NCBI GenBank assembly: GCA_045602385.1
Contig: JAZSBL010000023.1
Coordinates: 34,598-98,597 of the forward strand
From: Eubacteriales bacterium
Lineage (GTDB): Bacteria > Bacillota > Clostridia > Oscillospirales > CAG-272
Length of the DNA stretch: 64,000 nt
Direction: 5' to 3'
Under the pieces are notes generated by a model. The model made no database searches, was not told where the DNA came from, and saw only the letters and a program-made list of their open reading frames with translations. Within the stretch, counting starts at the first letter, position 1. The number at the start of each line of letters is the position of its first letter. The position numbers and the translations under genes are program-made. Shown piece after piece: positions 1 through 64,000 of this stretch.

Positions 1-881
1 ATCTCCGGCTCCTTTGAGATGCAGATAAAGCGCGTGTGGTTGTTGCCCATATCCTGCACCGAATCCGCAAGAGATTCAAGCGAGTAGAGATCCGCGCAAA
101 AACGCGAGGAGAGCGCCGCGATATCGTCGCGCCCCGACTCTGCCACGGTCTGCGCCGCAACTGCGGTGTTGGGAGCTACCGTTATCTTGACATCCCCAAG
201 CGTGCGCAAGAAGGATGAGCACTGGTTTATTGCCTGCTCGTGCGAGATGATCTCGCGGATATTCTCGATTCTCGCACCCTTTTTGGCGAGGAGATGATGG
301 TCTATCTTGATCCTTACCGAGCGGACGATGTTGAATTTATGCTCCAGCATAAGCTCATAGACCTTTTTGACCGAGCCTGCCGTGCTGTTCTCGATAGGAA
401 GCACGCCGTAGCGGCACTCGCCCGACTCAATAGCCGAAAAAACGGCATCGAAGGATTTGTAGTAGCTTATCTCGGGAAGCTCAAACAGCCTTTCGGCGGC
501 TATCTGGGAGTATGCACCCTCAACGCCCTGGCATGCGACGCGCGCGCGAGTGGGGAACATGGGGGCGGTCGCCTTGATATTATTCTTTATGTCGGAGTAT
601 ACCTCGGACACGGAATTGAGCTTCGTATATTGATACGCGCGGGATACGTCGAGCATGGTGTGGTAGAGCGTTCTCGCGTAGCCGTCAAGCTCCTCCCCCG
701 CCATGTCGGATATTTTGCCGAGCAGGGCGCGCTCACGCGCGGCATCAAGCACGGGCAAGCCGCGCTCCTTTTTATATTCCGCGACGGATGCCGCAACCGC
801 CATTCTCTTTTTGAAGAGATCGACCATTTGCGCGTCTATCTCGTTTATTTCTTCTCTTAGTGTATTGATATCCAATTCCAT
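1..881 (-). CDS. pheA: bifunctional chorismate mutase / prephenate dehydratase, N-terminal ~293 aa (3' end beyond window start)
   Basis: Not in ORF track because there is no stop in the window. Manual reverse translation from ATG 881..879 gives MELDINTLREEINEIDAQMVDLFKKRMAVAASVAEYKKERGLPVLDAARE (chorismate mutase type II), then RVACQGVEGAYSQIAAERLF...YGVLPIENSTAGSV...ISHEQAINQC (prephenate dehydratase). SD-like GGAAGAG upstream. Lies 18 nt after the aroC stop. Confidence 0.9.
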   Translation of the reverse strand, partial: MELDINTLREEINEIDAQMVDLFKKRMAVAASVAEYKKERGLPVLDAARERALLGKISDMAGEELDGYARTLYHTMLDVSRAYQYTKLNSVSEVYSDIKNNIKATAPMFPTRARVACQGVEGAYSQIAAERLFELPEISYYKSFDAVFSAIESGECRYGVLPIENSTAGSVKKVYELMLEHKFNIVRSVRIKIDHHLLAKKGARIENIREIISHEQAINQCSSFLRTLGDVKITVAPNTAVAAQTVAESGRDDIAALSSRFCADLYSLESLADSVQDMGNNHTRFICISKEPE

Positions 882-899
882 TTTTCTCTTCCTGTAGCT

Positions 900-1973
900 T
901 TAACTCATAAGATCCATTACCGCAAGCGCCGCGGCCGCCTCGAAAACGGGTACTGCGCGAGGAACTATGCATGGATCGTGTCTGCCGCCAACGGTTATCT
1001 TGACGTTCTCCATTCGCGAAAGGGAAACGGTGTTCTGCTCCTTGGCGATAGAGGGTGTGGGCTTTATTGCCGCGCGGAAGATCACGGGCATGCCGCTTGT
1101 CATACCGCCGAGTATTCCACCCGCGTTGTTGGTGCGGGTTTTGACCTCGTCGCCGTCAACGTAAAAGGGGTCGTTGTTCGCAGATCCTGTCATCTCGCTT
1201 GCCGCAAAGCCTGCGCCGAACTCGATGCCCTTGACTGCGGGGATTCCAAACACTATTCCCGATATCGCAGACTCGACCGAGTCAAACATATGCTCGCCAA
1301 GGCCTATGGGAAGCCCTATCACCGCGCACTCAACAATTCCGCCGACAGAGTCTCCGTCAGCGCGCGCCCGCTCAATAAGCGCCTTCATTTTTGCGCCTGC
1401 CGCGCCCTCAAGGACGGGGAACTTCCAATAGTGGAGAATGTCAATATCGCGCTTTGCAAGATTGACCGGATCAAAGGGGCGGTCATATACCGTTCCAACG
1501 GAGTAAATATGCGCGCCTATGTATATGTCACGTTTTGCAAGTATCTGCAAGCAGATACCGCCCGCGATACACATTGGAGCCGTCAAGCGACCTGAGAAAT
1601 GACCGCCTCCGCGAAGATCTACGCTCTCGCCGTATTTGATCCTCGCAGCAAAGTCGGCGTGAGAGGGGCGGGGAGTATCGGCAAGAGATGAATAATCACC
1701 CGATCTTTGATTTTGGTTATATATGACTGCCTCTATGTCCTCTCCCGTGGTGACGTTGTTTTCGTCAAGGCCTCTGAGAAATACAGGCTCGTCCGCTTCT
1801 TTTCTCGTGGTTGAATATGGGTCGTTGCCGGGGGCGCGTCTTGCCATAAACGCCCGAAGCGCGTCTGTGTCAATTGCCTCGCCTGCGGGAATTCCAGAAA
1901 GGATCATTCCTATCTTTTCGTCGTGTGAGCCGCCGTAAATGTCAAGCTTTATCCTTTTTCCGTAAGTGTTCAT
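900..1973 (-). CDS. aroC: chorismate synthase
   Basis: 357 aa. MNTYGKRIKLDIYGGSHDEKIG, RPSHADF, GGGHFSGRLTAP and GGRHDPC are typical of chorismate synthase. ATG start confirmed at 1973. Confidence 0.95.
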   Translation of the reverse strand: MNTYGKRIKLDIYGGSHDEKIGMILSGIPAGEAIDTDALRAFMARRAPGNDPYSTTRKEADEPVFLRGLDENNVTTGEDIEAVIYNQNQRSGDYSSLADTPRPSHADFAARIKYGESVDLRGGGHFSGRLTAPMCIAGGICLQILAKRDIYIGAHIYSVGTVYDRPFDPVNLAKRDIDILHYWKFPVLEGAAGAKMKALIERARADGDSVGGIVECAVIGLPIGLGEHMFDSVESAISGIVFGIPAVKGIEFGAGFAASEMTGSANNDPFYVDGDEVKTRTNNAGGILGGMTSGMPVIFRAAIKPTPSIAKEQNTVSLSRMENVKITVGGRHDPCIVPRAVPVFEAAAALAVMDLMS

Positions 1974-1981
1974 AAAAATCC

Positions 1982-3229
1982 TTATATCTTATCAAATCCG
2001 TCGAGGAAAGACGGGTAAGATTTATTTATAGCCTCAAATCGGCTTATTTTTACTGTATTTTTGCATACGAGCGACGCGATAGCCGCGCTCATTGCTATGC
2101 GGTGGTCGTTGAAGGAGTCTACTTTGCCGCCCGTGAGAGTGGGCTTGCCGCGAATTATCATTCCGTCCTCGGTCTCGCGAATATCTGCGCCAAGCTCTGC
2201 CAAAACCGAGCAGACGCTCTCTATTCTGTCGCTTTCCTTTAAGCGTAGGCGTGAGGCGTTGTATATTCTCGTTTCTCCCTCTGCTACCGATGCGGCAACC
2301 GAGAGGATGGGAACAAGGTCGGGAATGTCTGCGGCATCTATGTTGATACCGCGCAGCTTGGTGGGATAAACGGTTATTCCGCTCTCGGATACGCGTATTT
2401 CCGCGCCCATCTTCGATAGGACGCCAATGATGGCTCGGTCGCCCTGCGCGCTTCTTTGGTCGAGACCTTGGAGCGTTACGGGATTCTGACCGATCGCGCC
2501 CGCGCAAAGGTAGAAGGCCGCATTGGACCAGTCGCCTCCGACGGTAAACGAGGAGGGGGAAGTGAGCCTTTTTTTGCCGTTTATATAGAAGGTATTATCG
2601 TCAGGGTTGAATTTTACGTCCGCGCCAAAGGCGAGAAGCGTATTCAGGGTCATAAATATATAGGGTGCCGACTCTACGTTGCCCTCGAGCCTGAGTTTGC
2701 TTTCGCCCTCTGCTATTGCGAGCGCGAAGAGCAAGCCGCTTATATACTGAGAGGAGATATTAGCCGCAACCGAGTAATCTCCCGCCAAAAGCTTGCCCGA
2801 AATGTGGAGTGGGCTTTTGCCTTGCTCGGTGAGCGTTACGCCGTTATCCTCAAGCAGCTCGTAAAGTGGGGAGAGGGGACGAGAGGCAAGTCTGCCGCGC
2901 ATAATAAACGAGCATTCCGCTCCGAGTGATGCGCAGAGCGGGAGCATAAAGCGGAGTGTTGAGCCCGATTCGTTACAGTCAAGCTCATTTGCCTTTGCGG
3001 GTGTGTTGATGGGCTTAACATCAAAGCCGTCTGCGGTACGGCGGATATCCGCGCCAAGCGCATTCAAGCAGGATGCGGTGGCATCTATATCCGCATTGGT
3101 ATCGGTACAGATTATTTTTGTTTCTCCGTCGGAGAGAGCAGCGCAGATAAGCGCACGATGCGCCTCGGATTTTGAGGAGATGGCGCGTACCGTTGTCTTT
3201 GCCGACGGGTTATTGAACAGCATATCCAT
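1982..3229 (-). CDS. aroA: 3-phosphoshikimate 1-carboxyvinyltransferase (EPSP synthase)
   Basis: SKSEAHRALICAALSDG, STLRFMLPL and DHRIAMSAAIA are EPSPS hallmarks. Start moved to ATG 3229 (MDMLFNN), 1 nt past the aroB stop. The track start at 3259 is a TTG inside aroB. Confidence 0.93.
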   Translation of the reverse strand: MDMLFNNPSAKTTVRAISSKSEAHRALICAALSDGETKIICTDTNADIDATASCLNALGADIRRTADGFDVKPINTPAKANELDCNESGSTLRFMLPLCASLGAECSFIMRGRLASRPLSPLYELLEDNGVTLTEQGKSPLHISGKLLAGDYSVAANISSQYISGLLFALAIAEGESKLRLEGNVESAPYIFMTLNTLLAFGADVKFNPDDNTFYINGKKRLTSPSSFTVGGDWSNAAFYLCAGAIGQNPVTLQGLDQRSAQGDRAIIGVLSKMGAEIRVSESGITVYPTKLRGINIDAADIPDLVPILSVAASVAEGETRIYNASRLRLKESDRIESVCSVLAELGADIRETEDGMIIRGKPTLTGGKVDSFNDHRIAMSAAIASLVCKNTVKISRFEAINKSYPSFLDGFDKI

Positions 3230-3230
3230 C

Positions 3231-4280
3231 TTAAAGCCCTGCCTTGAAAATTTCTTCAAGTGAGTCTACGGACACCTTATAGAGCCTTGAATCACCGATT
3301 CCGTAGGGCATGACGAGGGTTATGCTGCCGCCCTGGCGCTTTTTGTCGTTAAGGGCGATGTCTGCAAGACTTTGCGCGGTGTATGGACATTCGGTAGGCA
3401 GACCGTAGGACCTGATAAGCGAGATCGCCTCGGCGCAGTCCTCTTTACTGCACAATCCGAGAGAGTTAGCCGCGCGGAGTATTATTGCCATTCCAATAGC
3501 AACGGCGGAGCCGTGAGAAATCGAAAAATCCGAGAGGATCTCAATAGAGTGTGCCGCTGTGTGGCCGAGATTTAGGAGCTGTCTTACTCCTGTGTCGCGC
3601 TCATCCGCGTCAACGACGTCACGCTTATTGCAGACGCAATTTTCGATAACATCCTCGATTTGGGGGAGAATAGGAGCTTTTAATTTCTCAAAAAGCTCGC
3701 GGTCGTTTATAATACCGTATTTGATGACCTCCGCGCATCCGTCGGCAAAGACGTCACGGGGCAGTGTCGAAAGCGTTTCGTAGTCACAAAGGACAAGCGA
3801 GGGCTGATAGAATGCGCCTACGAGATTCTTGCCTTCGGGAATGTCGATCGCTGTTTTGCCGCCGACAGAGGAGTCTACCATAGCAAGCAGGGTAGTGGGG
3901 ATCTGAACAAACTCAACTCCGCGCAAATAGGTTGCCGCGCAAAATCCGCAGAGGTCGCCGACAACTCCGCCGCCAAGGGCGAAAAGGCAATCCGAGCGGG
4001 TTATTTTATTCAAAGCCAGGAAAGACAGAAAGGCAAGATAGGATTCCGCACTTTTAGATGTTTCTCCCGCGGGAATGACGTAGGATACGACCTCGTAGCC
4101 CGCAGAACGAAGCGAGACTTCGAGTCTTTCAAGATAGAGGGGAGCTACGTTTGAGTCGGTAAGCACCGCCGCGCGGCAGGGCTTTTTGACGGTGGAGCAA
4201 AGCTTGCCTGCACGGTCGAGGATCCCCTTGTCGATTATTATATCGTAAACGCGAGACGCGTTGACTGTGACCTTTTTCAT
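3231..4280 (-). CDS. aroB: 3-dehydroquinate synthase
   Basis: 349 aa. GGGVVGDLCGFCAATYLRG, VDSSVGGKTAID and NLGHTAAH motifs of DHQ synthase. Confidence 0.94.
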   Translation of the reverse strand: MKKVTVNASRVYDIIIDKGILDRAGKLCSTVKKPCRAAVLTDSNVAPLYLERLEVSLRSAGYEVVSYVIPAGETSKSAESYLAFLSFLALNKITRSDCLFALGGGVVGDLCGFCAATYLRGVEFVQIPTTLLAMVDSSVGGKTAIDIPEGKNLVGAFYQPSLVLCDYETLSTLPRDVFADGCAEVIKYGIINDRELFEKLKAPILPQIEDVIENCVCNKRDVVDADERDTGVRQLLNLGHTAAHSIEILSDFSISHGSAVAIGMAIILRAANSLGLCSKEDCAEAISLIRSYGLPTECPYTAQSLADIALNDKKRQGGSITLVMPYGIGDSRLYKVSVDSLEEIFKAGL

Positions 4281-4283
4281 TTT

Positions 4284-5135
4284 TTATCTCCCGTCAATTT
4301 CTTCTTTTGCAATTCGGCCGTCGCGTAAAAGTGATACCATTTTGTCCTTATCCTTTGATCTGAGCGCGTCGCGGTAGGATGAGAGCGATGATATGATCTC
4401 GTCAAGCTCAAAAAGCAAGGGTTCCTTGTTTTCAAGGAAAAGCTCCGCCCACATGTTCTCGTTGAGCCACGCCACGCGTGTCATATCCTTATAGCTTCCC
4501 GCGGAAAATCCCTTGTGGTTCTTTGCGGTGGGGCTTTTGACGTATGCGTTTGATACCACGTGCGCAAGCTGTGAGGTGAAGGCGATCATCTTGTCGTGCT
4601 CCTCTGCGGTGGTAAAGGAAAATCTACCGAAGCGAGCGGGAGCGAGAAGCTCTTTTATTCTCCCGAGAAGATTGATGTCATCAAATCTTGGGGGGACGAT
4701 TACCATAGGCGCGCCCTTGAACATATTTGCTCTTGAATATTTATATCCCGAATTGTGTGTGCCTGCCATCGGGTGACCGCCGACGAAGGTATAGCCGTAT
4801 TCCTCGGCAAGGGCAAATCCTACCGTGCAGATGTCGCTCTTTGTTCCGCAAAGGTCGATTATTACCGTATCCTTTGCAAACAGGGGGGATTTGTTCTTAA
4901 GATATTCAACGGATGCTATGGGGTACAGGGCGATAAAGATAAGGTCGCATTTTTTGATATTTTCATCGGTCAACTCGCCGTTAAGAGTTCCATCAAGCAT
5001 CGCGAAGCTCAAGATCGACGCGTCACGGTCATAGCCGTAAAGCTCAAAGCCCTTTGATGATTCATTTGAATATTCGCGGTATGCTTTTGCCATCGAGCCG
5101 CCTATAAGACCAAGTCCGACAAAACCGATCCTCAT
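4284..5135 (-). CDS. tyrA: prephenate dehydrogenase
   Basis: Rossmann motif IGFVGLGLIGGSMA, GGHPMAG and the PDH C-terminal helical domain. Start moved to ATG 5135 (SD AGGTGG about 8 nt upstream). The track start at 5147 is GTG. Confidence 0.88.
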   Translation of the reverse strand: MRIGFVGLGLIGGSMAKAYREYSNESSKGFELYGYDRDASILSFAMLDGTLNGELTDENIKKCDLIFIALYPIASVEYLKNKSPLFAKDTVIIDLCGTKSDICTVGFALAEEYGYTFVGGHPMAGTHNSGYKYSRANMFKGAPMVIVPPRFDDINLLGRIKELLAPARFGRFSFTTAEEHDKMIAFTSQLAHVVSNAYVKSPTAKNHKGFSAGSYKDMTRVAWLNENMWAELFLENKEPLLFELDEIISSLSSYRDALRSKDKDKMVSLLRDGRIAKEEIDGR

Positions 5136-5215
5136 TCTTTTCACCACCTAAATAATAACAATATAATTTATTTTAACATATATAGCCGATTTTTTCAACA
5201 AATTTCGGCAAAAAA

Positions 5216-6217
5216 TCAAATCGTGTCACGCACTTTTCTGACCGAGTTCATAACCGCTGCAAACTCGTCGGGAGTCAGTGACTGCGGTCCGTCGCAAAGC
5301 GCTTTTTTGGGGTCGTTGTGAACCTCTATCATTAGTCCGTCCGCTCCGCATGCCGCCGCAGCCATGGACATGGGGGCAACAAGGCGCGCCGCTCCCGTGG
5401 CGTGCGAGGGGTCGACGACGACGGGGAGGTGCGTGAGCTCGTGAAGCACGGGGATTGCCGAGAGGTCAAGCACGTTACGCGTGTACTGTGAGTCATAAGA
5501 GCGGATACCGCGCTCACAAAGAATGATATTCTCGTTGCCTCCTGCCATGATATACTCTGCGGACATAAGCCACTCCTTGATTGTTGCCGAGAGTCCGCGC
5601 TTTAAGAGTATGGGCTTCTGAATTCTGCCAAGCTCTTTGAGAAGCTCGAAGTTCTGCATATTTCTCGCGCCAACCTGAATAACGTCAACGTTTTCAAAGA
5701 GGGGAAGATGCTCTGCGCTCATGATCTCTGTAACGATAGGAAGGCCTGTCTCGCGTTTTGCCTCAAGGAGAAATTCGATACCCTCTGCCTTAAGTCCCTG
5801 GAAATCGTAGGGCGAGGTGCGGGGCTTGAACGCGCCGCCGCGGAGCATTGTTGCACCTGCCGCCTTGACTGCATTGGCTACCTCAATGACCTGCTCACGG
5901 CTTTCAACCGAGCAGGGGCCCGCCATTACCGCGAAAATGTTGCCGCCCACGCTTGTATCTCCGATATTTACGACGGTATTATCGGGGTGGAACTTGCGGT
6001 TCGCGCTCTTGAATGGCTCTGAGATGCGCTTTACCGTTTCAACTATGTCAAGGCTGATAAGCAGATCCTCGTCGATGCGGCTTGTGTCGCCCACAAGACC
6101 TACTATCGTCTGATAGTCACCCTTTGAGAGGTGGACTTGAAGTCCCTGCGCCTCTATCCAATTTTTAAGGTCTGCTATTTGTTTATCGCTTGTTCCGCTT
6201 TTAAGTACTGCAATCAT
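5216..6217 (-). CDS. aroF: 3-deoxy-7-phosphoheptulonate (DAHP) synthase, class I-beta with N-terminal regulatory domain
   Basis: MIAVLKSGTSDKQIADLKNWIEAQG is the ferredoxin-like regulatory domain. It is followed by GPCSVES, RGGAFKPRTSPY and DPSH core motifs. Start at ATG 6217 with SD AAGGCGGA. The longer track ORF (to 6349) is an upstream extension. Confidence 0.92.
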   Translation of the reverse strand: MIAVLKSGTSDKQIADLKNWIEAQGLQVHLSKGDYQTIVGLVGDTSRIDEDLLISLDIVETVKRISEPFKSANRKFHPDNTVVNIGDTSVGGNIFAVMAGPCSVESREQVIEVANAVKAAGATMLRGGAFKPRTSPYDFQGLKAEGIEFLLEAKRETGLPIVTEIMSAEHLPLFENVDVIQVGARNMQNFELLKELGRIQKPILLKRGLSATIKEWLMSAEYIMAGGNENIILCERGIRSYDSQYTRNVLDLSAIPVLHELTHLPVVVDPSHATGAARLVAPMSMAAAACGADGLMIEVHNDPKKALCDGPQSLTPDEFAAVMNSVRKVRDTI

Positions 6218-6342
6218 GTCTTTGTCCGCCTTTGATGTGATTTTGAAATTAAAATAAAAACACCGAATGTAACAGCAATCTGCACTGTTGACACTCGGCT
6301 CATCCAAAAAGAAAATAAGTCTTGTCCGCAATAAATTTGCAT
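6214..6342 (-). promoter_or_regulatory. candidate 42-codon leader ORF (MQIYCGQDLFSFWMSRV...) overlapping the leader terminator and ending in ATGA overlap with aroF
   Basis: ATG 6342 is preceded by AAGGTGAT (7-nt spacing). Y4, F10, F12 and W13 codons sit just 5' of the terminator stem. The stop TGA overlaps the aroF ATG. There is a TATAAT at 6359..6364 on the minus strand. Confidence 0.3.
6251..6298 (-). terminator. intrinsic-terminator-like hairpin inside the aroF leader
   Basis: Minus-strand RNA CCGAGUGUCAACAG-ugcagauu-CUGUUACAUUCGG followed by UGUUUUUAUUUU, 34 nt upstream of the aroF ATG. Confidence 0.55.
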
Positions 6343-6555
6343 AGCACAAATCACCTTTATTATATTACGCTGCGTAATAGTAATAAAAGTAAAAGTATCC
6401 GTATGCAAAGCGTGCGTCAAGCATTCTCTTTTCTCTCCTTTTTTCTTGATATTAACAGTTTAGCACTCTGCGGGAGTGTTGTCAAGGGATTTTCCGAAAA
6501 AAATTAAAAATTCCTTATGATTAATGGTCTGAGGGAAATATATCATTGAAAAACA

Positions 6556-6584
6556 TTGACAAACGAACGGCAGGGTGATAAAAT
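6556..6584 (+). promoter_or_regulatory. sigma-A type promoter
   Basis: TTGACA (6556-6561), 17-nt spacer, TG-extended TAAAAT (6579-6584), upstream of the 6623 CDS. Confidence 0.6.
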
Positions 6585-6622
6585 GAACATATACAATAAA
6601 ATTTATCTTTCAGGAGGTCATT

Positions 6623-6889
6623 ATGGAATCTTTAAAGAAATTTTTCCCCATGTCGTGGGAGTACACAAAGGATGTTCCCAATTTGATCAAAGGAATTATT
6701 CTGTACGTGGTTGTGGGTCTTCTTGCGAGTGCGCTTATCGCCCTTTCGGGACTTATCACGGGTTGGATACCTGTAGTAGGTGCAATCGTCGGAATCGTTC
6801 TCAGGCTTGCAGGCGCGCTTGTTGACGTATACGTCGTAGCCGGAATAGTTATTCAGGTGCTTGTTTACACAAAGGTTATCAAGGACTAA
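6623..6889 (+). CDS. small integral membrane protein (2 predicted TM helices), function unknown
   Basis: 88 aa. SD CAGGAGG 6 nt upstream. Two hydrophobic segments (IILYVVVGLLASALIAL, VVGAIVGIVLRLAGALV). Hairpin terminator follows at 6904-6934. Confidence 0.7.
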   Translation: MESLKKFFPMSWEYTKDVPNLIKGIILYVVVGLLASALIALSGLITGWIPVVGAIVGIVLRLAGALVDVYVVAGIVIQVLVYTKVIKD

Positions 6890-7064
6890 AAAACATTAAA
6901 AAAGCAGTCGGGGCGGTCTTGTGACTGCCCTTTTATAATATCAAGTGGGATTGATAGTCGCAATAATAAAAGTTAAGTTTAAGGGTGCCATATATTGACA
7001 AAAAGTTAAAAACAAACTATAATATACTTGAAAAGTAATTATACCGATGAAAGGGGTGGACACG

Positions 7065-8189
7065 GTGAAAAAAGCGCCATTGGTTTTGTTATGTCTTAGC
7101 ATGGCATTGTTTATTTCCGTGGGATATGCTGCCGTTTCGGGCAATTTGTCAATCCTCGGAAGTGTGTCAGCAGAAGCGACAGACTATCCTGTATATATTA
7201 CCCGAGTGTCCCCCAAGCAGATCGGAAACGTTACTGTTAACCAGTATTTCAGCACGATAATGATCGCATCCACCACGGGGGCCGGACAAGCCGTATTTAC
7301 GGTTACTGTAAAGAACAATACTGACAAGACCTACGTTTTCGAGAGGATCGTGACCGGGGCTGAGGTTGCAGGCGATAAGGTGTATAACGGAGATGGAATT
7401 ACTTATTCCTTAAGCGGCATAGGATTTCTTACGGAGATCGAGCCGGGGGAGAGCTTGGAATTTACCGTTACAATGAACGTTGCATCAGGCGTAGTTGAGG
7501 AAAACGTATACACCTACTTCAAGTTTATAGAAAAGACCCACGAGGACATACTCCCCGACGGAGAATCTACTGAAGCGACACAGGCGCCTACCGAGTCGCC
7601 CACGGAGTCGCCGACGGAGGCTCCCGGTGAGGTTGTTACTCAAACAGAGAAGGAAACAGAACAGGAAACCGAGACCGATGACGGCCACATGCATAGTGAT
7701 ATGCTTGGACTTGCTGAGGCGCTACGCTCAGATGCGAAGAAATGCCTTAATGCCGATAACACAATATGGTCTGCCGTGCAGAAATCGATCACTGATAGCA
7801 ACCGCCCGGATGGTGCGCCCGCAATGGTGTACTGTGATTCGAACAAATACGGGGGCATGAACTTGATCAATATAACTCAAAGCGCAAACAGCCTGCTCGC
7901 AAGTGGTAACAGTGTTTTCTTTGTCATTCTCGCGGATGAGGAAAATCCCAACAGGCTTTTCTTATACATGTATTACGAGGACGTTTGCGATGATGCCGGT
8001 CAGGGTCAACAAATAGAGACGTATCTACAAGTAATAGTGCGTTCTGACGAGGACAGCGACTGGGAAGAGAATGGAACATACAAGGGTATGGCAACGGTTG
8101 ACAGAATGTGGATTGGAATCAAGAACGAATACGCAATCACAATTGACCCGCGTACTTGGTATGCAACGTCAGTAGTTTCAACAGAATAA
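7065..8189 (+). CDS. secreted or membrane-anchored protein with T/E/P-rich linker, function unknown
   Basis: Consensus promoter TTGACA-17-TATAAT at 6995-7023. Start placed at GTG 7065 (VKKAPLVLLCLSMALFISVGYA signal-like, SD AAAGGGGTGG). The track ATG 7047 is also possible. Contains a PTESPTESPTEA tandem and an acidic linker. Confidence 0.65.
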   Translation: MKKAPLVLLCLSMALFISVGYAAVSGNLSILGSVSAEATDYPVYITRVSPKQIGNVTVNQYFSTIMIASTTGAGQAVFTVTVKNNTDKTYVFERIVTGAEVAGDKVYNGDGITYSLSGIGFLTEIEPGESLEFTVTMNVASGVVEENVYTYFKFIEKTHEDILPDGESTEATQAPTESPTESPTEAPGEVVTQTEKETEQETETDDGHMHSDMLGLAEALRSDAKKCLNADNTIWSAVQKSITDSNRPDGAPAMVYCDSNKYGGMNLINITQSANSLLASGNSVFFVILADEENPNRLFLYMYYEDVCDDAGQGQQIETYLQVIVRSDEDSDWEENGTYKGMATVDRMWIGIKNEYAITIDPRTWYATSVVSTE

Positions 8190-8200
8190 TTAAAATTTTA

Positions 8201-8228
8201 GCGGTCGCCCGTTTGGGCGGCCGCTTTT
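8201..8228. terminator. bidirectional hairpin terminator
   Basis: GCGGTCGCCC-gttt-GGGCGGCCGC followed by TTTT, between convergent genes. Confidence 0.7.
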
Positions 8229-8240
8229 GTAATAGGTGTT

Positions 8241-9080
8241 TTATTTTGAAAATCTCCTTGCGTAGCCGCATTTGCGGCACATTGATTCTATGCCGCGGCG
8301 GCGTGTAAATCCGTCGTATATCGCGCGTGCGCGGGGAGAGGAGAGGATCTCGTCAAGCTCGGAGTCAAATAGGTTTCCGAGCGTAAGATTTCCGTCTGCG
8401 TCAAGGCAGCAGGGAACGACGCGGCCGTCAGAGAGTATGCCTATCTGGTCGCGCAGGCCGTAGCAGAAAAGATCTGCGTCGGGGCCGCATTCAGGAGCAT
8501 TCGGGTCGGGCCAGTCAAACCGCTCGCCCCATTCGAGGAAGATTTTCTCGGAGAGGCGCTGACTCTGGCCGCCGCGAATATCCTTCCATTCGCCGGGGAA
8601 GGAGGCGCGCAGGAAGTCTAAAATTTCGGAGTTGTCCGCGTCTGAGCCAAGATTCCATAGGCGCAAGGCGATTATACAGCCGCGGCTTGCCGCCTCCTTG
8701 GCAAAGGAAACGCAGGACTCAAGGTAGTCTTCCGCAGAAAAAGCGGGATTTGCCTCCGGCGCGTGGAGAGAAATGCTTACCTTGTATGGAAGCGCGGATA
8801 GGATGGAGTCGCCCTTCTGCTTGAGAAGAGAGCCGTTGGTGGTTATTGCGGGTAAGAATCCCGCCGCGCGCGCCTTTTCTATAAAGCGGGGGAGAAGGGG
8901 ATGAAGCGCAGGCTCTCCCATAAGGTGAAAGAACAAATATTTTGATCTGCCGGCGATCTTTGAGAGCAAGGTGTCAAATTCCTCCTCGCCGAGAAGCTTC
9001 TTCGGTCTTGAGGTCTTATGACAAAATGAGCAATCGAGATTACAAACGTTTGTTATTTCAAGATATATCTTATCAAGCAT
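8241..9080 (-). CDS. radical SAM / SPASM-domain protein
   Basis: CNLDCSFCH is the CxxxCxxC radical SAM cluster motif. The C-terminal Cys-rich segment (GRVVPCCLDADGN...CRKCGY) is SPASM/twitch-like. SD GGAAAGGAGG. Confidence 0.85.
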   Translation of the reverse strand: MLDKIYLEITNVCNLDCSFCHKTSRPKKLLGEEEFDTLLSKIAGRSKYLFFHLMGEPALHPLLPRFIEKARAAGFLPAITTNGSLLKQKGDSILSALPYKVSISLHAPEANPAFSAEDYLESCVSFAKEAASRGCIIALRLWNLGSDADNSEILDFLRASFPGEWKDIRGGQSQRLSEKIFLEWGERFDWPDPNAPECGPDADLFCYGLRDQIGILSDGRVVPCCLDADGNLTLGNLFDSELDEILSSPRARAIYDGFTRRRGIESMCRKCGYARRFSK

Positions 9081-9160
9081 ACGTTACCTCCTTTCCACGG
9101 GTCTTTGATGATATTACACATGTATTATAGCATGAAAACACGGACTTGTAAAGCATAAGG

Positions 9161-9204
9161 CAAAACAAAAATCGGCCTCCTCGCCATTTATTGGCGGGGA
9201 GGTC
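9161..9204 (-). terminator. intrinsic terminator of the 9229-10647 gene
   Basis: Minus-strand hairpin: 5' arm GACCUCCCCGCC, loop AAUAAAU, 3' arm GGCGAGGAGGCC. It is followed by GAUUUUUGUUUUG. Confidence 0.7.
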
Positions 9205-9228
9205 TTCTGCTATGCCGTAAAAGGCTTT

Positions 9229-10647
9229 TTATTTGCCTAACATTGCTCTTATAAGGCTGTTTCGCAGCTTGTTCAAGCTCTCGTCGGTAATATTGTCTAT
9301 CGTTGCAAATTCATCTGACGGGGCAGGCATTTTGTCGTTTGTGTGAATAATGATACGTGCAGAAAGATCCACGGTAGTTTCAATTTTCTTTCCTACGTAA
9401 TTGATCTCTGTATGCGTCAGGCGGTCCACGGAGATCGTCGTAGTCTCACGGTCGCCAGACCATTCTCCGACAAGAGCAAGGGTGCTGTCCGCTGTTTTTA
9501 CATTGAGTGAGTAGGAATCCGATTCCTTATTTATTTTAAGAGAGGACTCAAGCAATGATTCGTTTTGACGGGTAGCCGTAACGCATCCTTCGTATGAGAG
9601 CTCGTCGTTCTTTACGGTGTAGCATGCGCTTATATCCATGTATTCAAGTGAGATCTTATCGGCCTTTTTAACTCCGTTTTCGCCGCAATCAAGCATAAAC
9701 ACGGTTTCACCGTCGACCTCTACCCCGATTTGAAGCAAGGTCGCGCTCAGCCTTTTTGTGGCAATATTTACAGAGATGGTTTGGAAGGTCTCGCAATAGT
9801 CTTTTGCGCTTTCCTCAAGCTCGGAGACATATTTCTTATATGCTTCAAGCGTGTCGCCCTTCAGATCGAGCATGGCGACTGCCGTGCTTTCATGCTCCTC
9901 GACAAACCTTATTATATCCTCTGAGTCGCACAGATAATTGCACGTATCCTCAATAATGCTTGTCCTGGCGGTCTCGTCTATGACAATAGAGATCATTCTT
10001 ACATCGGTATCCTTGCCGTTAAGGGGGATATCGGTCACGGTGGCTGAGACTTCCGCGTGCTTGATGACTATGCCCCAGATATCCGTCAAGACCTTTGCTA
10101 TAAGCTTCTTAGAGTCCTTTTTGGCTTCTTGATCCCCCGCGGCCTCAGCAGTTGCTATCAGACTGTCGAAGGCTTCTTGGTCAAGCGCATATTGTGAGCC
10201 TGAATCGGGGGCAAATATTGATCTTTTCAGATCGCTTGCAAGCGTGTCAAGGCGCGCGCCGTACGTGCCGCAAAGGATATTATTTTCCTTAAGATATACT
10301 GTTTCGGCGGAAAGATAGGCTTCTCCGTTCATCCGGAAGCTGTTATAGCGCACGTCAAGGCCGCTTAACATAAATGAGTCCTCAGAAAAGTACATTTTTC
10401 CCGCGACACTGATTTTTTTTGGAGATTGCGAGCCGTTTGTTCTAATATCCCCGACCGACAGATCAAGAGAGCCCTCCCGGAGCATGGATACAACCGGCTT
10501 TATCTCCTCTCTTTCGAGCAGGTCATCCGCAAAGCCCGCGACCGCGCGCACAGCCACGTTTTGGGGAAGATTCAATATTATAAGGACGCTCGCCGCAATC
10601 AAAATCAACAACGCAATCGCGGAGAGAAGTAATATTCTTTTTTTCAT
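9229..10647 (-). CDS. N-terminally membrane-anchored protein, function unknown
   Basis: 472 aa. MKKRILLLSAIALLILIAASVLIIL anchor. SD GGGAGGAAAA. No motif recognised. Confidence 0.7.
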   Translation of the reverse strand: MKKRILLLSAIALLILIAASVLIILNLPQNVAVRAVAGFADDLLEREEIKPVVSMLREGSLDLSVGDIRTNGSQSPKKISVAGKMYFSEDSFMLSGLDVRYNSFRMNGEAYLSAETVYLKENNILCGTYGARLDTLASDLKRSIFAPDSGSQYALDQEAFDSLIATAEAAGDQEAKKDSKKLIAKVLTDIWGIVIKHAEVSATVTDIPLNGKDTDVRMISIVIDETARTSIIEDTCNYLCDSEDIIRFVEEHESTAVAMLDLKGDTLEAYKKYVSELEESAKDYCETFQTISVNIATKRLSATLLQIGVEVDGETVFMLDCGENGVKKADKISLEYMDISACYTVKNDELSYEGCVTATRQNESLLESSLKINKESDSYSLNVKTADSTLALVGEWSGDRETTTISVDRLTHTEINYVGKKIETTVDLSARIIIHTNDKMPAPSDEFATIDNITDESLNKLRNSLIRAMLGK

Positions 10648-10733
10648 TTTTCCTCCCTGTATTGTAAGGATAATAAACGCGCGAATTGCGAAGCAATGCT
10701 GTTTTTTGTCAGTTTAATTATAGTACGGGGTGA

Positions 10734-12320
10734 CTATTTTTCGGTTATGTTTGCCGCGTCCTCGCCGAGTATTGCGACCAGCTTTTCTTTGGTCGATTTT
10801 TCGTCAAAGGTGGTACAGCGTAAATGCAGAATATCTCCCTCGTGTATTGCTTTGACCGCGCGCTTGTCGCGCATGTCAAGTGGCAGTGTATGCTTGTGTG
10901 AAAGAACGAACGTGCCGTTTGGCCAGAAAATATCACGTATGTGCATGCCCTCTGCAAAGGCATTCTTGCTTACGGTTACGTAGCCTTCCAAAAACTTCTG
11001 CTCTCGGCCCGCATTTATCTCGTGGGCGAGGTTTTCAAGGACTCGGTCGTTAATGGATTCCGCACCGAATATTTCGGTTATAACAAACGCTACGCCCGCC
11101 GCGATTATGACGAATATCACGTTATCGTAGCAGGAGAGAGCTTCAACCGCGAAGACTATTGCGGTCAGGGGCATTTTCATCATTCCCGCGATGCAGGCGA
11201 TGATTCCGATGATTATGATTACCGTATAATAGGATGGGTCAAGTCCCCAGATCATATCTATTACGGTGGCAATTATGCTTGAAAGAAGCGCGCCTATCGC
11301 CATCAATGGCAGGAAGATACCGCCTGTTACACGATTGGAATTGGCGAAAAGCGTAAGCGTAGAGCGGACTACCAAAAGCAGGAAAAGTATTAAAAGGGGA
11401 GTTTTTACGTTGATAAGATCAAGTATCAGCTCGTGACCTGTGGAGATGGTAGAGAATGATATTAGTCCTGCGGCAAACGTTAGCGCAAACACGCTGAAAA
11501 TGCGCAGGCCGTGAGGTATGCCGTTCAAGATCTTATTGGAAAACTTGAATATTACCTTATAATAGGTCAGGAAAAGGACCGCGAAAAGTCCCATTACCAT
11601 GCCGACAAGCAGAGGTATCCACACGTCTTTGATAGAGAGCGTGGGGAGCTGCATTGCAGGGAAGAGCGTTTTGCTGACGCCGAGGATCGGCGCAACTATT
11701 TCGGTAGTCATGCACGCGAACATTACCGATGTAGAGGCGATCATAAGTATCATGGGAGATATGCGCTGATGCGCCTCCTCAATCGCGAAGAGAATACCCG
11801 ATATGGGTGCGCCTGTCGCAACTGCAAAGCCGGAGCATGCTCCGCCCGTCATCGAATATCTGTCCCACGCGCGGTGCTTTTTGCCAAATGAATACACGCT
11901 GCCGCGTCCGATTGCTACGCCCATCTGGACCGAGGGTCCCTCGTTTCCAAGCGGCACGCCGATGAAAAATGACACAAGCGACATGGAGAATATTCCTATA
12001 AGGTTTCGCAGCCACTTGAATGATATTATTCCGCGCAAAATACCGATAGAGGTCGGAATTCCACCTCCGCGAAGATTGGGTATGCGCTTATATATGTACG
12101 CGAACAGAAATGCGGGGACGATGAAGGCGATAAGCGCTATGGGAATGATATAGAGATGCTCACCTACAAAGTGGTAGCTTTTCTCGGAAAAAGTGATGAT
12201 ATACTTTGCGCACGCCTTATATAGGTTGACGGCGAGTGAGGTCAGGACACCCGTCAGCGCGCCAAAACAAACTGCGGGCAATATTGAATTAAAAAATGAA
12301 TTCCAGGACTTTGATTTCAT
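10734..12320 (-). CDS. ClC-family voltage-gated chloride channel / H+-Cl- antiporter with C-terminal RCK-C-like domain
   Basis: GGGIPT, GNEGPSVQMG and GAPISGILFAIEE are ClC selectivity-filter motifs. Start moved to ATG 12320 (MKSKSWNSFF, SD GGGAG). Confidence 0.88.
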   Translation of the reverse strand: MKSKSWNSFFNSILPAVCFGALTGVLTSLAVNLYKACAKYIITFSEKSYHFVGEHLYIIPIALIAFIVPAFLFAYIYKRIPNLRGGGIPTSIGILRGIISFKWLRNLIGIFSMSLVSFFIGVPLGNEGPSVQMGVAIGRGSVYSFGKKHRAWDRYSMTGGACSGFAVATGAPISGILFAIEEAHQRISPMILMIASTSVMFACMTTEIVAPILGVSKTLFPAMQLPTLSIKDVWIPLLVGMVMGLFAVLFLTYYKVIFKFSNKILNGIPHGLRIFSVFALTFAAGLISFSTISTGHELILDLINVKTPLLILFLLLVVRSTLTLFANSNRVTGGIFLPLMAIGALLSSIIATVIDMIWGLDPSYYTVIIIIGIIACIAGMMKMPLTAIVFAVEALSCYDNVIFVIIAAGVAFVITEIFGAESINDRVLENLAHEINAGREQKFLEGYVTVSKNAFAEGMHIRDIFWPNGTFVLSHKHTLPLDMRDKRAVKAIHEGDILHLRCTTFDEKSTKEKLVAILGEDAANITEK

Positions 12321-12431
12321 GGCTTCTCCCGTGGTGTTGTGTGTATTCCACGCCGCGCGGCGGGGAAGGTATAGGTATATTTTAGCATATTTTGGAGAAA
12401 AAATCAAGACTCCCAAGCTAAAGCCGGAGCA

Positions 12432-12572
12432 TCAAATCAATATAATATAAAATGCTTTGCAATGGTTGATACTGCCTTCTCTCAAATTTCTCTGCCGACA
12501 ATTCTCTAAATACTGGTTACAGCCCTCCTCAAAAGTGAGCGTTACACCCCTTGCCATTTTTATCTTTTGCAT
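12432..12572 (-). pseudogene. 5' fragment of a tyrosine integrase gene (N-terminal SAM-like/core-binding region only)
   Basis: Below the ORF track size cut-off. Strong SD AAGGAGG, then ATG 12572. Translation MQKIKMARGVTLTFEEGCNQYLENCRQRNLREGSINHCKAF matches my recollection of Firmicutes phage/ICE integrase N-termini (TFEE..FL..C+.+NL...TI..Y). It then degenerates to a stop after 46 codons. Confidence 0.55.
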
Positions 12573-12694
12573 CGCAAAATCCTCCTTATTTGCGTATTTA
12601 TAGAAATATATTTAATCACCATTGTATATTGCATTTTGCCAAAATTTGTGCTATAATGATTTTGTCAAAAAACAACATGATAGGAGAAAATGAC

Positions 12695-13531
12695 ATGTCA
12701 AACGTATGTGTAATCACCGGTGGCGGAAGCGGTATGGGCTTCGAGGCTGCAAAATTTATGCCTAAGGATAAAATAATCGTTATTTCCGGCAGAACTCTTG
12801 CAAAGCTTGAGGGCGCAGTTGCAGAATTAAAGGCTCTTGGATACGAGGCGTATGCAAAGGTATGCGATACCTCCAAGCGAGAAAGCGTTAAGGTGCTTGC
12901 AGAATATGCGGCATCTCTCGGCGAAATCAAAAACGTAATCAACTCTGCAGGTGTTTCTCCGGCAATGAAGGGCACTCCTGAGGGAATCCTTCGCATCAAT
13001 GCACTTGGAACTGTTTACGTAAATCAGGAGTTTTCAAAGCTGATGGGGGCGGGAAGTGTTATCGTTGATGTTTCGTCTAACTCTGCGTACATTCTCCCTT
13101 CGTTCATCATCAACAAGAAGCACTACGTGTTCGCTGAAACCAACGAAGAATTGTTCCTCAAGAAGCTCGTTAAGAAGAGCGGAATGGCAAAGGGTGAATA
13201 TCAGCAGAAGGGCTTTGCATACTCGCTTTCCAAGAACTTCGTGGTTTGGTATGCTAAAAAGTGCGCGTTTGAGTACGGCCTTCGCGGAATTCGCGTAGTA
13301 TCCCTCAGCCCCGGACTTATTGCAACCGATATGGGTAACCTTGAAAAAGAGGACGGCGGAATGCTTATTCCTTTCTCCGCAGAAGAGAGAATGGGTAAGC
13401 CCGAGGAGCTTGGATTTGCACTTGCAACTGTTGCTGATGAGCGCAACGGATACCTTGCAGGCGTTGACGTTCTTTGCGATGGCGGAAGCACTAACGGTAT
13501 GAAGGAATTCAAAAAGTCCAAGAAGAAATAA
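12695..13531 (+). CDS. short-chain dehydrogenase/reductase (SDR)
   Basis: ITGGGSGMG (TGxxxGxG) and YSLSK (YxxxK). Start moved to ATG 12695 (MSNVCVITGG). Promoter TTGCAT-17-TATAAT just upstream. Confidence 0.85.
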   Translation: MSNVCVITGGGSGMGFEAAKFMPKDKIIVISGRTLAKLEGAVAELKALGYEAYAKVCDTSKRESVKVLAEYAASLGEIKNVINSAGVSPAMKGTPEGILRINALGTVYVNQEFSKLMGAGSVIVDVSSNSAYILPSFIINKKHYVFAETNEELFLKKLVKKSGMAKGEYQQKGFAYSLSKNFVVWYAKKCAFEYGLRGIRVVSLSPGLIATDMGNLEKEDGGMLIPFSAEERMGKPEELGFALATVADERNGYLAGVDVLCDGGSTNGMKEFKKSKKK

Positions 13532-13563
13532 TTCCAAATTACAATAGCAAGATGATAAAAATA

Positions 13564-13612
13564 TTGGACACATCATAAGCGAAAATACGTTTATGATGTG
13601 TCCAACTTTTTT
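13564..13612 (+). terminator. intrinsic terminator of the SDR gene
   Basis: 15-bp perfect stem TTGGACACATCATAA / TTATGATGTGTCCAA followed by CTTTTTT. Confidence 0.85.
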
Positions 13613-13687
13613 ATTTGTGATTTTGGGCGAAATGAGTTTTACAAAGCTTTCATAAAGCCCTGCAAACCTCAAAAAGCCTTACGCCGC

Positions 13688-13746
13688 AAGGATTACTTGC
13701 TTGCTTCTTCGATAGCAACTGCAACAGCAACGGTCATACCAACCAT
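13688..13746 (-). repeat. direct repeat copy A: displaced copy of the last 17 codons, stop and 8 nt of the GGGtGRT gene
   Basis: 55/59 nt identical to 14995-15053. Encodes MVGMTVAVAVAIEEASK*. All 4 differences are third-codon-position synonymous changes. Confidence 0.9.
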
Positions 13747-13749
13747 AAA

Positions 13750-13992
13750 TTATTTTATTTCTTGCTCCAAATTATCAAAAAGAGGAGATGTGAAGAAGTC
13801 GAGAATGGTAATCTCCAATCCGTCGCAGATTTTTTGAACGGTTGAGACCGTGGTTGTAGCATTGGGTCTGCTAATAACGTTATTCAAGGTCGACTGCGTG
13901 ATACCGCAGATAGTGGATAGCTTATTCAAAGTAATATTGTTTTGTTGACACAACTCCAAAATACGCAACTTCACCGCTTCGTTAACTCTCAT
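13750..13992 (-). CDS. XRE-family helix-turn-helix transcriptional regulator (80 aa)
   Basis: ITLNKLSTICGITQSTLNNVISRPN is an HTH_3-like segment. Paralog of 48070-48312 (shared ...CDGL.I....FF.....LEQEIK C-terminus). Confidence 0.85.
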   Translation of the reverse strand: MRVNEAVKLRILELCQQNNITLNKLSTICGITQSTLNNVISRPNATTTVSTVQKICDGLEITILDFFTSPLFDNLEQEIK

Positions 13993-14003
13993 TTCGCTCT
14001 CCT

Positions 14004-14114
14004 AACTCAAATGGGTTAACTATATTTTACCCCATAAAAAGACAAAAAATTACCCTTTTAGGGTTGACAAACTCAAAAGGGTGTGTTATAATGGCAACAT
14101 AACTCAAAAGAGTT
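14004..14114. promoter_or_regulatory. divergent switch region: three operator-like repeats plus a consensus promoter
   Basis: AACTCAAATGGGTT (14004-14017), AACTCAAAAGGGTG (14070-14083) and the palindromic AACTCAAAAGAGTT (14101-14114). TTGACA (14064-14069), 17 nt, TATAAT (14087-14092) faces the + genes, with O2 filling the spacer. Confidence 0.65.
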
Positions 14115-14145
14115 AACTTAAACTATCTTTCCGGAGGAGAATCAA

Positions 14146-14286
14146 ATGTCAAAACAAATCACATTTAACCACAATGATCAGGAACTGATCAAACAAATTG
14201 AGGAATTTCAAAAATCGAGTGGACTACCATCCTTCATATCTGCTGTGCGAAAGCTTTGCGCGGATGCTCTTCAACTTAAAAAATAA
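14146..14286 (+). CDS. 46-aa protein, function unknown (Cro/antirepressor position in the switch)
   Basis: Below ORF-track cut-off. SD GGAGGAG 6 nt upstream of ATG 14146. Translation MSKQITFNHNDQELIKQIEEFQKSSGLPSFISAVRKLCADALQLKK. Confidence 0.5.
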   Translation: MSKQITFNHNDQELIKQIEEFQKSSGLPSFISAVRKLCADALQLKK

Positions 14287-14308
14287 CAAAATAATTGGAG
14301 GAAATGAA

Positions 14309-14875
14309 ATGAAAAAGCATTTTAAACTATTGTCTTTAGTATTGTCTTTTGTTGTTGTTTTATGTTCAATATCATTTACTTCTTGCGTATCTGAAGAAGA
14401 AACGAAAACAGCACTGACTTTAGAAAATGTAGAAGATTATTTGACTATTAATGATGAAATATTAGATTATAATATTGATGTAGAATATGATTCCATCTAT
14501 GGACTCCGCATTCCAAATTATGATGATAGCTACGGAAAAGCACAAATTGTCATAAATAAAAAATCATCCAATTTGAGTTTTGAAGATGTTGAACTTAAAT
14601 TAAGGGTATCTGTGGACGCTAACAATCCATATCCATGGCAATTCAAGAACAACAATTCCGTTGAAAATTATGAGTATAACGGCAAGGTATATAAAGATAT
14701 GCTCGAAAACTGCACTTATCTTAATTTAACAATACCATATACAGGTGAATATTCCAAAGATTTAGACTTAATAATTGGTCGAAACCAAGACAGCAAATCT
14801 TTACTCGACACAAGCGACTTAAAATCCCTATCAATAAAAATTATCAGTGTTAGCGGATATGTCATAGAAGAATAA
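14309..14875 (+). CDS. lipoprotein, function unknown
   Basis: MKKHFKLLSLVLSFVVVLCSISFTSC has a lipobox (FTSC). SD TGGAGGAAA. Start moved from track 14198 to ATG 14309. Very AT-rich codon usage relative to neighbours. Confidence 0.75.
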   Translation: MKKHFKLLSLVLSFVVVLCSISFTSCVSEEETKTALTLENVEDYLTINDEILDYNIDVEYDSIYGLRIPNYDDSYGKAQIVINKKSSNLSFEDVELKLRVSVDANNPYPWQFKNNNSVENYEYNGKVYKDMLENCTYLNLTIPYTGEYSKDLDLIIGRNQDSKSLLDTSDLKSLSIKIISVSGYVIEE

Positions 14876-14880
14876 TAGAC

Positions 14881-14913
14881 AAAAAGCAGAAACCAGCACG
14901 GTTTCTGCTTTTT
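14881..14913 (+). terminator. intrinsic terminator
   Basis: AAAAAGCAGAAACC-agca-CGGTTTCTGCTTTTT. Confidence 0.85.
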
Positions 14914-14994
14914 AATTAAATTAAGATTTTTCAAAAGCATCCTTACCTAGTCCGCGGATGACCGATGGTCTCCCCTACGAAACCATTATAAATT

Positions 14995-15053
14995 AAGGAT
15001 TACTTGCTTGCCTCTTCGATAGCAACAGCAACCGCAACGGTCATACCGACCAT
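14995..15053 (-). repeat. direct repeat copy B (functional 3' end of the GGGtGRT gene)
   Basis: See 13688-13746. This copy is contiguous with the intact CDS. Confidence 0.9.
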
Positions 15054-15998
15054 GGGGTTGTTACCTGCGCCGATAAGTCCCATCATCTCTACGTGTGCGG
15101 GAACGGAGGAGGAGCCTGCGAACTGTGCGTCGGAGTGCATTCTTCCCATTGTGTCCGTCATACCGTAGCTGGAGGGGCCTGCAGCCATGTTATCGGGGTG
15201 AAGTGTACGGCCTGTTCCGCCGCCCGATGCAACAGAGAAGTAGCTTACGCCGTTCTCAACTGCCCACTTCTTATATGTTCCTGCAACGGGATGCTGGAAG
15301 CGTGTGGGGTTGGTGGAGTTACCTGTAATGGAAACGCCAACGTTCTCAAGCTTCATGATAGCAACGCCCTCGGGAACGTTGTCAGAGCCGTAGCATCTTA
15401 CGTCTGCTCTGGGACCCTTGGAGAAGGGAACCTCGCGAACGATAGTAACTTCCTCTGTGTAGGGATCAAACTTTGTCTCTACGTATGTGAAGCCGTTGAT
15501 TCTGGAAATTATGTAAGCTGCGTCCTTACCAAGACCGTTGAGGATAACGCGGAGGGGCTTTACGCGAACCTTGTTTGCGTTAAGTGCGATCTTGATCGCG
15601 CCCTCTGCAGCCGCAAAGGACTCGTGGCCGGCGAGGAAGCAGAAGCACTCTGTCTCCTCGGAAAGAAGCATCTTGCCGAGATTACCGTGGCCGAGACCAA
15701 CCTTTCTGTTCTCTGCAACAGAACCGGGAATGCAGAAGGACTGAAGACCGATACCGATAGCGGCAGCGGCGTCAGCAGCCTTTGTGCAGCCCTTCTTGAT
15801 TGCGATAGCTGCGCCTACTGTGTATGCCCACTTTGCGTTCTCAAAGCAGATGGGCTGTGTTTCCTCGACGATCTTGTAGGGATCGATGCCCTTAGCATCG
15901 CAGATCTCCTTGCACTCGTCGATGGAGTTGATACCGAATTCCTTAAGAGCGGCGAGTATTTTCGCTTCTCTTCTTTCGTAACCTTCAAACTTAGCCAT
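15000..15998 (-). CDS. GGGtGRT-family protein (uncharacterised conserved family)
   Basis: 332 aa containing the eponymous motif SGGGTGRTLHPDN. SD AAGGAGG. Confidence 0.85.
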   Translation of the reverse strand: MAKFEGYERREAKILAALKEFGINSIDECKEICDAKGIDPYKIVEETQPICFENAKWAYTVGAAIAIKKGCTKAADAAAAIGIGLQSFCIPGSVAENRKVGLGHGNLGKMLLSEETECFCFLAGHESFAAAEGAIKIALNANKVRVKPLRVILNGLGKDAAYIISRINGFTYVETKFDPYTEEVTIVREVPFSKGPRADVRCYGSDNVPEGVAIMKLENVGVSITGNSTNPTRFQHPVAGTYKKWAVENGVSYFSVASGGGTGRTLHPDNMAAGPSSYGMTDTMGRMHSDAQFAGSSSVPAHVEMMGLIGAGNNPMVGMTVAVAVAIEEASK

Positions 15999-16016
15999 TA
16001 TACTCTACCTCCTTAA

Positions 16017-16730
16017 TTATTCCTTGCGGGGATCAATGTACTTTGCAGCGTCATTGAATCTACCGTATGTACCCTTAGCCTTCTCATATGCCTCGTTGGG
16101 CTCCATGCCCTTCTTGATCATATCGGTCATCTTGCCGAGGGATACGAACTCATAACCGATAACCTCGTTGTTCTCGTCAAGAGCCATTCTTGTGCAGTAG
16201 CCCTCTGTCATCTCAAGGTATCTTACGCCCTTTTCCTTGGTGGCGTACATTGTACCTACCATGCTTCGCTCACCCTTACCGAGGTCTTCCATACCAGCGC
16301 CGATTACAAGGCCGCCCTCAGAGAATGCGGACTGGCTTCTTCCGTAAACGATCTGGAGGAAGAGCTCACGCATTGCTGTATTGATAGCGTCGCAAACGAG
16401 GTCTGTGTTAAGCGCCTCAAGAATTGTCTTGCCGGGGAGGATCTCTGCCGCCATTGCTGCAGAGTGAGTCATACCGGAGCATCCGATAGTCTCAACCAAT
16501 GCTTCCTCAATGATACCGTTCTTAACGTTAAGAGAAAGCTTACAAGCGCCCTGCTGAGGTGCGCACCAGCCTACACCGTGTGTGTATGCGGAAATGTCTG
16601 TAATCTGCTTTGCCTGAACCCACTTGCCCTCTTCCGGGATAGGAGCGGGACCGTGATCGCAACCCTTTTGAACCTTGCACATGTGCTGAACTTCGAGGCT
16701 CTGTGCATAAGGAAATTCACTTACGTTCAT
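16017..16730 (-). CDS. NifU/IscU-like Fe-S scaffold-domain protein
   Basis: GACKLSLNVKNGIIEEALVETIGCSGMTHSAAMAAEILPGKTILEAL aligns by eye with IscU (CGD..KL...IEDA.F.T.GCGSAIASSS...GK...EA). SD AAAGGAGA. Only 18 nt upstream of the GGGtGRT gene. Confidence 0.8.
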   Translation of the reverse strand: MNVSEFPYAQSLEVQHMCKVQKGCDHGPAPIPEEGKWVQAKQITDISAYTHGVGWCAPQQGACKLSLNVKNGIIEEALVETIGCSGMTHSAAMAAEILPGKTILEALNTDLVCDAINTAMRELFLQIVYGRSQSAFSEGGLVIGAGMEDLGKGERSMVGTMYATKEKGVRYLEMTEGYCTRMALDENNEVIGYEFVSLGKMTDMIKKGMEPNEAYEKAKGTYGRFNDAAKYIDPRKE

Positions 16731-17044
16731 GTTTTATTTCTCCTTTTGAAGTTGATCTCAGACCGGCTAAAATTTCCCAAATGCGTCAGTTGCTATATGC
16801 AGGCAAGCCTGCATGGCGAGTTTGCTTCGCAACCTATTCGCCCTCGAGTGCAGCTTGACGTAGGGAACTACGTCTGCGCTTTGCCCTCTCCGGTGCGCCT
16901 TGCCTTTGAAAATTTCATCTCGGTCTTTTGTTTGTACTATTTAGTATTTGCTTCACCGTCGAGGAACGGACTATGGATTTAATCATTATTCCACACGATT
17001 GTGAAGTTTCTTTGCCTACTTTCTTTTCAAAGAAAGTAGGGAGC
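16731..17044 (-). promoter_or_regulatory. 314-nt structured spacer/leader between pduL and the NifU-like gene
   Basis: Minus-strand RNA contains CCUACUUUCUUU-GAAA-AGAAAGUAGG directly after the pduL stop, GACGUAG-UUCC-CUACGUC, GGCGA..(UUGC-GAA-GCAA)..UCGCC, and AUGCAGG-CUUG-CCUGCAU. No U-tract terminator. Confidence 0.35.
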
Positions 17045-17620
17045 TTACTTAATGATCTCGCCGTAAACCTCGCCGAATGCGCAAGCTGCGTTGCACTCGT
17101 CGGTATCGATATGCATAGCGAAGGCGTACGCGTCGGAAACGCGGCAAACTACGTCGTCAAAGATAGTAGTTCTGTCGCTGTCGATCTTAACCTTAACGAT
17201 CTGCTTATCTGCGATACCCATCTCGTTTGCGGTAGCGGTATCAAAGTGAATATGGCGCTTTGCGATGATGCAGCCCTCGGAAATATCAAACTCACCCGCG
17301 GGGCCTACCATTTTAACACCGGGAGTGCCTGCAACGTCACCGGATTCACGAACCGGAACGGCCTTAAGACCGAGAACGCGCGCATCGGTAAAGGAAAGCT
17401 CTACCTGATTTGCCTTTCTCGTAGGACCGAGAACCGAAAGCATAAGCTCGCCCTTAGGACCAACGACCTTGATCTTATCGTTAGCTGCAGCGAACTGATC
17501 GGGCTGGGAGAGCATCTTCTTGGGCTCGAGCTTTGCGCCCTCACCGTAAAGAGCCGCAACAGCCTCATCTGTCAAGTGAATGTGTCTTGCGCTTGTTTCA
17601 ACAAGAACCTTTTTTGACAT
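17045..17620 (-). CDS. pduL: phosphate propanoyl/acetyl-transferase PduL
   Basis: VETSARHIHLTDE...IIAKRHIHFD...AMHIDTDE are the duplicated PduL signature segments. 191 aa. Confidence 0.88.
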   Translation of the reverse strand: MSKKVLVETSARHIHLTDEAVAALYGEGAKLEPKKMLSQPDQFAAANDKIKVVGPKGELMLSVLGPTRKANQVELSFTDARVLGLKAVPVRESGDVAGTPGVKMVGPAGEFDISEGCIIAKRHIHFDTATANEMGIADKQIVKVKIDSDRTTIFDDVVCRVSDAYAFAMHIDTDECNAACAFGEVYGEIIK

Positions 17621-17803
17621 AGTTGTTACCTCACTTTATATTGTTTTTTTAAATTTTTTCGTCAACAGGGCATAGTTACCCCATTCGGATACATTATATC
17701 ACTTTTTTCGTGCTTTGTAAAGATTATTTTTGAATAAATGTATAAGATTAGATGCAATTTTTCTTGGCAATACTTATAAACAACGAAGTTCGTGGAGAAA
17801 AAT

Positions 17804-18499
17804 ATGGATAACGAGAAAAGAGATACAAAAAAAGAGGAGAATATTGACAAGATAGAGGAGATAAGCGAGAGCGGCGGCATAACCGCAAGGGGCGGGGGAG
17901 TGAACATTCACTGCCTTTCTATCATAGGCCAGATAGAGGGGCACTACATGCTGCCTGAGGGGCAAAAGGCTACGAAATACGAGCATATAATCCCGATGCT
18001 TGTATCTGTCGAGCAGGACGAGGAGATAGACGGGCTTTTAGTCCTTCTCAACACGATGGGCGGTGACGTTGAGGCGGGGCTGGCGATTGCAGAGGTCATC
18101 GCATCAATGACAAAGCCTACTGTGTCGGTGGTGCTTGGCGGCGGTCACTCGATAGGCGTGCCGCTTGCGGTGTCGGGCAAGCGCTCCTTTATCGTGCCGA
18201 GCGCGACTATGATGATACATCCCGTCAGAATGAACGGGCTTGTCGTCGGTGTTCCGCAGAGCTTTACCTATTTTAAGGAAATGCAGAGGCGGATTGTTGA
18301 TTTTATCTGCACACACAGCAGGGCAAATCCAAACAAGATCGAGGAGCTTATGATGCGCCCCGACATGCTTGCTACCGACGTTGGCTCAATAATTGAGGGC
18401 AGAGAAGCGGTGGAATACGGTATAATCGACGAGGTGGGCGGGCTTGACCGCGCGCTGGAGTGTTTGCGAGAGATGATAAAGGAGCAATCAAGCAAATGA
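17804..18499 (+). CDS. ClpP-fold serine protease paralog, TepA-like
   Basis: IIGQIEGH...LLNTMGGDVEAGLAIAEVI...GGGHSIGVPLAV...MMIHPVR resembles the B. subtilis TepA (YmfB) family. Start moved to ATG 17804 (SD GGAG 7 nt upstream). Confidence 0.8.
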   Translation: MDNEKRDTKKEENIDKIEEISESGGITARGGGVNIHCLSIIGQIEGHYMLPEGQKATKYEHIIPMLVSVEQDEEIDGLLVLLNTMGGDVEAGLAIAEVIASMTKPTVSVVLGGGHSIGVPLAVSGKRSFIVPSATMMIHPVRMNGLVVGVPQSFTYFKEMQRRIVDFICTHSRANPNKIEELMMRPDMLATDVGSIIEGREAVEYGIIDEVGGLDRALECLREMIKEQSSK

Positions 18500-18502
18500 T
18501 AC

Positions 18503-18545
18503 AAAAACGGCAGAGGAGTGCATCCTCTGCCGTGTGTTTTTGTTT
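18503..18545. terminator. bidirectional terminator
   Basis: CGGCAGAGGA-gtgca-TCCTCTGCCG flanked by an A-run and a T-run, between convergent genes. Confidence 0.8.
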
Positions 18546-19979
18546 TTATTCTTCTATTTTGGGTTCGTTCTTCTTTGCGAAATGCTCGCGTGTGGTCTTT
18601 ACGACTACGCCTGAAAGGGCGATGAGCGCGATGAGGTTAGGAACTGCCATAAGCGCATTGAAACAGTCTGTTATCTTCCAAACGATGCTAAGCTCTGCTA
18701 CCGAACCTATGAATACGAAAATAACGTATACAGCTCTATATGCAAGAACTGCCGCGCGTCTGTGCTTGGGGAAGACATAGCCTGCGCAAACCTCGCCGTA
18801 GTAAGCCCATCCGAGAATCGTTGAGAGTGCGAAGAACACGGTTGCAACGGAAATAATGATCGTTCCAACGTAGGGCAATGCCTCGCCAAATGCGGCACTG
18901 CTAAGAGATGCACCGTTAACCTGTACAGCGCTCTCTCCAAACGCAAGAAACTCACCCGCGGATTGTGTATAAACGTTGGATGTCAGAACCACGAGAGCGG
19001 ACATCGTGCAGATGATGATCGTGGTAAAGAACACTTCAAACACGCCCCAGAAGCCTTGCTTTGCGGGATCCTTTGTGCTGGATGCCGCGTGCGCGATAGG
19101 TGCGCTACCGAGACCTGCCTCATTTGAGAATACTCCGCGATTGACACCTGTCCTCATTGCCGAGAGAATGCTGTAACCTGCAACTCCGCCGAACGCCGCC
19201 TTGAAGTTGAATGCCTCTCTGAATATAAGAGCGAATGCCTCGGGGATCTTTTCTGCGTTAAATATGAGAGCCACGATTGCGGAAATAATAAACAGGACCG
19301 CCATAACGGGAACGAGCTTCTCGTTGATGGATGCGATTCTCTTTACTCCACCGAGGATTACTACTGCAACGATGATTGTGAGGATGATACCGGTTATCCA
19401 CGTTGCAACGCCGAAGTTCTTATTGAAAACGTCGGATATCGAGTTTGACTGTGTTGCGTTACCCGTACCGATACAAGCGATCATTGCAAAGATTGCAAAC
19501 ATTGTCGCAAGCCAGCCCCACTTTTTGCCAAGGCCGTTCTTGATGTAGTACATCGGGCCGCCCATGTATGCGCCTTCCTCGTTTGTTTCTCTATACTTAA
19601 GAGAGAGAACTATCTCGGAATATTTTGTGACCATACCGAGGAGCGCGCTGACCCACATCCAGAAAACCGCACCGGGTCCGCCGATGACGAGAGCGGTTGC
19701 GATACCTGCGATGCTACCCGTGCCGATAGTTCCTGCCAAAGCGGTTGTTACCGCCTGGAAGGGGCTGACGCTTCCTGCCTCCTTCTTGTGAAGGTTCTTG
19801 TCGAAGAGCGTTCCGATTGTGTTTTTCATTGTGTAGCCGAAGCGACGGAACTGCAAAAATCCTGATTTGATCGAAAGGAAAAGGCCGCCTGCAATCAAAA
19901 GCACCATCATTGCGATGCTGAGAATGTTGCTATAAACAAAGTTAAGGCCGCTTTCCATTAATGCAATTATCTGATCCAA
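18546..19979 (-). CDS. alanine/glycine:cation symporter (AGCS family)
   Basis: 477 aa. SPFQAVTTALAGTIGTGSIAGIATA and GGPGAVFWMW motifs. TTG start 19979 is supported by AAGGAG 7 nt upstream. Confidence 0.88.
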   Translation of the reverse strand: MDQIIALMESGLNFVYSNILSIAMMVLLIAGGLFLSIKSGFLQFRRFGYTMKNTIGTLFDKNLHKKEAGSVSPFQAVTTALAGTIGTGSIAGIATALVIGGPGAVFWMWVSALLGMVTKYSEIVLSLKYRETNEEGAYMGGPMYYIKNGLGKKWGWLATMFAIFAMIACIGTGNATQSNSISDVFNKNFGVATWITGIILTIIVAVVILGGVKRIASINEKLVPVMAVLFIISAIVALIFNAEKIPEAFALIFREAFNFKAAFGGVAGYSILSAMRTGVNRGVFSNEAGLGSAPIAHAASSTKDPAKQGFWGVFEVFFTTIIICTMSALVVLTSNVYTQSAGEFLAFGESAVQVNGASLSSAAFGEALPYVGTIIISVATVFFALSTILGWAYYGEVCAGYVFPKHRRAAVLAYRAVYVIFVFIGSVAELSIVWKITDCFNALMAVPNLIALIALSGVVVKTTREHFAKKNEPKIEE

Positions 19980-20252
19980 AGATTTATCTCCTTGTGTTTT
20001 AGATTATGCGATCCCGAGGTGCAAATTTTTATCAAATTCGACTCCGCGCGACGACACCGGATAAAATTATATCATATTAATATAAATATATCAAGAGGAA
20101 TTTTCATTTTAAAGAAAAAAGTGTCAAAATTTACAAAAAGACGCGCCAATTTAGCTATATATATAACAAATATGAAGAAAATATCCGCCAAAAACACAAA
20201 AAAGGCACGGTTATTCACCGTGCCTGTGTTATCAAGCGTTGATTGTTGAGGC

Positions 20253-21464
20253 CTACACACTCGCCTTTTCGGTCTTGCGGACCTCGTTTAGTCTGTCAAG
20301 GAAGCAGACCCATTTTACGGTTGAATTGGGTTCTGCGGGCGTGACGTAAACGAGCTTGTTGTTTATGTATATATCAAAGTGGTCGCCGGGGGATACGGGA
20401 AAGGCGCCAATCTTTTCGGGCTGTATACTGAATTCTATCGGCTCGCCGTGGAGCGTTCCCGAAATCTTGAATATATCCTTGTCCATATAGACCTCGCCCT
20501 CGCCCGCGTTTGAGTCCATAAAGCCGTCCTTTCCGCAGCAGCCGAGGATCGCCTTAGTGGAAAGGAATTCGGTCTCTACGTCTATGGTGCTTTGCTGCCA
20601 CTCGAACCACTCGTTTACGCGCTCAAATGGAGCATTGTGAAGACGGTAGAAGGAGTCGAGGGTGGCGTCAAGTCCGCACTCGCAGCGGATATGGCCCTCT
20701 GACGCCGTGATAGTGCCTTCCTTAAGACATTTGGGGCACTTGAAGAGTATTCTGTCAACGCCGCGGGATATATCCTTGCTCTTGTATTCCACGCCTGCCA
20801 TTGCAAGCTCGTCGTCGTTTTCTATTGCCCTCGCGGTGATCTCGCGTATCTCGTCCACGCTCGCCTTGGCGACCTCGTCGGCGGTGAGCAGGCGCTTTAC
20901 GCTTGAGTGTATTTTGCCCTGTCTGCTGTCGCCCTTGTCGCGCCATTTCGGAAATGTGAGGTATGCGCCCTCTGCCTTCCATGCGTAAAGGTCAACGCCA
21001 AGTCTTTTGATAAGCTCTGCCGTTCCGTCCGCTACGGGAAGCGTATGGCCGTAGCAGGAAAGTCTGCCTTCGGCGAAGATCACAAGCACCGCGCCCTCCT
21101 TCTTTGCTCTCATCACATTTCTGATGGTGGAGATATCCGCGCAGAACATCTTCTTCGTTATAACGTGCATGAGCTTTAAGAGCCTTGCGGTGGATGGGAT
21201 ACGTGTAAAATGCTCGCTGACTATGTAGGTCGGGCGCACGGGGTAGAGCGTCATACCCGAGATCATGTGGTCCTCGTCCGAGGTGTGTGTTGCCACGATG
21301 ATTGCGGGGCCTTTGATGTCCTTTACTATTTCGTTATCGTAGGTTATTCCGTATTTCTTTGTGTACTTCGGCTTAAGATATGCGCATGCCGCAGCGTAGA
21401 AAATAGGATTGACCTTGCCTATACGCTTTTCCGACTTCTTTTTGGCGTTTTTGTTCTTATTCAT
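20253..21464 (-). CDS. lysophospholipid (PlsC-type) acyltransferase-family protein with C-terminal Cys4 segment
   Basis: HTSDED is the HX4D motif and FAEGRLS is FPEG-like. CPKC...CECG lies in the C-terminal half. ATG 21464 (MNKNKN) is preferred over GTG 21476; the start is uncertain. Confidence 0.75.
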   Translation of the reverse strand: MNKNKNAKKKSEKRIGKVNPIFYAAACAYLKPKYTKKYGITYDNEIVKDIKGPAIIVATHTSDEDHMISGMTLYPVRPTYIVSEHFTRIPSTARLLKLMHVITKKMFCADISTIRNVMRAKKEGAVLVIFAEGRLSCYGHTLPVADGTAELIKRLGVDLYAWKAEGAYLTFPKWRDKGDSRQGKIHSSVKRLLTADEVAKASVDEIREITARAIENDDELAMAGVEYKSKDISRGVDRILFKCPKCLKEGTITASEGHIRCECGLDATLDSFYRLHNAPFERVNEWFEWQQSTIDVETEFLSTKAILGCCGKDGFMDSNAGEGEVYMDKDIFKISGTLHGEPIEFSIQPEKIGAFPVSPGDHFDIYINNKLVYVTPAEPNSTVKWVCFLDRLNEVRKTEKASV

Positions 21465-21686
21465 AATGCATCTCACAGTAAGTTATTTGCGCTGTGCGCC
21501 TGTGGTTATTATAGCATTTTGGGGTGGGGTTGTCAATATGTTTTGCGGTTGTGTTGGAATGTTGTTCATAATATGAAATTTTCACCGCCGTGGGATAAGC
21601 GTTGGACTTGTGAGAACACCGCCCGAGTTCGGGCGCGGGCACTGCCCGCCCGCGAGTCTACGAGTTCAAGAAGCGGCTTGCGCAAA

Positions 21687-21724
21687 AGAAATAAGCCGAT
21701 GGGAAATCCCATCGGCTTATTTCT
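21687..21724. terminator. strong bidirectional hairpin
   Basis: AAATAAGCCGATGGG-aaat-CCCATCGGCTTATTT, about 120 nt downstream of the 21844 gene stop. Confidence 0.75.
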
Positions 21725-21843
21725 GTGAGTAATCTAAAATTTTGATACCATTTCAAAATGGGTGCAAATTTTAGTGTTATGGGTGCATTTTCCTATTAGG
21801 CTTTGCCCCCATTTTCTATTTAAATTAAAATCACCTATCAAGT

Positions 21844-22920
21844 TTATTTATCAAATACAAAAATATAGTTTTGATCTGACCAAGTTGCAAAGGAAAAATC
21901 TTTTGCTATGTAGAAATCCTCAAACTGAAGCTCGCCATTATCCTTTGCTCGAAGCTGATAGCAGTCGTGCACCTCTCTGTCAATACGACCGCCCATGACT
22001 TCTTTTTCCAAGTTAACAACAAAGGCATTGGGGTTCTCCTTCATATCGTCAAGATCGAACGCAAAACCTATTGTGTATCTCGACAGAACGAACGCGGTAT
22101 TTTTATCTACATTAAGCCACTCACCGTTCACACACGTATAAACACCTTCAGGTAAAACATATGTGTTGTCGTCCCAGAAATACTTAAGTTCGCTGGTAGA
22201 AGTGAAGGTAACTGTATCACCAACCTGCGTTACCTTTGCACATACTTGAGTGGATTCTGTGTTGTAATTGTAGAGACTGTTTATAGTATAGCTCTTACTC
22301 TTAGTCTGAAGAGTTTCAATAATAGTAGCAACCTCTTCATTGCTCATATCAGATGTGTTTTCTCTTACTTTTGAAACAGCACCGCCGATAGCTCCAATGA
22401 CAATCATGGCAACAATGACGATAACTGAAAGCAAAGCCTCTTTACGGGGCGACGATACGATAGTGCCCTTTTCACCGAGCTTTTTTTCTAATCTTAAGTG
22501 CTTAATAAGTCTTACAACAATTTCGGCAGGCACGAGATAAAAAGCAACCACTGCAACTAAAAGCGCTACCGCGCACTTCATAAACGGACCGACTAAAACA
22601 GAATCAATTTTGCTTACGTCTCTTTTGTTTCCATACTGATCAATCTCGTACTCCTTGTATTGAAAATCGAATAAGGAACCAAATCCCGAGAACCAAAATT
22701 TGAGAATGAGAGGTCCGCACCAAGTTACAATAAGAGCGAGCATTGGAATGCTTCCCAAGGGACCCGCGCCAAATGCATTAAGCACAATGCTTAAGGCGGC
22801 CCCCACCAAACCTATGAAGAATAGAAGAAACCTTTTCTTGAAGGCGTCAAGGTTATCTTCCAACTTGTAGCGCACGTCCGCAAGATGCTGATCTTCTTTG
22901 TAGTCAATTGTGTCTTCCAT
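21844..22920 (-). CDS. multi-pass membrane protein with C-terminal extracytoplasmic domain, function unknown
   Basis: Start moved to ATG 22920 (MEDTIDYKED, SD CAGGAGGAAAAA). Four hydrophobic segments, then a ~190-aa soluble domain. Confidence 0.7.
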   Translation of the reverse strand: MEDTIDYKEDQHLADVRYKLEDNLDAFKKRFLLFFIGLVGAALSIVLNAFGAGPLGSIPMLALIVTWCGPLILKFWFSGFGSLFDFQYKEYEIDQYGNKRDVSKIDSVLVGPFMKCAVALLVAVVAFYLVPAEIVVRLIKHLRLEKKLGEKGTIVSSPRKEALLSVIVIVAMIVIGAIGGAVSKVRENTSDMSNEEVATIIETLQTKSKSYTINSLYNYNTESTQVCAKVTQVGDTVTFTSTSELKYFWDDNTYVLPEGVYTCVNGEWLNVDKNTAFVLSRYTIGFAFDLDDMKENPNAFVVNLEKEVMGGRIDREVHDCYQLRAKDNGELQFEDFYIAKDFSFATWSDQNYIFVFDK

Positions 22921-23194
22921 TGTTTTTCCTCCTGAAAATGAAATAAAAAATGCGGCAACCGAAGTTAACCGCATCGAAAAACGCAAACTCCGATTGTCGC
23001 TACACAAACTGAAGATAGAATTAGAGTATCTCTACCATAATCACTTCGTGGAATTTGCGATTTTACCAAATTCATAAAAGTAATTATGGCGAAAAAAGGG
23101 TATAATTATCCCATAAAAGAAAAAAATACCGCCAATTCTAACTATTCAGTTTGTGTAGCATACTCATTATACACCTTTTAAATAAATATTTCAA
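22921..23194 (-). promoter_or_regulatory. promoter plus 239-nt structured leader with terminator for the 21844-22920 gene
   Basis: TTGAAA (23194-23189), 17 nt, TATAAT (23171-23166). The transcript would begin at a 15-bp perfect long-range stem GCUACACAAACUGAA (23159-23145) / UUCAGUUUGUGUAGC (23013-22999). The hairpin AUGCGGUUAAC-uucg-GUUGCCGCAU plus UUUUUUAUUU (22974-22941) sits just before the SD. Confidence 0.55.
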
Positions 23195-23234
23195 TAGTTT
23201 TTGGACAGAAAAAGAGAAGAATTTATAAAAAGAT

Positions 23235-23286
23235 ATAAATTGAACGATACCCCATAAATTGAACGAAAGGGGTATAAAATGAACGA
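23235..23286. repeat. three direct 13-bp repeats ATAAA(T)TGAACGA spaced 19-20 bp
   Basis: Copies at 23235-23247, 23254-23266 and 23274-23286, at about -75 to -127 from the predicted TSS at 23159. Confidence 0.8.
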
Positions 23287-23350
23287 TTTACATTTTACAA
23301 ATAAAAACAAAAAGGCTTGCAAGGACGAAGCTATCCTTACAAACCATACA

Positions 23351-23524
23351 GATTTAATGAAATCCTGCTTTGCAGGATGAAATCCAAACAAGTTTGGATG
23401 AAATCTTCGGCGTGCCGCCACAGATGAAATCAAATCCGCCACTTTTGAACCTTGCGAGGCAAGATTTCATCACAAAGTGATTTCATCCACGAAGTGGATT
23501 TATTCCGCAGAAGGCGGATTTAGT
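23351..23524. repeat. array of eight ATGAAATC / GATTTCAT motifs (4 direct + 4 inverted) separated by short hairpins
   Basis: ATGAAATC at 23357, 23377, 23398 and 23424. GATTTCAT, GATTTCAT, GATTTATT and GATTTAGT at 23463, 23479, 23497 and 23517. Intervening palindromes include ATCCTGC-ttt-GCAGGAT, ATCCAAA-caag-TTTGGAT, ATCAC-aaa-GTGAT and ATCCAC-gaag-GTGGAT. Confidence 0.85.
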
Positions 23525-23526
23525 TG

Positions 23527-23564
23527 AAAAAGACTCAAGATTGTATCCAATCCCGAGTCTTTTT
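23527..23564. terminator. terminator immediately 3' of tRNA-Leu (bidirectional form)
   Basis: AAAAAGACTC-18 nt-GAGTCTTTTT. Confidence 0.7.
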
Positions 23565-23565
23565 C

Positions 23566-23650
23566 TGGTGCGGAAGACGGGACTTGAACCCGTACAGTGT
23601 GAACTACACGCCCCTCAAACGTGCGCGTCTGCCAGTTCCGCCACTTCCGC
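23566..23650 (-). tRNA. tRNA-Leu (anticodon GAG), class II with long variable arm, encoded CCA
   Basis: Manual cloverleaf of GCGGAAGUGGCGGAACUGGCAGACGCGCACGUUUGAGGGGCGUGUAGUUCACACUGUACGGGUUCAAGUCCCGUCUUCCGCACCA. Acceptor GCGGAAG/CUUCCGC, anticodon stem CACGU/GCGUG, loop UU-GAG-GG, T-arm ACGGG-UUCAAGU-CCCGU. Closely parallels E. coli tRNA-Leu. Confidence 0.92.
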
Positions 23651-23727
23651 ATATAAAACACCTTTATTTTGTTACTCGAAGAAGGTCTCCGAGGGTTCTT
23701 TCGGCATCTCTGCCGCGAACATTTGAT

Positions 23728-23756
23728 ATTATACACTACAAAGTGCGGTTTGTCAA
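23728..23756 (-). promoter_or_regulatory. consensus promoter for tRNA-Leu
   Basis: TTGACA (23756-23751), 17 nt, TATAAT (23733-23728), about 70 nt upstream of the mature 5' end. Confidence 0.7.
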
Positions 23757-23862
23757 TACCTTTTTGCAAAAAAAATAAAAATATTTTTTGTGGCTTTTTC
23801 TTGTGCACAAAAGTGAACACCCTCGACCTTTTTTTGGCGGTAGAGGGTGTTCGCGGACATAC

Positions 23863-24537
23863 TTAGTCAACTATTCTGAATCCTGCGGTTTCGGTAACCG
23901 GGAGCGCGAATACTATCGGATGCGCGCCGTCTGCGTAGGTATAACCGGCGATCGCCTTCATAATATCGGATCTGATCTCCTTTTTCGCGACTATGTACGT
24001 GATCTCCTTTTCATCGGAGATCGCCATTCCGAAGAATTTGTCGGTTCCCGCCGATGCGGTGCCCTTGGCCTTTACTATTGTGCCGCCGCGCGCGCCCGCT
24101 TCGCGAGCCGCGTTCATTATCTCGTCGCTGTGGCCCTTGGCGCAAATCGAAACTATAAGCTCCATATCTATTTTCCTTTCGTCACTTGTGTTTTGAATGT
24201 TTTCCTCGTCTGCACCCTTGAGTATGTGATCAAGTACACGTCTTGATGCGAGTGCCGAGAGGGGAATCGCCATTGCTATTCCTCTGTCCGGGCGGTCTAT
24301 TTCCATTTCGCGGACAAGTCCACGCTTAAGCTCTGCGAGCTTATTGTGCGGGACGAGTGACTGCATCAGCATCTTCTCGCTCTTTTCAAGTCCGAGGAGT
24401 CCGAGCGTCTTTGAGTTAGCCGCGCCCTGACATATAGAGCTGTATATAGGAGCCGCGCCGTGTGAGCGGTAGAATTCCGAAAATTCATTCTCGTCGGTCT
24501 TTTTGACAATCGTCATAAAGAGATATATGTTTTGCAT
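23863..24537 (-). CDS. tandem P-II-like signal-transduction protein
   Basis: 224 aa with two P-II-like halves. The second half, ELIVSICAKGHSDEIMNAAREAGARGGTIVKAKGT...KFFGMAISDEKEITYIV...IVFALPV, has the P-II beta-alpha-beta pattern. 18 nt downstream of the DUF1538 gene. Confidence 0.7.
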   Translation of the reverse strand: MQNIYLFMTIVKKTDENEFSEFYRSHGAAPIYSSICQGAANSKTLGLLGLEKSEKMLMQSLVPHNKLAELKRGLVREMEIDRPDRGIAMAIPLSALASRRVLDHILKGADEENIQNTSDERKIDMELIVSICAKGHSDEIMNAAREAGARGGTIVKAKGTASAGTDKFFGMAISDEKEITYIVAKKEIRSDIMKAIAGYTYADGAHPIVFALPVTETAGFRIVD

Positions 24538-24555
24538 ATTTCGTGGCTCCTTTCT

Positions 24556-26157
24556 TTAAACGTTAATAAAGTCAAATGAGAATTCTATGATTTCAACTCC
24601 GCTGCTCTTGATCTCATTTGGAAGTCCGACAAGCTCGATGACCTCGTCGTCCGCCTCTGCAACGGTATCTGCGGCAGCTGTCTTATTGAGCTTAAGCTTA
24701 TACATGACACCCGCTATCTGGATCGATACGGGGGGAGCCATTGCGATAAGTGCGATCGTTCCGAATGCATCTATCATTACGCGGTCTGCCGCGCCTCTCA
24801 CCTCGCAGAGTCCGATGGCGAGGGGAAGCATGAAGGTTGCCGCCATTACACCTGAGGCAACTCCGCCTGCGTCAAACGCGATAGATGTGAAGAGTCCGGG
24901 GCAAACAAAGGACAACGCGACGGCTATCGCATAGCCTATGATCAGGAAGGGCAGGATCGGAATGCCCGTAAGCGCGCGAAGCATTGCTATACCCGATGCC
25001 ACGGCAACTCCAAGCGCCATAGCCATTGGAATGACCTTGGGCGGTATCGCTCCCGACGTAGCTTCCTCTACCTGCTTATTAAGCACTCCCACCGCGGGCT
25101 CTGCGTACGTCATGCAGAAGCCTATGATCATTCCTACGGGAATGATTATCCAGGCGAATGCTCCCATACTTCCAAACGAGCTGCCAAGATAGCTGCCAAC
25201 GGGCATAAAGCCTACGTTTACACCCACAAGGAAGAGGATCATTCCCACAAATACATATCCCGCACCGATGGCGATCTGCGCCATTTCTCGCTTGTGCACG
25301 CGCACTGTGAGGAACTGATAAATTATGAAAAATGCGATAATGGGAAGAAGTCCCATAAGCACGTCGCCGACGATGTCGGGGATCGCGGAAACAAAGGATA
25401 TTCCCATTTCCTGCGAGTTCTCAAAGCTTGGAACAGAGTGTGGGGTGTAGAAAATTTTTTCAAATCCGCCCGCAAGCCCCATTACAAGCACCGAAATTAT
25501 AGGACCTATAGAGCATATCGACATAAGGCCGAATGCTGAGTCGTCCTCGTTTTGCGAGGATATTGCCGCGATACCTGCGCCGATGGACATTACGAAGGGA
25601 ACAGACATAGCGCCCGTGGTAACTCCGCCCGCGTCAAATGCAATTGCCAAGAATTTGGGGTCGACAAGGTAGGAGATCATTGCAAGGACGATAATGATTC
25701 CGTATCCGATAACGAGTATGTATCTGAATTTAACGTTGAAGATTATTCGCATGACCGCAACGACAAGGAAAAATCCAAGTCCCGCCGCGACGGCTAAAAT
25801 GAATGCGAATTTCTGATCGCCCGTGTATCCCGCCAGAACGTGGAGGTCGGGCTCACTTATGGTAATAAGCACGCCTACGATAAGCGAAATTATCGCGATT
25901 ATCGGAATGTTTCTTGATTTTGTGAGATTGGCGCCTATATGTCCGCCGATGCGCTCCATTGAAAGCTCGGCGCCAAGGGAAAAGAGTCCCAGGCCGACGA
26001 TAAGCATACATGTACCGACTACAAAAGCAAGGAAGATTCCGTTCGGCAGGGGGCATATCGTAAATGACAGAAGAAGAATGATCAGCGCTATCGGCAATAC
26101 CGAGGCGCAGGATTCCTTTATCTTTTCTATCAGTGTCTCAAGCCGTTTTTTTCTCAT
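24556..26157 (-). CDS. DUF1538-family integral membrane protein (duplicated domain), putative transporter
   Basis: 533 aa. N-terminus KESCASVLPIALIILLLSF...LFSLGAELSMERIGGHIG...ISEPDLHVLA matches my recollection of DUF1538. Internal repeat (AFDAGGVTTGAMSVPF / AFDAGGVASGVMAATF). Confidence 0.72.
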   Translation of the reverse strand: MRKKRLETLIEKIKESCASVLPIALIILLLSFTICPLPNGIFLAFVVGTCMLIVGLGLFSLGAELSMERIGGHIGANLTKSRNIPIIAIISLIVGVLITISEPDLHVLAGYTGDQKFAFILAVAAGLGFFLVVAVMRIIFNVKFRYILVIGYGIIIVLAMISYLVDPKFLAIAFDAGGVTTGAMSVPFVMSIGAGIAAISSQNEDDSAFGLMSICSIGPIISVLVMGLAGGFEKIFYTPHSVPSFENSQEMGISFVSAIPDIVGDVLMGLLPIIAFFIIYQFLTVRVHKREMAQIAIGAGYVFVGMILFLVGVNVGFMPVGSYLGSSFGSMGAFAWIIIPVGMIIGFCMTYAEPAVGVLNKQVEEATSGAIPPKVIPMAMALGVAVASGIAMLRALTGIPILPFLIIGYAIAVALSFVCPGLFTSIAFDAGGVASGVMAATFMLPLAIGLCEVRGAADRVMIDAFGTIALIAMAPPVSIQIAGVMYKLKLNKTAAADTVAEADDEVIELVGLPNEIKSSGVEIIEFSFDFINV

Positions 26158-26312
26158 TGAAATCTCCTGATTGCAAATTTACTCATTTTAATTATACAGT
26201 ATTTAGGTTCAAATTATATTACCCTCCAAAGAATAAACCGTGAAAACTTTGTTAATATCGGGATAAATCCTCAACAAAGAGCGAAAAGAGTGTTCTATTG
26301 GTCTGAAAACGC

Positions 26313-26341
26313 TTGACAAATAAGGAAAAAGGTGATAAAAT
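26313..26341 (+). promoter_or_regulatory. promoter of glyQS
   Basis: TTGACA, 17 nt, TG-extended TAAAAT. The leader is only about 55 nt. Confidence 0.6.
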
Positions 26342-26401
26342 TATTTAATCAATCAAATTTATCAGCTTCGTGCAAGCCATGCACGAGAAGGAGAGTAAAA
26401 A

Positions 26402-27805
26402 ATGAAAAACACAGAAAAGACAATGGACAAAATCGTAGCCCTTTGCAAGGGCAGAGGCTTTATCTTCGCGGGAAGCGAGATTTACGGCGGACTTGCGAAC
26501 ACATGGGACTACGGCCCCCTCGGCGTTGAGCTTAAAAACAACGTTAAGAAGGCTTGGTGGAAGAAATTTGTCCAGGAGAACAAATATAACGTCGGACTTG
26601 ATGCCGCTATCCTTATGAACCCCCAGACATGGGTTGCATCGGGTCACCTTGCGGGCTTCTCGGATCCTCTTATGGACTGCCGCGAGTGCCACGAGAGATT
26701 CCGCGCGGACAAGCTTATCGAGGATTGGTGCGCGGAAACAGGCTTTGAGCTTCCAAAGCCCATCGACGCGTTTTCACACGCGGAGATGAAGGAGTTTGTC
26801 GAAGAGCACAACATTCCTTGTCCCACATGTAAGAAGCACAACTTTACAGATATCCGTCAGTTCAACCTTATGTTCAAGACCTTCCAGGGAGTAACAGAGG
26901 ACGCAAAGAACACGGTTTACCTTCGTCCCGAGACTGCGCAGGGAATTTTCACAAACTTCGTAAACGTTCAGAGAACAACAAGAAAGAAGATGCCCTTCGG
27001 TATCGCGCAGATCGGTAAGTCCTTCCGTAACGAGATCACTCCCGGTAACTTCATTTTCCGTGTGCGTGAGTTCGAGCAGATGGAGCTTGAGTTCTTCTGC
27101 AAGCCCGGCACCGACCTTGAGTGGTTCCAGTATTGGAGAAACTTCTGCCATCAGTGGCTCCTTTCCATCGGTCTTAAGGACGAGAACCTCAGACTCCGCG
27201 ACCACGATCCCGAGGAGCTTTGCTTCTACTCCAAGGCGACAACCGACTTTGAGTTCCTATTCCCGTTTGGATGGGGCGAGCTCTGGGGTGTTGCCGACAG
27301 AACAGACTACGACCTTACACAGCATCAGAACACCTCGGGTAAGGATCTTTCTTACTTTGATCCCGAGACCAACGAAAGATACATTCCTTACGTGGTTGAG
27401 CCCTCTCTCGGTGTTGAGAGAAGCGTGCTTGCGGTTCTTTGCGACGCGTACGATGAAGAAGTTATCGACGCAGAGAAGAACGATGTAAGAACGGTTATGC
27501 ACTTCCATCCCGCGCTCGCTCCAATCAAGGCTGCGATCCTTCCTCTCTCCAAGAAGCTTTCCGACAAGGCAAGCGAGATCTACGTTGAGCTTTCCAAGTA
27601 CTTCAACGTTGACTTTGACGAGGCAGGCTCTATCGGTAAGAGATACCGCCGCCAGGACGAGATCGGTACACCTCTTTGCATTACCTATGACTTTGAGTCC
27701 GAGAGCGACGGCTGCGTAACCATTCGCGACAGAGATACGATGGAGCAGGTAAGACTTCCCATCGGCGAGCTTCGCACATACATTGAAAAGAAGATTGAAT
27801 TCTGA
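26402..27805 (+). CDS. glyQS: glycine--tRNA ligase (homodimeric type)
   Basis: 467 aa. [56 protein letters not shown] (class II motif 2) and SLGVERS. Confidence 0.95.
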
Positions 27806-27823
27806 TTCGATATTCAGATGCAA

Positions 27824-27860
27824 AAGGGAGAGGCAATTTCGCCTCTCCCTTGAATTTTTC
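27824..27860 (+). terminator. glyQS terminator
   Basis: GGGAGAGGC-aatttc-GCCTCTCCC followed by TTGAATTTTT. Confidence 0.8.
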
Positions 27861-27873
27861 ATTTGTCACAAAG

Positions 27874-27910
27874 CAGAAAAAGACGGAGGCATAACCTCCG
27901 TCTTTTTCTG
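27874..27910. terminator. rplL terminator (bidirectional hairpin)
   Basis: CAGAAAAAGACGGAGG-cataa-CCTCCGTCTTTTTCTG. Confidence 0.85.
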
Positions 27911-27968
27911 TTATCCAAAATTTACAACAGAAATGAATGATGTGTTTGCGTAAGAACCGTAGATTAAA

Positions 27969-28346
27969 TTACTTAATCTCAACAGTTGCGCCTGCCTCTT
28001 CGAGAGCAGCCTTGATCTTCTCTGCCTCGTCCTTAGCAACGCCTTCCTTAACAGCCTTGGGGCAACCCTCAACCATGTCCTTAGCTTCCTTAAGTCCGAG
28101 ACCGGTGATCTCGCGAACAGCCTTGATAACGTTGAGCTTCTTGTCGCCGAAGCCTGTGAGAACTACGTCAAACTCAGTCTTCTCCTCAACAGCGGGAGCA
28201 GCTGCGCCTGCTACTGCAACAACGCCTACGGGAGCTGCTGCGGATACGCCAAACTCTTCCTCAACTGCCTTTACGAGGTCAGCGAGCTCGAGAATTGTAA
28301 GTGTCTTGATTTCTTCAAGAATATTTGTGATCTTTTCGGATGCCAT
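27969..28346 (-). CDS. rplL: 50S ribosomal protein L7/L12
   Basis: [34 protein letters not shown]..., Ala-rich hinge, [21 protein letters not shown]. Confidence 0.96.
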
Positions 28347-28409
28347 TTTAAATTACCTCCTGAATTTGGAAATATAGATTAGATTTGTGTTTGTACGACT
28401 TGTAGTCGA

Positions 28410-28961
28410 TTATTCTGCAGCGGGTGCTTCTGCTTCTGCAGGAGCTTCCTCTGCGGGTGCTGCTTCTCCATCCTTGTCGATGATAGCCTGGAGAGCATAA
28501 GCAAAGTTGTAGATAGGAGACTTGATAGAGCCGAGGAACTTTGCGATGAGAACTTCCTTGGAAGGAATGTCTGCAAGTGCGTTAACACCTGTCGCGTCCA
28601 TTACCTCACCGTCGCAATAGCCTGCGAGAATCTCAAAGGACTCGATCTTAGATGCGTATTCCTTGAGGATCTTTGCAGGAGCGATCGGATCTTCAGGCGT
28701 GCTGATAGCGATAGCTGTCATACCGTTGAGGTACTGCTTCATATCGCCGTAGCCGCACATTTCGCATGCTCTTCCTGTGAGGGTGTTCTTCATAACTACG
28801 TACTTAACACCTGCTTCACGGAGAGCCTTACGGAGTGCTGTGTCATTCTCAACGGTGATACCCTGATAATTGACAACTACACCGGCGGCGCTTGCCTTAA
28901 TCTGCTCTGCGGGGTCTGCAACTACCTGTTTTTTCTGTTCGAGTATTGCATTACTAGGCAT
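28410..28961 (-). CDS. rplJ: 50S ribosomal protein L10 (with A/E/P-rich C-terminal tail)
   Basis: 183 aa. NYQGITVENDTALRKALREAGVKYVVMKNTL. Immediately upstream of rplL. Confidence 0.94.
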   Translation of the reverse strand: MPSNAILEQKKQVVADPAEQIKASAAGVVVNYQGITVENDTALRKALREAGVKYVVMKNTLTGRACEMCGYGDMKQYLNGMTAIAISTPEDPIAPAKILKEYASKIESFEILAGYCDGEVMDATGVNALADIPSKEVLIAKFLGSIKSPIYNFAYALQAIIDKDGEAAPAEEAPAEAEAPAAE

Positions 28962-29149
28962 TTGATTTAACCTCCCGTGTTAAAGAATTAAAAAAACTTT
29001 CTTCCCGACGGCTCGACACTCTGAACCGGGAAAGAAAGCACACAAAAAGCCTTTCGGCAAGTATTTGATTTAACTTTCTCCTCGGCAGGGTGGCTTGCGC
29101 TTTTACGGGAACCTGCTGTCTTTGGATAATGCCGACTATGTCGGCTGAC
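28962..29149 (-). promoter_or_regulatory. rplJL leader with internal attenuator terminator (L10-leader type)
   Basis: Hairpin GCCGAC-auag-UCGGC near the 5' end. CUUUCUUUCCCGG...CCGUCGGGAAGAAAG followed by UUUUUUUAAUU (28990-29039) about 30 nt before the SD GGGAGG. L10(L12)4-controlled attenuation of this operon is known in B. subtilis. Confidence 0.55.
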
Positions 29150-29155
29150 TTTGGT

Positions 29156-29184
29156 ATTATACAACATAAAAAAGGTTTTGTCAA
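29156..29184 (-). promoter_or_regulatory. consensus promoter of rplJL
   Basis: TTGACA (29184-29179), 17 nt, TATAAT (29161-29156). Confidence 0.7.
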
Positions 29185-29223
29185 TAGGTTTTTGAAAAGT
29201 TTTTTGAAAATATTTTGATAGGT

Positions 29224-29440
29224 GTTACTTTCCTGTCAGCAGCAACAGGAAAGTAACCAAAGGGAATGCCGCTCAAGGTGGAGGAGTGCTTAAAAATCGA
29301 CGGCGTTGACGCCGATTTTACGCAATCTCCTCCCCCTTAAGAATCCCCCACCTCTGCTCGCCTCTGGCGAGAACGGTGAAGTGTGTTTTAAGGATATCGT
29401 CTTTGAAATGCCGGAGGTGGCACTGTACAGTGGGGTGAAT
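29224..29440. other. orphan highly structured intergenic segment (strand undetermined)
   Basis: 13-bp perfect hairpin GTTACTTTCCTGT-cagcagca-ACAGGAAAGTAAC (29224-29257). A 64-nt extended hairpin AAGGTGGAGGAG...CTCCTCCCCCTT (29275-29338) is capped by AAATCGACGGCG-ttga-CGCCGATTT. CTCGCC-tct-GGCGAG. CCACCTC (29348) / GAGGTGG (29414). Confidence 0.4.
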
Positions 29441-29442
29441 AG

Positions 29443-29475
29443 GAAAACAAAACGGCGACCTTGTTGGTCGCCGTT
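29443..29475 (-). terminator. terminator of the HTH regulator gene
   Basis: Minus-strand AACGGCGACCA-acaa-GGUCGCCGUU followed by UUGUUUU. Confidence 0.8.
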
Positions 29476-29497
29476 CTCTGCTTTTGCAAAATGAAAT

Positions 29498-30055
29498 TTA
29501 AAATTTGTTGTTCTTTATTATGTTTTCCGCCAGTTTTACCAGCTTTTCGCGGATCCACATGGGCTCGACAATTTTAAAGTCGGAGCGGAGTGTGATAAGC
29601 ACGCTCAAAAACTGCTCCACGTTATGGAACTCGCATATGTACTTGTTTCGGGGCTCTCTTGAAATGATGAAGTTCTTTAAGGAAAGCACCGAGAGCTTGT
29701 CCGCAATCTCAATGGTTGCGGTGTAGGGTATCTGCATCTGCACGAAGGTGTTCTCGGCCTGGAGTGATGCGCCCGCCATGTTGTCCGCAAGCTCGGACAG
29801 AGAATCGTCGTTGTCGCTTGACATAACGAGGGGGAGAGAATACTGCTCGGTATAATAATAGCCCTTGTGCTCGAGGCTGTACTCAAGCGGTGCTCCGAGC
29901 TTTTTCTTAAGGTAGTCTACGTCGCGCTGCGCCTGACGGTGGGATATATTGAAACGCTCGGCAAGTCGCATAGCGTTAGGGTAGTAGAGATTTGCTGTTT
30001 TTTTGTGAAGCCATTGTATCCTTGTGTTCGCAGAACTTTGGGATGAGGTTTTCAT
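29498..30055 (-). CDS. HTH-domain transcriptional regulator (YafY/DeoR-like N-terminal wHTH, unassigned C-terminal domain)
   Basis: AMRLAERFNISHRQAQRDVDYLKKKLGAPLEY is wHTH-like. Start moved to ATG 30055 (MKTSSQ). Confidence 0.65.
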   Translation of the reverse strand: MKTSSQSSANTRIQWLHKKTANLYYPNAMRLAERFNISHRQAQRDVDYLKKKLGAPLEYSLEHKGYYYTEQYSLPLVMSSDNDDSLSELADNMAGASLQAENTFVQMQIPYTATIEIADKLSVLSLKNFIISREPRNKYICEFHNVEQFLSVLITLRSDFKIVEPMWIREKLVKLAENIIKNNKF

Positions 30056-30086
30056 TTTTTGCAAATTCCTTTCATTTTATTATATA

Positions 30087-31085
30087 TTACGTATTGATCT
30101 CGACATCGCTGTTTGGCAGGGAAAGGGAAATTGATATGATCTCTGCTATAGAGTTGACCGCGTAGCATGCGTAGAAAACGCTCAGCACGAGATATATCTC
30201 CGGGAAAAGGTTGAATCCGCGGGCGAATACCGTGAACGTCAATCCCGCGCAGATAAGGCAGAGCGAGGATGCGACGGATTTCAGGGAAATAAACCATGCC
30301 GCGTTGATACGATCAAGAGTTGCTCTTGCGTCGGCGATGGTGCCGAGGATGAGCGCGACGCCGCCAAACTGGGCCGCGAGCTTGAACGGACTGTTCAGCT
30401 CTATTTCAAAGTCGAGATACAAGAGTCCTATTATAGCTGTGCCGAGCGCGAACACTCCGATGGCGCAGAGTATCTTGAACACCTCTTTGCTATTGAGCAT
30501 TTGGAGAATGAAGAAGACGGCCGCTGCAATTGAGAGGAGCAAGATCGCGTCTCCCCATTTTCCCAGATCGTTCATCAGGGTGTGGTATGCAAGATAAACC
30601 GAAGCTGCAAGCGGGAGAAGCGAGCCCCAGCTTGTTCTTGATACAGAATTGCCCACATTTTTGCGCGAGAGGAATATAGCGCAGATAAGGGGGATCAGCA
30701 CCGCTGCAGCGGCGGTTACCGTGAGCGCGACGTCTGAGGGCTTAGTGAGATATTTGGTATTTATATCGCAACCGAGCGCTATTATTGCGGCGATAACTCC
30801 CGCTACTATTGGAAGCGCGGAGCAAATTATACCTATCGCCATACGCGCGGTTTTGCTTATCATGGGCATCGGTGTCGGGGCATCTTCGATGATTTCCGGC
30901 TGCTCCGGCTCTGCGGCGTCGGCATCGATTTCAGGCTCGCACTGTTGTGCGATCTGCTCACTGTCCGCTTCTGTCTGTTCTGTTGTTTCAAGTGTTAGAT
31001 CATCCGTTTCTGTGATCCGGTCGAACGTCTGATCTGTCGGCTGATCCTGATTCGGCTCGTTCTCTCTGATCTCTGACAAATCCAT
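30087..31085 (-). CDS. polytopic membrane protein with acidic N-terminal tail, function unknown
   Basis: 332 aa. SD AAAGGAGGGG. About 70-aa D/E/Q-rich N-terminus, then about 7 hydrophobic segments. Confidence 0.7.
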   Translation of the reverse strand: MDLSEIRENEPNQDQPTDQTFDRITETDDLTLETTEQTEADSEQIAQQCEPEIDADAAEPEQPEIIEDAPTPMPMISKTARMAIGIICSALPIVAGVIAAIIALGCDINTKYLTKPSDVALTVTAAAAVLIPLICAIFLSRKNVGNSVSRTSWGSLLPLAASVYLAYHTLMNDLGKWGDAILLLSIAAAVFFILQMLNSKEVFKILCAIGVFALGTAIIGLLYLDFEIELNSPFKLAAQFGGVALILGTIADARATLDRINAAWFISLKSVASSLCLICAGLTFTVFARGFNLFPEIYLVLSVFYACYAVNSIAEIISISLSLPNSDVEINT

Positions 31086-31440
31086 ATTGCCCCTCCTTTA
31101 TCCGAATATTTGTGTAAAAATACACATTCCTACAACTATTATACTACCAAATTGTTAACGGCAAATAGACAAAACAAACAATTTGCCGAAAATTTAAGCA
31201 AATAAGCGTAAAAGATTGGTGCGCGAGGGAGCATTTCGGGGAGGGAAAATGCATGCAAAGTCTTCCTTTTATTATATATTTATTGCATGCGGGGCTTTTG
31301 GGGGCGTTTTTATGCGGCGAGATATGCGGTCGGGGGCAGAGGTCGGCGGGTTTATTGCGTTGGTTAAAATGCACAAAAAGCTTGCCGAAACCTTGTTGAA
31401 AATTTTGTTATATTTTTTATTATATATTGAAAAATTTTTC

Positions 31441-31469
31441 TTGACAAATGGCGATAAATATAGTATAAT
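31441..31469 (+). promoter_or_regulatory. consensus promoter of the S10 operon with AT-rich UP-like region
   Basis: TTGACA (31441-31446), 17 nt, TATAAT (31464-31469). Preceded by about 50 nt of A/T tracts. Confidence 0.75.
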
Positions 31470-31475
31470 TATCTC

Positions 31476-31790
31476 TGCTTGATATGCGATGAAGCGAGAG
31501 GTTGCTCTTAAGGGGACGCTCTTAAGAGGTAATTTTCGTGGAGTATGTCCGTATGAACGGGCGACGTAGTCTTTCATACACACACTAAGCAACATGCGGC
31601 ATAGTGGTGCTTGAGTGTTCAAAACCCTTGTATTTACTCGGAATTTGTCTGTCAGATGCTGATGCGGGCAAGGTCCGTATTTTAATGTAAGGGGGTAGGA
31701 ACACGCGGCACGGTGTACGAGAGCGCGCCCCACTTTAAAAGGCTTTTGAAATTTCCGCAAGAGCCCAATTTTGAAAGGAGGCACAATTCA
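31476..31790 (+). promoter_or_regulatory. ~315-nt S10-operon 5' leader
   Basis: Long untranslated leader containing the hairpin CTCTTAAG-gggacgct-CTTAAGAG and other stems. r-protein (L4-type) autoregulation of S10 leaders is established in other bacteria, not shown here. Confidence 0.45.
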
Positions 31791-32102
31791 ATGGCAGTTA
31801 ATGAGAAGATCAGAGTTCGTCTTAAGAGCTACGACCACACCCTTGTTGATGCAGCTGCAGAGAAGATTGTTACCGTTGCTAAAGCAAACGGTTCTGAGGT
31901 TTCGGGTCCTATTCCGCTTCCCACAGAGAGAGAGATCGTTACAATTCTCCGCGCAGTTCACAAGTACAAGGATGCTCGTGAGCAGTTCGAGATGAGAACT
32001 CACAAGAGACTTATCGACATCGTAAAGCCCAATCAGAAGACGATTGACGCTCTTATGAATGTTGAGCTCCCCGCAGGCGTTGAGATCGAGGTTAAGATCT
32101 AA
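31791..32102 (+). CDS. rpsJ: 30S ribosomal protein S10
   Basis: [27 protein letters not shown]... Start moved to ATG 31791 (SD GAAAGGAGG). Confidence 0.96.
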
Positions 32103-32282
32103 ACCCTACATTATTAATAACTTATCAAGCAATGCGGGAAACCGCAAACAAAGACAACAGCCGGCGGCTGAAGGTCAAGCGGACCGAAAGGAACGCGCGA
32201 CAGACGCTGTGACGGTAACTTTGTAAGTCATGTTGGGCGGAGAATTCCGACTCAACCAATAATTTACAGGAGGAAAACAAAA

Positions 32283-32912
32283 ATGAAAAAGGGAATTATC
32301 GGTAAGAAAATCGGTATGACTCAGATCTTCGATGAAAAGGGCAATGTCATCCCTGTAACAGTCATCGAAGCAGGTCCCTGTGTAGTAGCACAGAAGAAGA
32401 CCGCAGAAAAAGACGGTTATGACGCCGTTCAGCTTGGTTTCCAGGATGCAAAGGAAAAGCACCTGACAAAGGCTGAGAAAGGTCGCTTTGAGAAGGCAGG
32501 AGTTGCTCTTAAGAGACACCTTAAGGAATTCCGTCTTGATGATTGCAGCGCAATAAACGTTGGCGACGTCATTACAGCCGATACCTTCGCCGCAGGCGAC
32601 AAGGTCGACGTAACAGGTATGACAAAGGGCCGCGGATTTACAGGCTGTGTTAAGAGATGGAACCACAGAATACTCCGCATGACTCACGGTACAGGTCCTA
32701 TCCACCGTCAGCCCGGTTCTATGGGTGTTATCGACCCCGCTAGAATCTTCAAGAACAAGAAGATGCCCGGTCAGTACGGTAATGAGCAGGTTACAGTACA
32801 GAATTTGAAAGTTGTAAAGATCGACGCAGAGAAGAACCTCATCGCAGTTAAGGGCGCAGTTCCCGGTGCGAAGGACGGAATCCTCTTCATCCGCGACTCG
32901 GTCAAAGCATAA
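32283..32912 (+). CDS. rplC: 50S ribosomal protein L3
   Basis: [33 protein letters not shown]... Confidence 0.97.
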
Positions 32913-32932
32913 TCGGAAGGAGGAAATAAACA

Positions 32933-33556
32933 ATGCCCGCAATTAAAGTTGTAAATATGTCCGGCGCAGAAGTCGGCACAATGGAGCTTTCGGATGTTCT
33001 TTTCGGAGCTGAAGTAAACGGTGCAGTCCTCCACGCTGCAGTAAGAGCTTACCTTCTCAATCAGAGACAGGGTACACAGTCCACTCTTACTCGTTCCGAG
33101 GTTTCCGGTGGCGGTAGAAAGCCCTGGAGACAGAAGGGTACAGGTCGCGCACGTCAGGGCTCGACACGTTCTCCTCAGTGGACACACGGTGGTATCGCTC
33201 TTGGTCCTAAGCCCAGAAGCTACCGCACAAATCTCAACAAGAAGACAAAGAGACTTGCTCTTATCAGTGCTCTCACAGATAAGTTCAACAACGGTAAGCT
33301 CATTATCGTTGATGACATCAAGCTCGAGTCTTACAAGACAAAGACCATGGTTGACATGTTCAAGGCACTCTCCGCTGAGAGAAAGCCCCTCGTTGTTCTT
33401 CCTGAGGTCGATCAGTTCGTAGTAAAGAGCTGCGCTAACATCCCCGGCGCTAAGACTTGCCTCTACAACACAATCAACGTATACGATATCTTGAATGCTG
33501 ATACATTCATCACTACCGTTGCGGCAGTTAAAATGCTCGAGGAGGTATATGCATAA
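32933..33556 (+). CDS. rplD: 50S ribosomal protein L4
   Basis: GGGRKPWRQKGTGRARQGSTRSPQW motif. Operon order. Confidence 0.97.
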   Translation: MPAIKVVNMSGAEVGTMELSDVLFGAEVNGAVLHAAVRAYLLNQRQGTQSTLTRSEVSGGGRKPWRQKGTGRARQGSTRSPQWTHGGIALGPKPRSYRTNLNKKTKRLALISALTDKFNNGKLIIVDDIKLESYKTKTMVDMFKALSAERKPLVVLPEVDQFVVKSCANIPGAKTCLYNTINVYDILNADTFITTVAAVKMLEEVYA

Positions 33557-33852
33557 TGAGAATGCTCGAAGACGTTATTATTAAGCCCGTAATCTCCGAG
33601 GCTTCCATGGATATGGCTGCTCAGAGAAAGTACGTTTTCAAGGTAGCTAAGACTGCTGATAAGGCTGAGATAGCTTCTGCAGTTGAGGCTATGTTCCCCG
33701 GCACTAAGGTTGAGGCCGTTAACACAATCAATATGAAGAGAAAGCCCAAGAGATACGGTGTGCACTTCGGTTACACAACCGCTTGGAAGAAGGCAATCGT
33801 TACTTTGACTGCTGACTCCAAGACCATCGAGTTCTTCGAAGGCATGAACTAA
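33556..33852 (+). CDS. rplW: 50S ribosomal protein L23
   Basis: [17 protein letters not shown]... TAATG overlap with rplD. Confidence 0.95.
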
Positions 33853-33869
33853 GAGGGAGGTCGAATAGA

Positions 33870-34706
33870 ATGGCTACATTAAAGTATAAACCTACGACAC
33901 CCGCGAGAAGACACATGTCCGTTCCGGTTTACAAGGACATCATCACTAAGGACACTCCCGAGAAGAGCCTTGTAGTAATCAAGAAGAAGCACGCGGGCCG
34001 TAACAGCTACGGACGTATCACAGTTCGCCACAGAGGAGGCGGAAACAAGGTTAAGTACAGAATCATCGACTTCAAGAGACTTTCTACAGTTCCCGCAGAG
34101 GTCGTTGCAATCGAGTACGACCCCAACAGAACAGCTTACATCGCTCTTCTTCAGAACGATGAGGGCGTAAAGAGCTACATCGTAGCTCCCGAAGGCCTTA
34201 AGGTAGGCGACAAGGTTTACTCCGGCGCAGATGCCGACATTAAGCCCGGTAACGCTCTCCCCTTGGCTAACATTCCTGTTGGTACTTTCATCAACAACAT
34301 CGAAATTCACCCCGGTAAGGGCGGACAGCTCGTTCGTTCCGCAGGTACCATGGCTCAGCTCCTTTCCAAGGAAGCAAACGGCATGGCACAGGTAAGACTT
34401 CCTTCCGGTGAAGTTCGCTACGTTCCCCTTAACTGCAAGGCAGTTATCGGACAGATCGGCAACATCGACCACGACACTGTTAAGGTTGGTAAGGCCGGTA
34501 AGACAAGACACAAGGGCATTCGTCCTACAGTCCGCGGTTCCGTTATGAACCCCTGCGATCACCCCCACGGTGGTGGTGAAGGTAAGTCTCCCATCGGTCA
34601 TGCTAATCCTATGACTCCTTGGGGTAAGCCTGCTCTCGGTCTTAAGACCAGAAACAAGAAGGCTCGCACAAACAAGTTCATCGTAAAACGCAGAAACGCT
34701 AAATAA
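33870..34706 (+). CDS. rplB: 50S ribosomal protein L2
   Basis: [38 protein letters not shown]. Confidence 0.98.
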
Positions 34707-34720
34707 GGAGGGAATATAAA

Positions 34721-35002
34721 ATGAGCAGAAGCTTGAAAAAAGCGCCTTTCGTTGAAGAAAAGCTCTATACTCGTATATGTGCTATGAACGAAAAGGGCGA
34801 GAAGAAAGTTATTAAGACTTGGTCCCGTGCATCAACTATATTCCCGGAATTTGTCGGTCATACAGTTGCTGTTTACGACGGAAGAAAGCACGTTCCGGTT
34901 TATGTCGTTGAAGATATGGTAGGTCACAAGCTCGGTGAGTTTGCTCCTACAAGAACCTTCAAGGGTCACGCCGGTTCCAAGACATCCAACAACGGTAAGT
35001 AA
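34721..35002 (+). CDS. rpsS: 30S ribosomal protein S19
   Basis: [15 protein letters not shown]...[14 protein letters not shown]...[13 protein letters not shown]. Confidence 0.97.
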
Positions 35003-35020
35003 TCAGGAGGAAAGTAGAAA

Positions 35021-35356
35021 ATGGAAGCAAAAGCATATCTTAAATATGCGAGAATTTCCCCTCGTAAGGTTAAGATCGTTCTCGACCTCATCAGAGGTAA
35101 GGATGCAGGAATGGCAATGGCTATCCTCAAGAACACCAACAAAGGTGCTTGCGAATACCTTATAAAGCTTTTGGGAAGTGCAATCGCAAATGCAGAAAAT
35201 AATTTCCACATGGATTCTACAAAGCTCTACGTTTCCGAGTGCTTCGTAACACCCGGCCCCACGCTCAAGCGCATCATGCCTAGAGCTAAGGGAAGCGCAG
35301 ACAGAATCCTTAAGAGAACCAGCCACGTTACTATCGTGGTTAAGGAAAGAGACTAA
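35021..35356 (+). CDS. rplV: 50S ribosomal protein L22
   Basis: [27 protein letters not shown]... Confidence 0.96.
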
Positions 35357-35373
35357 GAAAGGAGACAAGAGTA

Positions 35374-36165
35374 ATGGGTCAGAAAGTTAATCCCCACGGC
35401 CTCAGAGTAGGCGTTATAAAGAACTGGGATTCAAGATGGTTCGCAAAAGACGAAGTTTTCGGCGACACTCTTGTATCCGACTACAACATCAGAAAGTATC
35501 TCAAGGGTGAGCTTCAGGACGCAGGCGTTCCGAAGATCGAGATCGAGCGTGACAGCCGTCGCGTAAGAGTATTCATCCACTGCGCTAAGCCCGGTATGGT
35601 TATCGGTAAGGGCGGAGTTGAGATCGAAAAGTATAAGGCAGAGCTCGAGAAGATGGTTCAGATGCCCGTTTCCCTCAACGTTGTTGAGGTAAGACAGCCC
35701 GACCTCGACGCACAGCTCGTAGCTGAGAGCGTTTGCGCTCAGCTCGAAAAGCGCGTTTCCTTCCGTCGTGCAATGAAGATGGCGATGAGAAACACTATGA
35801 GACTTGGTGCAAAGGGTATCAAGATCATGTGCTCCGGCCGTCTTGGCGGCGCAGAGATCGCAAGAAGCGAGACATACCACGAGGGTACAATCCCGCTTCA
35901 GACACTCAGAGCTGACATTGAGTACGGCTTCTGGGAGGCAAACACCACCTACGGTAAGATAGGTGTTAAGGTTTGGATCTACAGAGGTGAGGTCCTCAAC
36001 GAAGTTAACCGTCCTGCACAGAACGGTGAACGCAGAGACCGCAGAGGCGACCGTAAGCCCTCCGGTGACAGACGCGACAACCGCAGAGGCGGCAACCGCC
36101 CTCAGGGTCGCGGAGACAGAGCTCCCAGAGCTGACAGAACACCCAGAGACGGAGGTGCTAAGTAA
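35374..36165 (+). CDS. rpsC: 30S ribosomal protein S3 (with ~50-aa R/G/D-rich C-terminal extension)
   Basis: [24 protein letters not shown]..., KH and S3-C domains. The tail is [52 protein letters not shown]. Confidence 0.97.
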
Positions 36166-36587
36166 TGTTAATGCCTAAAAGAGTAAAATTCCGCCGCGTA
36201 CAGCGCGGAAGACTCAAGGGTAAGGCTAGCCGCGGTAACACAGTTACCCAGGGTAACTACGGCCTTATGGCACTTGAGCCCGCTTGGATCACAAGCAATC
36301 AGATCGAGGCAGCCCGTATCGCTATGACACGTTACATCAAGCGTGGCGGTAAGGTCTGGATCAAGATATTCCCCGACAAGCCTATCACAGAGAAGCCTGC
36401 TGAGACTCGAATGGGTTCCGGTAAGGGTTCGCCCGAATACTGGGTAGCTGTTGTTAAGCCCGGTCGTGTAATGTTCGAAATGGACGGCGTAAGTGAGGAG
36501 ATCGCTCGCGAGGCTATGCGTCTTGCAAGCCACAAGCTCCCCATCAAGACAAAGTTCGTTAAAAAAGAAGAAGTAGAGGAGGCATAA
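36165..36587 (+). CDS. rplP: 50S ribosomal protein L16
   Basis: [21 protein letters not shown]... TAATG overlap with rpsC. Confidence 0.97.
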
Positions 36588-36591
36588 GCTC

Positions 36592-36780
36592 ATGAAAATA
36601 GCTGAAATTAGAAAAATGACAGTTGAAGAGCTCAACGCAAAGCTTGTTGAACTCAAGAAAGAGCTTTTCAACCTCCGTTTCCAGCACGCAGTAAATCAGC
36701 TTGAGAACCCTCACAAGATGACAGAGGTTAAGCATGATATCGCTCGCGTAATGACCGTTCTCAACGAGAAGAACGCATAA
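36592..36780 (+). CDS. rpmC: 50S ribosomal protein L29
   Basis: [33 protein letters not shown]... Confidence 0.95.
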
Positions 36781-36790
36781 GGAGGCAGTC

Positions 36791-37051
36791 ATGACAGAAG
36801 AAAGAACACTCAGAAAAGTCAGAGTCGGCATGGTTGTCAGCGACAAGATGGACAAGACAGTAGTCGTAGCTATCGAGGACAACGTAAAGCACCCCGTATA
36901 CGGCAAGATCATCAAGCGCACACTTAAGGTTCACGCTCACGATGAGAGCAACGAGTGCGGTGTTGGCGACAAAGTTAGAATTATGGAAACAAGACCCCTC
37001 TCCAAGACAAAGAGATGGAGAGTTGTTGAAGTAATCGAAAAGGCAAAATAA
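36791..37051 (+). CDS. rpsQ: 30S ribosomal protein S17
   Basis: [32 protein letters not shown]... Confidence 0.96.
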
Positions 37052-37108
37052 TTGAATTCGAATAGTAGGTACGTTGAAGCGTACGCGAAACAGTAGGAGG
37101 AAAAAACA

Positions 37109-37477
37109 ATGATTCAGCAGCAATCACTTATGAAGGTTGCCGATAATACCGGCGCCAAAGAGTTGATGTGCATCCGTGTTCTCGGCGGAACAGGCCGCAG
37201 ATACGGTAACATCGGTGATATCGTCGTTTGCTCTGTTAAGAAGGCAATTCCCGGCGGTATGGTTAAAAAAGGTGACGTAGTTAAGGCTGTTATCGTAAGA
37301 AGCGCAAAGGGTCTTAAGAGAGCCGACGGTTCTTACATCAAGTTCGATGTGAACCCAGCAGTAATTATCAAGGTAGACAAGACACCCAAGGGTACTCGTA
37401 TCTTTGGCCCTGTCGCAAGAGAGCTTCGTGAGAAGGACTTCTTGAAGATCCTTTCTCTCGCTCCCGAAGTACTTTAA
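37109..37477 (+). CDS. rplN: 50S ribosomal protein L14
   Basis: [27 protein letters not shown]... Confidence 0.97.
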
Positions 37478-37491
37478 GGAGGTAACGTACA

Positions 37492-37809
37492 ATGGCTAAT
37501 CTTCACATTAAAAAAGGCGACACCGTTGTAGTACTCTCCGGTAACTCTAAGGGCGTTCGTGGCGAGGTTATCGCCGTTTCCCCCAAGGAGGGCAAGGTAC
37601 TCGTTCAGGGTGCAGCAATGATCCACAAGCACGTTAAGCCCCGCAGACAGGGTGAGACAGGCGGCATTATCGACGCTGAGAGCGCAATGTATGCGTCCAA
37701 GGTTGCTCTTTACTGCCCCAAGTGCGATAAGGGTGTCAGAACACACACTGTCGTTGAAGGCGACAACAAGATCCGCGTTTGCGCAAAGTGCGGACACAAA
37801 TTCAACTAA
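37492..37809 (+). CDS. rplX: 50S ribosomal protein L24 (variant with C-terminal CxxC...CxxC)
   Basis: LHIKKGDTVVVLSGNSKGVRGEV is the KOW motif. The C-terminus carries CPKC-x18-CAKC. Confidence 0.95.
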   Translation: MANLHIKKGDTVVVLSGNSKGVRGEVIAVSPKEGKVLVQGAAMIHKHVKPRRQGETGGIIDAESAMYASKVALYCPKCDKGVRTHTVVEGDNKIRVCAKCGHKFN

Positions 37810-37824
37810 GGAGGGTAAACGGAA

Positions 37825-38364
37825 ATGGCAAGACTTAACGATATGTACAAAGCCGAGGTCGCTCCCGCCCTCATGAAGAAGTATTCCTATCAGAGCGTTA
37901 TGCAGATCCCTAAGTTTGATAAGATCGTTATCAACGTAGGCTGCGGCGATGCTAAGGATAACACAAAGGTTATTGATTCTGTAATCAACGACCTCACAAT
38001 CATCACCGGTCAGAAGGCAGTTCCCACTTACGCAAAGAAGTCGGTTGCTAACTTCAAGCTCCGTCAGGGCATGAAGATCGGTGCAAAGGTTTCTCTCCGT
38101 GGCGAGAAGATGTATGAGTTTATGGACAGACTCTTCAACTTCGCTCTCCCCAGAGTTCGTGACTTCAAGGGTATCAACCCCAACGCTTTCGACGGACGCG
38201 GCAACTACTCCCTTGGACTTAAGGAACAGCTTATATTCCCTGAGATCGAGTACGACAAGGTTGACAAGATCCGCGGTATGGACATCTGCTTTGTAACAAC
38301 TGCACAGACGGATGACGAGGCAAGAGAGCTCCTCACACTTATGGGCGCTCCCTTCGCAAAATAA
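37825..38364 (+). CDS. rplE: 50S ribosomal protein L5
   Basis: [39 protein letters not shown]... Confidence 0.97.
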
Positions 38365-38380
38365 TCGGAGGTAATGGATA

Positions 38381-38566
38381 ATGGCTAAAACAGCAATGAT
38401 ACTCAAGCAGCAGAAGCCCCAGAAGTACTCCACTCGCGAGTACAACCGTTGCAAGATCTGCGGACGTCCTCACGCTTACATGCGTAAGTACGGTATCTGC
38501 CGTATCTGCTTCAGAAACCTTGCGTATAAGGGTGAAATCCCCGGCGTAAAGAAGGCTTCTTGGTAA
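38381..38566 (+). CDS. rpsN: 30S ribosomal protein S14, zinc-binding type Z (61 aa)
   Basis: [22 protein letters not shown] is the CxxC...CxxC motif. Length and position in the spc operon fit. Confidence 0.96.
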
Positions 38567-38874
38567 TAATTTGGGGCTACAATCGCCGTTTTCGCGGCTC
38601 GATTTACGAACTTAAAGTAAATCTTCGCCGCGAACAACAACGATTCTATCTCCAGAATTCTTAACCAATGGTTCTGCTGAGATGAAGATCGGCTTAGGCT
38701 GATGCTTCATCACAAAGAACAGTGAAAATACTCGAAAGAGTTTTCAAAAAATCCTAACTATCGGAAGGAAGTTAATCTACGACGTGCGTCGGGTTGGACT
38801 TAACCGCCGATATGCCGCCGAGAAGATTTCGGCAGCAAGAAAGAAATTAAAACTTGCATCAGGAGGAAAAGAAA
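38567..38874 (+). promoter_or_regulatory. 308-nt structured spacer inside the spc operon (between rpsN and rpsH)
   Basis: No ORF above 12 codons. Contains consecutive hairpins: GGGGCTACAATCG...CGATTCTATCTCC enclosing CGCGGC-tc-GATTTAC-gaacttaaa-GTAAATC-ttc-GCCGCG; GATGAAGATCGGC-ttag-GCTGATGCTTCATC; ACTC-gaaa-GAGT; CGAC-gtgc-GTCG. Confidence 0.45.
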
Positions 38875-39270
38875 ATGCAAATGTCAGACGTAATTGCAGA
38901 TATGCTCACAAGAATCCGCAATGCTAACAATGCTAAGCATGCGACTGTGGACATTCCTGCATCCAACATGAAGAAGTCCATAGCTGATATCCTTGTTGAA
39001 GAGGGATATATCAAGAGCTATGAGATCGTAGACAACGGTAATCAGGGCATTATCCGTGTTACTCTCAAGTACAACGGTAAGGCAAAGGTTATCAGAGGTC
39101 TTAAGAGAGTTTCCAAGCCCGGTCTTCGTATCTACGCCGGTTACGAGGATATGCCTAAGGTTATGAACGGCCTTGGAATCGCTATCGTTTCCACATCTAA
39201 GGGTATCATGACAGACAAGAAGGCTCGCGCAGCTAAGGTTGGCGGCGAAGTCATCGCGTATGTTTGGTAA
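38875..39270 (+). CDS. rpsH: 30S ribosomal protein S8
   Basis: [30 protein letters not shown]... Start moved to ATG 38875 (SD AGGAGGAAAAG). The track start at 38854 is TTG. Confidence 0.96.
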
Positions 39271-39288
39271 TTAACAGGAGGTACTATT

Positions 39289-39909
39289 ATGTCAAGAATT
39301 GGTAGAATGCCTGTTGAAATACCTGCAGGTGTTACAGTTACAGTAAACGGTAACACAGTTACCGTAAAGGGTCCCAAGGGCACACTTACTGAGAGCTTCA
39401 GCGAGAGAATGACTATCGCTGTTGAGGGCAATCAGGTGCTCGTTACAAGACCTACAGATGAGAAAGAGGACAGAAGTGTTCACGGCCTTACTCGCGCGCT
39501 TATCCAGAACATGGTTACAGGCGTTAGCGCAGGTTACAGAAAGATCCTCCTTATAATCGGTGTTGGTTATAAGGCAGTTAAGGTTGGTAAGGACCTTCAG
39601 CTCTTCGTGGGTTATTCGCTTATGCCCACTACTGGTGTTCCCCAGGCTAAATACGTTATAAGCGACACTGATACAGTTAAGATCTCGGTTCCCAATGAGG
39701 CAGAGATCAAGGCGCAGGGCATCGACAAGATGACAACTGAGAAGATCAACGGCGGTATCGTTATCGTTGTTGAGGGTGCTAACAAGCAGGAAGTTGGTCA
39801 GATGGCTGCGGTTATCAGAGGCAAGCGTCCCCCCGAGCCGTACCACGGTAAGGGAATCCGTTACATCGACGAGACCGTTCGTCGTAAAGCCGGAAAGACC
39901 GGTAAATAA
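39289..39909 (+). CDS. rplF: 50S ribosomal protein L6 (206 aa, ~27-aa insertion relative to the ~179-aa Bacillus form)
   Basis: MSRIGRMPVEIPAGVTVTVNGNTVTVKGPKGTL...PEPYHGKGIRY. Extra segment around ISVPNEAEIKAQGIDKMTTEKINGG. Confidence 0.95.
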   Translation: MSRIGRMPVEIPAGVTVTVNGNTVTVKGPKGTLTESFSERMTIAVEGNQVLVTRPTDEKEDRSVHGLTRALIQNMVTGVSAGYRKILLIIGVGYKAVKVGKDLQLFVGYSLMPTTGVPQAKYVISDTDTVKISVPNEAEIKAQGIDKMTTEKINGGIVIVVEGANKQEVGQMAAVIRGKRPPEPYHGKGIRYIDETVRRKAGKTGK

Positions 39910-39927
39910 TGAAAGGAGTGGAGTAAC

Positions 39928-40287
39928 ATGGTATCAAGAAAGGACAGCAACAAGGCTCGTCTTAAGAGACATAAGAGAGTCAGAGCAAAGATTTCGGGTA
40001 CAGCAGCACGTCCGCGTCTTGCAGTTTATCGTTCCAACGCGAACATCTCTGCACAGATCATTGACGACGTTGCAGGTACAACATTGGTTTCCGCTTCTAC
40101 TTACGGCGCATCCTTCGTGGGCAATGGCGGCAACAAGGCTGCAGCTCGCGAGGTAGGTAAGATGATCGCGGAAAAGGCAATCGCACAGGGCATTACTGAA
40201 GTCGTTTTCGACAGAGGTGGCTATCTTTATCACGGACGTGTATCGGAATTGGCTGAAGGCGCTCGCGAGGGCGGCCTGAAGTTCTAA
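39928..40287 (+). CDS. rplR: 50S ribosomal protein L18
   Basis: [34 protein letters not shown]... Confidence 0.96.
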
Positions 40288-40362
40288 TCCATCTTGGATT
40301 AGTAACCGGTTTGTACACTGTTCAAACACTTTTTATTTGAACAATTCAGGAGGAAACCAGAA

Positions 40363-40866
40363 ATGGCATACAAATTTAATCCGGCAGAAGTTGAGCTTAC
40401 TGAAAAGCTCGTTTCGCTGAACCGTGTTTCCAAGACTGTTAAGGGCGGTCGTATCGCTCGTTTCGCTGCGCTCATGGTTGTCGGTGACGGCAACGGTCAC
40501 GTTGGCGTAGGTCTCGGAAAGGCTGCCGAAGTTCCCGAAGCAATCCGCAAGGGAATCGAGGACGCAAAGAAAAATATGATCACTGTTTCCCTTAAGGGAA
40601 CAACAATACCTCACGAGGTTATCGGCGTATTCGGCGCAGGTAAGGTGCTTCTTAAGCCCGCTGCACTCGGTACCGGTATCATCGCCGGCGGTAAGGTAAG
40701 AGCAGTTCTTGAGGCTGCAGGTATCTCTAACATTCGTGCTAAGTGCCTTCGTTCCAACAACCCCACAAACGTAGTTAAGGCTACTATCGAGGGTCTCAAG
40801 GAGCTTCGCACAGTTGAAGAGGTTGCTGCTATCCGTGAGATCAGCGTTGATCAGGTTAAGGGTTAA
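40363..40866 (+). CDS. rpsE: 30S ribosomal protein S5
   Basis: [43 protein letters not shown]... Confidence 0.97.
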
Positions 40867-40882
40867 TAGGAGGTAGGACATA

Positions 40883-41062
40883 ATGAAAAAGGTTACACTT
40901 GTAAAGAGTCTTATTTGCACAAAGCCCAACCAGAGAGCAACTGCTAAGTCTCTCGGACTTAACAAGATCGGTGACTTCGTTATTCACAACGATGACGCTG
41001 TTCTTGCAGGTAAGGTCAAGGTTCTCGCTCACCTCGTAAAAGTTGAGACCGTAGAAGGCTAA
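40883..41062 (+). CDS. rpmD: 50S ribosomal protein L30 (59 aa)
   Basis: Below ORF-track cut-off. SD TAGGAGGTAGG. Translation MKKVTLVKSLICTKPNQRATAKSLGLNKIGDFVIHNDDAVLAGKVKVLAHLVKVETVEG. Sits in the canonical rpsE-rpmD-rplO position. Confidence 0.9.
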   Translation: MKKVTLVKSLICTKPNQRATAKSLGLNKIGDFVIHNDDAVLAGKVKVLAHLVKVETVEG

Positions 41063-41077
41063 TAGGAGGTAAGAGAA

Positions 41078-41518
41078 ATGAATTTGAATGAACTTAAGCC
41101 CGCACAAGGCTCCGCTAAGGCAGCTTGGAGAAAGGGCAGAGGCGCAGGCTCCGGTAACGGTAAGACTGCAGGTAAGGGTCACAAGGGCCAGAACGCTCGT
41201 TCCGGCGGCGGTGTTAGACCCGGATTCGAGGGAGGTCAGCTTCCTCTTTACAGAAAGCTTCCTAAGAGAGGCTTCAACAACAAGTTCGCTACTAACTATG
41301 CTATAGTTAACGTTTCCGCTCTCAACGTGTTTGAGGACGGCGCAGTTGTAGATCTCGAGGCGCTTCTCGCTAAGAAGATCGTTCGCAAGTCCCTTGATGG
41401 TCTCAAGGTTCTTGGCAACGGCGAGCTTACAAAGAAAATAACCGTTAAGGCAGCAGTCTTTTCAGCAACTGCTAAGGAAAAGATAACAGCGGCAGGTGGA
41501 CAGGCAGAGGAGGTATAA
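41078..41518 (+). CDS. rplO: 50S ribosomal protein L15
   Basis: [59 protein letters not shown]... Confidence 0.97.
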
Positions 41519-41521
41519 GGG

Positions 41522-43039
41522 ATGTTTCAGACGTTAAAAAATGCTTGGAAGACCCATGAGCTCAAGACGAAGCTCCTCTTCACATTGCTTATCGTTATCC
41601 TTTACAGACTTGGCTCCGCCATTCCGGTACCGTGGATCAATTCTGATGTTATTGCAGGCTCTTTGACACAGAACATCAACTATGCGATCCAGCTTATCGC
41701 GGGCGATGCGTTTGCTCAGGCAAATCTCTTCGCTCTGTCGGTATCGCCCTATATCACATCATCCATTATCATTCAGCTTCTCACAATCGTTATTCCCGCT
41801 CTCGAGCGTTGGTCTAAGGAAGGTGAGGAGGGTAAGAAGAAGATCAACTTCCTTACCAGAATCGTTACTATGGCTCTTGCTGTTGTAACTGCGTTCGGAT
41901 ATGCTTTGATGTGCATTACAAACGGCTATACAACCCTTACAACAAACATTGGTGGTAAGTTGTATTGGGATCAGAACCCCTCACAGGTGGTTTCCGGACT
42001 CTTTGGTCCTACAGGCGTATTTACCAATGTTGGTTTCCAGTTCATCGTAATGATCGCTTGCTATGTTGCGGGCGCGGCTCTTGTTATGTGGCTTGCTGAA
42101 AAGATCAATGAGCGCGGTATCGGTAACGGTATCTCCATCCTCCTTTTCGCAAACATCATCGCAAGACTTCCCAACACATTCGTAGGTCTCTTTACGATGG
42201 TTAAGAACGCTATCACAGGTGTTACAGTAAGCACTCCCGCTGAGAATGCAGTATTCACTCTCGTATGCTCTATCGTTTGGGCATTGCTTGTAGTTGCTCT
42301 TCTCATCGGTCTTACTTGGCTTATCGTTTGGTTTACTGATTCCGAGAGAAGAATTCCCGTTCAGTATGCAAAGAAGGTTGTCGGAAGAAAGATGTACGGC
42401 GGAAGCTCGTCCAATCTTCCTCTCAAGCTCAACATGGCAGGCGTTATGCCCGTTATCTTTGCAAACTCTATCGTTTCTATCCCCGGAACTCTTGCAACGA
42501 TCTTCCCCAACACTGAGTGGATAGTAAATCTCTCGAAGAACTACTTTAATTACACGAAGCCCCTTTACGTGCTTCTCTCTGTAATTCTGTTGTTCGTATT
42601 TGCTTACTTCTATATTCTTATCTCCTTCAATCCTACTGAAGTTGCTAATAATATCAGAAATAACGGTGGTGCAGTTCCCGGAATTCGTCCCGGTAAGCCC
42701 ACTCGCGACTATATTCAGAAGGTGCTTAACCGCATCACTCTGATTGGCGCAGTATTCCTTTGTATCGTATCTGAGCTTCCCAAGGTTATCGTTTCCTTGT
42801 TCGCAAGCGCAACAGAGCTTCTTGTTATCTTCAAGGACAACGTTGTATTTAAGGCGATCAACGACTTCTACAACACAGGTTATTACGCTGTAGAGGCTAT
42901 GGGAGCTACTCAGCACGTGTTCCTGACAATCGCATTCTCCGGAACTTCCGTGCTTATCGTAGTTGGTGTTATCCTTGAGACCGTTCGCGAGCTTGAGGCA
43001 CAGCTCACTATGAGAAACTACAAGGGATTCCTTGATTAA
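41522..43039 (+). CDS. secY: preprotein translocase subunit SecY (505 aa, longer than the ~430-aa Bacillus form)
   Basis: LKTKLLFTLLIVILYRLGSAIPVPWIN, NLFALSVSPYITSSIIIQLL, NLPLKLNMAGVMPVIFA. Confidence 0.96.
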   Translation: MFQTLKNAWKTHELKTKLLFTLLIVILYRLGSAIPVPWINSDVIAGSLTQNINYAIQLIAGDAFAQANLFALSVSPYITSSIIIQLLTIVIPALERWSKEGEEGKKKINFLTRIVTMALAVVTAFGYALMCITNGYTTLTTNIGGKLYWDQNPSQVVSGLFGPTGVFTNVGFQFIVMIACYVAGAALVMWLAEKINERGIGNGISILLFANIIARLPNTFVGLFTMVKNAITGVTVSTPAENAVFTLVCSIVWALLVVALLIGLTWLIVWFTDSERRIPVQYAKKVVGRKMYGGSSSNLPLKLNMAGVMPVIFANSIVSIPGTLATIFPNTEWIVNLSKNYFNYTKPLYVLLSVILLFVFAYFYILISFNPTEVANNIRNNGGAVPGIRPGKPTRDYIQKVLNRITLIGAVFLCIVSELPKVIVSLFASATELLVIFKDNVVFKAINDFYNTGYYAVEAMGATQHVFLTIAFSGTSVLIVVGVILETVRELEAQLTMRNYKGFLD

Positions 43040-43078
43040 TACTCACACTTACCACAAATTTTAAATTGGAGTAAATTT

Positions 43079-43717
43079 ATGAATTTAATTTTAATGGGTG
43101 CTCCCGGCGCGGGCAAAGGCACACAGTCCTCTAAAATTTCTGCAAAATACAACATTCCTGCGGTTTCTACCGGAGATATGCTTCGCGCAGCCGTTAAGGC
43201 AGGCACAAAGCTCGGTCTCTCCGCAAAGGAATACATGGATGCGGGAAAGCTTGTTCCGGATGAAGTTGTAGTGGGTATCATTAAGGACCATCTTTCGACT
43301 GAAGCTTGTGCAAACGGCTTCATTCTCGACGGTTTCCCCAGAACCATTCCTCAGGCTGAGGCTCTTGAGAAAATGGGAGTTAAGATCGACGTCGTTCTCT
43401 CTATTGAGGTTCCGGACGACAAGATCATCGCAAGAATGAGCGGACGCAGAGTCTGCGCTTGCGGTGCTTCCTATCACGTAGAGTACATTAAGCCCCAGGT
43501 TGACGGTGTCTGCGATAAGTGCGGCGGTCAGCTCTATATCAGAGATGACGACCGTGAGGAAACAGTTGCTAACAGACTCAAAACCTACCACGCTCAGACT
43601 GAGCCGCTTAAGGATTTCTACTCCGAGCGCGGCAATCTGATCTGCGTTGAGGGACAGGAAGAGGTTGCCGATACCACGGCACTCGTTCTCAAGGCTCTTG
43701 AAGCAGTAAACGCGTGA
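43079..43717 (+). CDS. adk: adenylate kinase
   Basis: [16 protein letters not shown] is the P-loop. Also LDGFPRT and a Cys-containing LID. Confidence 0.97.
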
Positions 43718-43737
43718 AATTTTAACGAGGCAGACGG

Positions 43738-44499
43738 ATGATACAGTTAAAAAATTCGCTTCAGATCAAAGAAATGAGAGAAGCGGGACGTATAACCGGC
43801 GAGGCACTCCTTGTGGCTCGTGAGAACATCCGTGAAGGGATTAGCACCCTTGAGCTTGACAAGATCATAAGAAATTATATCGAAAAGCAGGGTGCTAAGC
43901 CTTCCTTCCTCGGATACCACGGCTTTCCCGGAAGCGCTTGCATAAGCATAAACGACGAGGTCATTCACGGTATTCCCTCAAGGAACAGAATCTTGCGCGA
44001 GGGTGATATCGTAAAGGTCGACGTCGGAGCATACTACAAGGGCTTTCACGGCGATGCCGCGAGAACGATTCCCGTCGGAAAGATCTCCGACGAGGCGCAA
44101 AAGCTGATTGACGTGACAAGACAGAGCTTCTTTTGCGGAATAGAGAAATTTGCCGTTGGAAACAGACTTGGCGACATCGGTCACGCAATCGATGCTCACG
44201 TCGTTGCAAACGGATTCTCGACCGTAAAGAGATATATCGGTCACGGAATAGGTCAGGCTCTTCACGAGTCCCCCGACGTTCCCAACTTCGGAACAGAGGG
44301 CAGGGGAACGAGACTTTGCGCGGGCATGGTCCTGGCTATCGAGCCTATGGTAAATATAGGTCGCGAGGACGTCAGGGATATGAGCGACGGCTGGACGGTA
44401 AAGACCGCTGACGGCACGCTCTCCGCTCACTACGAGAACACTGTTGCTCTTACAAGCGACGGACTCATCGTAATGACGCAGCTTGAATCGGATTTTTGA
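43738..44499 (+). CDS. map: type I methionine aminopeptidase
   Basis: GDIVKVDVGAYYKGFHGDAARTIPVG, GHGIGQALHE, LAIEPM metal-ligand motifs. Confidence 0.96.
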   Translation: MIQLKNSLQIKEMREAGRITGEALLVARENIREGISTLELDKIIRNYIEKQGAKPSFLGYHGFPGSACISINDEVIHGIPSRNRILREGDIVKVDVGAYYKGFHGDAARTIPVGKISDEAQKLIDVTRQSFFCGIEKFAVGNRLGDIGHAIDAHVVANGFSTVKRYIGHGIGQALHESPDVPNFGTEGRGTRLCAGMVLAIEPMVNIGREDVRDMSDGWTVKTADGTLSAHYENTVALTSDGLIVMTQLESDF

Positions 44500-44541
44500 G
44501 TTAGATTTTCTACAATTTAAAATCATGTTAGGAGAAAAATA

Positions 44542-44760
44542 ATGCCGAAGGATGACGTTATTGAATTTGAAGGCGAGGTAGTTGAGGCACTCCCCAACGC
44601 CACCTTCAAGGTGAAGCTTCCCAACGGTCATGTCGTTACAGCGCACATTTCCGGAAAGCTTCGTATGAATTATATAAGAATTTTGCCGGGTGACCACGTC
44701 ACCGTTGAGGTGTCGGTTTACGACCTTACAAAGGGTCGTATCACATGGCGATCCAAATAA
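44542..44760 (+). CDS. infA: translation initiation factor IF-1
   Basis: [51 protein letters not shown]... Confidence 0.97.
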
Positions 44761-44826
44761 AAAACAAAGATTTTACCATGCCGCAAAGGCAAATAAATAC
44801 TCTAAAGAAAGGTTGGTTTACAGAAA

Positions 44827-44940
44827 ATGAAGGTTAAACCGTCCGTAAAGAAGATCTGCGAGAAATGCAAGATCATTAAGAGAAAAGGTAAAGTCATGGT
44901 TATCTGCGAGAACCCCAAGCACAAGCAGAAGCAGGGTTAA
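44827..44940 (+). CDS. rpmJ: 50S ribosomal protein L36 (37 aa, zinc form)
   Basis: Below ORF-track cut-off. Translation [37 protein letters not shown]. Sits in the canonical infA-rpmJ-rpsM position. Confidence 0.93.
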
Positions 44941-44997
44941 TTCGAGATATACATCGACTTTGATCCAACTCAATCTATAAGGAGAGGTACAAAAAAT

Positions 44998-45366
44998 ATG
45001 GCACGTATAGCAGGTGTTGATATTCCCAATAACAAGCGCGTTGAGATCGCCCTTACCTATATCTACGGTATCGGCCGCAAGAGCGCTAATGATATCCTTG
45101 TAGCTACAGGTATCAATCCTGATACCAGAGCTAAGGATCTTACTGAGGAAGAAATTGCTAAGCTCCGTGATGTTATCGAAAGCTCTTACACCGTTGAAGG
45201 TGACCTCCGCAGAGAAGTCGCTCTTAACATTAAGAGAATGGTAGAGGTTAACTGCTACCGCGGTATCAGACACAGAAAAGGTCTTCCCGTAAGAGGTCAG
45301 AGAACAAAGACCAATGCGAGAACAAGAAAAGGTCCCGCAAAGACCATCGCAAACAAGAAGAAATAA
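44998..45366 (+). CDS. rpsM: 30S ribosomal protein S13
   Basis: [30 protein letters not shown]... Confidence 0.97.
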
Positions 45367-45384
45367 AAGGAGTGGCAAATAAAA

Positions 45385-45780
45385 ATGGCAAAGGTTACTA
45401 AAAAAGTCGTTAAAAAGCGCCGCGAAAGAAAAAATATTGAAAAGGGTGCTGTTCACATTCAGTCCACTTTCAATAACACAATCGTAACTATCACAGACGT
45501 TTACGGAAACGCAATCTCTTGGGCTTCCGCAGGTGAGCTCGGCTTCAAGGGCTCCAGAAAGTCTACTCCCTTCGCAGCTCAGTCCGCTTCTGAGACAGCA
45601 GCTCGCGCAGCAGTTGAGCACGGCCTCAAGTCTGTTGAAGTTTACGTTAAGGGTCCCGGTTCGGGACGTGAATCCGCAATCCGTGCTCTTGAGACGGTAG
45701 GACTCCAGATTACTCTTATCAAGGACGTTACTCCTATCCCTCACAACGGTTGCAGACCGCCTAAGCGCAGACGCGTTTAA
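45385..45780 (+). CDS. rpsK: 30S ribosomal protein S11
   Basis: [46 protein letters not shown]... Confidence 0.97.
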
Positions 45781-45801
45781 TCTTACAGGAGGTTTAGAAT
45801 T

Positions 45802-46428
45802 ATGGCAAGATATACAGGTCCCGCATGCAAGCTCTGCCGTAGAGAGGGCAAGAAGCTTTACCTCAAGGGTGAGAGATGCACAAGCGGTAAGTGCGCACTT
45901 GAGCGCAGAAGCACAGCTCCCGGCCAGCACGGCGCAGCTAAGAAGAAAATGGGCGAGTACGGTGTTCAGCTCCGTGAAAAGCAGGCTACAAGAAGATACT
46001 ACGGTGTTCTTGAAAAGCAGTTCAAGAACTACTACGCAGAGGCTGACCGCAAGGAAGGCATGACAGGTGAGAACCTTCTCGTTCTCCTTGAGCGTCGTCT
46101 TGATAACACTGTTTACAGAATGGGTCTCGCTGAGTCCCACAAGGAAGCTCGTCAGCTTGTTCTCCACGCACACTTCACTCTTAACGGCAAGAAGGTAAAT
46201 GTTCCTTCTATCCTCGTTAAGCCCGGTGACGTTATCGCAGTTAAGGAAGCAAGCCGCGCATCCGCTAAGTTCAAGGCACTCGCTGAGGCACTTGAGAGCA
46301 AGACAGCTCCGAAGTGGCTTGACGTTGATAAGACAAATCTTCAGGCTAAGGTCGTTTCTATGCCTGCAAGAGAAGATATTGACTTCGATTTCAACGAACA
46401 GCTTATCGTCGAGCTCTACTCCAAGTAA
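45802..46428 (+). CDS. rpsD: 30S ribosomal protein S4
   Basis: [26 protein letters not shown]...YGVQLREKQ... Confidence 0.97.
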
Positions 46429-46536
46429 TACCGCATAAACGTTCTTTGCGGTGTTACTTTGAGCCGCGCAGTCCGTTTAATAAAGCAAATACAATTCGCT
46501 TTTCCCAAAAATTTATTTTAGGAGGTTTTATTTGGA

Positions 46537-47514
46537 ATGATAGAGATAGAGAAGCCCAATATTACTACCGCTGAAATGAGTGAGGACGGTTCCTACGGAA
46601 CGTTCGTCATTGAGCCCCTTGAAAGAGGCTTCGGTCAGACTCTCGGAAACTCATTGAGAAGAGTTCTTCTGAGCTCTCTCCCCGGATATGCGGTAACAAA
46701 TATCAAGATCGACGGAGTACTTCATGAGTTCTCCACTATTCCCGGAGTTACTGAGGACGTTACAGAGATCGTTCTTAACGTTAAGGGTATCATCGCTAAG
46801 CTTAATAACTGCCAGGGCCCCAAGACCGTATTTATTGACGTTGTTGGTGAGCACGAGGTTACTGCAGGTGATATCAAGCAGGATTCCGATATAGAGATCC
46901 TCAATCCCGAGCATCACATCGCTACTGTTGGCGAAAATGAAAGATTCTACATGGAGCTTACATTCAACTGCGATCGCGGTTACGTTTCGCAGGAGCGCAA
47001 CAAGCAGCTTCACTCGGATATAAACGGTCTTAACGCGCCCATGCCCGTTAATACCATCTACACCGATTCGATCTACACACCTGTTTACAAGGTAAATTAT
47101 GAGGTTGAAAGCACCCGTTCCGGTAGCAACACCGATCTTGATAAGCTCACGATCAACGTACTTACCAACGGCACAATCTCAGCTAAGGAAGCGGTTTCCC
47201 TCGGAGCCAAGATTCTCAATGAGCATCTCAACTTGTTTGTAGAGCTTTCAGACGATGCAAAGAAGGTTGGTATTATGGTTGAGAGAGAAGAAACCATTAA
47301 GGAAAAGGTTCTTGAGATGACCATTGAGGAACTTGACATGTCTGTCCGTAGCTTCAATTGTTTGAAGCGCGCAGGCATTGACACTGTCGAAGACCTTACA
47401 AATCGCACCGAAGAGGATATGATCAAGGTTCGTAACCTCGGTAAGAAATCGCTTGACGAAGTTATCCAGAAGCTCCACTCGCTCGGTCTTGACCTTAAGC
47501 GCGAAGAGGAGTAA
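46537..47514 (+). CDS. rpoA: DNA-directed RNA polymerase subunit alpha
   Basis: [31 protein letters not shown]-terminal domain [22 protein letters not shown]. Confidence 0.97.
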
Positions 47515-47558
47515 TCCAACACTTATATTATTAAATTAAGCAGAAGGAGGGACATGCA

Positions 47559-47915
47559 ATGCCCGGAACCAGAAAACTTGGCAGACCTACCGCACACAGA
47601 CAAGCTATGCTTCGCGGAATGGTTACCCTGCTGCTTGAGAACGGACAGGTTGAGACAACTCTCACCAGAGCGAAAGAGGTTCGTTCCATCGCAGAAAAAA
47701 TGATCACACTTGGCAAAAAGAATACACTCGCAAGCCGCAGAGCTGCTCTTGCATACATCACCAAGGAAGACGTAGTTACAAAGCTTTTCGCTGAAATCGC
47801 TCCTAAGTACGCATCCAGAAACGGTGGTTACACTCAGATCCTCAAGATCGGTGCTCGCCGCGGTGACGCTGCAGAGATGGCAATCGTTCGTCTTATCGAC
47901 GAGGCTGCTGAATAA
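47559..47915 (+). CDS. rplQ: 50S ribosomal protein L17
   Basis: [40 protein letters not shown]... Confidence 0.96.
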
Positions 47916-47931
47916 TCTTTTTACTGAAGAT

Positions 47932-47968
47932 AAAAAAGGAAGATGCCCACGGGCATCTTCCTCTTTTG
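47932..47968 (+). terminator. terminator of the alpha operon
   Basis: GGAAGATGCCC-ac-GGGCATCTTCC flanked by an A-run and TCTTTTGTT. Confidence 0.85.
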
Positions 47969-48029
47969 TTATAAATAGTATTATTTATAGACTATTGTAT
48001 CATATATAGCCCGCAATTCAAGGACACAC

Positions 48030-48045
48030 AGTCTATAATTAGACT
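48030..48045. promoter_or_regulatory. perfect 16-bp palindrome AGTCTATAATTAGACT (candidate operator overlapping a TATAAT)
   Basis: Located 25 nt upstream of the XRE paralog ATG. A related half-site, ATAGACTAT, is at 47987-47995. Confidence 0.5.
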
Positions 48046-48069
48046 ATAAGATATAATAAGGAGGCTAAT

Positions 48070-48312
48070 ATGAATACATATACGGCTGTTAAAATTAGAC
48101 TTTTAAAATTGTGTGACGAGAAGGGCGTTTCTATTCATAAGCTTGCGATGGATTCCGCTGTCCCGCCCTCTACAATAAAAAATATATTGTACGGAAAGAG
48201 CAGGAATCCCGGTATTGTAACCCTTAAAATGCTTTGCGACGGACTTGGTATATCACTTATCGAGTTTTTTAATGCAATTGAGTTTGAGCATCTTGAGCAG
48301 GAGATCAAATAA
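48070..48312 (+). CDS. XRE-family HTH transcriptional regulator (80 aa), paralog of 13750-13992
   Basis: VSIHKLAMDSAVPPSTIKNILYGKS is the HTH. C-terminus LKMLCDGLGISLIEFFNAIEFEHLEQEIK parallels the other copy. SD AAGGAGG. Confidence 0.85.
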   Translation: MNTYTAVKIRLLKLCDEKGVSIHKLAMDSAVPPSTIKNILYGKSRNPGIVTLKMLCDGLGISLIEFFNAIEFEHLEQEIK

Positions 48313-48398
48313 AAGGATAATTAATATTTCTTTTCCCCGAACAGGGAATAATACAGTTACCAAAACCTTTTTTATATACGGTAGAGGAGGGGAAGAAT

Positions 48399-49889
48399 AT
48401 GGATGAGAAAGATAAGGATATCCTTGAGAATGAGGATAACAAGAGCATCCCGGAGCAGGCCGAGGAGCAGTATGAAAATGCCGAGGAGCTCCGCGAGGAA
48501 CAGATCGAGGATAAGTTTGCCGAATGTAAGCGATTGTTTGAAGAGAAACAATATGCTGCCTTTACAAGGGCTATAGAGGAGTTGAACCCCGTAGACGCCG
48601 CAGATTTTTTCTCTGAGCTTGAATATGAGAAGATACCTACTGTGTTTAAACTCGTCCACAAGGACCGCTTAGCGGAAATTTTTGCCGAGCTTGACGCCGA
48701 CGTGCAGGAGAAGATCATTACTTCAATGACCGATCGAGAGATCAGATATATCGTTGAGGAGCTCTTCCTGGATGACGCGGTTGACATGATCGAGGAGCTG
48801 CCCGCAAACGTTGTCGCTCGTGTTATGAAGGCGGCGACACCGGAGACAAGAAAAGAGATCAACAAATTCCTCGCATATCCTGAGAACAGCGCGGGAAGTG
48901 TAATGACCTCCGAGTTTATAAACCTGCACAAGAGCATGACCGTGTCTGATGCGATAGAGCATATCAGGCGCATAGGTGTGGACAAGGAAACGGTATATTC
49001 GGCTTACGTTACCGATGAAAAGAGGGTTCTGGAGGGCACGATTTCCTTCAAAGATCTGCTTTTTAATAGCGATAATGAAACCATAGATTTAATATGTAAC
49101 AAAGAGTTTATATACGCCTACACGACCGATGACCAGGAGTACGTTGCTGATACCATTGCAAAATACGGACTTTTGGCGCTTCCCATTGTTGACAGAGAGA
49201 TGCGTCTTGTCGGTATCGTTACCGTCGACGACGCTATTGACGTCATCCAGGAGGAGGCAACTGAGGATATCGAGATCATGGCGGCTATTACACCGTCTGA
49301 CAAGCCCTATTTGAAGACCACTGTTTTTGAGACCTGGAAGAACCGTTTTCCGTGGCTTTTGGTGCTGATGCTTTCCGCGATATTCTCAAGCGCGATCATT
49401 ACGCATTACGAGAGTGCGATCGGAACATACGCGATCCTTACCGCCTTCTTTCCGATGCTTATGAACACGGGAGGTAATGCGGGAAGTCAGTCGTCTGTTG
49501 CGATCATCCGCGCAATGTCGCTTGACGAGATCGGAAAAAGGGACTTCTGGCGTGTTGTCTGGAAGGAGTTTCGTGTTTCTGTTCTTTGCGCACTTGGACT
49601 TGGTGTGGTTTGTTTTATAAAGACGATTGCCATTGACTTTAAGTTCGCTGCCGTTGAGGTGCTTCCAAACGGCGCGGTACAGGATAATCTTATGATCGCG
49701 TTTATCGTCAGTGTCACCGCGTGCTGTGCGGTCATATTTGCAAAGCTTGTAGGTACGGTTCTTCCTATGGGAGCAAAGAAGATCGGACTTGACCCTGCGG
49801 TCATGGCTTCGCCCTTTATTACAACGATAGTTGACACGGTCACTCTTGTTATTTATTTTGCGATAGCATCGAGCGTACTGCATTTTTGA
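48399..49889 (+). CDS. mgtE: magnesium transporter MgtE (with acidic N-terminal extension)
   Basis: MgtE N-domain, tandem CBS (ALPIVDREMRLVGIVTVDDAIDVIQEE), TM domain with GGNAGSQS. Confidence 0.94.
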   Translation: MDEKDKDILENEDNKSIPEQAEEQYENAEELREEQIEDKFAECKRLFEEKQYAAFTRAIEELNPVDAADFFSELEYEKIPTVFKLVHKDRLAEIFAELDADVQEKIITSMTDREIRYIVEELFLDDAVDMIEELPANVVARVMKAATPETRKEINKFLAYPENSAGSVMTSEFINLHKSMTVSDAIEHIRRIGVDKETVYSAYVTDEKRVLEGTISFKDLLFNSDNETIDLICNKEFIYAYTTDDQEYVADTIAKYGLLALPIVDREMRLVGIVTVDDAIDVIQEEATEDIEIMAAITPSDKPYLKTTVFETWKNRFPWLLVLMLSAIFSSAIITHYESAIGTYAILTAFFPMLMNTGGNAGSQSSVAIIRAMSLDEIGKRDFWRVVWKEFRVSVLCALGLGVVCFIKTIAIDFKFAAVEVLPNGAVQDNLMIAFIVSVTACCAVIFAKLVGTVLPMGAKKIGLDPAVMASPFITTIVDTVTLVIYFAIASSVLHF

Positions 49890-49904
49890 GTGTTTTATGA
49901 TCTG

Positions 49905-49932
49905 ATCCCGCGCTTTTGCGCGGGATTTTTCT
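49905..49932 (+). terminator. mgtE terminator
   Basis: ATCCCGCGC-tttt-GCGCGGGAT followed by TTTTTC. Confidence 0.85.
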
Positions 49933-50000
49933 TTACATGAATATTTCCTGTCGCGTTGTATAATAATTTAATTACCAAAAAAGAAAGGATGGGCAAAAAC

Positions 50001-50177
50001 ATGTCGCCAAAGGAATTGCTTTATATTGAAGACGCGCTTGGACATGACGTTGGAATAAAGGCGGTCTGCAAGGACGCTATTGAAAATCTGCAGGACAATG
50101 ATCTGAAGGTCTTTGTAAACGAGATAGTACAAAACCACACACAGTGCTTTAACCGTTTATACGGCTTGTTGAACTAA
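50001..50177 (+). CDS. small Coat-F-associated protein (58 aa), putative spore coat component
   Basis: MSPKELLYIEDALGH... sits immediately upstream of a Coat F-domain gene. The start is ambiguous (ATG 49989 or 50001). TGTATAAT extended -10 at 49957. Confidence 0.5.
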   Translation: MSPKELLYIEDALGHDVGIKAVCKDAIENLQDNDLKVFVNEIVQNHTQCFNRLYGLLN

Positions 50178-50187
50178 GGAGGGTATA

Positions 50188-50439
50188 ATGAACGATAAGG
50201 AAATAATGACAAATATTCTTAACTCTGTCAAGGGAGAGTGCGATCTGTTGATGCACGGATCTATTGAGTCCTCAACACCGAACGTACACGGTGCGTTTAA
50301 GCAGAGCCTGGACGATGCGCTTTGTATGCAGAACAAGATATACGCCAAGATGAGCGAGAAGGGCTGGTATCCTATGCAACAGGCGCAGGGAACACAGATC
50401 GATGCTGTCAAGCAGAAGTTTGCCGCGCAGCAGGGATAA
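50188..50439 (+). CDS. Coat F-domain spore coat protein
   Basis: MNDKEIMTNILNSVKGECDLLMHGSIESSTPNVHGAFKQSLDDALCMQNKIYAKMSEKGWYP fits the CotF-family pattern. SD AAGGAGGG. Confidence 0.72.
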   Translation: MNDKEIMTNILNSVKGECDLLMHGSIESSTPNVHGAFKQSLDDALCMQNKIYAKMSEKGWYPMQQAQGTQIDAVKQKFAAQQG

Positions 50440-50469
50440 ATCCCTATAAACCCGCGTTTCTCGCGATGT

Positions 50470-50512
50470 AAAAAAGGGCGATACCACAAAGGTGTCGCCC
50501 TATTCTTTTTGT
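50470..50512. terminator. bidirectional terminator between the Coat-F gene and recG
   Basis: AAAAAAGGGCGACACC-acaaa-GGTGTCGCCCT followed by ATTCTTTTT. Confidence 0.85.
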
Positions 50513-50580
50513 TTGGGAAGCTTTTTGGAGGTGCGGAAGCCTTTTTCTCGAAAAAGGTTCCGCAAATCTCTCAGCATTTG

Positions 50581-52752
50581 CTAACTAATCACGTCGCCGC
50601 GAACAGTGAACATGCGCTCGGCTGCCGCCTTGAGGGGTGGGTGGCTTTCGAGTGTGGGATCGTTCTCGATAAATCTGTGAGCTGCTTCAAACGCCTTTTG
50701 CATAAGCTCGGAATCCTCGCACATATCGGCAAGGTTAAAGGTCAGAGAGCCGCTCTGTCTTATCGACGAGTTGCCCGACAGGGAGAGAAAGTCTCCCGGG
50801 CCGCGGAGCTTGAGGTCGACCTCGGCTATCTCAAAGCCGTTATATGATGTGCACATAGTTTTGAGTCTTTCCTTTGCCGTATCGCCAAGCCTGCCCTCTG
50901 CGCCGGAAACAAGCACGCAGAAGGATTTTCTCTGTCCTCTGCCTACGCGTCCGCGGAGCTGGTGGAGCTGGGAAAGACCGAATCGCTCGGCGTTCTCGAC
51001 TATCATAAGGCTTGCGGCGGGAACATTGACGCCGACCTCGATGACGGTGGTGGAAACGAGGATCTTGATCTCGCCCGCGGCAAATTTTTGCATGATCTCG
51101 TCTTTTTGCGCCGCCTTCATTTTGCCGTGCACGAAGGCTATGGGATAGCCCGTCAGTCTGGCAGAAAGATCCTCAGCATATTTGACTGCCGCCTTAAGGG
51201 GTGGCTTTTGTTTTTTCTTGAATTCTTCAATAGCGAAGGCTTGCATTTCCTCGCCGAATATCGAGATCGCCGACATGTCAAGCTCGCCGTTCTCAAGCTC
51301 GTTCTCCTCGACCGCCGGGCATACGATATATACCTGACCGCCCTCGTCGACCTGCTTTTTGATGAATCCGTCAAGCCTTTCTCGGTAGCTTTCGTCGACA
51401 AGGAAGGTGTCGACCTTTTGTCTGCCGGGGGGCATCTCGTCAATTTTGGACATTTTAAGGTCACCGTACATAACGAGCGCAAGCGAGCGGGGAATTGGGG
51501 TAGCACTCATTACAAGCACGTGGGTATGCTGATTTTTTTCTGAGAGCAGAGCGCGCTGATTTACTCCAAAGCGGTGCTGCTCGTCAGTTATTACAAGTCC
51601 GGGCTTTATAAAGTCCACTCCGTCGGAGAGGAGCGCTTGGGTGCCTATTACCACGTCGACTCTGCTCGCGGGGTCTTCTGCCTGCATTGCCTCGCGTATT
51701 CTTCTCTTGTTTGCGGCGGTGGTGGAGCCTGTCAAAAGTGAGCATTTGATACCGAGCCTTGACAGAAGGGGAGAAAGGTCGTTATAATGCTGCGTTGCGA
51801 GTATTTCCGTTGGCGCCATGAGGGCTGCCTGATAGCCGTTTTTGACCGCAATATATATTGCCGCAGTCGCGCATGCGGTCTTGCCGCAGCCAACGTCGCC
51901 TATGACTATTCTGCTCATTGGCTCGGTTTTTTGCATATCTGCCGCTATATCTGCTACCGTTCGCTTCTGCGCGCCCGTTAGCTCGTACGGCAAAAGCGCG
52001 GTGAGCGCGGAAATGTCTGTGTCGGGGCAGGGGGGCGCGGTGTGCTTTTGTATATGCTTGCTTTGCGCGCGAAGTCCTGTGGCAAAAAGGAAAAACTCGT
52101 CAAAAATGAGGCGCTTTTTAGCTATTGCGAGGCTTCTGTAGCTTTCGGGCTTATGTATCTGCTCAAGCGCGAAATGTATCGTGCAAAGTCCGTGCTGCTC
52201 TCTGACGCTTCTCGGAAGCGGATCCTCGTAGGTGGCGGCAACTAAAGGAAGTATCTCCTCTATATTTTGCGCTATCTGCTTCTGTGAAAGTCCGTCTGTA
52301 AGTCGGTAGACCGAGCAGAAGGGGGCGGGCGGTGCACTCTCAACCCACGGCTCCGCGGCGGGTGAGGTCATTTCGTATTTTGATTTTTTTCGTTCGACCT
52401 TGCCGTAAAAGCGGAAGGTTGAGCCTACGGGGAACTTGTCCTTCAGGTAGTTTTGATTAAAGTAGGTTATGTCGCACATTCCGCTCTCGTCAAAGGCGCG
52501 GAATTTCAGCAGCGACATGCCTCTTTTGATGTTTGCTATCTTCGGCTCGGTCGATACGGTCAGGACCGTTGCGGACTTGCTGTCCGGCTGTGTGTCGGAG
52601 AGGGGTACTATGTTTGCGCGGTTTTCGTAGGCGCGAGGGAAGTAGTATACAAGATCAAGAAGGGTATGTACACCCGCCGCGGCATATGCCTGCGCCTTGA
52701 CTCTGCCTATGCCCTTCAGGTTGCTTACGGGGATTTCTGACAGTGGCTTCAT
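50581..52752 (-). CDS. recG: ATP-dependent DNA helicase RecG
   Basis: Wedge domain, GDVGCGKT (Walker A), DEQHRFGV, SATPIPR, QLHQLRGRVGRG. Confidence 0.95.
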   Translation of the reverse strand: MKPLSEIPVSNLKGIGRVKAQAYAAAGVHTLLDLVYYFPRAYENRANIVPLSDTQPDSKSATVLTVSTEPKIANIKRGMSLLKFRAFDESGMCDITYFNQNYLKDKFPVGSTFRFYGKVERKKSKYEMTSPAAEPWVESAPPAPFCSVYRLTDGLSQKQIAQNIEEILPLVAATYEDPLPRSVREQHGLCTIHFALEQIHKPESYRSLAIAKKRLIFDEFFLFATGLRAQSKHIQKHTAPPCPDTDISALTALLPYELTGAQKRTVADIAADMQKTEPMSRIVIGDVGCGKTACATAAIYIAVKNGYQAALMAPTEILATQHYNDLSPLLSRLGIKCSLLTGSTTAANKRRIREAMQAEDPASRVDVVIGTQALLSDGVDFIKPGLVITDEQHRFGVNQRALLSEKNQHTHVLVMSATPIPRSLALVMYGDLKMSKIDEMPPGRQKVDTFLVDESYRERLDGFIKKQVDEGGQVYIVCPAVEENELENGELDMSAISIFGEEMQAFAIEEFKKKQKPPLKAAVKYAEDLSARLTGYPIAFVHGKMKAAQKDEIMQKFAAGEIKILVSTTVIEVGVNVPAASLMIVENAERFGLSQLHQLRGRVGRGQRKSFCVLVSGAEGRLGDTAKERLKTMCTSYNGFEIAEVDLKLRGPGDFLSLSGNSSIRQSGSLTFNLADMCEDSELMQKAFEAAHRFIENDPTLESHPPLKAAAERMFTVRGDVIS

Positions 52753-52768
52753 ATCTCTCTCCTTTCGT

Positions 52769-53803
52769 TCAATCTCTGTTTTCTGAATCTATGTCCGAGT
52801 CTGTGTTCAATATATTCGCAAGCGGATTTTCTCCCATGGCGTTCATCATATTGACGTCGCTTACGTGTGTGTATATCTGTGTGGTGTTGAGCTGCTCGTG
52901 ACCGAGAATATCCTTAAGCACGCGTATATCCACGTTGCCCGACTGGTACATCAAGGTTGCGGCGGTATGGCGCAGCTTATGCACCGAATAATGCTTTGCG
53001 CCAAGCCCCGACATGTCAAGATATTTATACACCATCTTCTGCACCATCTTGTCGGTGATGCGTGTGTTTCTGTTGCTTAAAAAGAGGGCTTTGTCGGGCA
53101 AATATTTCTGCTTTTCGCTGAGTCTTACGTTTACAATGTAATCTGCAAGCACCTTTTTGCAGGCGTCGTTGAGGTAGATGATGCGCTCCTTGCTACCTTT
53201 ACCGATTACTCTGACATGCATGAGCTCACGGTCAAGGTCGTTTATTGATATGCCTACAAGCTCGTTGAGTCGCATGCCGCAATTTAGAAAAAGCGTTATT
53301 ATGCACAGGTCGCGCAATCTCGATTTTGACGACGTGTCGTTTCGAACGGTGTCGAGCAGCATTTTTGATTCCTCAAGGGAGAGAAACTTCGGAAGCGTTT
53401 TTTTGCGCTTTGGAGCTTCAATGTTTGCCGCGGGGTTTTCCTCAAGGTATCCGCGCTTGACTGTCATGAATTTGAACAGTCCTTTTATTGCCGAGAGCTT
53501 TCTCGCTTTGGCCGACCACATGTTGTTACGGACGTTGCCTGTGTAGAGCAAAAAATCATAGATCTGCTCTGTGGTGATGCCTTTTATGTAATTTACGTCA
53601 ACATGGCTTATGTCTATCTCGGTGAATTCATAGGAATCGGGGTCGATCCTCATGTCCTTTGCCAAGAGGAAGCGGAAGAAGGTGCGCAGGTCGAGCAGGT
53701 ACTCGTCACTGGTCTTCTTTGAGCAGCCCTGTATTGCGGTTTTATAGGATGCGAACTCGCGCAGAATTTGCGGAAACTCATCAAGATTGAGCTCGTATGA
53801 CAT
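52769..53803 (-). CDS. tyrosine recombinase, XerC/XerD-like
   Basis: N-terminal SAM-like domain. Catalytic region ...GMRLNEL..., HKLRHTAATLMYQSG, LGHEQLNTTQIYTHV. 16 nt upstream of recG in the same orientation. Confidence 0.85.
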   Translation of the reverse strand: MSYELNLDEFPQILREFASYKTAIQGCSKKTSDEYLLDLRTFFRFLLAKDMRIDPDSYEFTEIDISHVDVNYIKGITTEQIYDFLLYTGNVRNNMWSAKARKLSAIKGLFKFMTVKRGYLEENPAANIEAPKRKKTLPKFLSLEESKMLLDTVRNDTSSKSRLRDLCIITLFLNCGMRLNELVGISINDLDRELMHVRVIGKGSKERIIYLNDACKKVLADYIVNVRLSEKQKYLPDKALFLSNRNTRITDKMVQKMVYKYLDMSGLGAKHYSVHKLRHTAATLMYQSGNVDIRVLKDILGHEQLNTTQIYTHVSDVNMMNAMGENPLANILNTDSDIDSENRD

Positions 53804-53968
53804 AAATGCACCTCCAAAATGTGATTTTGTATAATTCTATTATACACTGAAATTTAATTATTTAGTGGATTTTCTGTAAACTTTCACACAGACGTATTGA
53901 AAAAATTGCCGATATTTAATATAATTAACCTATAATATGTTTTTATTGGTTTGTGAAAGGACACATAT

Positions 53969-54508
53969 ATGAAGAAATTTATGGAGCGATATTCGTACGA
54001 GAGCGTGCATCTGTTTCTGAATCAGGTGGCTATCGGACTTTTTGGAATGACCTTGGCCTTGGCTGCGGGTCGCGCGGAAAATGACACGTTGCGAACCGTC
54101 ACAAGCGTGTTTTCGATAGTTTTCTTCCTGTTTTTGCAGTTTATCGCGGTATGGAAGGTTGGCGCGCAGGACAGGGTCTCCTACGATCTTTCAAAGCTTG
54201 AGAAGAATTACCTCATTCCCGTGTGGATGTGGTTATTGTCAAATTCGCTTAATCTCTTGCTTGCGCTGTTTATATCACTCGCTATGTGGTTTGACGTACC
54301 CGCGCTTTCTACGATCGGTGGAATAGCATCTGTTGTTAAGCTTATAATCGAGGGAATGTATACCGGCGTGCTTGCAATAAGTGTTGGCGGATCTCCGCTT
54401 AACAGCATGTGGTTTATGTATTTTATAACCACCTTGCCGGCGCTTGTTGTCGTATTCGCGGCCTACGTGCTTGGATTTAACAACGTAACTCTCAAAAAGA
54501 AGAAATAA
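53969..54508 (+). CDS. integral membrane protein (4-5 TM), function unknown
   Basis: 179 aa, hydrophobic throughout. SD GAAAGGA. Confidence 0.65.
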   Translation: MKKFMERYSYESVHLFLNQVAIGLFGMTLALAAGRAENDTLRTVTSVFSIVFFLFLQFIAVWKVGAQDRVSYDLSKLEKNYLIPVWMWLLSNSLNLLLALFISLAMWFDVPALSTIGGIASVVKLIIEGMYTGVLAISVGGSPLNSMWFMYFITTLPALVVVFAAYVLGFNNVTLKKKK

Positions 54509-54615
54509 AAAAGAAGGTCGGACGTGCGTCCGATCGTTCTTCAAGCACTCGGTGTCGAAGCTCGCGGGCGGGATGCGCCGAGGTATTATCAAAAAAATAT
54601 TATACGGAGACTAAA

Positions 54616-55314
54616 ATGGTACATAAAGCGAGAATTTTGGTGGTTGACGACGAGGCGGACGTTCGCAGAGTGTTGCGTCTTTTACTTGAGAACAAGGGAT
54701 ATGAGGTTGCCGAGGCGACTAACGGGCAGATGGCAGTCGACACTGTTCGTAACGGCAGTATCGATCTTATCATTATGGATATTATGATGCCCTTTGTGTC
54801 GGGAATCGATGCGGCGGCGCAAATGAGGGAGTTTTCCTTGGCTCCTATACTCTTTTTGACTGCTAAGTCGCTGGAGAGGGATAAGGCTGCTGCCTACGAG
54901 AGCGGCGGTGACGATTATCTTGTCAAGCCCTTCTCATCCACAGAGCTTACCTTGAAGGTCGAGTCGCTGATACGACGCTACACCATCTACAAAGGTAAGG
55001 AGAGTGAGGAGCACGTGATCACTCTGCCTTGCTCTGTCGAGGTCGACATGGCGACAAAGACGGTGCTTAAGCACGGAGAAGAGGTGAGTCTGCGCGACAA
55101 GGAGAGCGATATATTCTTCTATCTTCTTTCAAAGCGCGGCGAGACTGTTGAGACTAATAAGATATTTGAGGACGTCTGGGGTGAGATGGCAATGCCGTCA
55201 AGCGCAAATAACATTATGGTAAACATGCTCAATATTCGAAAGAAGCTTGAGGACAATCCTCAAAATCCCAAGATAATAAAGACCGTCTGGGGAAAGGGGT
55301 ATCGGATTGACTAA
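54616..55314 (+). CDS. OmpR/PhoB-family response regulator
   Basis: Receiver ILVVDDEADV...DLIIMDIMMP...LTAK. Winged-helix C-terminus ...IIKTVWGKGYRID. Confidence 0.93.
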   Translation: MVHKARILVVDDEADVRRVLRLLLENKGYEVAEATNGQMAVDTVRNGSIDLIIMDIMMPFVSGIDAAAQMREFSLAPILFLTAKSLERDKAAAYESGGDDYLVKPFSSTELTLKVESLIRRYTIYKGKESEEHVITLPCSVEVDMATKTVLKHGEEVSLRDKESDIFFYLLSKRGETVETNKIFEDVWGEMAMPSSANNIMVNMLNIRKKLEDNPQNPKIIKTVWGKGYRID

Positions 55315-56998
55315 GAAGAAAAAGGGCTTTCCTATAAGACTAAAGCTATTCTTGGCCCTTGTTATATCCTTGTTGCTTGCGGCGGGTGTCTTTTATGCCG
55401 TATCGCGTATCGGAAGCTTTTTGGTGTGGAGATATTACCTTGGCGAAAATGATAAAAAAGAAAGAGCCGAGGGCTATATTCAAAAGTTCCAGCAGTACGT
55501 TACCGATAATAATCTGACTACCGAGGATGCCGAGATGATCTCTGCGTGGGATGCGGGCAAATACGTTGACTTTATTGTCTATAAGGATTCTAATCTGATA
55601 TATGCTCCCGCGTGGTTCGAGGTGATCAAGGAGAGCGAGGCTGAGGCTCAGGCGGCGCAGACCGAGGCTGATTCTGATGCCGAAAACGGCGGGGAGAACG
55701 CTACGCCAAATGGGGGCGACGGAGAGGAGCCGGACTCTGAGCCTGCGGGAGAAATAGTCCCGGAGCCCGGCGGTGAAGGTCAGGGCAACGAGGCGATTGT
55801 TGAAACCGACCCCGGAAAGGTCGGCGAGTATGCTTCTGAGCTTGAAAGTATGTCCTCAAGTGAGCAAACCAGCTTTGAGAGTTCAAGTGAGGAAACGGAG
55901 AAAACCGAGACTACTAACGAGAAATCTTTTTATGAACAGTGGGTTTTGGGTGACAAGGGCTTTGAGCAATATCTTACGGAGGAGGCGCGCAAGAACTACA
56001 TTGCCGTGCTCAACGACGCGCTTGCTGATGATGACTCACTGTATCCTGTTTATTTCAGCGACGGTACGCTTATCGTTGCGGTTGCCGATTTTTCGGAGGA
56101 GTTTTTCTCTGATATAGTATTGACTGTAAGTATTCTGGCTGGACTTTTGGTTATTGCGGTTATTATGACCTGCTACTTCGGCACCATAACCAATAGAATA
56201 ACTCTTCTTCAAAAGAACGTAAGAAAGATCGAGGAGGGCGACCTTGAGCACAAGGTTGAACAAAAGGGCAGCGATGAGATCGCGCTTCTTGCCCGTGACA
56301 TTGAGAGCATGAGAGACTCGATCGTTGACAATATGACGCGTGAAAAACGCGCGTGGGAGGCAAATGCGGGTCTTATTACCGCTATGTCTCATGATATTCG
56401 TACTCCCCTTACCGTCCTGTTGGGATATCTTGATCTTATTGAGATGCAGAACGACGGAAAGATAAGTGAGGAATATATCGCGTCTTGCCGCGACAACGCG
56501 CTGAGACTTAAAAATCTTTCCGATGATATGTTCTCGTATTTCCTTGCGTTTGGAAAAAGCGAGGAGAAGATAACGCTTTCCAAGGTGGACGCGCGCATGC
56601 TTATGGAGCACGTGGTATCGGAGTATGCTTTGCTGCTCTCCGAAAACGGATACGTGCTTGAGCCCCGAGGAGAGGTGCCGAGTATTTCTCTTGAAATTGA
56701 AGAGATGTACTTCAGGCGAGTAATGGATAATATCTTCTCGAATATTATAAAGTATGCGGATTCGGGTAGCCCCATCGTGATTGGAGTAAGCTCCAGCGAT
56801 GAGAGCCTTACATTCTACTGTGAGAACAAGACGAGAGTTGGCGAGGACCGTCCGGAAAGTAACGGCATAGGACTGCGTACTTGCGAAAGAATGATGGAGG
56901 AGATGGGCGGCAGGATCACGTTCGGCGAGGCGGATGGAATATTTAACGTCTCAATAACGCTTCCCGCGGCAAAGAATGATGGTAAGTCAGATTCTTAA
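55307..56998 (+). CDS. sensor histidine kinase (2 TM, acidic extracytoplasmic loop, HAMP, HisKA, HATPase_c)
   Basis: TTG start overlaps the RR stop by 8 nt. H-box MSHDIRTPLT. N/G boxes IIKYADSGS...GIGLRTCERMMEEMGG. Confidence 0.9.
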   Translation: MTKKKKGFPIRLKLFLALVISLLLAAGVFYAVSRIGSFLVWRYYLGENDKKERAEGYIQKFQQYVTDNNLTTEDAEMISAWDAGKYVDFIVYKDSNLIYAPAWFEVIKESEAEAQAAQTEADSDAENGGENATPNGGDGEEPDSEPAGEIVPEPGGEGQGNEAIVETDPGKVGEYASELESMSSSEQTSFESSSEETEKTETTNEKSFYEQWVLGDKGFEQYLTEEARKNYIAVLNDALADDDSLYPVYFSDGTLIVAVADFSEEFFSDIVLTVSILAGLLVIAVIMTCYFGTITNRITLLQKNVRKIEEGDLEHKVEQKGSDEIALLARDIESMRDSIVDNMTREKRAWEANAGLITAMSHDIRTPLTVLLGYLDLIEMQNDGKISEEYIASCRDNALRLKNLSDDMFSYFLAFGKSEEKITLSKVDARMLMEHVVSEYALLLSENGYVLEPRGEVPSISLEIEEMYFRRVMDNIFSNIIKYADSGSPIVIGVSSSDESLTFYCENKTRVGEDRPESNGIGLRTCERMMEEMGGRITFGEADGIFNVSITLPAAKNDGKSDS

Positions 56999-58229
56999 CA
57001 TAGTGAACACCGTCATAGGGGCGGTGTTCATGCTTTGCTACTCGTATCAGCTGGTCTTTTTGGTCATTTCCTTATTCAAAAGGCCGAAAAAATATCCCGA
57101 AACCGATAAAAGGTGCAAATATGCTTTTGTCATTTGCGCAAGGGATGAGGAAGAGGTTATCTCTGAGGCATGCGCAAGCATAAGGGCTCAAAATTATCCG
57201 TGCGAGCTTATAGATATATACGTTGTGGCGGACAACTGCACGGATAATACCGCCGACTTGGCAAGAAAAAGCGGAGCGCGGGTCGTTGAGCGGCGCGATC
57301 CTTCGCGTATTGGCAAGGGGTATGCGCTTGGATTCCTTTTTGAGCATATCAAAGGGACGGTTGGCTTTGATGCGTATGACGGTTACATAATACTTGACGC
57401 TGACAACATTCTTGACGATAATTACGTTTGGGAAATGAATAAGTGCTTTGTCTGCGGCGAAGAGATTGTTACGGGATACCGAAATACTAAAAACTACGGT
57501 GAAAACTGGCTTAGCCAAGGGTACTCCGTCTGGTACATGCGCGAGATGCGACAGCTCAATGCCGTAAGAGGGGTGCTTGGTACTACCGCGGAGCTTCGCG
57601 GAACGGGATTCCTTATTTCAAGCGACGTTATCGCCGAGCAGGGCGGCTGGAGTCAGCATCTTCTGATAGAGGACGTTGAATTCGCTGTTGAAAAGGTGCT
57701 TGAGGGGAAGAAGGTAGCCTATTGCCACGATGCGATATTTTATGACGATCAGCCGACTCGCTTTGCTGCGTCCTGGTGGCAGAGAAGGCGGTGGTGCAGG
57801 GGATATCTGCAGGTGCTTAAGCGTTACGGCATAAGGCTTTTGGGCGCGTTCTTCAAGGGGCGCGGATTTTCAAATTTTGATATGATAATGTCCATGTGTC
57901 CCGCGTTTTTCATTACAGTCGGTGCGGCGGCGCTGAATATTTTAGCTCTTGCCGCCGCTTTGGTTTTCGAGCCTGCGACGGTTTTTGCGGTAATATGCTC
58001 ATCGCTCGCATTGCTTCTCGCGGCATGCCTGGCTTTCGGAGCCGTGGGACTTGTTGCGGTAATTACCGAGTGGAAAAGGATACGCGCGTCTGCGTGGCAG
58101 AAGATCATGTCCGTGATCGTTTTCCCGATATTTATGGCCACATACGTGCCGATCGCGGCAGTGTCGATTTTCAAACGTGCGGATTGGAAGCCGACAAGAC
58201 ACAAGGCCTTGAACAACAAGAAAAAATGA
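56976..58229 (+). CDS. processive family-2 glycosyltransferase (IcaA/PgaC/cellulose-synthase-like), membrane-embedded
   Basis: ADNCTDNT, ILDADN (DXD), GTGF and QRRRW (QxxRW). One N-terminal and about 4 C-terminal TM segments. Overlaps the HK by 23 nt. Confidence 0.85.
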   Translation: MMVSQILNIVNTVIGAVFMLCYSYQLVFLVISLFKRPKKYPETDKRCKYAFVICARDEEEVISEACASIRAQNYPCELIDIYVVADNCTDNTADLARKSGARVVERRDPSRIGKGYALGFLFEHIKGTVGFDAYDGYIILDADNILDDNYVWEMNKCFVCGEEIVTGYRNTKNYGENWLSQGYSVWYMREMRQLNAVRGVLGTTAELRGTGFLISSDVIAEQGGWSQHLLIEDVEFAVEKVLEGKKVAYCHDAIFYDDQPTRFAASWWQRRRWCRGYLQVLKRYGIRLLGAFFKGRGFSNFDMIMSMCPAFFITVGAAALNILALAAALVFEPATVFAVICSSLALLLAACLAFGAVGLVAVITEWKRIRASAWQKIMSVIVFPIFMATYVPIAAVSIFKRADWKPTRHKALNNKKK

Positions 58230-58534
58230 TTTGCGGGGCATGTTCGTCGGATATATACTTTAAAAAAGGCGGAGGGTTGAACCTTTGCCTTTTTTTGTTG
58301 GTAGTTTTTAAAGCACAGGCTAATTATAGCCTATTACCTTCTTCCGTCTTGAATGGTGTATAAACGGTTTATTTTATTTGCGGTTTGCCCAACTAAAATT
58401 ATTTCCATATTGTGTAATAAAATGTTCAAAACCCCTTGCAAAAGGGGAAATGATGTGGTACAATATAGAGAGAAAGATAGTTATCTTGTAAAATGGAATT
58501 CTATCATTACGATTATATTTTTGAGGTGATATAA

Positions 58535-59212
58535 ATGAACGGATTAAAATCTTTTCTGAAGCGGAACCTCCAGGTCGTTTTGTTCTCCTTGTGCGGACTT
58601 TTGACGATCCTCGGAATTCTGACTTTCGTTCTGTTCGCCGGACAGAGCGAGGGTGCGCTTAAGGCGTTGCTTGTTGTTCTCGGCATCGTGCTTATTCTCG
58701 CGGCTATTTGCCTGGCTCTTCTTGCGTTGGTTACGGGCAGTGCCGAGAGAGCAAACTTTTTCCTTTACGATTCAAAGCTTAAGGCTAACCGCCCGATCGA
58801 CGAGCTGAATTTTGACCTTATCAACAACAAGATGACATTTGTTATGTCAAGGCTCACGTCCACCGCATCGAAGGTCTGGACACAGAACGTTTTTGAGGAG
58901 GAAAGCGACGTTTTTGCCGATAACGACGACAGATTCGTTCCTCTTATTGCCTACAAGATCATTTACGATCTTTCCGAGAGGGCTAACGAGGGTGTTTGGA
59001 ACCTCTATCTTATGGCTGATAAGTCTATAATCGATGCGATCGCTTCCGCACTTGAGCTTAACCGCGACGGCGAGCTTGCAAACGCGTTCAGATACCTTCA
59101 CGAGAATGCTGCGGGAAGCTATGAGAGAACCGAGAAGTTCTTGGCTGATAACAAAAAGTACATTCAGTCCAAGATGGTCAAGTATGTTAAGGCTAATATC
59201 GAAAGATTCTGA
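58535..59212 (+). CDS. membrane-anchored protein (2 N-terminal TM), function unknown
   Basis: 225 aa. SD GAGGTGA. Promoter TTGCAA-17-TACAAT about 80 nt upstream. Terminator AAAGCGCT-12 nt-AGCGCTTTTT at 59227-59256. Confidence 0.7.
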   Translation: MNGLKSFLKRNLQVVLFSLCGLLTILGILTFVLFAGQSEGALKALLVVLGIVLILAAICLALLALVTGSAERANFFLYDSKLKANRPIDELNFDLINNKMTFVMSRLTSTASKVWTQNVFEEESDVFADNDDRFVPLIAYKIIYDLSERANEGVWNLYLMADKSIIDAIASALELNRDGELANAFRYLHENAAGSYERTEKFLADNKKYIQSKMVKYVKANIERF

Positions 59213-60233
59213 TTGAATAACTAATGAAAGCGCTTCGATGATCCGGAGCGCTTTTTGTATGCATGAATAATAAACAAATTGTTTATAAGTAAACAAACAA
59301 TAGTGAAATGCCGCTTAAAAATGTTTTATCGCGGTGGAGTGGGGAAAATATGCATCGGCGTGCTTTTCTTTAGCGGAAGATTGTTTTGGCTGGGCCGGGT
59401 CTGATGACGTTTTTTTATTGGTGTTTGTTGTGCTGGCTTTGATCGTTGTGTTGACCGCAACGTTAGCATTTGTGTGTAGGGGGGTACGTTGGGGGCGCAT
59501 GTTCACGGATGTGTTGGCGGTGTTTGGGCGTTTTTTTGATGCTGTGTCCGGTGCTGCTGCCTTTTCGGGGCGTGATTAGAGAAGAGCGATATTCAGGGTT
59601 GTAAGTCGGGGAAAACGAGGCAAATCGGTCCATGATAGACGGGGTGAGCGCGAGGGGAAGGCGAGCTTCATTCCGAATATTATCCGTGCGCAAACAACAG
59701 AAAGACAAGTCTGGCAATTATGATTATAAATGTAAATAAATGTAAATAGTCTGTCCGTAATGGTGCAAATCGGATAGAAACGCACCTGTTTTGTGTGTTT
59801 TGACACATTTTCCAAAAATATTTTTATTTGACGAAAAATTTATATTTTGTTCACGAAATACTATTTGAAGGCCGAAAAGGGCGGCGTTTTAATCTTTCAC
59901 CTCGATATTTTTGCGATTTGGCTCATTAAAAAACCGCAGAAGTTAGGGGAGGGGGGGTAAGCGAAATTTACATGAATAATAACGGGCTTTGGAACGTCGC
60001 GGACGGAGTAGCAAAGTTGACAAAAATGGCAAAAACGCCTATAAAAAACGCTGTCAATCAGGCGGCGTAAGTAAATCTTATTTACTTTATTTGGGGCGCT
60101 CGCGGATAGGTTGTATATGCGTGTAAAAAACGGCACATTGGCGATCCGTTTTTCCGCTTGTGCGAATTAGAACAGATTGTAAATTTTCTTTGCGTGCAAA
60201 AGCGTTTGTTAAGTTTTGTAAACTCTTGTTCGC

Positions 60234-60265
60234 TTGACAAAACAAGCCTCGCGTGTTAATATAAT
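60234..60265 (+). promoter_or_regulatory. near-consensus promoter for the large SBP gene
   Basis: TTGACA (60234-60239), 17 nt, TAATAT (60257-60262), overlapping a TATAAT at 60260-60265. Confidence 0.6.
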
Positions 60266-60649
60266 AGAGTTAAAAATAGGGTGAACGCGACTCGCGCCCG
60301 CGTAAGGACGTTCGGAAAACAGTCTCCGATGCCCTTGCATGGCGTGATGATGCTGATGCAGTATGCTCATCGACCTGCGGCGACGCAAGGTCAGGAGTCA
60401 TACCGCACCGTTGGTAATACCTCCGAGTGACACCGTCTTTCGAGAGCATTATCATTGGCTGCGGGTGGGCTCGCAAATACAGCAAATACAGATTGGCATT
60501 TGATTTTAGCAGTGTGAGTTGTCGTTTCGTGCTTCGATCGTCGACTTACGGCTACGATGCCCGCTACGCACGGTGTTATTAACGGTGGTTTTTACCCTTG
60601 ACGGGGCAAGGTTCCTTTACTTGCCTGAAAAACAGCAGGAGGATTTTCT
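60266..60649 (+). promoter_or_regulatory. ~385-nt GC-rich 5' leader, class unknown
   Basis: No credible ORF. Many stems, e.g. CGTGC...GCACG around 60528-60572. Mutually exclusive CCTTG-acgggg-CAAGG and GGCAAG-gttcctttac-CTTGCC just before the SD. Confidence 0.4.
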
Positions 60650-63600
60650 ATGAAAAGGACAAGATTTCAAAGGATTGTGACTTTGATGCTTTGTTTGGCC
60701 TTTGTGTTAAGCGGCTTTTCGGTAACCGCTTATGCAACCGATGCTTCGGTTGATGAAACAAAGGGATCGTCAGGCTCTGCCTACGACGCAAGCAAGGAAT
60801 ACGAGTCATTGAACACAATCTCCTATGCGCAGTATCTTAAGGATGCCGGCGCAAAAGAGGCGAGTGGCAGTATTGTTATCAATGCTGTTCGCGACCTCTA
60901 CTGGAACGGTGATAAGGGTACTACGGTGCCTGTTAATGAGGATACCGTTCTTAAAATCGACGGAAGGGATGCGTTGCTAACGCCCTCTACGGGTACGGCT
61001 GCGTGGAAGGTTGAAGTGCCCGAAAGAGCGCTTTACACCATCACGTTCGTCTACTACTCGTACGTAAGGTCGGGCGAGGAGACGAAGGCTGATTCCATTG
61101 AGCGAGTTCTGAAGATCAACAATCAGATCCCGTTCTCCGAGGCGCGCAACATTACCATTAAGAAGAATTGGCTCAACGACTATCCCGATGCCAAGTACAT
61201 TGGCAAGGAAGACAAGAATGACGTTCTTGCCAAGGGCTTAGCGGCAGGTCTTGATGGTGAGATCAATGGCGACGCACTTACATTCAAGTATCCCGAATAC
61301 TGGACAGGCGCGATTACCGCATTCTGCGAGGAATACGGTATCAGATTCATGAAGCGCGATATCTACAACAACGAGATACGTCCCGCGGCATTCCAGAGCC
61401 CCGAATGGTCGGAATACACCGTTACAGACTCTATGGGCTTCTATACCGAGGCGTTTACATTCGTTCTCGAAAAGGGACAGAATATCATCGCTCTTGAAGG
61501 CAAGAACGCGGATCTCGCGATCGGTGAGATAATCCTTTCCCCCTCTGAGAAGGTGATCACATACAACGATTACAAGGAGCTCTACAAGGGCCAGCCCGAC
61601 GGAAAGGGAAGCATCAAGATTGAGGCGGAGTATACCGCTAACGCTTCCGACAAGACTATATACCCCGTTGAGGACTCCGCAAATGCGATGACCTCTCCTC
61701 ACGACCCCGGTAAGACTGTTCTTAATACCATGGGCGGCGAGAAATGGCAGACTGCGGGTCAGGCGGTCTCCTATAAGTTCCGCGTTGATGAGTCGGGTAT
61801 GTACGATCTCGCCTTCCGCTTTATGCAGAACGTGCTTGACGGTATGTTCGTAAACCGTGTGCTTTACATTTACAGCGATGACAGCCTCTCTGAGGGCGAT
61901 CTTGGTTACTATGACGGAGTTCCGTTCGAGGAGGCCAAGGCGCTTACCTTCAATTTCTCCGAGAGTTGGCAGACAACAAAGGCTACCGACGGTGACGAGG
62001 AGTTCAAGTTCTACTTTAAGAAGGGTGTTACTTACACCATAAAGCTTGAGGTAACGCTTGGCTCTATGGCTGATATCATAAACACCGTTCAGTCCTCGCT
62101 TGACAGCATCAACCAGGATTACCTTTCTATCATTCAGCTTACCGGATCTACCCCCGATACGCTTCGTGACTACGGATTCTCAAGAATCATGCCCGACGTT
62201 CTTATCGACATGGTAAGACAGGCGCAGATCCTTAACTACGAGAGTGATAACGAGGCAGAGTGGGGCGTTGCCCAGAAGCTCACCGCGCTTGCGGGTGAGA
62301 AGTCTTCCAGCGTCGGTACGCTCCAGAAGATTTCCGATCTTCTTCTCGACATGGGAAGAGATGAGGATCAGATAGCAAGACTTCTTGAGCGTCTTAAGAG
62401 CTACATCGGTACTCTCGGTACATTCCTCTCTGACGCAAAGACACAGCCCTTGCAGCTCGACTACATAATGGTTCAGGGCGCAGGTCAGGAAACCCCTGAG
62501 GCTGAGGCTAACTGGTGGGATACATTTATATTTGAAATTTCCAGATTCTTCTGGTCCTTCTTCCGTGACTATGATGCGGTCGGCGTCATGAGCGAGTCGG
62601 ATGAGGGCGAGGCTCTTGAGGTTTGGCTTGCAACCGGTCGTGACCAGTTCCAGGTCAAGAGAAACCTCGTAAACAACAGCTTCGTTCACAACGAGGAGCG
62701 CGGATACGATATTCCCGTCGAGCTTAAGCTCGTTGCGGGTGGAACGCTTCTTCCTTCTATCCTTGCAAATCAGGGACCTGACGTTTACCTCGGTCTTGAC
62801 CAGGGAAGCGTAATCAACTACGCTATACGTTCGGCTATTTTGGAGGTCGACGGATTTGAGGACTTTGAGGAAGTGTCCAAGTCCTTCAATGAGGCGGCTA
62901 TGATCGTTCTTTGCATGGATAACTCCGAGGGTGAGACACACTATTACGGTCTCCCCGAGTCTCAGGGCTTCTCCATGATGTATATCCGCGTTGATATACT
63001 TGCCGATCTCGGTATCGAGATCCCCGAAACATGGGACGATATTATGGCGGCTATTCCTAAGCTCCAGTCCAAGAACATGCAGATGGGTCTTACAACCGAC
63101 TCCACCATCCACCTATACCAGATGGGCGGCGAGCTTTTCGCAGACAACGGTATGAGAATCAATCTTGACTCTCAGGTAGGTCTTGCGGCGTTCCAGAAGA
63201 CCTGTGATTTGTTCACAAAGTACGGATTCCCCTATTCATACGATGCAGCTAACCGTTTCAGAACCGGTGAGATGCCTATCATTATCGCAGACTACACCGC
63301 TCTCTACAACCAGCTCAAGGTATTTGCGACCGAGATCGACGGATCCTGGATAATGGTTCCCGTTCCCGGAACTAAGAGCTATGACGAAAACGGTCAGCTT
63401 ATCGTTGATGAAAACGGAAAGGCGATCCCCAACAACAAGGCGATCTCCGCTGTTTCCGCTTCGGTTCTCGTAAGAGGCGGCGAAGATAAGAAGAATGAGT
63501 CCTGGGAATACATCAAGTGGTTCACCGGTGACGAGTGCCAGGCTGAGTACTCAAACGAGATGGTAGCACTTCTCGGTCCTTCTGCAAAGTACAACACGGC

Positions 63601-64000
63601 AAATATTAAGGCGCTTGAAAAGCTCCCGTGGACAACTGAAGAGCTTAACAGGATCAGGGCTCAGTTTAACAACCTTGCATCTATCCCCAACTACCCCGGA
63701 AGATACATCGTTGCCCGTTACATAGAGTTCGCATTCCTTGCGGCTTATAATAATAACGAAGATCCCCAGCAGGCAATGCGTTCCTACATTACTGCTATAA
63801 ATAAGGAAATAACACGTAAACGTGCCGAGTTTGGCCTTGAGACTCTTGAACAGGGTCAGACGCTGGCAGCTAAGAGATTTGATCAGGCAAAGGCGGCTGT
63901 ATCCGAGCTCGTGAGCAGAAATGCCAAGTATGAGGCACTCTCCGAGGACGTTGCATACGCTATAAAGACCAATGACGTTGCATACATCCATTCGGTTGCA
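60650..64000 (+). CDS. very large extracellular solute-binding protein (ABC-type, family 1-like) fused to N-terminal CBM6/35-like modules; 3' end beyond window
   Basis: Not in ORF track (no stop in window). I translated 1117 codons in frame without a stop. SD CAGGAGG. Signal peptide MKRTRFQRIVTLMLCLAFVLSGFSVTAYA. Two beta-sandwich-like modules (IKIEAEYTANASD...GQAVSYKFRVDESGMYDLAFRF). From about residue 640 the pattern is SBP-like (LEVWLATGRDQ...GPDVYLG...WDDIMAAIPKLQ). Confidence 0.8.
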   Translation, partial: MKRTRFQRIVTLMLCLAFVLSGFSVTAYATDASVDETKGSSGSAYDASKEYESLNTISYAQYLKDAGAKEASGSIVINAVRDLYWNGDKGTTVPVNEDTVLKIDGRDALLTPSTGTAAWKVEVPERALYTITFVYYSYVRSGEETKADSIERVLKINNQIPFSEARNITIKKNWLNDYPDAKYIGKEDKNDVLAKGLAAGLDGEINGDALTFKYPEYWTGAITAFCEEYGIRFMKRDIYNNEIRPAAFQSPEWSEYTVTDSMGFYTEAFTFVLEKGQNIIALEGKNADLAIGEIILSPSEKVITYNDYKELYKGQPDGKGSIKIEAEYTANASDKTIYPVEDSANAMTSPHDPGKTVLNTMGGEKWQTAGQAVSYKFRVDESGMYDLAFRFMQNVLDGMFVNRVLYIYSDDSLSEGDLGYYDGVPFEEAKALTFNFSESWQTTKATDGDEEFKFYFKKGVTYTIKLEVTLGSMADIINTVQSSLDSINQDYLSIIQLTGSTPDTLRDYGFSRIMPDVLIDMVRQAQILNYESDNEAEWGVAQKLTALAGEKSSSVGTLQKISDLLLDMGRDEDQIARLLERLKSYIGTLGTFLSDAKTQPLQLDYIMVQGAGQETPEAEANWWDTFIFEISRFFWSFFRDYDAVGVMSESDEGEALEVWLATGRDQFQVKRNLVNNSFVHNEERGYDIPVELKLVAGGTLLPSILANQGPDVYLGLDQGSVINYAIRSAILEVDGFEDFEEVSKSFNEAAMIVLCMDNSEGETHYYGLPESQGFSMMYIRVDILADLGIEIPETWDDIMAAIPKLQSKNMQMGLTTDSTIHLYQMGGELFADNGMRINLDSQVGLAAFQKTCDLFTKYGFPYSYDAANRFRTGEMPIIIADYTALYNQLKVFATEIDGSWIMVPVPGTKSYDENGQLIVDENGKAIPNNKAISAVSASVLVRGGEDKKNESWEYIKWFTGDECQAEYSNEMVALLGPSAKYNTANIKALEKLPWTTEELNRIRAQFNNLASIPNYPGRYIVARYIEFAFLAAYNNNEDPQQAMRSYITAINKEITRKRAEFGLETLEQGQTLAAKRFDQAKAAVSELVSRNAKYEALSEDVAYAIKTNDVAYIHSVA

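Follow-up and report, generated by a model that had tools for sequence, protein, structure and literature searches.

The window analyzed here, a 64,000-nt stretch of a contig from an Eubacteriales bacterium, contains on its reverse strand an intact gene for a GGGtGRT protein, the end of which is followed by a bracketed insert of 1,248 bp (13747–14994). The GC fraction of the insert ranges from 0.26 to 0.43, mostly 0.26–0.36, compared to 0.45–0.58 in the flanking genes. The GGGtGRT open reading frame (ORF) is covered over its full length by PF14057, and 10 further contigs carry genes for the identical protein. The insert encodes an XRE-family regulator, a 46-aa ORF and a putative lipoprotein as its only ORFs, and lies between two copies of the last codons of the GGGtGRT gene (Table 1).

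Table 1 Features at and around the 3′ end of the GGGtGRT gene, in window positions
Feature	Position	Strand	Description
Remnant of the 5′ part of a Xer-like tyrosine integrase gene, 46 codons	12435–12572	-	tblastn matches to L103, L113, L001 and L003 at 76–84% identity
Older downstream region of GGGtGRT	13555–13691	-	Small terminator (13677–13691), spacer and conserved GGACACATCAT hairpin (13555–13614)
Distal repeat copy (attR-like)	13688–13746	-	Native GGGtGRT 3′ end, displaced; adjoins native flank
XRE-family helix-turn-helix regulator, 80 aa	13750–13992	-	PF13443, 5.4e-09; PF01381, 1.1e-06; co-oriented with GGGtGRT; stop 3 nt from distal repeat
Switch region	14003–14118	.	Sigma-70 promoter (14064–14092, +) between palindromes 14003–14018 and 14100–14115
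46-aa ORF	14146–14286	+	First gene of the operon, with control by XRE predicted; counterpart is a 49-aa ORF in L133 and L162
Cargo, putative lipoprotein, 188 aa	14309–14875	+	Hydrophobic leader ending in SFTSC, then lipoprotein-type Cys
Bidirectional intrinsic terminator	14880–14914	.	Cargo end of the cassette; 16-bp stem and T-runs; kept in L133
Relic of a rubredoxin gene 3′ end, 35 nt	14921–14955	-	Reads GLGKDAFEKS and stop (translation and tblastn)
GGGtGRT-downstream sequence of another lineage's type	14956–14994	-	Small-hairpin relic and left half of a GTAGGGG-hairpin-CCGCGG motif (pattern scan)
Gene-proximal repeat copy (attL-like)	14995–15053	-	Last 17 codons, stop and 5 nt; probably element-borne
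Intact GGGtGRT gene, 332 aa (target gene)	15000–15998	-	PF14057, E = 7.6e-191 over residues 4–330

Contents of the insert

The XRE gene is transcribed divergently from a promoter that is flanked by two palindromes, a layout that fits a phage-type switch between a repressor and a small regulator. The promoter is a perfect 12/12 match to the sigma-70 consensus with a TG extension. The two palindromes are the only matches to TAACTC-N4-GAGTTA in the window, and the pair is also kept in four other contigs (L133, L134, L138 and L148). Judged from the positions of the promoter and palindromes, XRE most likely binds both palindromes as operators, and such binding would hold the operon of the small ORF and the lipoprotein off until a signal lifts repression. 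A search for homologs of XRE returned 3,597 proteins, and the best 120 of these 3,597 span 79–81 aa (117 being exactly 80 aa) and are 83–94% identical to it.

The 46-aa ORF gave no informative match in Pfam, NCBIfam, PHROG or the PDB, and no Cro- or Xis-like match in family and PDB searches. Its assignment as a ribbon-helix-helix protein was a guess that none of these four collections supported, and was dropped. The lipoprotein matched no Pfam or PADLOC family and has only six homologs among 5.8 billion proteins. An AlphaFold (AF2) model built from six sequences has an all-beta topology with a pLDDT of 55, too poor for a fold search; we can only guess at a role in surface or exclusion functions. 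PADLOC gave no convincing match among eight XRE-cassette cargo proteins, while a neighbor of the non-XRE type in L001, a DUF2971 protein, matched PDC-S31 in PADLOC. The terminator behind the cargo folds as DNA at −14.8 kcal/mol (z = −7.6). An Rfam scan of 12300–15200 at E ≤ 1 returned chance matches only, so no known RNA accounts for the hairpins or the motif relic of this region. No protein encoded in the insert matched a recombinase family; the sequence-only reading had described the same gene content and the same lack of a recombinase.

Origins of the two repeat copies

A repeat search returned the bracketing copies as a single 59-nt direct repeat with a start-to-start spacing of 1,307 nt. 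The copies are identical at 55 of 59 positions (93%), and agreement this close or closer would arise by chance somewhere in 64 kb with a probability of approximately 5e-19. Both encode MVGMTVAVAVAIEEASK followed by the stop on the reverse strand. All four mismatches (GTC/GTT, GCG/GCT, GCT/GCA and GAG/GAA) fall at codon position 3 and are synonymous, as had been claimed from the letters of the window, and the longest perfect run that the copies share is 17 nt.

Beyond the repeat, the two copies continue into different sequences. The flank of the distal copy is of the native type, with 37 of 49 positions identical to the related contig L003, and window 13746–13557 aligns to L003 6946–7135 at 90.5% identity. 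The proximal copy keeps a diverged homology to GGGtGRT 3′ flanks for approximately 40 nt beyond the 59 nt, to 14956. This flank is identical at 35–37 of ~53 positions to the post-stop flanks of three other contigs (L157, L095 and L132), compared to 26–29 for the distal flank of the window itself. By hand count, the proximal copy differs from the L003 allele at 6 of 54 positions and the distal copy at 3 of 54. These comparisons show that the gene-proximal copy is foreign and was carried in by the cassette, and that the distal copy is native, which agrees with the separate origins proposed for the two copies in the sequence-only reading.

An insert bracketed by direct repeats is also what a local duplication would look like, with 59 nt copied in situ at insertion, as a long target-site duplication, and then subject to drift. 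The course of the proximal copy into the GGGtGRT-downstream sequence of another lineage, rather than into DNA unique to the element, refutes this explanation. All four differences are synonymous, and analogous repeats at other loci are only 75–88% identical and yet still coding-like, which likewise argues against it, and we regard a local duplication as extremely improbable.

Empty sites in sister lineages

Eight related contigs (L001–L008), in which the GGGtGRT protein is 100% identical to that of the window, lack the module. In these contigs the GGGtGRT stop runs straight into a homolog of window 13692–13557, showing that an empty site exists. Identity to the window is 75–90% in this flank and 91–95% across the DNA of the GGGtGRT gene; because the related contigs are 5–9% diverged in DNA, the empty site comes from sister lineages and not from the same strain. 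The repeat was found to be neither an ancient duplication fixed in all relatives nor part of an unrelated, larger segmental duplication. Within the older downstream region, the GGACACATCAT hairpin folds at −19 kcal/mol (z = −9.4) and is found behind GGGtGRT at 22 of the 91 species loci.

The segment 13747–14994 and one of the repeat copies form a small cassette of foreign origin that was inserted into the last 17 codons of GGGtGRT and that encodes no recombinase. Since a copy of the gene end came with the cassette, GGGtGRT still encodes the full, unchanged protein, and the displaced native end remains joined to the native terminator and flank. The earlier proposal that an element integrated into the 3′ end and restored the gene with its own copy is thereby supported by the empty site and the foreign proximal flank, as well as by the integrases found at this gene end (see below). 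Exact-protein look-ups of XRE and the lipoprotein returned no match, so the same insertion has not been seen elsewhere.

A rubredoxin relic and the mosaic origin of the cassette

Window 14060–14955 corresponds to L133 4181–5079 at 86% DNA identity, and in L133 the alignment runs into a live rubredoxin gene. The XRE genes of the window and L133 are only ~69% identical, and the homology breaks at ~14060, inside the switch region. The cargo of the window also lies inside rubredoxin 3′-end duplications in the metagenome contigs L133 and L162, with a tandem arrangement in L163. Given the location of this cargo (86% DNA identity) within rubredoxin 3′-end duplications elsewhere, the module is a mosaic cassette that changed its target. 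Its cargo half (promoter, 46-aa ORF, lipoprotein and terminator) derives from a sister cassette at a rubredoxin 3′ end, of which 35 nt are retained as a carry-over from the earlier insertion site, and its XRE half is from a clade of regulators, 80 aa long, that other genomes carry downstream of GGGtGRT. The relic is a rare direct trace, within a GGGtGRT-bound cassette, of a small mobile unit switching its target gene. The two rubredoxin copies of L162 have an identical block of 21 nt in common, ending in CTGCG, the point at which the relic of the window begins. The rubredoxin relic, the mosaic origin and the integrase remnant of Table 1 are additions to the sequence-only reading.

Recurrent use of the GGGtGRT 3′ end

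Extra 3′ fragments of the gene are present in approximately 5–10% of the species-level GGGtGRT loci examined (L003, L006, L008, L010, L020, L045, L064, L084, L094, L119, L148 and L157). In L148, XRE cassettes are arranged in tandem, each followed by a GGGtGRT fragment, and L150, L157 and L111 likewise have XRE cassettes downstream of GGGtGRT. The orientation of XRE is that of GGGtGRT in all five such loci and that of the following fragment in 7/7 cases. Co-oriented tandem cassettes were found in L148, L157, L111, L142 and L163, and no fewer than 12 cassettes, often in tandem and with differing cargo, repeat the compact layout of cargo, switch and XRE. The repeats range from 14 to ~49 codons in length between loci. 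The P-side sequences adjoining XRE differ among the window, L134 and L148, and it is therefore not obvious that one dedicated recombinase would tolerate them all. More distant XRE relatives (55–70% identity; 80 metagenome loci) are mostly without bracketing repeats, the exceptions being terminator duplications of 27–28 nt in L167 and L182. The gene-end duplication is thus confined to the close and rubredoxin clades and does not extend to the whole XRE family.

Integrases occur at the same site. Full-length Xer-like integrases (305–322 aa) lie directly behind GGGtGRT and the hairpin in L017, L029, L103 and L131. The L029 integrase matches PF00589 at 2.5e-31 and scores 55 bits against TIGR02249, for which the cut-off is 265; its best matches are Xer-type models, all below cut-off. 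Arm-binding-type integrases are located directly behind GGGtGRT in the phage contig L011 and in L080. Remnants are present in the window, L001, L003, L084, L111 and L113; the L003 integrase is internally deleted and that of L020 is chimeric. The GGGtGRT 3′ end is therefore a recurrent attachment site for mobile DNA in gut Clostridia, used by at least two integrase families and by integrase-less cassettes. The window itself contains no active integrase, and none of the contigs examined joins this XRE clade and an intact integrase in one element.

The presence of these integrases bears on whether the cassette is a decay product, that is, a larger prophage, integrative and conjugative element (ICE) or IME with its own integrase at the GGGtGRT end, deleted down to a regulatory module, one accessory operon and attL/attR. 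Integrase-bearing elements do use this site (the phage contig L011, L080, L017, L029, L103 and L131), and decayed integrases are common there, including the remnant in the window and the damaged genes of L003 and L020. Exactly such remnants define CIMEs, deletion derivatives of an ICE or IME that retain attL and attR and lack integration and transfer genes (PMC5704250); here too, att sites are found without integration or transfer genes, and integrase-bearing elements at the same site. The boundaries of the cassette point the other way: 3 nt separate the XRE stop from one repeat, the other is directly adjoined by the terminator and relic, and pseudogene debris is absent. The recurrence of this compact layout across the 12 or more cassettes of differing cargo also argues against decay. 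The blastn searches of the module against a phage collection (50,697 records) and a plasmid collection gave no match, a single XRE relative at 44% identity was the only one in the viral contigs of IMG/VR, and the genes neighboring the module are chromosomal, with no adjacent phage genes. The sequence-only reading had proposed a search for intact elements carrying the XRE and lipoprotein module plus an integrase, and searches of homologs, phages, plasmids and metagenomes for a larger relative with the XRE and cargo unit found no such progenitor. We therefore consider decay unlikely. Between the two origins offered in the sequence-only reading, the recombinase-less unit is favored, as the unit is found again in the same compact form, both in arrays and at a second target, with neither phage genes nor phage or plasmid homologs, and the decayed prophage is disfavored.

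Route of insertion

The explanation that we hold to be the best overall, and probable, is a mosaic, integrase-less (CIME-like) cassette that was inserted at the GGGtGRT end in a site-specific reaction catalyzed in trans. The event would be directional, between a circular cassette, with an attP formed by the XRE stop, the pseudo gene end and the terminator, and the gene end. The predicted circle junction joins GAAATAAAATAATTT to ATGGTCGGTATGACC (13747 to 15053), and in a restored empty site 15054 would be adjacent to 13746. The likeliest candidate for the tyrosine recombinase acting in trans is the Xer-like family behind GGGtGRT and the hairpin in related genomes. As only a 46-codon integrase stump is left in the window, the cassette is probably immobile now. 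The same cargo at two unrelated target genes requires either two recombinases or homologous shuffling.

A search of the GGGtGRT end yielded no convincing core dyad. The dyad TAACAACC-CCAT-GGTTGGTA was rejected as a crossover core, since a mutated patch in the distal fragments puts the crossover downstream of it. The evidence is suggestive for a CCGCGG-centered double-hairpin motif, or for the GGACACATCAT hairpin, as the true site of recombination: the window has the left half of the motif, the right half follows XRE in L142–L147, and content diverges right after the hairpin. RNAalifold, applied to a MAFFT alignment, favored another fold.

Alternatively, no site-specific step took place in this genome, and the cassette was imported together with flanking GGGtGRT sequence by RecA-dependent homologous recombination, either through a double crossover (in the highly conserved gene at one end and in the stretch of fragment, flank and hairpin at the other) or through Campbell-type integration of a circle via 59 nt or more of homology. 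Relatives that share 91–95% of the gene in DNA and 100% in protein would provide long homology arms, to which the conserved flank and hairpin add. Repeat lengths that vary by locus are expected if the repeat is whatever homology the donor had, and the ~14060 breakpoint in the conserved switch region resembles homologous exchange between cassettes. Such import accounts for spread, but not for the first joining of a pseudo gene end to a cassette, and it leaves unexplained how the same cargo gained the ends of two unrelated genes. Moreover, 17 nt is a short longest run of identity between the repeat copies, and the relic starts where the 21-nt identity block of L162 ends, which points to a fixed crossover site. 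On balance, homologous import seems rather unlikely as the full account.

Relation to known systems

In Escherichia coli, the element e14 and phage 21 integrate into the 3′ end of the protein-coding gene icd and supply an alternative end, which keeps the gene functional. The icd ends that are displaced and those that replace them differ chiefly at synonymous sites, and both elements are prophage-sized and encode their own integrase and excisionase. The cassette described here likewise replaces the 3′ end of a protein gene, keeps the gene functional and leaves copies that differ synonymously, but the bracketed unit is 1.25 kb, has no recombinase and targets GGGtGRT.

The ICESt1/ICESt3 family of Streptococcus thermophilus targets the 3′ end of fda. 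As in CIMEs and in accretion at fda, the attL and attR here come from the 3′ end of a protein gene, integration and transfer genes are absent, and the cassette and the remnants of an integrase-bearing element lie in tandem, in arrays that expand as further units integrate at the gene end restored by each insertion. Unlike CIMEs, the cassettes have no ICE progenitor in sight and form a uniform family (XRE, switch and one cargo operon) with a second target in rubredoxin and signs of cargo exchange between the two targets. The ssrA islands of Dehalococcoides stack in tandem, each bounded by a direct repeat of the gene end. These genomic islands are specific for the tmRNA gene ssrA (PMC3146451). 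The cassettes share with them the tandem stacking at one conserved gene end with gene-end repeats, and differ in having a protein-coding target and no integrase, in contrast to the tmRNA target and own integrases of the islands.

Integron cassettes are small, single-function units in co-oriented tandem arrays, with a site-like repeat after each and a tyrosine recombinase at the array edge that acts in trans. Co-oriented tandem arrays in which each cassette is followed by a repeat were also found here. Unlike in integrons, the integrase is Xer-like and not IntI, a pseudo 3′ end of GGGtGRT or rubredoxin serves as the repeat in place of an attC hairpin, and the cassette, rather than being promoterless, comes with a 12/12 promoter and a repressor of its own. 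The pdif modules of Acinetobacter plasmids are recombinase-less units at 28-bp XerC/D sites, presumably moved by a recombinase encoded elsewhere, and the tycheposons of Prochlorococcus target tRNA genes, usually with integrases, in islands littered with partial copies of the target genes. A recombinase-less unit between short sites and partial target-gene copies around it are common to these systems and the cassettes. The site here is the coding end of a protein gene, which to our knowledge neither pdif modules nor tycheposons use.

A broader reading, which we put forward tentatively as a possibility, is that gut Oscillospiraceae, along with other Clostridia, possess an unrecognized system of cassettes to which the module belongs. 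The 80-aa XRE regulators, near-identical and numbering in the thousands, would each head a single self-regulated cargo operon, and the integrase-less cassettes would be inserted directionally at conserved 3′ ends (GGGtGRT and rubredoxin), each with a spare end. They would form arrays, swap cargo via the switch region and depend on the Xer-like integrase behind the hairpin in trans, making the system an analog of integrons with gene ends in place of attC and attI. If this is true, uncultured gut Clostridia would hold a large unexplored reservoir of self-regulated accessory genes (lipoproteins, membrane proteins and SHOCT proteins) and a recombination system of possible value as a tool; if it is wrong, the locus is still a clean, ordinary example of a CIME-like remnant.

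In either case, the attachment site is new, and the element is otherwise of a known 3′-end-targeting type. The titles and abstract openings of the retrieved papers that mention GGGtGRT contain nothing on integration, in agreement with the remark of the sequence-only reading that it was not aware of a described attB within a GGGtGRT gene. By the same titles and abstract openings, GGGtGRT, a highly conserved gene, features in a number of metaproteome papers on the gut and rumen. The locus shows how a gene of evidently important function is protected under repeated invasion, as each element comes with a spare end.

Gene-end repeat and module content

A repeat search of the window recovered one 59-nt direct repeat with 55/59 identity between its copies, a match whose computed chance in 64 kb is ~5e-19. 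The proximal copy is the 3' end of the full-length GGGtGRT gene (PF14057, E=7.6e-191) and the distal copy lies on the far side of the module. Both encode MVGMTVAVAVAIEEASK and a stop on the - strand, and all four mismatches fall at codon position 3; the sequence-only reading was thus correct on the repeat and on its synonymous divergence, as it was in describing the module as recombinase-less, since none of the module's proteins matched a recombinase family. GC content across the intervening 1248 bp is 0.26-0.43, mostly 0.26-0.36, versus 0.45-0.58 in neighbouring genes. Another XRE-type gene in the window is unrelated (35% identity to the cassette XRE) and showed no bracket repeat; it probably encodes an ordinary regulator.

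Coordinates of the cassette, its bracketing repeats and other features in the window
Feature	Position	Strand
Xer-like integrase remnant	12435-12572	
Short-chain dehydrogenase gene	12695-13531	+
Conserved hairpin	13555-13614	
Distal repeat copy	13688-13746	-
XRE HTH gene, 80 aa	13750-13992	-
Perfect sigma-70 promoter	14064-14092	+
46-aa ORF	14146-14286	+
Putative lipoprotein, 188 aa	14309-14875	+
Bidirectional terminator	14880-14914	
Rubredoxin-end relic, 35 nt	14921-14955	
Relic of GTAGGGG...CCCCTAC element	14956-14980	
Proximal repeat copy	14995-15053	-
GGGtGRT gene	15000-15998	-
Second XRE-type gene	48070-48309	

Empty sites and the origins of the two gene ends

The exact GGGtGRT protein is also encoded by ten other metagenome contigs (L001-L010) whose DNA is just 91-95% identical to the window, and synonymous-only divergence is therefore normal for this gene. 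The comparison with relatives yielded the anticipated empty site: in L001-L008 the module is absent from the GGGtGRT end and the stop codon directly joins the native flank, a homologue of window 13692-13557 made up of a small terminator, a spacer of ~100 nt and a conserved hairpin whose stem is GGACACATCAT. The distal copy is contiguous with this native-type flank (90.5% identity to L003) and is therefore the displaced native end. Related sequences were metagenomes and MAGs throughout, many of them short contigs, and included an Oscillospiraceae MAG related to the window organism (L030, 89% DNA identity).

The different origins proposed for the two copies are borne out by their flanks. Beyond the common TAATCCTT, the proximal copy runs on as AATTTATAATGGTTTCGTAGGGGAGACCATCGGTCATCC; this flank is identical to the post-stop GGGtGRT flanks of other lineages (L157, L095 and L132) at 35-37 of ~53 positions, versus just 26-29 for the window's own native flank, and L003 gives the best match to the distal flank (37/49). 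Over the 54 coding positions, L003 shows 3 mismatches with the distal copy and 6 with the proximal copy. Target-site or local duplication, which would derive both copies from the resident gene, is refuted by the foreign proximal flank and the unequal distance of the copies to L003. Judging from these comparisons, the gene end borne by the cassette was acquired in another host.

Recurrent use of the GGGtGRT end

The GGGtGRT end has been used recurrently, integrase-bearing elements included. A degenerate GGGtGRT-end pattern matched at least 120 species-level genome loci and also two viral contigs. The 121-kb viral contig L011 begins with a GGGtGRT end; behind it L011 encodes an integrase of 405 aa that has an arm-binding domain, and also an endolysin and tail fibres. 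Extra GGGtGRT 3' fragments (pseudo-ends), up to three per locus, lie 0.1-4 kb downstream in genome loci L020, L045, L064, L084, L094 and L119 and occur in metagenome contigs too (L003/6/8, L010, L148 and L157/158). The distal fragments of L148, L045 and L084 have a common mutated patch (ATGGTTGGT to C/TAGGT/CT..A) that brings in stops or a frameshift; the patch behaves like an element-side arm, which would place the crossovers downstream of it. L010 (1177-1330) has a GGGtGRT end with unusually divergent synonymous codons, then only 45 nt, containing AACAACCGCAGGTT, similar to the mutated arm of L148, after which the last 14 codons recur with the native flank attached, effectively a cargo-free attL-attR pair.

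Directly behind the GGGtGRT gene and hairpin, and co-oriented with the gene, lies a Xer-like tyrosine integrase of 305-322 aa (PF00589, E=2.5e-31; no arm-binding domain; below every NCBIfam cut-off), full-length in L017, L029, L103 and L131 and as remnants in L001, L003/6/8, L084, L111, L113 and the window. Among the matches listed, the integrase was present at 6/73 species-level loci whose downstream sequence reaches 2 kb or more, and the hairpin at 22/91 loci reaching 600 nt or more, about one species in four.

Homologues of the 80-aa XRE protein number 3597. The top 120 are 83-94% identical and span 79-81 aa in length, with 117 at exactly 80. Genomic contexts were examined for five close lineages. 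In L148, two tandem cassettes (cargo gene and XRE) lie directly downstream of GGGtGRT, with a pseudo-end after each; XRE cassettes also follow GGGtGRT in L150, L157/158 and L111, L134-141 carry one flanked by two decayed pseudo-ends, and L142-147 carry a single XRE protein with differing cargo. Cargo genes in these lineages invariably run opposite to XRE, which is co-oriented with the target gene at 5/5 loci and with the fragment after it at 7/7. Also conserved is the switch, which consists of a promoter and two TAACTC-N4-GAGTTA palindromes. XRE relatives at greater distance (55-70% identity, mostly human gut) lacked gene-end brackets, so that duplication of a gene end is a feature of only the close clade and the rubredoxin clade. 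XRE cassettes in L167 (4325-5470) and L182, at 65-70% identity, instead have copies of a 27-28-nt terminator of the upstream gene on both sides, and duplication of the target's end may therefore extend beyond GGGtGRT and rubredoxin.

A mosaic module with a relic of a previous target

A 5.8-billion-protein collection contained just six lipoprotein homologues, three of them placeable on contigs. In L133 and L162, a unit of XRE, 49-aa ORF, lipoprotein and terminator adjoins a rubredoxin gene and is bracketed by a duplication of its 3' end (76 nt at 78% in L133; a 21-nt perfect block with diverged flanks in L162), and L163 has two tandem cassettes with a rubredoxin pseudo-end in between. In a DNA alignment, the window from the -35 box (14060) to 14955 is 86% identical to L133, extending through the terminator into 35 nt that are the live rubredoxin gene end in L133 and still translate as ..GLGKDAFEKS and a stop in the window. 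Identity between the window and L133 cassettes in their XRE genes is just ~69%. The L133-like cargo half with its rubredoxin relic and the dissimilar XRE thus show a mosaic, in which a GGGtGRT-type XRE half is joined to a cargo half formerly at a rubredoxin gene. One breakpoint lies within the conserved switch; the other is the end of the L162 rubredoxin identity block, between ...CTGCG and GAC.

Mode of integration and relation to known systems

The GGGtGRT end in the window holds a foreign, integrase-less, self-regulated cassette that brought its own replacement gene end. A circular form would have been inserted site-specifically and directionally by a tyrosine recombinase acting in trans. 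The most plausible candidate is the Xer-like integrase that has left a stump 1.1 kb from the cassette. The XRE protein would repress the cargo promoter via the palindromes, and the cassette would now be a fossil.

The sequence-only reading had offered either a decayed prophage or ICE module or a recombinase-less satellite, and the satellite-like half is favoured. Decay of a larger element to a true CIME, with attL and attR kept, could have occurred, but the uniform recurrence of the compact unit speaks against it and the searches turned up no progenitor; phage and plasmid collections yielded no homologue of the module, and IMG/VR only one XRE relative (44% identity). Spread by homologous recombination across the conserved gene and its flank is likely, but this process alone cannot create pseudo-ends or account for two targets.

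Integration at protein-gene 3' ends is of a known kind: e14 and phage 21 target icd, ICESt1/3 and their CIMEs target fda, and the GGGtGRT cassette follows the same logic. The ssrA islands of Dehalococcoides stack in tandem. The CIME definition and accretion model are given in PMC5704250, and genomic islands at the conserved ssrA end in PMC3146451. Small cassettes arrayed in one orientation, with a recombinase at the array's edge, resemble an integron, but tests revealed no IntI-type integrase and no attC sites, and the cassettes are not promoterless. Among the papers listed as mentioning GGGtGRT, titles and abstract openings name no integration role for it, in agreement with the earlier remark that no description of an attB there was known to its author. 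What is new is the protein-gene attachment site and an integrase-less, regulator-headed cassette family at two target genes.

Hairpins, a palindromic element and the variable flank

The conserved hairpin has an invariant stem, (GTT)GGACACATCAT...ATGATGTGTCC(AA), with variable loops and A- and T-runs on either side. It occurs once in the 64-kb window and is therefore not a genome-wide repeat. It punctuates cassette arrays (L111, L142 and L157); the L142 array also has an L011-type integrase C-terminal fragment and a barnase/barstar pair (3220-3642 and 5831-6715), the pair bounded by these same hairpins.

A ~50-nt palindromic element, GTAGGGG-hairpinA-CCGCGG-hairpinB-CCCCTAC, lies 25-34 nt past the GGGtGRT stop in L072, L092, L095, L100, L111, L132 and L157/158. 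Its stems vary by locus yet stay complementary (GGGCGAAC/GTTCGCCC versus GGGTCATTC/GAATGACCC), and the L157 copy folds with z=-5. Only the left half remains in the window, where the relic matched no Rfam family, and only the right half in L142-147, after the XRE gene. The element could act as a 3'-UTR RNA, bind a protein or serve as a secondary recombination site.

The integrase gene starts ~25 nt beyond the hairpin. In the window, a dehydrogenase gene with its own promoter (within 12589-13554) is placed exactly between hairpin and integrase remnant, which are adjacent in L003. At the matching position, L103 (1117-2300) has a 189-aa gene with a copy of the integrase ribosome-binding site and start on either side (..AGGAGGATTTTTGTGA.. 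and ..CGGAGGATTTTCAAGGTGA..), which suggests a second insertion point at the integrase gene 5' end. Gene content diverges straight after the hairpin T-run among L001, L002, L003, L004 and the window, and this region behaves as a defence and variable-gene hotspot. Sister strains carry candidate anti-phage genes there (L001, L002, L005 and L007), among them a DUF2971 protein in L001 (7145-8011; PADLOC PDC-S31, E=1.5e-51) and type I restriction HsdR with a DUF4145 protein in L002.

What the first reader, a model, noticed from the sequence alone, without database searches (positions are those of the whole stretch)
15000..17620. pduL / NifU-like scaffold / GGGtGRT protein: an uncharacterised conserved gene set
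A PduL phosphotransacylase gene is followed on the same strand by a tightly coupled pair with an 18-nt gap. The first member is a 237-aa protein with an IscU/NifU-like Cys-containing scaffold fold. The second is a 332-aa member of the GGGtGRT family (motif SGGGTGRTLHPDN). To my knowledge no biochemical function has been assigned to that family. Pairing an Fe-S-scaffold-like protein with a protein bearing a glycine-rich, phosphate/nucleotide-loop-like motif, next to an enzyme that makes acyl phosphates, suggests an unrecognised redox or acyl-phosphate-linked activity. The pair also serves as an integration target (see the 59-bp repeat).
Basis: partly seen in the sequence, partly recalled or inferred. 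Interest (0 to 1): 0.6.

Follow-up and report, generated by a model that had tools for sequence, protein, structure and literature searches.

The report
Unknown glycolysis-linked iron-sulfur gene pair
A two-gene operon (a four-cysteine IscU-like protein plus the uncharacterised 'GGGtGRT' protein) is about as conserved and codon-optimised as ribosomal proteins in gut and rumen anaerobes yet has no known function, and its gene neighbourhoods point to the enolase step of glycolysis, a step for which many rumen and gut bacteria have no known gene.

Summary
On the minus strand lie pduL (17045-17620), a 237-aa IscU-like gene (16017-16730) and a 332-aa GGGtGRT gene (15000-15998), with an 18-nt gap between the last two.

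The real unit is the two-gene pair. It was adjacent in 154 of 154 testable loci from several bacterial phyla, and a separate look-up found it in a methanogen. The four cysteines of the IscU-like protein and the GGGTGRT loop are near-invariant. The pduL linkage is local synteny (13 of 160 loci).

No function is published: papers up to 2026 call the family uncharacterised. GGGtGRT has a confident predicted structure with no match among solved structures. In this window the pair has ribosomal-protein-level codon adaptation. It is abundant in proteomes and is repressed by iron limitation.

The new lead is context. A divergent clade always sits beside apgM-type phosphoglycerate mutase (6 of 6). In one Oscillospiraceae lineage the operon is pgk-tpiA-gpmI-nifU-like-GGGtGRT, so the pair occupies the usual enolase position.

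Enolase-negative Prevotella brevis expresses both proteins abundantly.

My best reading is an Fe-S-dependent enolase analogue, or another lower-glycolysis enzyme. This is circumstantial and directly testable.

The parts
15000..15998 (-). GGGtGRT protein gene (332 aa). Proposed catalytic, phosphate-binding alpha/beta subunit.
   Evidence: PF14057 E=7.6e-191. AF2 pLDDT 86.8, pTM 0.88. No PDB relative by sequence or fold. Lowest Nc (31.0) and highest CAI (0.754) in the window.
16017..16730 (-). IscU/NifU-like protein gene (237 aa). It has an IscU-fold core (~45-129), four near-invariant Cys (C56, C63, C84, C113), and conserved N- and C-terminal extensions.
   Evidence: PF01592 21.7 bits. hhalign against E. 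coli IscU: probability 86%. Foldseek matches IscU/SufU. Cys invariance in ~175 loci. CAI 0.722.
15999..16016 (-). 18-nt spacer between the two genes of the pair, consistent with co-transcription.
   Evidence: Median spacer is 18 nt in 77 loci.
17045..17620 (-). pduL-type phosphotransacylase gene (191 aa). It is a highly expressed fermentation gene and a lineage-specific neighbour, not part of the conserved unit.
   Evidence: PF06130 E=7.8e-71; NF011652 above cutoff. Adjacent in 13/160 loci. CAI 0.663.
16745..17040 (-). Strain-polymorphic ~270-nt insertion in the pduL/nifU-like intergenic region. It begins with a terminator-like hairpin after pduL and folds stably.
   Evidence: Absent in conspecific contigs L162 and L163, where the gap is ~40 nt; present in L161. 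MFE -91.5 kcal/mol, z=-4.07. No Rfam match. Not a dispersed repeat.
17693..17721 (-). Sigma-70-like promoter match upstream of pduL (TTTACA-17-TATAAT with a TG extension).
   Evidence: This is a consensus match only.
14995..15053 (.). 59-bp repeat copy covering the last 54 nt of the GGGtGRT gene plus 5 nt beyond its stop. Junction of the inserted cassette.
13688..13746 (.). Second copy of the 59-bp repeat (93% identical), at the other end of the inserted cassette.
13747..14994 (.). 1.25-kb foreign cassette between the repeats. It holds an XRE-type HTH gene (13750-13992, minus strand) and a lipoprotein-like ORF (14198-14875, plus strand).
   Evidence: Pfam HTH_26/HTH_3. CAI 0.31 and 0.26; GC3 of the lipoprotein-like ORF 0.29. 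Conspecific contigs carry different cargo at the same site.
14880..14914 (-). Terminator-like hairpin 85 nt downstream of the GGGtGRT stop codon, inside the cassette.

Best explanation
The NifU-like and GGGtGRT genes encode the two subunits of one abundant, iron-dependent enzyme of lower glycolysis in anaerobes.

Shown:
- The pair is an obligate, co-oriented, tightly spaced operon.
- It evolves very slowly and has ribosomal-protein-level codon adaptation.

Inferred:
- The IscU-fold subunit uses its four near-invariant cysteines to hold a permanent Fe-S cluster.
- The GGGtGRT subunit has a helical N-domain and an alpha/beta domain. Its invariant Gly/Ser/Thr/His/Asp loops (AGHES, NGLGKD, TGNSTNP, SGGGTGRTLHPD) sit at strand ends in the secondary-structure map of the model. 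I infer that it binds a phosphorylated three-carbon acid.

Proposed reaction: dehydration of 2-phosphoglycerate to phosphoenolpyruvate. This would make it an Fe-S hydro-lyase analogue of enolase, with an iron of the cluster activating the C3 hydroxyl and a conserved His, Asp or Glu abstracting the C2 proton. It would act as an iron-replete isozyme where enolase is present and as the only enzyme in enolase-negative bacteria.

pduL is simply another highly expressed fermentation gene that lies next to the pair in this lineage.

My confidence by layer:
- Obligate two-subunit complex: ~0.9.
- Fe-S enzyme rather than assembly scaffold: ~0.7.
- Acts in or next to lower glycolysis: ~0.6.
- Specifically the enolase reaction: ~0.35-0.4.
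For: Pairing:
- 77/77 genome loci and 77/77 metagenome loci; median spacer 18 nt.

Conserved residues:
- C56 174/174, C63 173/174, C84 175/175, C113 177/177.
- The GGGTGRT..H..D motif is invariant in ~167 loci, including the divergent clade, Vibrio, Persicobacter and a methanogen.

Folds:
- The NifU-like core has an IscU fold.
- GGGtGRT gives a confident model of a helical domain plus an alpha/beta domain. The invariant loop 261-281 is unmodelled, as expected for a ligand or partner site.

Expression:
- CAI 0.754 and 0.722, against 0.70-0.78 for the window's own ribosomal proteins.
- Abundant in gut and rumen proteomes.

Iron response:
- In B. thetaiotaomicron, BT0173-74 falls 11-13x under iron limitation, while metal-independent gpmA/fsa rises 15-24x.
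- Both proteins rise with iron in C. pasteurianum.

Genetic link to glycolysis:
- Transposon insertions in BT0173-4 came from the same screen as pfkA for loss of glucose repression of Cur.

Gene context:
- Divergent clade: 6/6 members sit with apgM (NF003104 equivalog, above cutoff) and a His_Phos_1 gene. L177 also has gpmI.
- Main family: L074 and L103 read pgk-tpiA-gpmI-nifU-like-GGGtGRT on one strand with gaps of 9-307 nt. That is the position of eno in the classical gap-pgk-tpi-pgm-eno operon of Bacillus and Clostridium (my own knowledge).
- L044 has gpmI 2 kb away.
- No enolase homologue was found in 1.78 Mb of loci.

The open gap:
- Enolase is missing in most Butyrivibrio, two Pseudobutyrivibrio, P. 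brevis GA33 and S. copri strains. A 2024 review still lists this as unresolved.
- Butyrivibrio, Pseudobutyrivibrio and S. copri carry GGGtGRT. For P. brevis GA33, see the next point.
- In enolase-negative P. brevis GA33, both proteins are in the cell-extract proteome at the level of L3 and DnaK, with 79-100% sequence coverage.
Against: - There is no biochemical evidence for Fe-S binding or for any activity.
- In most loci the pair has no glycolytic neighbour.
- L074 and L103 are one lineage (82% nt identity), so the 'eno slot' is essentially one evolutionary event. That operon also lacks gap, so the pair could replace another step.
- Most carriers, including B. thetaiotaomicron, also have canonical enolase (my own knowledge). 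Co-occurrence with enolase-negative taxa is therefore weakly discriminating, because the pair is nearly ubiquitous in gut anaerobes.
- Four conserved cysteines suggest a fully ligated electron-transfer cluster. Hydro-lyases typically use three Cys and a free iron.
- The divergent cassette also holds phosphatase-type genes and a ~320-aa membrane protein, which plain glycolysis does not explain.
- The NifU-like structure model is poor (pLDDT 57).
- No homology to enolase or to any known hydro-lyase was found.
Confidence: 0.4

Rival explanations
1. The complex catalyses a different reaction on or next to phosphoglycerates. Examples: a ferredoxin-linked oxidation that produces 3-phosphoglycerate (a GAPDH/PGK bypass), oxidation of 3-phosphoglycerate toward serine or cysteine, or an accessory or metallochaperone role for the phosphoglycerate mutases.
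For: - The same PGM-centred contexts apply.
- The L074 operon lacks gap as well as eno.
- A four-Cys cluster fits electron transfer.
- C202 of GGGtGRT is almost invariant (174/176) and could act as a catalytic thiol.
- The divergent cassette contains phosphatases (His_Phos_1 closest to CobC/PspA/GpmB; a HAD in L188).
Against: - No flavin, NAD or pterin domain was detected.
- The papers I read report enolase-negative fermenters; none reported a gap- or pgk-negative one.
- Ribosomal-level abundance is unusual for a chaperone.
- The pair follows gpmI rather than preceding pgk.
Confidence: 0.25
2. The pair is a specialised Fe-S cluster assembly, storage or delivery system. The NifU-like protein is a scaffold and GGGtGRT is its carrier or chaperone.
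For: - IscU-fold core with the central Cys motif retained.
- Databases annotate it as a NifU/Fe-S scaffold.
- The extreme conservation resembles that of IscU.
- The iron responsiveness would fit a storage role.
Against: - No cysteine desulfurase, and no third conserved gene of any kind, in 160 loci.
- The canonical first Cys-Gly-Asp motif is replaced by a CX6C motif, and no counterpart of the labile Asp ligand was identified, which suggests a stable cluster.
- It scores far below the curated IscU, NifU and SufU cutoffs.
- Assembly systems are usually induced by iron limitation, not repressed 12-fold (the comparison is my own knowledge).
- Ribosomal-protein-level expression.
- B. thetaiotaomicron transposon mutants grow normally.
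Confidence: 0.12
3. The pair is a self-contained redox or stress-protection protein of anaerobes, in the manner of rubrerythrin or hybrid-cluster protein, unrelated to glycolysis.
For: - A compact two-gene module present across phyla, in a methanogen and on Vibrio and Persicobacter secondary replicons. This suggests horizontal spread.
- Abundant, iron-dependent and dispensable in vitro.
- Listed beside rubrerythrins in the chicken-gut in vivo proteome paper.
Against: - It does not explain the repeated association with three kinds of phosphoglycerate mutase or the pgk-tpi-gpmI operon.
- No neighbouring oxidative-stress genes. One rubredoxin in the methanogen locus is the only hint.
Confidence: 0.1
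4. One reading: pduL, the NifU-like gene and GGGtGRT form one functional set with an acyl-phosphate-linked activity.
For: - In conspecific contigs pduL lies only ~40 nt upstream of the pair.
- pduL appears in two arrangements: upstream in the window's clade and downstream in L065.
- All three genes are highly codon-adapted.
Against: - pduL is adjacent in only 13/160 loci. In 12 of them (NifU-like 80-97% identical) it lies upstream; L065 has it downstream.
- In L001, L005 and L036 another gene lies between them.
- In this window a terminator-like hairpin and a 270-nt insertion separate them.
- Bacteroidota, Lachnospiraceae, Erysipelotrichales, Vibrio and the archaeal locus lack the linkage.
Confidence: 0.05

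Closest known systems
Enolase (Eno, EC 4.2.1.11; Pfam PF03952/PF00113)
   Same: Proposed to catalyse the same reaction. The pair occupies enolase's usual operon position after gpmI. It has glycolytic-enzyme-level conservation and expression.
   Different: No sequence or fold relationship. Two subunits instead of one. Presumed Fe-S rather than Mg2+ chemistry. Repressed by iron limitation.
IscU / NifU N-domain / SufU Fe-S scaffold proteins
   Same: The core of the 237-aa protein has the IscU fold, and the central GC(S/G)G cysteine aligns (C84 with IscU C63).
   Different: The first ligand motif is remodelled to C56-X6-C63, and no counterpart of the labile Asp or of His105 was identified. The loop before the last Cys is deleted. 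There are extra conserved N-terminal (~45 aa) and C-terminal (~105 aa) regions. It is never next to a cysteine desulfurase. It scores below curated cutoffs.
Two-subunit [4Fe-4S] hydro-lyases (class I fumarase, L-tartrate dehydratase TtdAB, L-serine dehydratase alpha/beta), and the FumA/FumC pattern of iron-dependent and iron-independent isozymes (my own knowledge)
   Same: This is the proposed working model: alpha,beta-elimination of water with the hydroxyl bound to a cluster iron, anaerobe-typical, repressed when iron is scarce, and co-existing with a metal-cluster-free isozyme.
   Different: No homology was detected. Four rather than three conserved Cys. The cluster would sit on an IscU-fold subunit, which I know of in no characterised enzyme.
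B. thetaiotaomicron BT0173-BT0174 and C. pasteurianum F502_05012/F502_05017 (homologous gene pairs, likely orthologues, mentioned in omics papers)
   Same: The same gene pair, with the same order and sizes. Bacteroides proteins are 75-76% identical to the window's proteins.
   Different: Only phenotypic and omics observations exist: iron-responsive expression and modest derepression of Cur in glucose. No function has been assigned.

Membership tests
GGGtGRT family (Pfam PF14057) | Full-length match above the gathering score, and the GGGTGRT motif. | tested here: met
   633.6 bits against a cutoff of 27; profile positions 1-327 of 327. Motif at residues 259-265; invariant in ~167 loci.
IscU/NifU/SufU scaffold | Score above the curated family cutoffs. 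| tested here: not met
   PF01592: 21.7 bits against 22 for the whole protein; 23.0 for the N-terminal half alone. TIGR03419 25.9 against 187.9. TIGR01999 21.7 against 192.4. TIGR01994 18.9 against 92.5.
IscU/NifU/SufU scaffold | IscU fold. | tested here: met
   Nearly all of the top 50 Foldseek PDB hits are IscU or SufU, probability mostly 0.9-1.0, TM (target) ~0.5. The model is low confidence (pLDDT 57). hhalign against E. coli IscU: probability 86%.
IscU/NifU/SufU scaffold | Canonical ligand set: Cys37-x-Asp39, Cys63, His105-Cys106. | tested here: not met
   Only C84 aligns, with IscU C63. In the alignments, IscU C37 falls on Gln and no Asp39 counterpart appears. C56 and C63 form a CX6C motif instead. 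The His-Cys loop is shortened to Val-Cys113.
IscU/NifU/SufU scaffold | Genomic association with a cysteine desulfurase (IscS/NifS/SufS). | tested here: not met
   No third gene family recurs in the 80 genome loci. The 80 metagenome loci were screened only for the window's own neighbours. The annotated neighbourhoods show no desulfurase.
IscU/NifU/SufU scaffold | Transient Fe-S cluster assembly and transfer. | not testable with these tools
   Needs anaerobic biochemistry.
PduL phosphotransacylase (PF06130 / NF011652) | Match above the curated cutoffs. | tested here: met
   PF06130 237.9 bits. NF011652 225.8 against a cutoff of 209.
PduL as a microcompartment (BMC) enzyme | Neighbouring BMC shell or pdu/eut genes. 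| tested here: not met
   The neighbours are a ClpP-like gene, an alanine symporter, an acyltransferase, an SDR and a ClC channel. The EutD BMC model scores 217 against a cutoff of 315.
Enolase superfamily | Sequence or fold homology to Eno_N/Eno_C. | tested here: not met
   No Pfam match even at E<=10. No enolase among the Foldseek hits. The claim is 'may work like enolase', not membership.
Nucleotide- or phosphate-loop families with similar Gly motifs (FtsZ/tubulin GGGTG[ST]G; MogA/MoCF GGTG), and Hcp (tested because CODH, which I recalled as sharing Hcp's domain layout, appeared among weak fold hits) | Profile-level homology. | tested here: not met
   hhalign probability 0.9% (FtsZ), 0.5% (MogA) and 0.7% (Hcp).
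Known anti-phage defence proteins (PADLOC) | Match to a defence-system model. | tested here: not met
   No hit for the window pair. No hit for the divergent cassette proteins either, apart from one weak PtuB match (E=0.0056) to the extra 304-aa ORF of L179.

The most novel reading that the evidence does not exclude
The NifU-like/GGGtGRT complex is the long-sought non-homologous enolase. It would be an oxygen-sensitive, Fe-S-dependent 2-phosphoglycerate dehydratase built on an IscU-fold subunit. It would explain how enolase-negative Butyrivibrio, Pseudobutyrivibrio, Prevotella brevis and Segatella copri complete glycolysis. It would also serve as an iron-replete isozyme in most other gut anaerobes.
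Probability: 0.35. Interest if true: 0.92.

Novelty: categorically new. Interest (0 to 1): 0.75.

Why it matters
The pair is among the most conserved and most highly expressed genes of gut and rumen anaerobes, yet it has no assigned function. Cross-phylum identity is about 75-85%, which I recall is comparable to EF-Tu.

If it is a glycolytic enzyme, textbook glycolysis in the dominant gut phyla has an unrecognised iron-dependent branch. The 15-year-old puzzle of 'missing enolase' in rumen and gut bacteria would be solved. Metabolic models of Prevotella, Butyrivibrio and Segatella could be corrected.

An IscU-fold protein serving as a permanent enzyme subunit would also be new to Fe-S biology.

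Even if the enolase idea is wrong, the phosphoglycerate-mutase contexts give the first concrete, testable substrate hypothesis for PF14057.

Tried and rejected
- Solved-structure search with the single sequence and with a 66-sequence profile found nothing for GGGtGRT.
- Pfam at E<=10 on subdomains, NCBIfam and PADLOC gave no further families.
- I looked for gene fusions. All longer 'variants' (P0001-6, P0079, P0241-P0344) are metagenome chimeras or tandem misassemblies caused by the extreme conservation.
- Clustering of neighbours in 80 genome loci showed no third family in more than about 10 loci.
- I looked for a riboswitch or leader. Rfam found nothing, and no common upstream motif was visible by eye.
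- Motif look-alikes were tested with hhalign and rejected: FtsZ GGGTGTG and MogA TTGGTG...PD. Hcp was tested too, because of weak CODH fold hits, and rejected. PFK-like motifs occur in a different order, so I rejected them by inspection.
- The structure of the NifU-like protein came out poor (pLDDT 57) because only 81-92% identical sequences were allowed in the alignment.
- The Vibrio and Persicobacter contexts were uninformative. A ClC channel near the pair in both the window and Persicobacter looks coincidental, since no ClC hits appeared in L001-L080.
Full report
**Observation.**
- pduL, 17045-17620, 191 aa: PF06130 E=7.8e-71, and NF011652 above its cutoff.
- An IscU/NifU-like protein, 16017-16730, 237 aa: PF01592 scores 21.7 bits against a gathering score of 22, matching residues 64-120 only.
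- A GGGtGRT protein, 15000-15998, 332 aa: PF14057 E=7.6e-191, with the motif SGGGTGRTLHPDN.

The last two genes are 18 nt apart. pduL lies 314 nt upstream. The 59-bp repeat (13688-13746 and 14995-15053, 93% identical) is real.

**What the conserved unit is.** I scanned one genome per GTDB species. They span Oscillospiraceae, Lachnospiraceae, Erysipelotrichales, Prevotella, Bacteroides, Alistipes, Kiritimatiellae and Syntrophorhabdus.
- The NifU-like gene is directly upstream and co-oriented in 77/77 loci that have upstream DNA. The median spacer is 18 nt.
- In the reciprocal test, 80 metagenome loci were fetched with the NifU-like protein. GGGtGRT is directly downstream in 77/77 of those with downstream DNA.
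- No third gene family recurs.
- pduL is adjacent in 13/160 loci. In 12 of them (NifU-like 80-97% identical) it lies upstream, usually with a divergent ClpP-like gene. In L065 it lies downstream.
- In L001, L005 and L036 another gene sits between pduL and the pair.
- In conspecific contigs the gap is ~40 nt. In this window and in L161 a ~270-nt insertion separates them.

The unit is therefore a two-gene operon, and the pduL linkage is local synteny.

**The proteins.** The family evolves very slowly.
- In a library clustered at 50% identity, I saw only about three full-length clusters among the 150 hits listed. The rest are fragments or chimeras.
- Bacteroidota proteins are 75-78% identical to the window's proteins. 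The closest cross-phylum pairs reach 83-87%. Families mostly cluster with their own taxa.
- AlphaFold2 gives a confident GGGtGRT model: pLDDT 86.8, pTM 0.88. It has a helical N-domain (1-112) and an alpha/beta domain.
- In the secondary-structure map of the model, the invariant loops (AGHES, NGLGKD, CYG, TGNSTNP, SGGGTGRT) come directly after beta-strands. The invariant stretch 261-281 is not confidently modelled.
- Nothing in the PDB resembles it by sequence, profile or Foldseek.
- hhalign rejects the motif look-alikes FtsZ and MogA, and also Hcp.
- The NifU-like protein has an IscU-fold core, but only its central cysteine aligns with IscU.
- The first ligand motif is replaced by C56-X6-C63, no counterpart of the labile Asp or of His105 was identified, and the last cysteine follows a shortened loop.
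- All four cysteines are near-invariant in ~175 loci (C63 is 173/174). These include the divergent clade, Vibrio, Persicobacter and a methanogen.
- The conserved N- and C-terminal extensions are modelled poorly on their own. I would expect that if they fold on the partner protein.

**Expression and physiology.**
- GGGtGRT has the strongest codon bias of 44 ORFs in the window (Nc 31.0).
- I computed CAI against the window's own ribosomal proteins (L4, L2, S3, L6, L10). GGGtGRT scores 0.754, the NifU-like gene 0.722 and pduL 0.663. These are the top three of 36 genes, within or just below the ribosomal range of 0.70-0.78.
- Proteome papers report the two proteins as abundant across gut and rumen taxa and state that the function is unknown.
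- In B. thetaiotaomicron the orthologues BT0173-74 fall 11-13-fold under iron limitation. The metal-independent fsa-gpmA operon rises 15-24-fold in the same experiment.
- In C. pasteurianum both proteins rise with iron.
- Transposon insertions in BT0173-4 were recovered, together with pfkA, in a screen for loss of glucose-dependent inhibition of the regulator Cur. The mutants grow normally.

**The context lead.** A divergent clade is ~50% identical for both proteins and retains all four cysteines.
- In all six members examined, it sits in a cassette of apgM, NifU-like, GGGtGRT, a ~320-aa membrane protein and a His_Phos_1 gene. The order is rearranged in L177 and L188.
- Its apgM passes the NCBIfam equivalog cutoff for cofactor-independent phosphoglycerate mutase.
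- L177 adds a bona fide gpmI, and L188 adds a HAD hydrolase.

In the main family:
- L074 (Candidatus Limivicinus) and L103 read pgk-tpiA-gpmI-nifU-like-GGGtGRT on one strand with gaps of 9-307 nt. Unrelated genes flank the operon.
- L044, an independent lineage, has gpmI 2 kb away.
- In the classical gap-pgk-tpi-pgm-eno operon of Bacillus and Clostridium, the gene after pgm is enolase (my own knowledge).
- No enolase homologue was found in any of the 173 sequences searched (172 loci plus the window, 1.78 Mb).

**The open question it touches.** Enolase is absent from most Butyrivibrio genomes, two Pseudobutyrivibrio, Prevotella brevis GA33 and a Segatella copri lineage.
- A 2024 review lists this as an unfilled gap. 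It notes that the methylglyoxal shunt proposed as an alternative is not fully encoded.
- Butyrivibrio, Pseudobutyrivibrio and S. copri carry GGGtGRT.
- In P. brevis GA33 the authors found enolase missing from both genome and proteome. The supplementary proteome lists GGGtGRT (T433DRAFT_01350) and the adjacent NifU homologue (T433DRAFT_01351) at the level of ribosomal protein L3 and DnaK, with 79-100% sequence coverage.

**Most likely mechanism.** I propose an obligate heteromeric Fe-S enzyme of lower glycolysis.
- The IscU-fold subunit would hold a stable cluster. The GGGtGRT subunit would bind a phosphorylated C3 acid through its Gly/Ser/Thr/His/Asp loops.
- The reaction that best fits the operon position, the enolase-negative carriers and Fe-S hydro-lyase chemistry is 2-phosphoglycerate to PEP.
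- This would parallel the FumA/FumC pattern, with the pair repressed when iron is scarce.
- Shown: the pairing, the conservation, the codon adaptation and the gene contexts.
- Taken from the literature: the iron response, the abundance and the enolase gaps.
- Inferred: Fe-S binding, complex formation, the substrate and the reaction.

**Weaknesses.**
- The 'eno slot' rests on one lineage.
- That operon also lacks gap.
- Four Cys suggest electron transfer rather than hydro-lyase chemistry.
- The pair is nearly ubiquitous, so co-occurrence with enolase-negative taxa has little discriminating power.
- Rival readings are another phosphoglycerate-linked reaction or a PGM accessory role (0.25), Fe-S assembly or storage (0.12), a stress or redox protein (0.10), and a pduL-linked acyl-phosphate activity (0.05).

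**Comparison and novelty.** The window's genes are ordinary members of a catalogued but uncharacterised family (PF14057). The pairing had been seen incidentally in B. thetaiotaomicron and C. pasteurianum.
- The GGGtGRT protein has no detectable relative of known function or structure.
- The NifU-like protein fails the defining ligand, score and context features of IscU scaffolds.
- I know of no characterised enzyme that uses an IscU-fold subunit.
- I therefore rate the system as lying outside known kinds. I stress that the functional proposal is circumstantial.

Noticed in passing
window 13688-15053; loci L009, L019, L039, L051, L079, L161-L168: The 3' end of the GGGtGRT gene is a recurrent insertion site. 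Conspecific contigs with an identical GGGtGRT protein carry different cargo just downstream: DUF2971; type I HsdR plus DUF4145; or a ~100-aa ORF followed by a duplicated 39-aa GGGtGRT C-terminus. Five other species also show a second copy of the gene's 3' end 0.1-6.7 kb downstream. Integrase-like ORFs (by sequence inspection only) follow the gene in L002 and L009. The window's cassette (an HTH gene plus a lipoprotein-like ORF) has foreign codon usage and no integrase.
   Followed up: partly
window 16745-17040 (minus strand): A ~270-nt strain-polymorphic insertion lies between pduL and the NifU-like gene. It folds far better than shuffled sequence (z=-4.07), has no Rfam match and is not repeated elsewhere. 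It could be an unrecognised leader or small RNA, or a remnant of a mobile element.
   Followed up: partly
loci L173-L190 (divergent GGGtGRT clade): A conserved cassette, usually preceded by an HTH regulator gene: apgM, NifU-like, GGGtGRT, a ~320-aa membrane protein with no detectable family, and a His_Phos_1 gene. Some members sit next to a transposase or an integrase. L179 carries an extra 304-aa membrane protein. The role of the membrane protein is unknown.
   Followed up: partly
proteins P0001-P0006, P0079, P0241-P0344: Many database 'GGGtGRT proteins' of 390-517 aa are assembly chimeras. They show internal tandem duplications or fusions to unrelated N-termini. The likely cause is near-identical DNA from different species collapsing in metagenome assemblies.
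   Followed up: yes
L182 (Methanobacteriaceae MAG); L191 (1.85-Mb replicon filed as a plasmid in Vibrio sp. THAF191d); L192 (Persicobacter pPP1): The pair also occurs in a gut methanogen with a genuinely archaeal gene context (about 76% identity to the window protein). It also occurs on large secondary replicons of marine Vibrio and Persicobacter. This implies horizontal transfer beyond strict gut anaerobes.
   Followed up: partly
L026 vs L027; L033 vs L041: A 'Collinsella' MAG contig is 99% identical in both proteins to a Clostridia MAG. An 'Alistipes onderdonkii' contig is 95% identical in GGGtGRT to a Kiritimatiellae MAG. Either the contigs are mis-binned or the transfer is very recent.
   Followed up: no
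window 17792-18499 (plus strand): A ClpP-family protein of 235 aa (PF00574; weak matches to phage head-maturation proteases) is transcribed divergently from pduL. It is syntenic with pduL in nine of the ten genome loci that carry pduL.
   Followed up: no
window 28410-43039: Ribosomal protein genes (L10, L4, L2, S3, L6) and secY lie in the window. I used the ribosomal genes as the internal reference for codon adaptation.
   Followed up: yes
L078 and L053, ~40-60 nt upstream of the NifU-like start codon: In Bacteroides and Prevotella, the region just after a TAnnTTTG-type promoter contains a short palindrome (CGATTTGAGAATCG and AATGATTTGAATCATCATT). It might be an operator for the iron-responsive regulation. 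I saw this by eye only.
   Followed up: no

Follow-up and report, generated by a model that had tools for sequence, protein, structure and literature searches.

Array and terminators beside a tRNA-Leu gene

The DNA analyzed (the window, 64,000 nucleotides in all) carries on its minus strand a tRNA-Leu(GAG) gene, a terminator (T1), an array of mini-hairpins joined by conserved linkers, and a second terminator (T2). The features are listed below in order along the minus strand; positions of the individual linkers and hairpins are plus-strand coordinates.

23756-23728, minus strand: consensus promoter of tRNA-Leu (12/12 in the promoter scan)
23566-23650, minus strand: tRNA-Leu(GAG) (ARAGORN; Rfam tRNA, 49 bits)
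23562-23567, minus strand: left copy of the 6-bp direct repeat CAGAAA, comprising the last two bases of the tRNA CCA, then GAAA
21726-23561, minus strand: insertion of 1836 bp (alignment of the window with locus L241; empty sites in relatives)
23526-23565, minus strand: T1, a hairpin terminator that has both an A-run and a U-run (GAAAAAGACTCGGG..GAGTCTTTTTC), which came with the insertion and replaces the native terminator
23441-23525, minus strand: F domain, the portion modeled by Rfam Gut-1 (Gut-1 match, alignment A1, pair counts)
23519-23525: linker m1 of the F domain, degenerate
23504-23518: hairpin H1 of the F domain
23498-23503: linker m2 of the F domain, degenerate
23487-23497: hairpin H2 of the F domain
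23480-23486: linker of the F domain, between H2 and H3
23471-23479: hairpin H3 of the F domain
23464-23470: linker of the F domain, between H3 and H4
23450-23463: hairpin H4 of the F domain
23441-23449: spacer of the F domain
23431-23440, minus strand: center, the 3' strand of long-range helix P1 (GGCGGAUUUG), pairing with 23513-23521
23354-23430, minus strand: R domain, with four AUUUCAU linkers and three hairpins
23424, 23398, 23377 and 23357: linkers of the R domain, ATGAAAT on the plus strand
23405-23423, 23384-23397 and 23364-23376: hairpins H5, H6 and H7 of the R domain
23296-23345, minus strand: T2, a one-directional intrinsic terminator directly after the array (GGUUUGUAAGGA..UCCUUGCAAGCC then UUUUUGUUUUUAUUU; terminator scan)
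21720-21725, minus strand: right copy of the 6-bp direct repeat CAGAAA (junction sequence, L241 alignment)
21684-21723, minus strand: displaced native tRNA-Leu terminator (GAAATAAGCCGATGGGATTTCCCATCGGCTTATTTC and a U run; comparison with relatives)

A preliminary description of this DNA had given coordinates, motifs and spacings for the array, every one of which was confirmed on the sequence, and five small hairpins, all present as stated. The motif ATGAAATC starts at 23357, 23377, 23398 and 23424 (spacing 20, 21 and 26), and is followed by GATTTCAT at 23463 and 23479 and by the degenerate forms GATTTATT at 23497 and GATTTAGT at 23517 (spacing 16, 18 and 20). The 64-kb window has seven ATGAAATC sites, with ~3.7 expected, and six of them are packed into 130 bp; there is no other RTGAWAT cluster, and no second copy of the array, in the window. 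When folding was compared with that of shuffled sequence, z was -6.1 and -7.6 for the two strands, and 0/200 shuffles folded as well. Three elements had escaped the preliminary description: a perfect 9-bp long-range pairing (23432-23440 with 23513-23521), the additional flush hairpins H4 and H5, the latter with a G.A adjoining a U.G mismatch, and T2 (minus strand, 23345-23314 and U run).

The conserved unit is ~173 nt long (window 23354-23526, minus strand, in the direction of the tRNA) and is bipartite. The F domain comes first; its linkers are AUGAAAU, and the covarying long-range helix P1 closes it. The R domain follows, with AUUUCAU linkers. Seven hairpins, or eight counting H1, stand in a fixed order; P1 and H1 are mutually exclusive because 23513-23521 also forms the 5' strand of H1. 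The whole segment had been taken for a large imperfect palindrome, and this holds for the linkers only. Linkers of F and R are mutually reverse-complementary and matched in type within 104/113 elements. For the hairpins it does not hold: across 74 elements, only 1/543 arm-to-arm comparisons was identical or reverse-complementary. A true long palindrome or cruciform spanning the segment as a whole is thus rejected, the hairpins of the two arms being unrelated. The loops of one arm mirror those of the other (F has UUC/UGC, R has GAA/GCA/GUA), and among them is GCGAAGC, well known as a very stable mini-hairpin of DNA. Kissing of F loops with R loops was also rejected, within-element complementarity being 38 versus 39.6 expected.

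The insertion at the tRNA end

The insertion has a GC content of 38.2%, compared with 49-50% in its flanks. On the minus strand it consists of T1, the array, T2, three ATAAATTGAACGA repeats, a promoter with a ~240-nt leader, an ORF of 359 amino acids (22923-21844) with no Pfam match, and a right end of ~120 bp. The alignment blocks shared by the window and L241 overlap at L241 positions 5713-5718, an overlap that is evidence for the CAGAAA repeat. The site is empty at 8/8 related tRNA-Leu(GAG) loci examined (L241, L243-L246, L438, L440 and L441), which represent five distinct sequences (L241/L441, L243, L244/L245, L246 and L438/L440). In the closest relatives the native terminator directly follows the CCA; it is present in four of the empty loci and now lies 1.84 kb away in the window. 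A P-II-like protein is a neighbor in the window, and its homologues were used in the look-up. A conserved right end of the islet was sought, with no match in any of the loci retrieved. For an excised islet, the predicted RE-LE junction is ..TTACTCACAG joined to AAAAAGACTCGGG.., the predicted circle junction is ..GATTACTCACAG joined to AAAAAGACTCGGG.., and the predicted empty site is ..CCGCACCAGAAATAAGCCG...

It is well supported by these sequence comparisons that the array is foreign to the locus and forms the tRNA-proximal end of a 1.84-kb islet gained by horizontal transfer, and, equally well, that this islet was placed between the CCA end of tRNA-Leu(GAG) and the native terminator, carrying T1 as a replacement. 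The array, T1, T2 and the 359-amino acid ORF should accordingly be annotated in the window as acquired DNA, outside the native tRNA-Leu locus. T1 sequences recur across different tRNAs and different MAGs, the same sequence family being common to elements at other tRNAs (L122 Glu, L189 Leu-CAG and L222 Val). Among the three possibilities initially proposed for the array, sites left by an element that used the tRNA as attB came closest: the array does end a CCA-end insertion of which the related loci are free, but a Pfam search of the window insertion found no recombinase or integrase. A distant duplication of the tRNA 3' end, which had been suggested as a check, was not detected at the far end of insertions above the control level.

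Gut-1 family membership, structure and genomic niche

The array had not been recognized as any named repeat family, yet it does belong to one. With cmscan, the Rfam family Gut-1 (RF01706) matches the minus strand at 23459-23526 (34.6 bits, E = 1e-4) and the plus strand at 23345-23409, the reverse complement of the R domain (39.1 bits, E = 8e-6). A run at the Rfam gathering threshold of 50 bits returned no Gut-1 match in the window, both arms falling below it. The low score arises because the first two linkers are degenerate and the linker is AUGAAAUC; the model consensus is GUGAAAU, and the seed sequences read are full of GUGAAAU/GUGAUAU linkers. Three consecutive hairpins and the conserved (G/A)UGAAAU linker are nonetheless present, and the cmscan alignments span model positions 1-77. 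Over its full length the window copy could be aligned with 39 elements (alignment A1, 68% mean column identity); several of these, among them L165, L191, L129, L215, L200 and L238, reach 52-78 bits with the Gut-1 model. We thus regard the array as a complete, sub-threshold member of the Gut-1 family, with its functional orientation on the minus strand, as for the tRNA; this assignment is well supported.

Gut-1 was described by Weinberg et al. (2010, Genome Biol 11:R31; PMC2864571) as an RNA motif confined to human gut metagenomes, and no function was proposed. The flanks of the 2010 seed alignment show the same forward array, center and reverse array, in one case directly after a tRNA and terminator. 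In the library searched, the literature found on Gut-1 or on PF05635 near tRNAs comprised that description, the one paper to mention Gut-1, and a DGR review, nothing further. The window array thus shares with the Rfam family its short consecutive hairpins of variable sequence, the conserved (G/A)UGAAAU linker, occurrence in gut Clostridia and the flanks of the seed loci, whereas the Rfam model is 77 nt long, covers one arm with H1, and omits the R domain, helix P1, T1, the adjacency to tRNA or tmRNA and the PF05635 linkage. An orphan Rfam motif since 2010, Gut-1 as published covers half of a conserved bipartite element.

Across 40 homologues, P1 was 98% paired with four covarying pairs (GC/AU 26:13; CG/UA 25:13 and 22:12), and H1 was 93% paired, also with four. 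Juxtaposed stem positions were Watson-Crick in 1015/1124 cases despite stem sequences that differ between copies. Overall, the structure was 97% paired, versus 87% in shuffles and 30-44% when partners were slid. Linker spacing ranges from 16 to 28 bp, and hairpin stems vary while linkers and architecture are conserved. Tandem G.A pairs are conserved on the canonical strand of the R domain only (76 G.A versus 1 C.U). G.U pairs were no commoner than A.C mismatches, a count that is neutral for the choice of strand because the T1 terminator, used as a control, gave the same pattern.

In MAGs of gut and rumen Clostridia, the unit typically lies behind the CCA ends of tRNAs of many identities, its own T1 coming first; for 26 elements, a co-oriented tRNA ends 57-90 bp before the unit, with at least 12 tRNA identities represented, and L132 and L157 follow 3' ends that look tmRNA-like, by eye only. 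The niche of the element is well defined: the CCA end of tRNA genes (by eye, tmRNA-like 3' ends too), behind its own terminator. The insertions that carry it are present in some close relatives and absent from others. The array is directly upstream of a gene of the PF05635 family (Avd / 23S-IVS four-helix-bundle; E = 1e-25) in 64/71 PF05635-relative loci, which were chosen starting from the protein; a co-oriented tRNA is also present at 31/40 such loci. PF05635 was the sole recurrent downstream gene, at 63/104 sites, and in most of the complete copies the gene and its promoter abut the last linker. About two thirds of copies in an unbiased GTDB sample are without the PF05635 gene, and the window copy is likewise an orphan, with no such gene in the 64 kb. 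No recurrent integrase or transposase occurs within 3.5 kb downstream of the 104 sites, nor is a RAYT or IS200-type gene linked to them. Several copies per MAG occur at unrelated loci, units are in tandem in L168, L164 and L165, and in L134 T1 and the array alone lie between two copies of ..ACCAGAAAAA. The preliminary description had itself named dispersal over unrelated loci, and absence of conservation beside tRNA-Leu in relatives, as findings that would count against it, and both were made: the family is dispersed at many unrelated tRNA loci and the array is not conserved beside tRNA-Leu in relatives.

Hits in viral contigs were mostly chance or coding tandem repeats. Convincing phage copies were limited to L011, which lies in a repeat-rich gap beside TerL, L029 and L100, and the flanks of L051, L291 and L300 look host-derived. 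A phage origin was rejected, since three copies do not suffice to argue for a role as packaging site or origin.

The promoter scan predicted no plus-strand promoter ahead of the array and none between T1 and the array; as T1 is strong and lies upstream, any array RNA would depend on read-through. In PF05635-bearing copies the promoter of the gene sits after the array, and the two are therefore not obviously co-transcribed. T2-like terminators follow the array in 12/45 GTDB elements, type-B copies sit between upstream sequence reading as the end of an ORF and the first terminator (orientation of the ORF end checked for L213), and the phage copies L100 and L029 are on the sense strand; all three observations support transcription of the canonical strand.

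Possible functions and known systems

Our preferred explanation, which we advance tentatively and at somewhat less than even odds as a whole, combines Gut-1 membership and the islet end with a folded single-strand docking platform. The element would act as one folded strand in which flush mini-hairpins, variable in their stems, are strung together by invariant linkers, and hairpins and linkers together may give a dedicated protein a multivalent platform on which to dock. Gene linkage points to the PF05635 four-helix-bundle (Avd / 23S-rRNA-IVS) protein as the best candidate partner. Folding as a single strand is supported by the Watson-Crick stems, the covariation of P1 and the strand-specific G.A pairs. 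The array RNA would come from read-through of the very strong tRNA promoter and end at T2; alternatively, the active form may be extruded or replicative single-stranded DNA, and we lean only slightly toward RNA. One double-stranded DNA site read in two orientations would explain the matched reverse-complementary linkers more simply than does the RNA version. The mirrored loops, including GCGAAGC, and the many copies without a PF05635 gene also speak against the preferred explanation.

Another possible, somewhat less probable explanation is that the array serves mobility in cis at the DNA level (as arm-type or accessory sites, or sites resembling transposon ends), with a recombinase supplied in trans; islets would be inserted and excised at the CCA-GAAA common to many tRNA/terminator junctions, and the linkers would be the sites bound by protein, in either orientation. 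In every case the array stands at the boundary of the inserted DNA nearest the tRNA, CAGAAA flanks the window insertion, L134 has T1 and the array alone between the two copies of ..ACCAGAAAAA, and units occur in tandem, as if accreted, all of which would be expected. So would a single motif in two orientations (104/113 elements), and GNA-type triloops with GCGAAGC favor DNA hairpins; the array also lies between a terminator and a promoter and is thus probably little transcribed. However, tRNA-targeting integrases usually leave a long duplication of the tRNA 3' end, which was not found, and neither the 104 sites (3.5 kb downstream) nor the window insertion has yielded a recurrent integrase or transposase. 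Linkers are spaced 16-28 bp apart by spacers selected as hairpins, and we know of no arm-type site arrays with such spacers. Many copies (type B, phage intergenic) are, moreover, not visibly at insertion boundaries. Palindromic repeat DNA of a selfish or neutral kind (REP/BIME- or MITE-like), having reached intergenic sites near terminators and persisting without host benefit, its hairpins needed only for its own ssDNA propagation, would account for a family dispersed in several copies per MAG, for presence/absence polymorphism at the tRNA-Leu locus, for intergenic placement after hairpins or terminators and for the common orphan copies. We consider it unlikely: hairpin sequences vary between copies while linkers and architecture are kept, unlike REPs and MITEs, no RAYT or IS200-type gene is linked, the 64-kb window has one copy, and a defined function is suggested by the tight linkage to tRNA ends and to one protein family (64/71).

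Still less probable is a transcription insulator, in which tandem mini-terminators in both orientations would back T1 and shield cargo and tRNA genes from read-through. The R-type units are indeed GC-rich hairpins followed by AUUU, both arms offer the same kind of unit to polymerases from either side, and the array, bracketed by T1 and T2, has the very strong tRNA promoter on one side and the cargo promoters on the other. Those two are, however, already canonical terminators, the U tracts have no more than three bases, termination has no use for the invariant CAU/AUG portion of the linkers, and P1 covariation and PF05635 linkage would go unexplained. Scarcely credible is the preliminary proposal of a CsrA/Rsm-type sponge sRNA of ~220 nt, transcribed from the plus strand as far as the bidirectional terminator. 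The window copy does contain CAGGAUG and UGGAUG strings and T1 can terminate both ways, but GGA is not conserved: GG precedes only 54/100 F linkers across homologues, those G's are paired inside stems, and the consensus Gut-1 linker GUGAAAU lacks GGA. The sponge was rejected, as there is also no plus-strand promoter, the canonical orientation of the family is the minus strand here, and no csrA was found in a search covering the 64-kb window.

A broader reading, which we think rather unlikely, is that the Gut-1 element could be the cis-acting signature of an unrecognized class of small mobile islets with an Avd-like PF05635 protein as hallmark, inserting at the CCA end of any tRNA/tmRNA gene in gut Clostridia with no linked integrase or transposase, replacing the terminator and carrying variable cargo. 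If true, 23S-IVS/Avd-like proteins would have a function outside DGRs, and mobility would proceed via the tRNA 3' end, for example by cDNA synthesis or template switching onto CCA ends, or alternatively through recognition of the folded hairpin array as ssDNA. Taken together, the bipartite form, the niche, the polymorphic insertions and the PF05635 linkage offer a pairing of protein and nucleic acid, and a hypothesis of mobility, that can both be tested in gut Clostridia, an abundant group.

Among known systems, arm-type site regions and CIME-like integrase-less elements share with the array a tRNA-proximal junction, a motif in direct and inverted copies, a short direct repeat at both junctions (here CAGAAA, 23567-23562 and 21725-21720, beside the tRNA) and tandem units as in accretion. 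The array differs in having at least 12 different tRNA targets and selected hairpin spacers of variable length, and neither a linked integrase nor a long tRNA 3' duplication was found. REP/BIME/REPIN and IS200/IS605-derived palindromes are likewise hairpin repeats scattered through intergenic DNA, many of them downstream of genes and paired in inverted orientation, with a short conserved single-stranded motif beside the hairpin. The REPs of one genome keep the palindrome itself conserved, whereas the array has variable stems, conserved linkers, a fixed bipartite order, placement at tRNA ends and no RAYT/TnpA linkage; many near-identical palindromes with a cognate RAYT were not found, as the stems differ and there is one copy in 64 kb. 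Type III toxin-antitoxin arrays (ToxI/CptI) also lie directly upstream of a small protein gene, and by analogy the repeated units here could be bound, perhaps processed, by the linked protein. ToxI-type repeats are near-identical units of 34-45 nt, co-transcribed with the toxin gene with a terminator between, whereas the units of the array measure ~20 nt and vary in their stems, and what precedes the linked gene is a promoter instead of a terminator. To our knowledge PF05635 is not a known endoribonuclease, and the combination of 34-45-nt repeats, terminator and endoribonuclease gene was not found. Lastly, DGRs differ in having a reverse transcriptase, template repeat and variable repeat, none of which is near the 104 sites, and the 23S IVS differs in lying inside 23S rRNA instead of after a tRNA, and the window lacks the PF05635 gene; the linked gene nevertheless belongs to the same family as the DGR Avd and 23S IVS proteins and, like IVS ORFs, rides insertions associated with stable-RNA genes.

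The array as a divergent Gut-1 copy

Every motif position, spacing and hairpin reported for the array in the preliminary description was present in the window sequence. Seven copies of ATGAAATC are present across the 64 kb of the window, against ~3.7 expected, and six of them lie inside 130 bp; the window likewise contains a single cluster of RTGAWAT sites, which is the array. For either strand of the array, predicted folding is much stronger than that of shuffled sequences (z = -6.1 and -7.6). Two hairpins, a long-range complementarity and a terminator had been overlooked, and these are listed with the tRNA features.

Features of the array and its tRNA gene
23405-23423: flush hairpin, previously overlooked
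23450-23463: flush hairpin, previously overlooked
23432-23440 with 23513-23521: perfect 9-bp long-range complementarity, previously overlooked
23345-23314 plus U run, minus strand: intrinsic terminator T2, directly beyond the array, previously overlooked
23566-23650, minus strand: tRNA-Leu(GAG)
23756-23728: tRNA-Leu promoter, 12/12 consensus match

The array had been thought to belong to no named family, which is not so. In a permissive Rfam scan, 23345-23409 (plus strand, 39.1 bits) and 23459-23526 (minus strand, 34.6 bits) both matched Gut-1 (RF01706) below its gathering score of 50. The F domains (the part modelled by Rfam) of many aligned homologues score 52-78 bits for Gut-1, above threshold, and the window copy is thus a divergent member of the family and not something different. 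Read with their flanks, many Gut-1 seed sequences run from four GUGAAAU or GUGAUAU linkers in forward orientation, through a short centre, to four AUUUCAC or AUAUCAC linkers in reverse, each set with its hairpins; the Rfam model therefore covers one arm of a bipartite element. One seed, judged by its alignment flanks, lies directly 3' of a tRNA 3' end and terminator.

Bipartite architecture and hairpin conservation

One genome for each GTDB species was scanned for the linker pattern, giving at least 120 matching stretches. The comparative sample consists mostly of MAG or metagenome contigs, and because it was drawn by the linker pattern, TGAAATC-type copies are over-represented in it. Most listed matches come from MAGs of gut and rumen Clostridia (Oscillospiraceae, Acutalibacteraceae, Ruminiclostridium, Faecousia and Christensenellaceae), among which forward-then-reverse clusters are common and the opposite order is essentially absent. 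Forty-three elements were extracted in a common orientation, and 40 were aligned with a mean column identity of 68%. The canonical orientation in the window is the minus strand, that of the tRNA.

Order of the element, canonical strand
5' part: CAACUAAAUCC, hairpin H1, degenerate linker, H2, AUGAAAUC, H3, AUGAAAUC, H4
Centre: purine-rich spacer, then GG(N)GGAUUUR
3' part: four AUUUCAU, with H5, H6 and H7 between copies

A long-range helix, P1, encloses H2-H4 and is supported both by RNAalifold and by explicit pair counts. It is 98% paired, with compensatory changes at three pairs (GC/AU 26:13, CG/UA 25:13 and CG/UA 22:12); its covariation score was reached by 0/500 shuffles, and slid controls were only 30-44% paired. 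The 5' strand of P1 can alternatively pair locally as hairpin H1 (93% paired and likewise covarying); P1 and H1, which share this strand, are mutually exclusive.

The hairpin stems are almost wholly Watson-Crick, though their sequences vary from copy to copy. In the F domain there were 424 Watson-Crick pairs, 2 G.U, 7 A.C, 0 G.A and 3 C.U; the corresponding numbers for the R domain (the second arm) were 591, 10, 3, 76 and 1. The G.A pairs, found on the canonical strand only, form conserved tandems in H5 and H6. G.U pairs are not enriched, which might point to DNA, but the adjacent terminators upstream of the arrays show a like lack of asymmetry, and we therefore treat this as uninformative on RNA versus DNA. 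Loops are mostly of three bases and polar, being UUC, UGC or UAU in F and GAA, AAA, GUA, GCA or GGA in R, where GCGAAGC also occurs; the arms thus resemble a single type of unit in opposite orientations. Hairpin sequences are nevertheless unrelated from arm to arm (1/543), and F and R loops within an element match no more often than expected (38 observed, 39.6 expected), whereas the linker type is the same in F and R in 104 of 113 elements. Selection strongly favors hairpins, whatever their sequence, with invariant linkers joining them.

Placement at tRNA ends, insertion and the PF05635 gene

Among the matches listed, 26 elements, that of the window included, follow a tRNA gene of the same orientation at a distance of 57-90 bp, with at least 12 tRNA identities represented; two more follow tmRNA-like 3' ends. 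Only 52 tRNA genes are present in the 868 kb examined, so this association is not due to chance. The conserved block begins directly after CCA. Among the matches listed, 28/44 elements are preceded by CCA and an A run, and 33/44 by a terminator of the T1 type, T1 being that between the tRNA CCA end and the array. The same T1 hairpins are found at different tRNAs in different MAGs, and T1 therefore travels with the array.

Homologues of the neighboring P-II-like protein led to eight related loci (L241, L243, L244, L245, L246, L438, L440 and L441). All eight share the tRNA-Leu(GAG) of the window together with its promoter and leader; the array is missing from all of them, and each has its own terminator directly after CCA. 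Presence of the array at this tRNA is polymorphic. By the criteria set in the preliminary description, the suggestion of an sRNA specific to this locus is refuted: the array belongs to a dispersed family and lacks conservation next to tRNA-Leu. In the alignment to L241, which is the closest relative, window 23693-23562 matches at 98.5% up to CCAGAAA, and the match resumes at 21725-20277 with the native terminator, CAGAAATAAGCCGATGGGATT(T)CCCATCGGCTTATTTC, and then an acyltransferase gene. Because these blocks share six bases, the 1836-bp segment between them (23561-21726) is bordered on either side by a direct CAGAAA repeat. Its GC content is 38.2%, versus 49-50% in the flanks. Read along the minus strand, it comprises T1, then the array and T2, three copies of ATAAATTGAACGA, a strong promoter followed by a leader of ~240 nt, and an ORF of 359 aa; it contains no PF05635 gene or recombinase. 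The nearest array homologues (~80-85% identity) are at other tRNAs in other MAGs.

The 359-aa ORF (21844-22923, minus strand) has predicted membrane segments, is missing from all related loci examined, and matched no Pfam family at E <= 0.01. The ATAAATTGAACGA copies are direct repeats (23235-23286, 19- and 20-bp spacing) situated between T2 and the ORF promoter, and they enclose an inverted ACCCC/GGGGT pair. They may be operator sites for the ORF; the region is common to L229 at 92% identity. The conserved leader (22924-23165, minus strand), between the promoter (23194-23166) and the ORF, has a long-range inverted repeat (23000-23013/23145-23158) and conserved blocks AATTTGGTAAAATCGCAAATTCCA and GCGACAATCGGAGTTTGCGTTTTTCG, followed by an intrinsic terminator and RBS. 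It had no Rfam match at E <= 10, homologous leaders precede unrelated genes (L203:1083-1259 and L417:2920-3132), and its appearance is that of an unclassified leader of the riboswitch or attenuator type. In the closest relatives, L241 (5440-5590) and L441 (4190-4340), a truncated copy of the tRNA-Leu leader and first ~20 tRNA bases (ATGCGGAAGTGGCGGAAC abutting GCAGACCGACGG) lies upstream of the intact tRNA and adjoins a hairpin-rich stretch; it could be the scar of another rearrangement at the same tRNA. Both loci also differ from the window in having a gene of the TMEM164 family in the interval from the P-II gene to the tRNA. The sole other above-threshold Rfam family in the window, the S10-Clostridia ribosomal protein leader RF03136 (31480-31564, plus strand, 42.6 bits), together with nearby GlyRS and L10 genes, marks the region as ordinary chromosomal housekeeping.

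Downstream of the array, 11 of the 45 elements of the GTDB sample, among the matches listed, have a promoter and ~115-aa ORF, 12 a terminator, and 22 something else. The ORF encodes a PF05635 protein (23S rRNA IVS/Avd family; E = 1e-25). Seen from the protein, the linkage is close. Relatives with 68-97% identity are encoded at 80 metagenome loci; the array is directly upstream in 64 of the 71 with enough upstream DNA, and of the 40 whose flanks are longer, 31 have a tRNA of the same orientation as well. Genes beyond the PF05635 gene differ between loci, and no other recurrent gene family or recombinase was found downstream of the array. Typical PF05635 members have ANIAEG where the array-linked subfamily (e.g., L210 and L189) has ANIREAKYAHS; the resulting R-x5-H spacing is reminiscent of HEPN RNase motifs, with the R replaced by C in L189.

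Possible roles and relation to known Gut-1 RNAs

The element probably belongs to mobile islets. We infer that it may act as a folded single strand whose repeated units of linker plus hairpin base would offer a multivalent docking platform, for which the PF05635 protein is the best candidate partner; this reading is tentative. If it is right, RNA is slightly favored over DNA. An RNA on the canonical strand is suggested by an orientation that always agrees with that of the upstream tRNA and, in the Weinberg seed annotation, of upstream gene stops, by T2 directly 3' of the array, by type-B copies ahead of the first terminator, at least one of which (L213) follows an apparent gene end, by sense-strand phage copies, and by the strand-specific tandem G.A pairs. 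Pointing to DNA are the strong T1 upstream with no promoter, the mirror symmetry of linkers and loops, the DNA-type triloops, and the position of the array at the boundary of insertions. We consider a recombination or attachment-site role for the array somewhat less likely than the docking platform, and a selfish repeat, an insulator or a CsrA sponge much less likely.

A bipartite Gut-1-type array also occurs in viral contig IMGVR_UViG_3300031867_000663 (L011:5150-5350), in a 1.3-kb non-coding gap of a phage head module, shortly before a TerL-like gene and beside two other tandem repeats, four copies of GGTAACTTGCC and a run of TATCTGC; this single example may be a packaging or origin region. 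In L165 and in L215, two elements of different linker type lie 0.4-1 kb apart in one MAG, with F and R linkers matching within each element: L165:2987-3150 and 3402-3568 (ATGAAAT and ATGATAT), and L215:305-457 and 1389-1557 (GTGAAAT and ATGAAAT). If the linkers serve as binding sites for proteins, a single genome contains more than one specificity.

Gut-1 was described as a probable non-coding RNA from human gut metagenomes only, with no function proposed (Weinberg et al. 2010, PMC2864571), and no later mention was found in the literature searched. The window element is a sub-threshold, previously uncatalogued copy of this known but functionally orphan family. Several features of Gut-1 that were not found in that literature are worth following up: its second arm, helix P1, the T1 that travels with the array, placement at tRNA CCA ends and tmRNA-like 3' ends, islet insertion and the PF05635 linkage.
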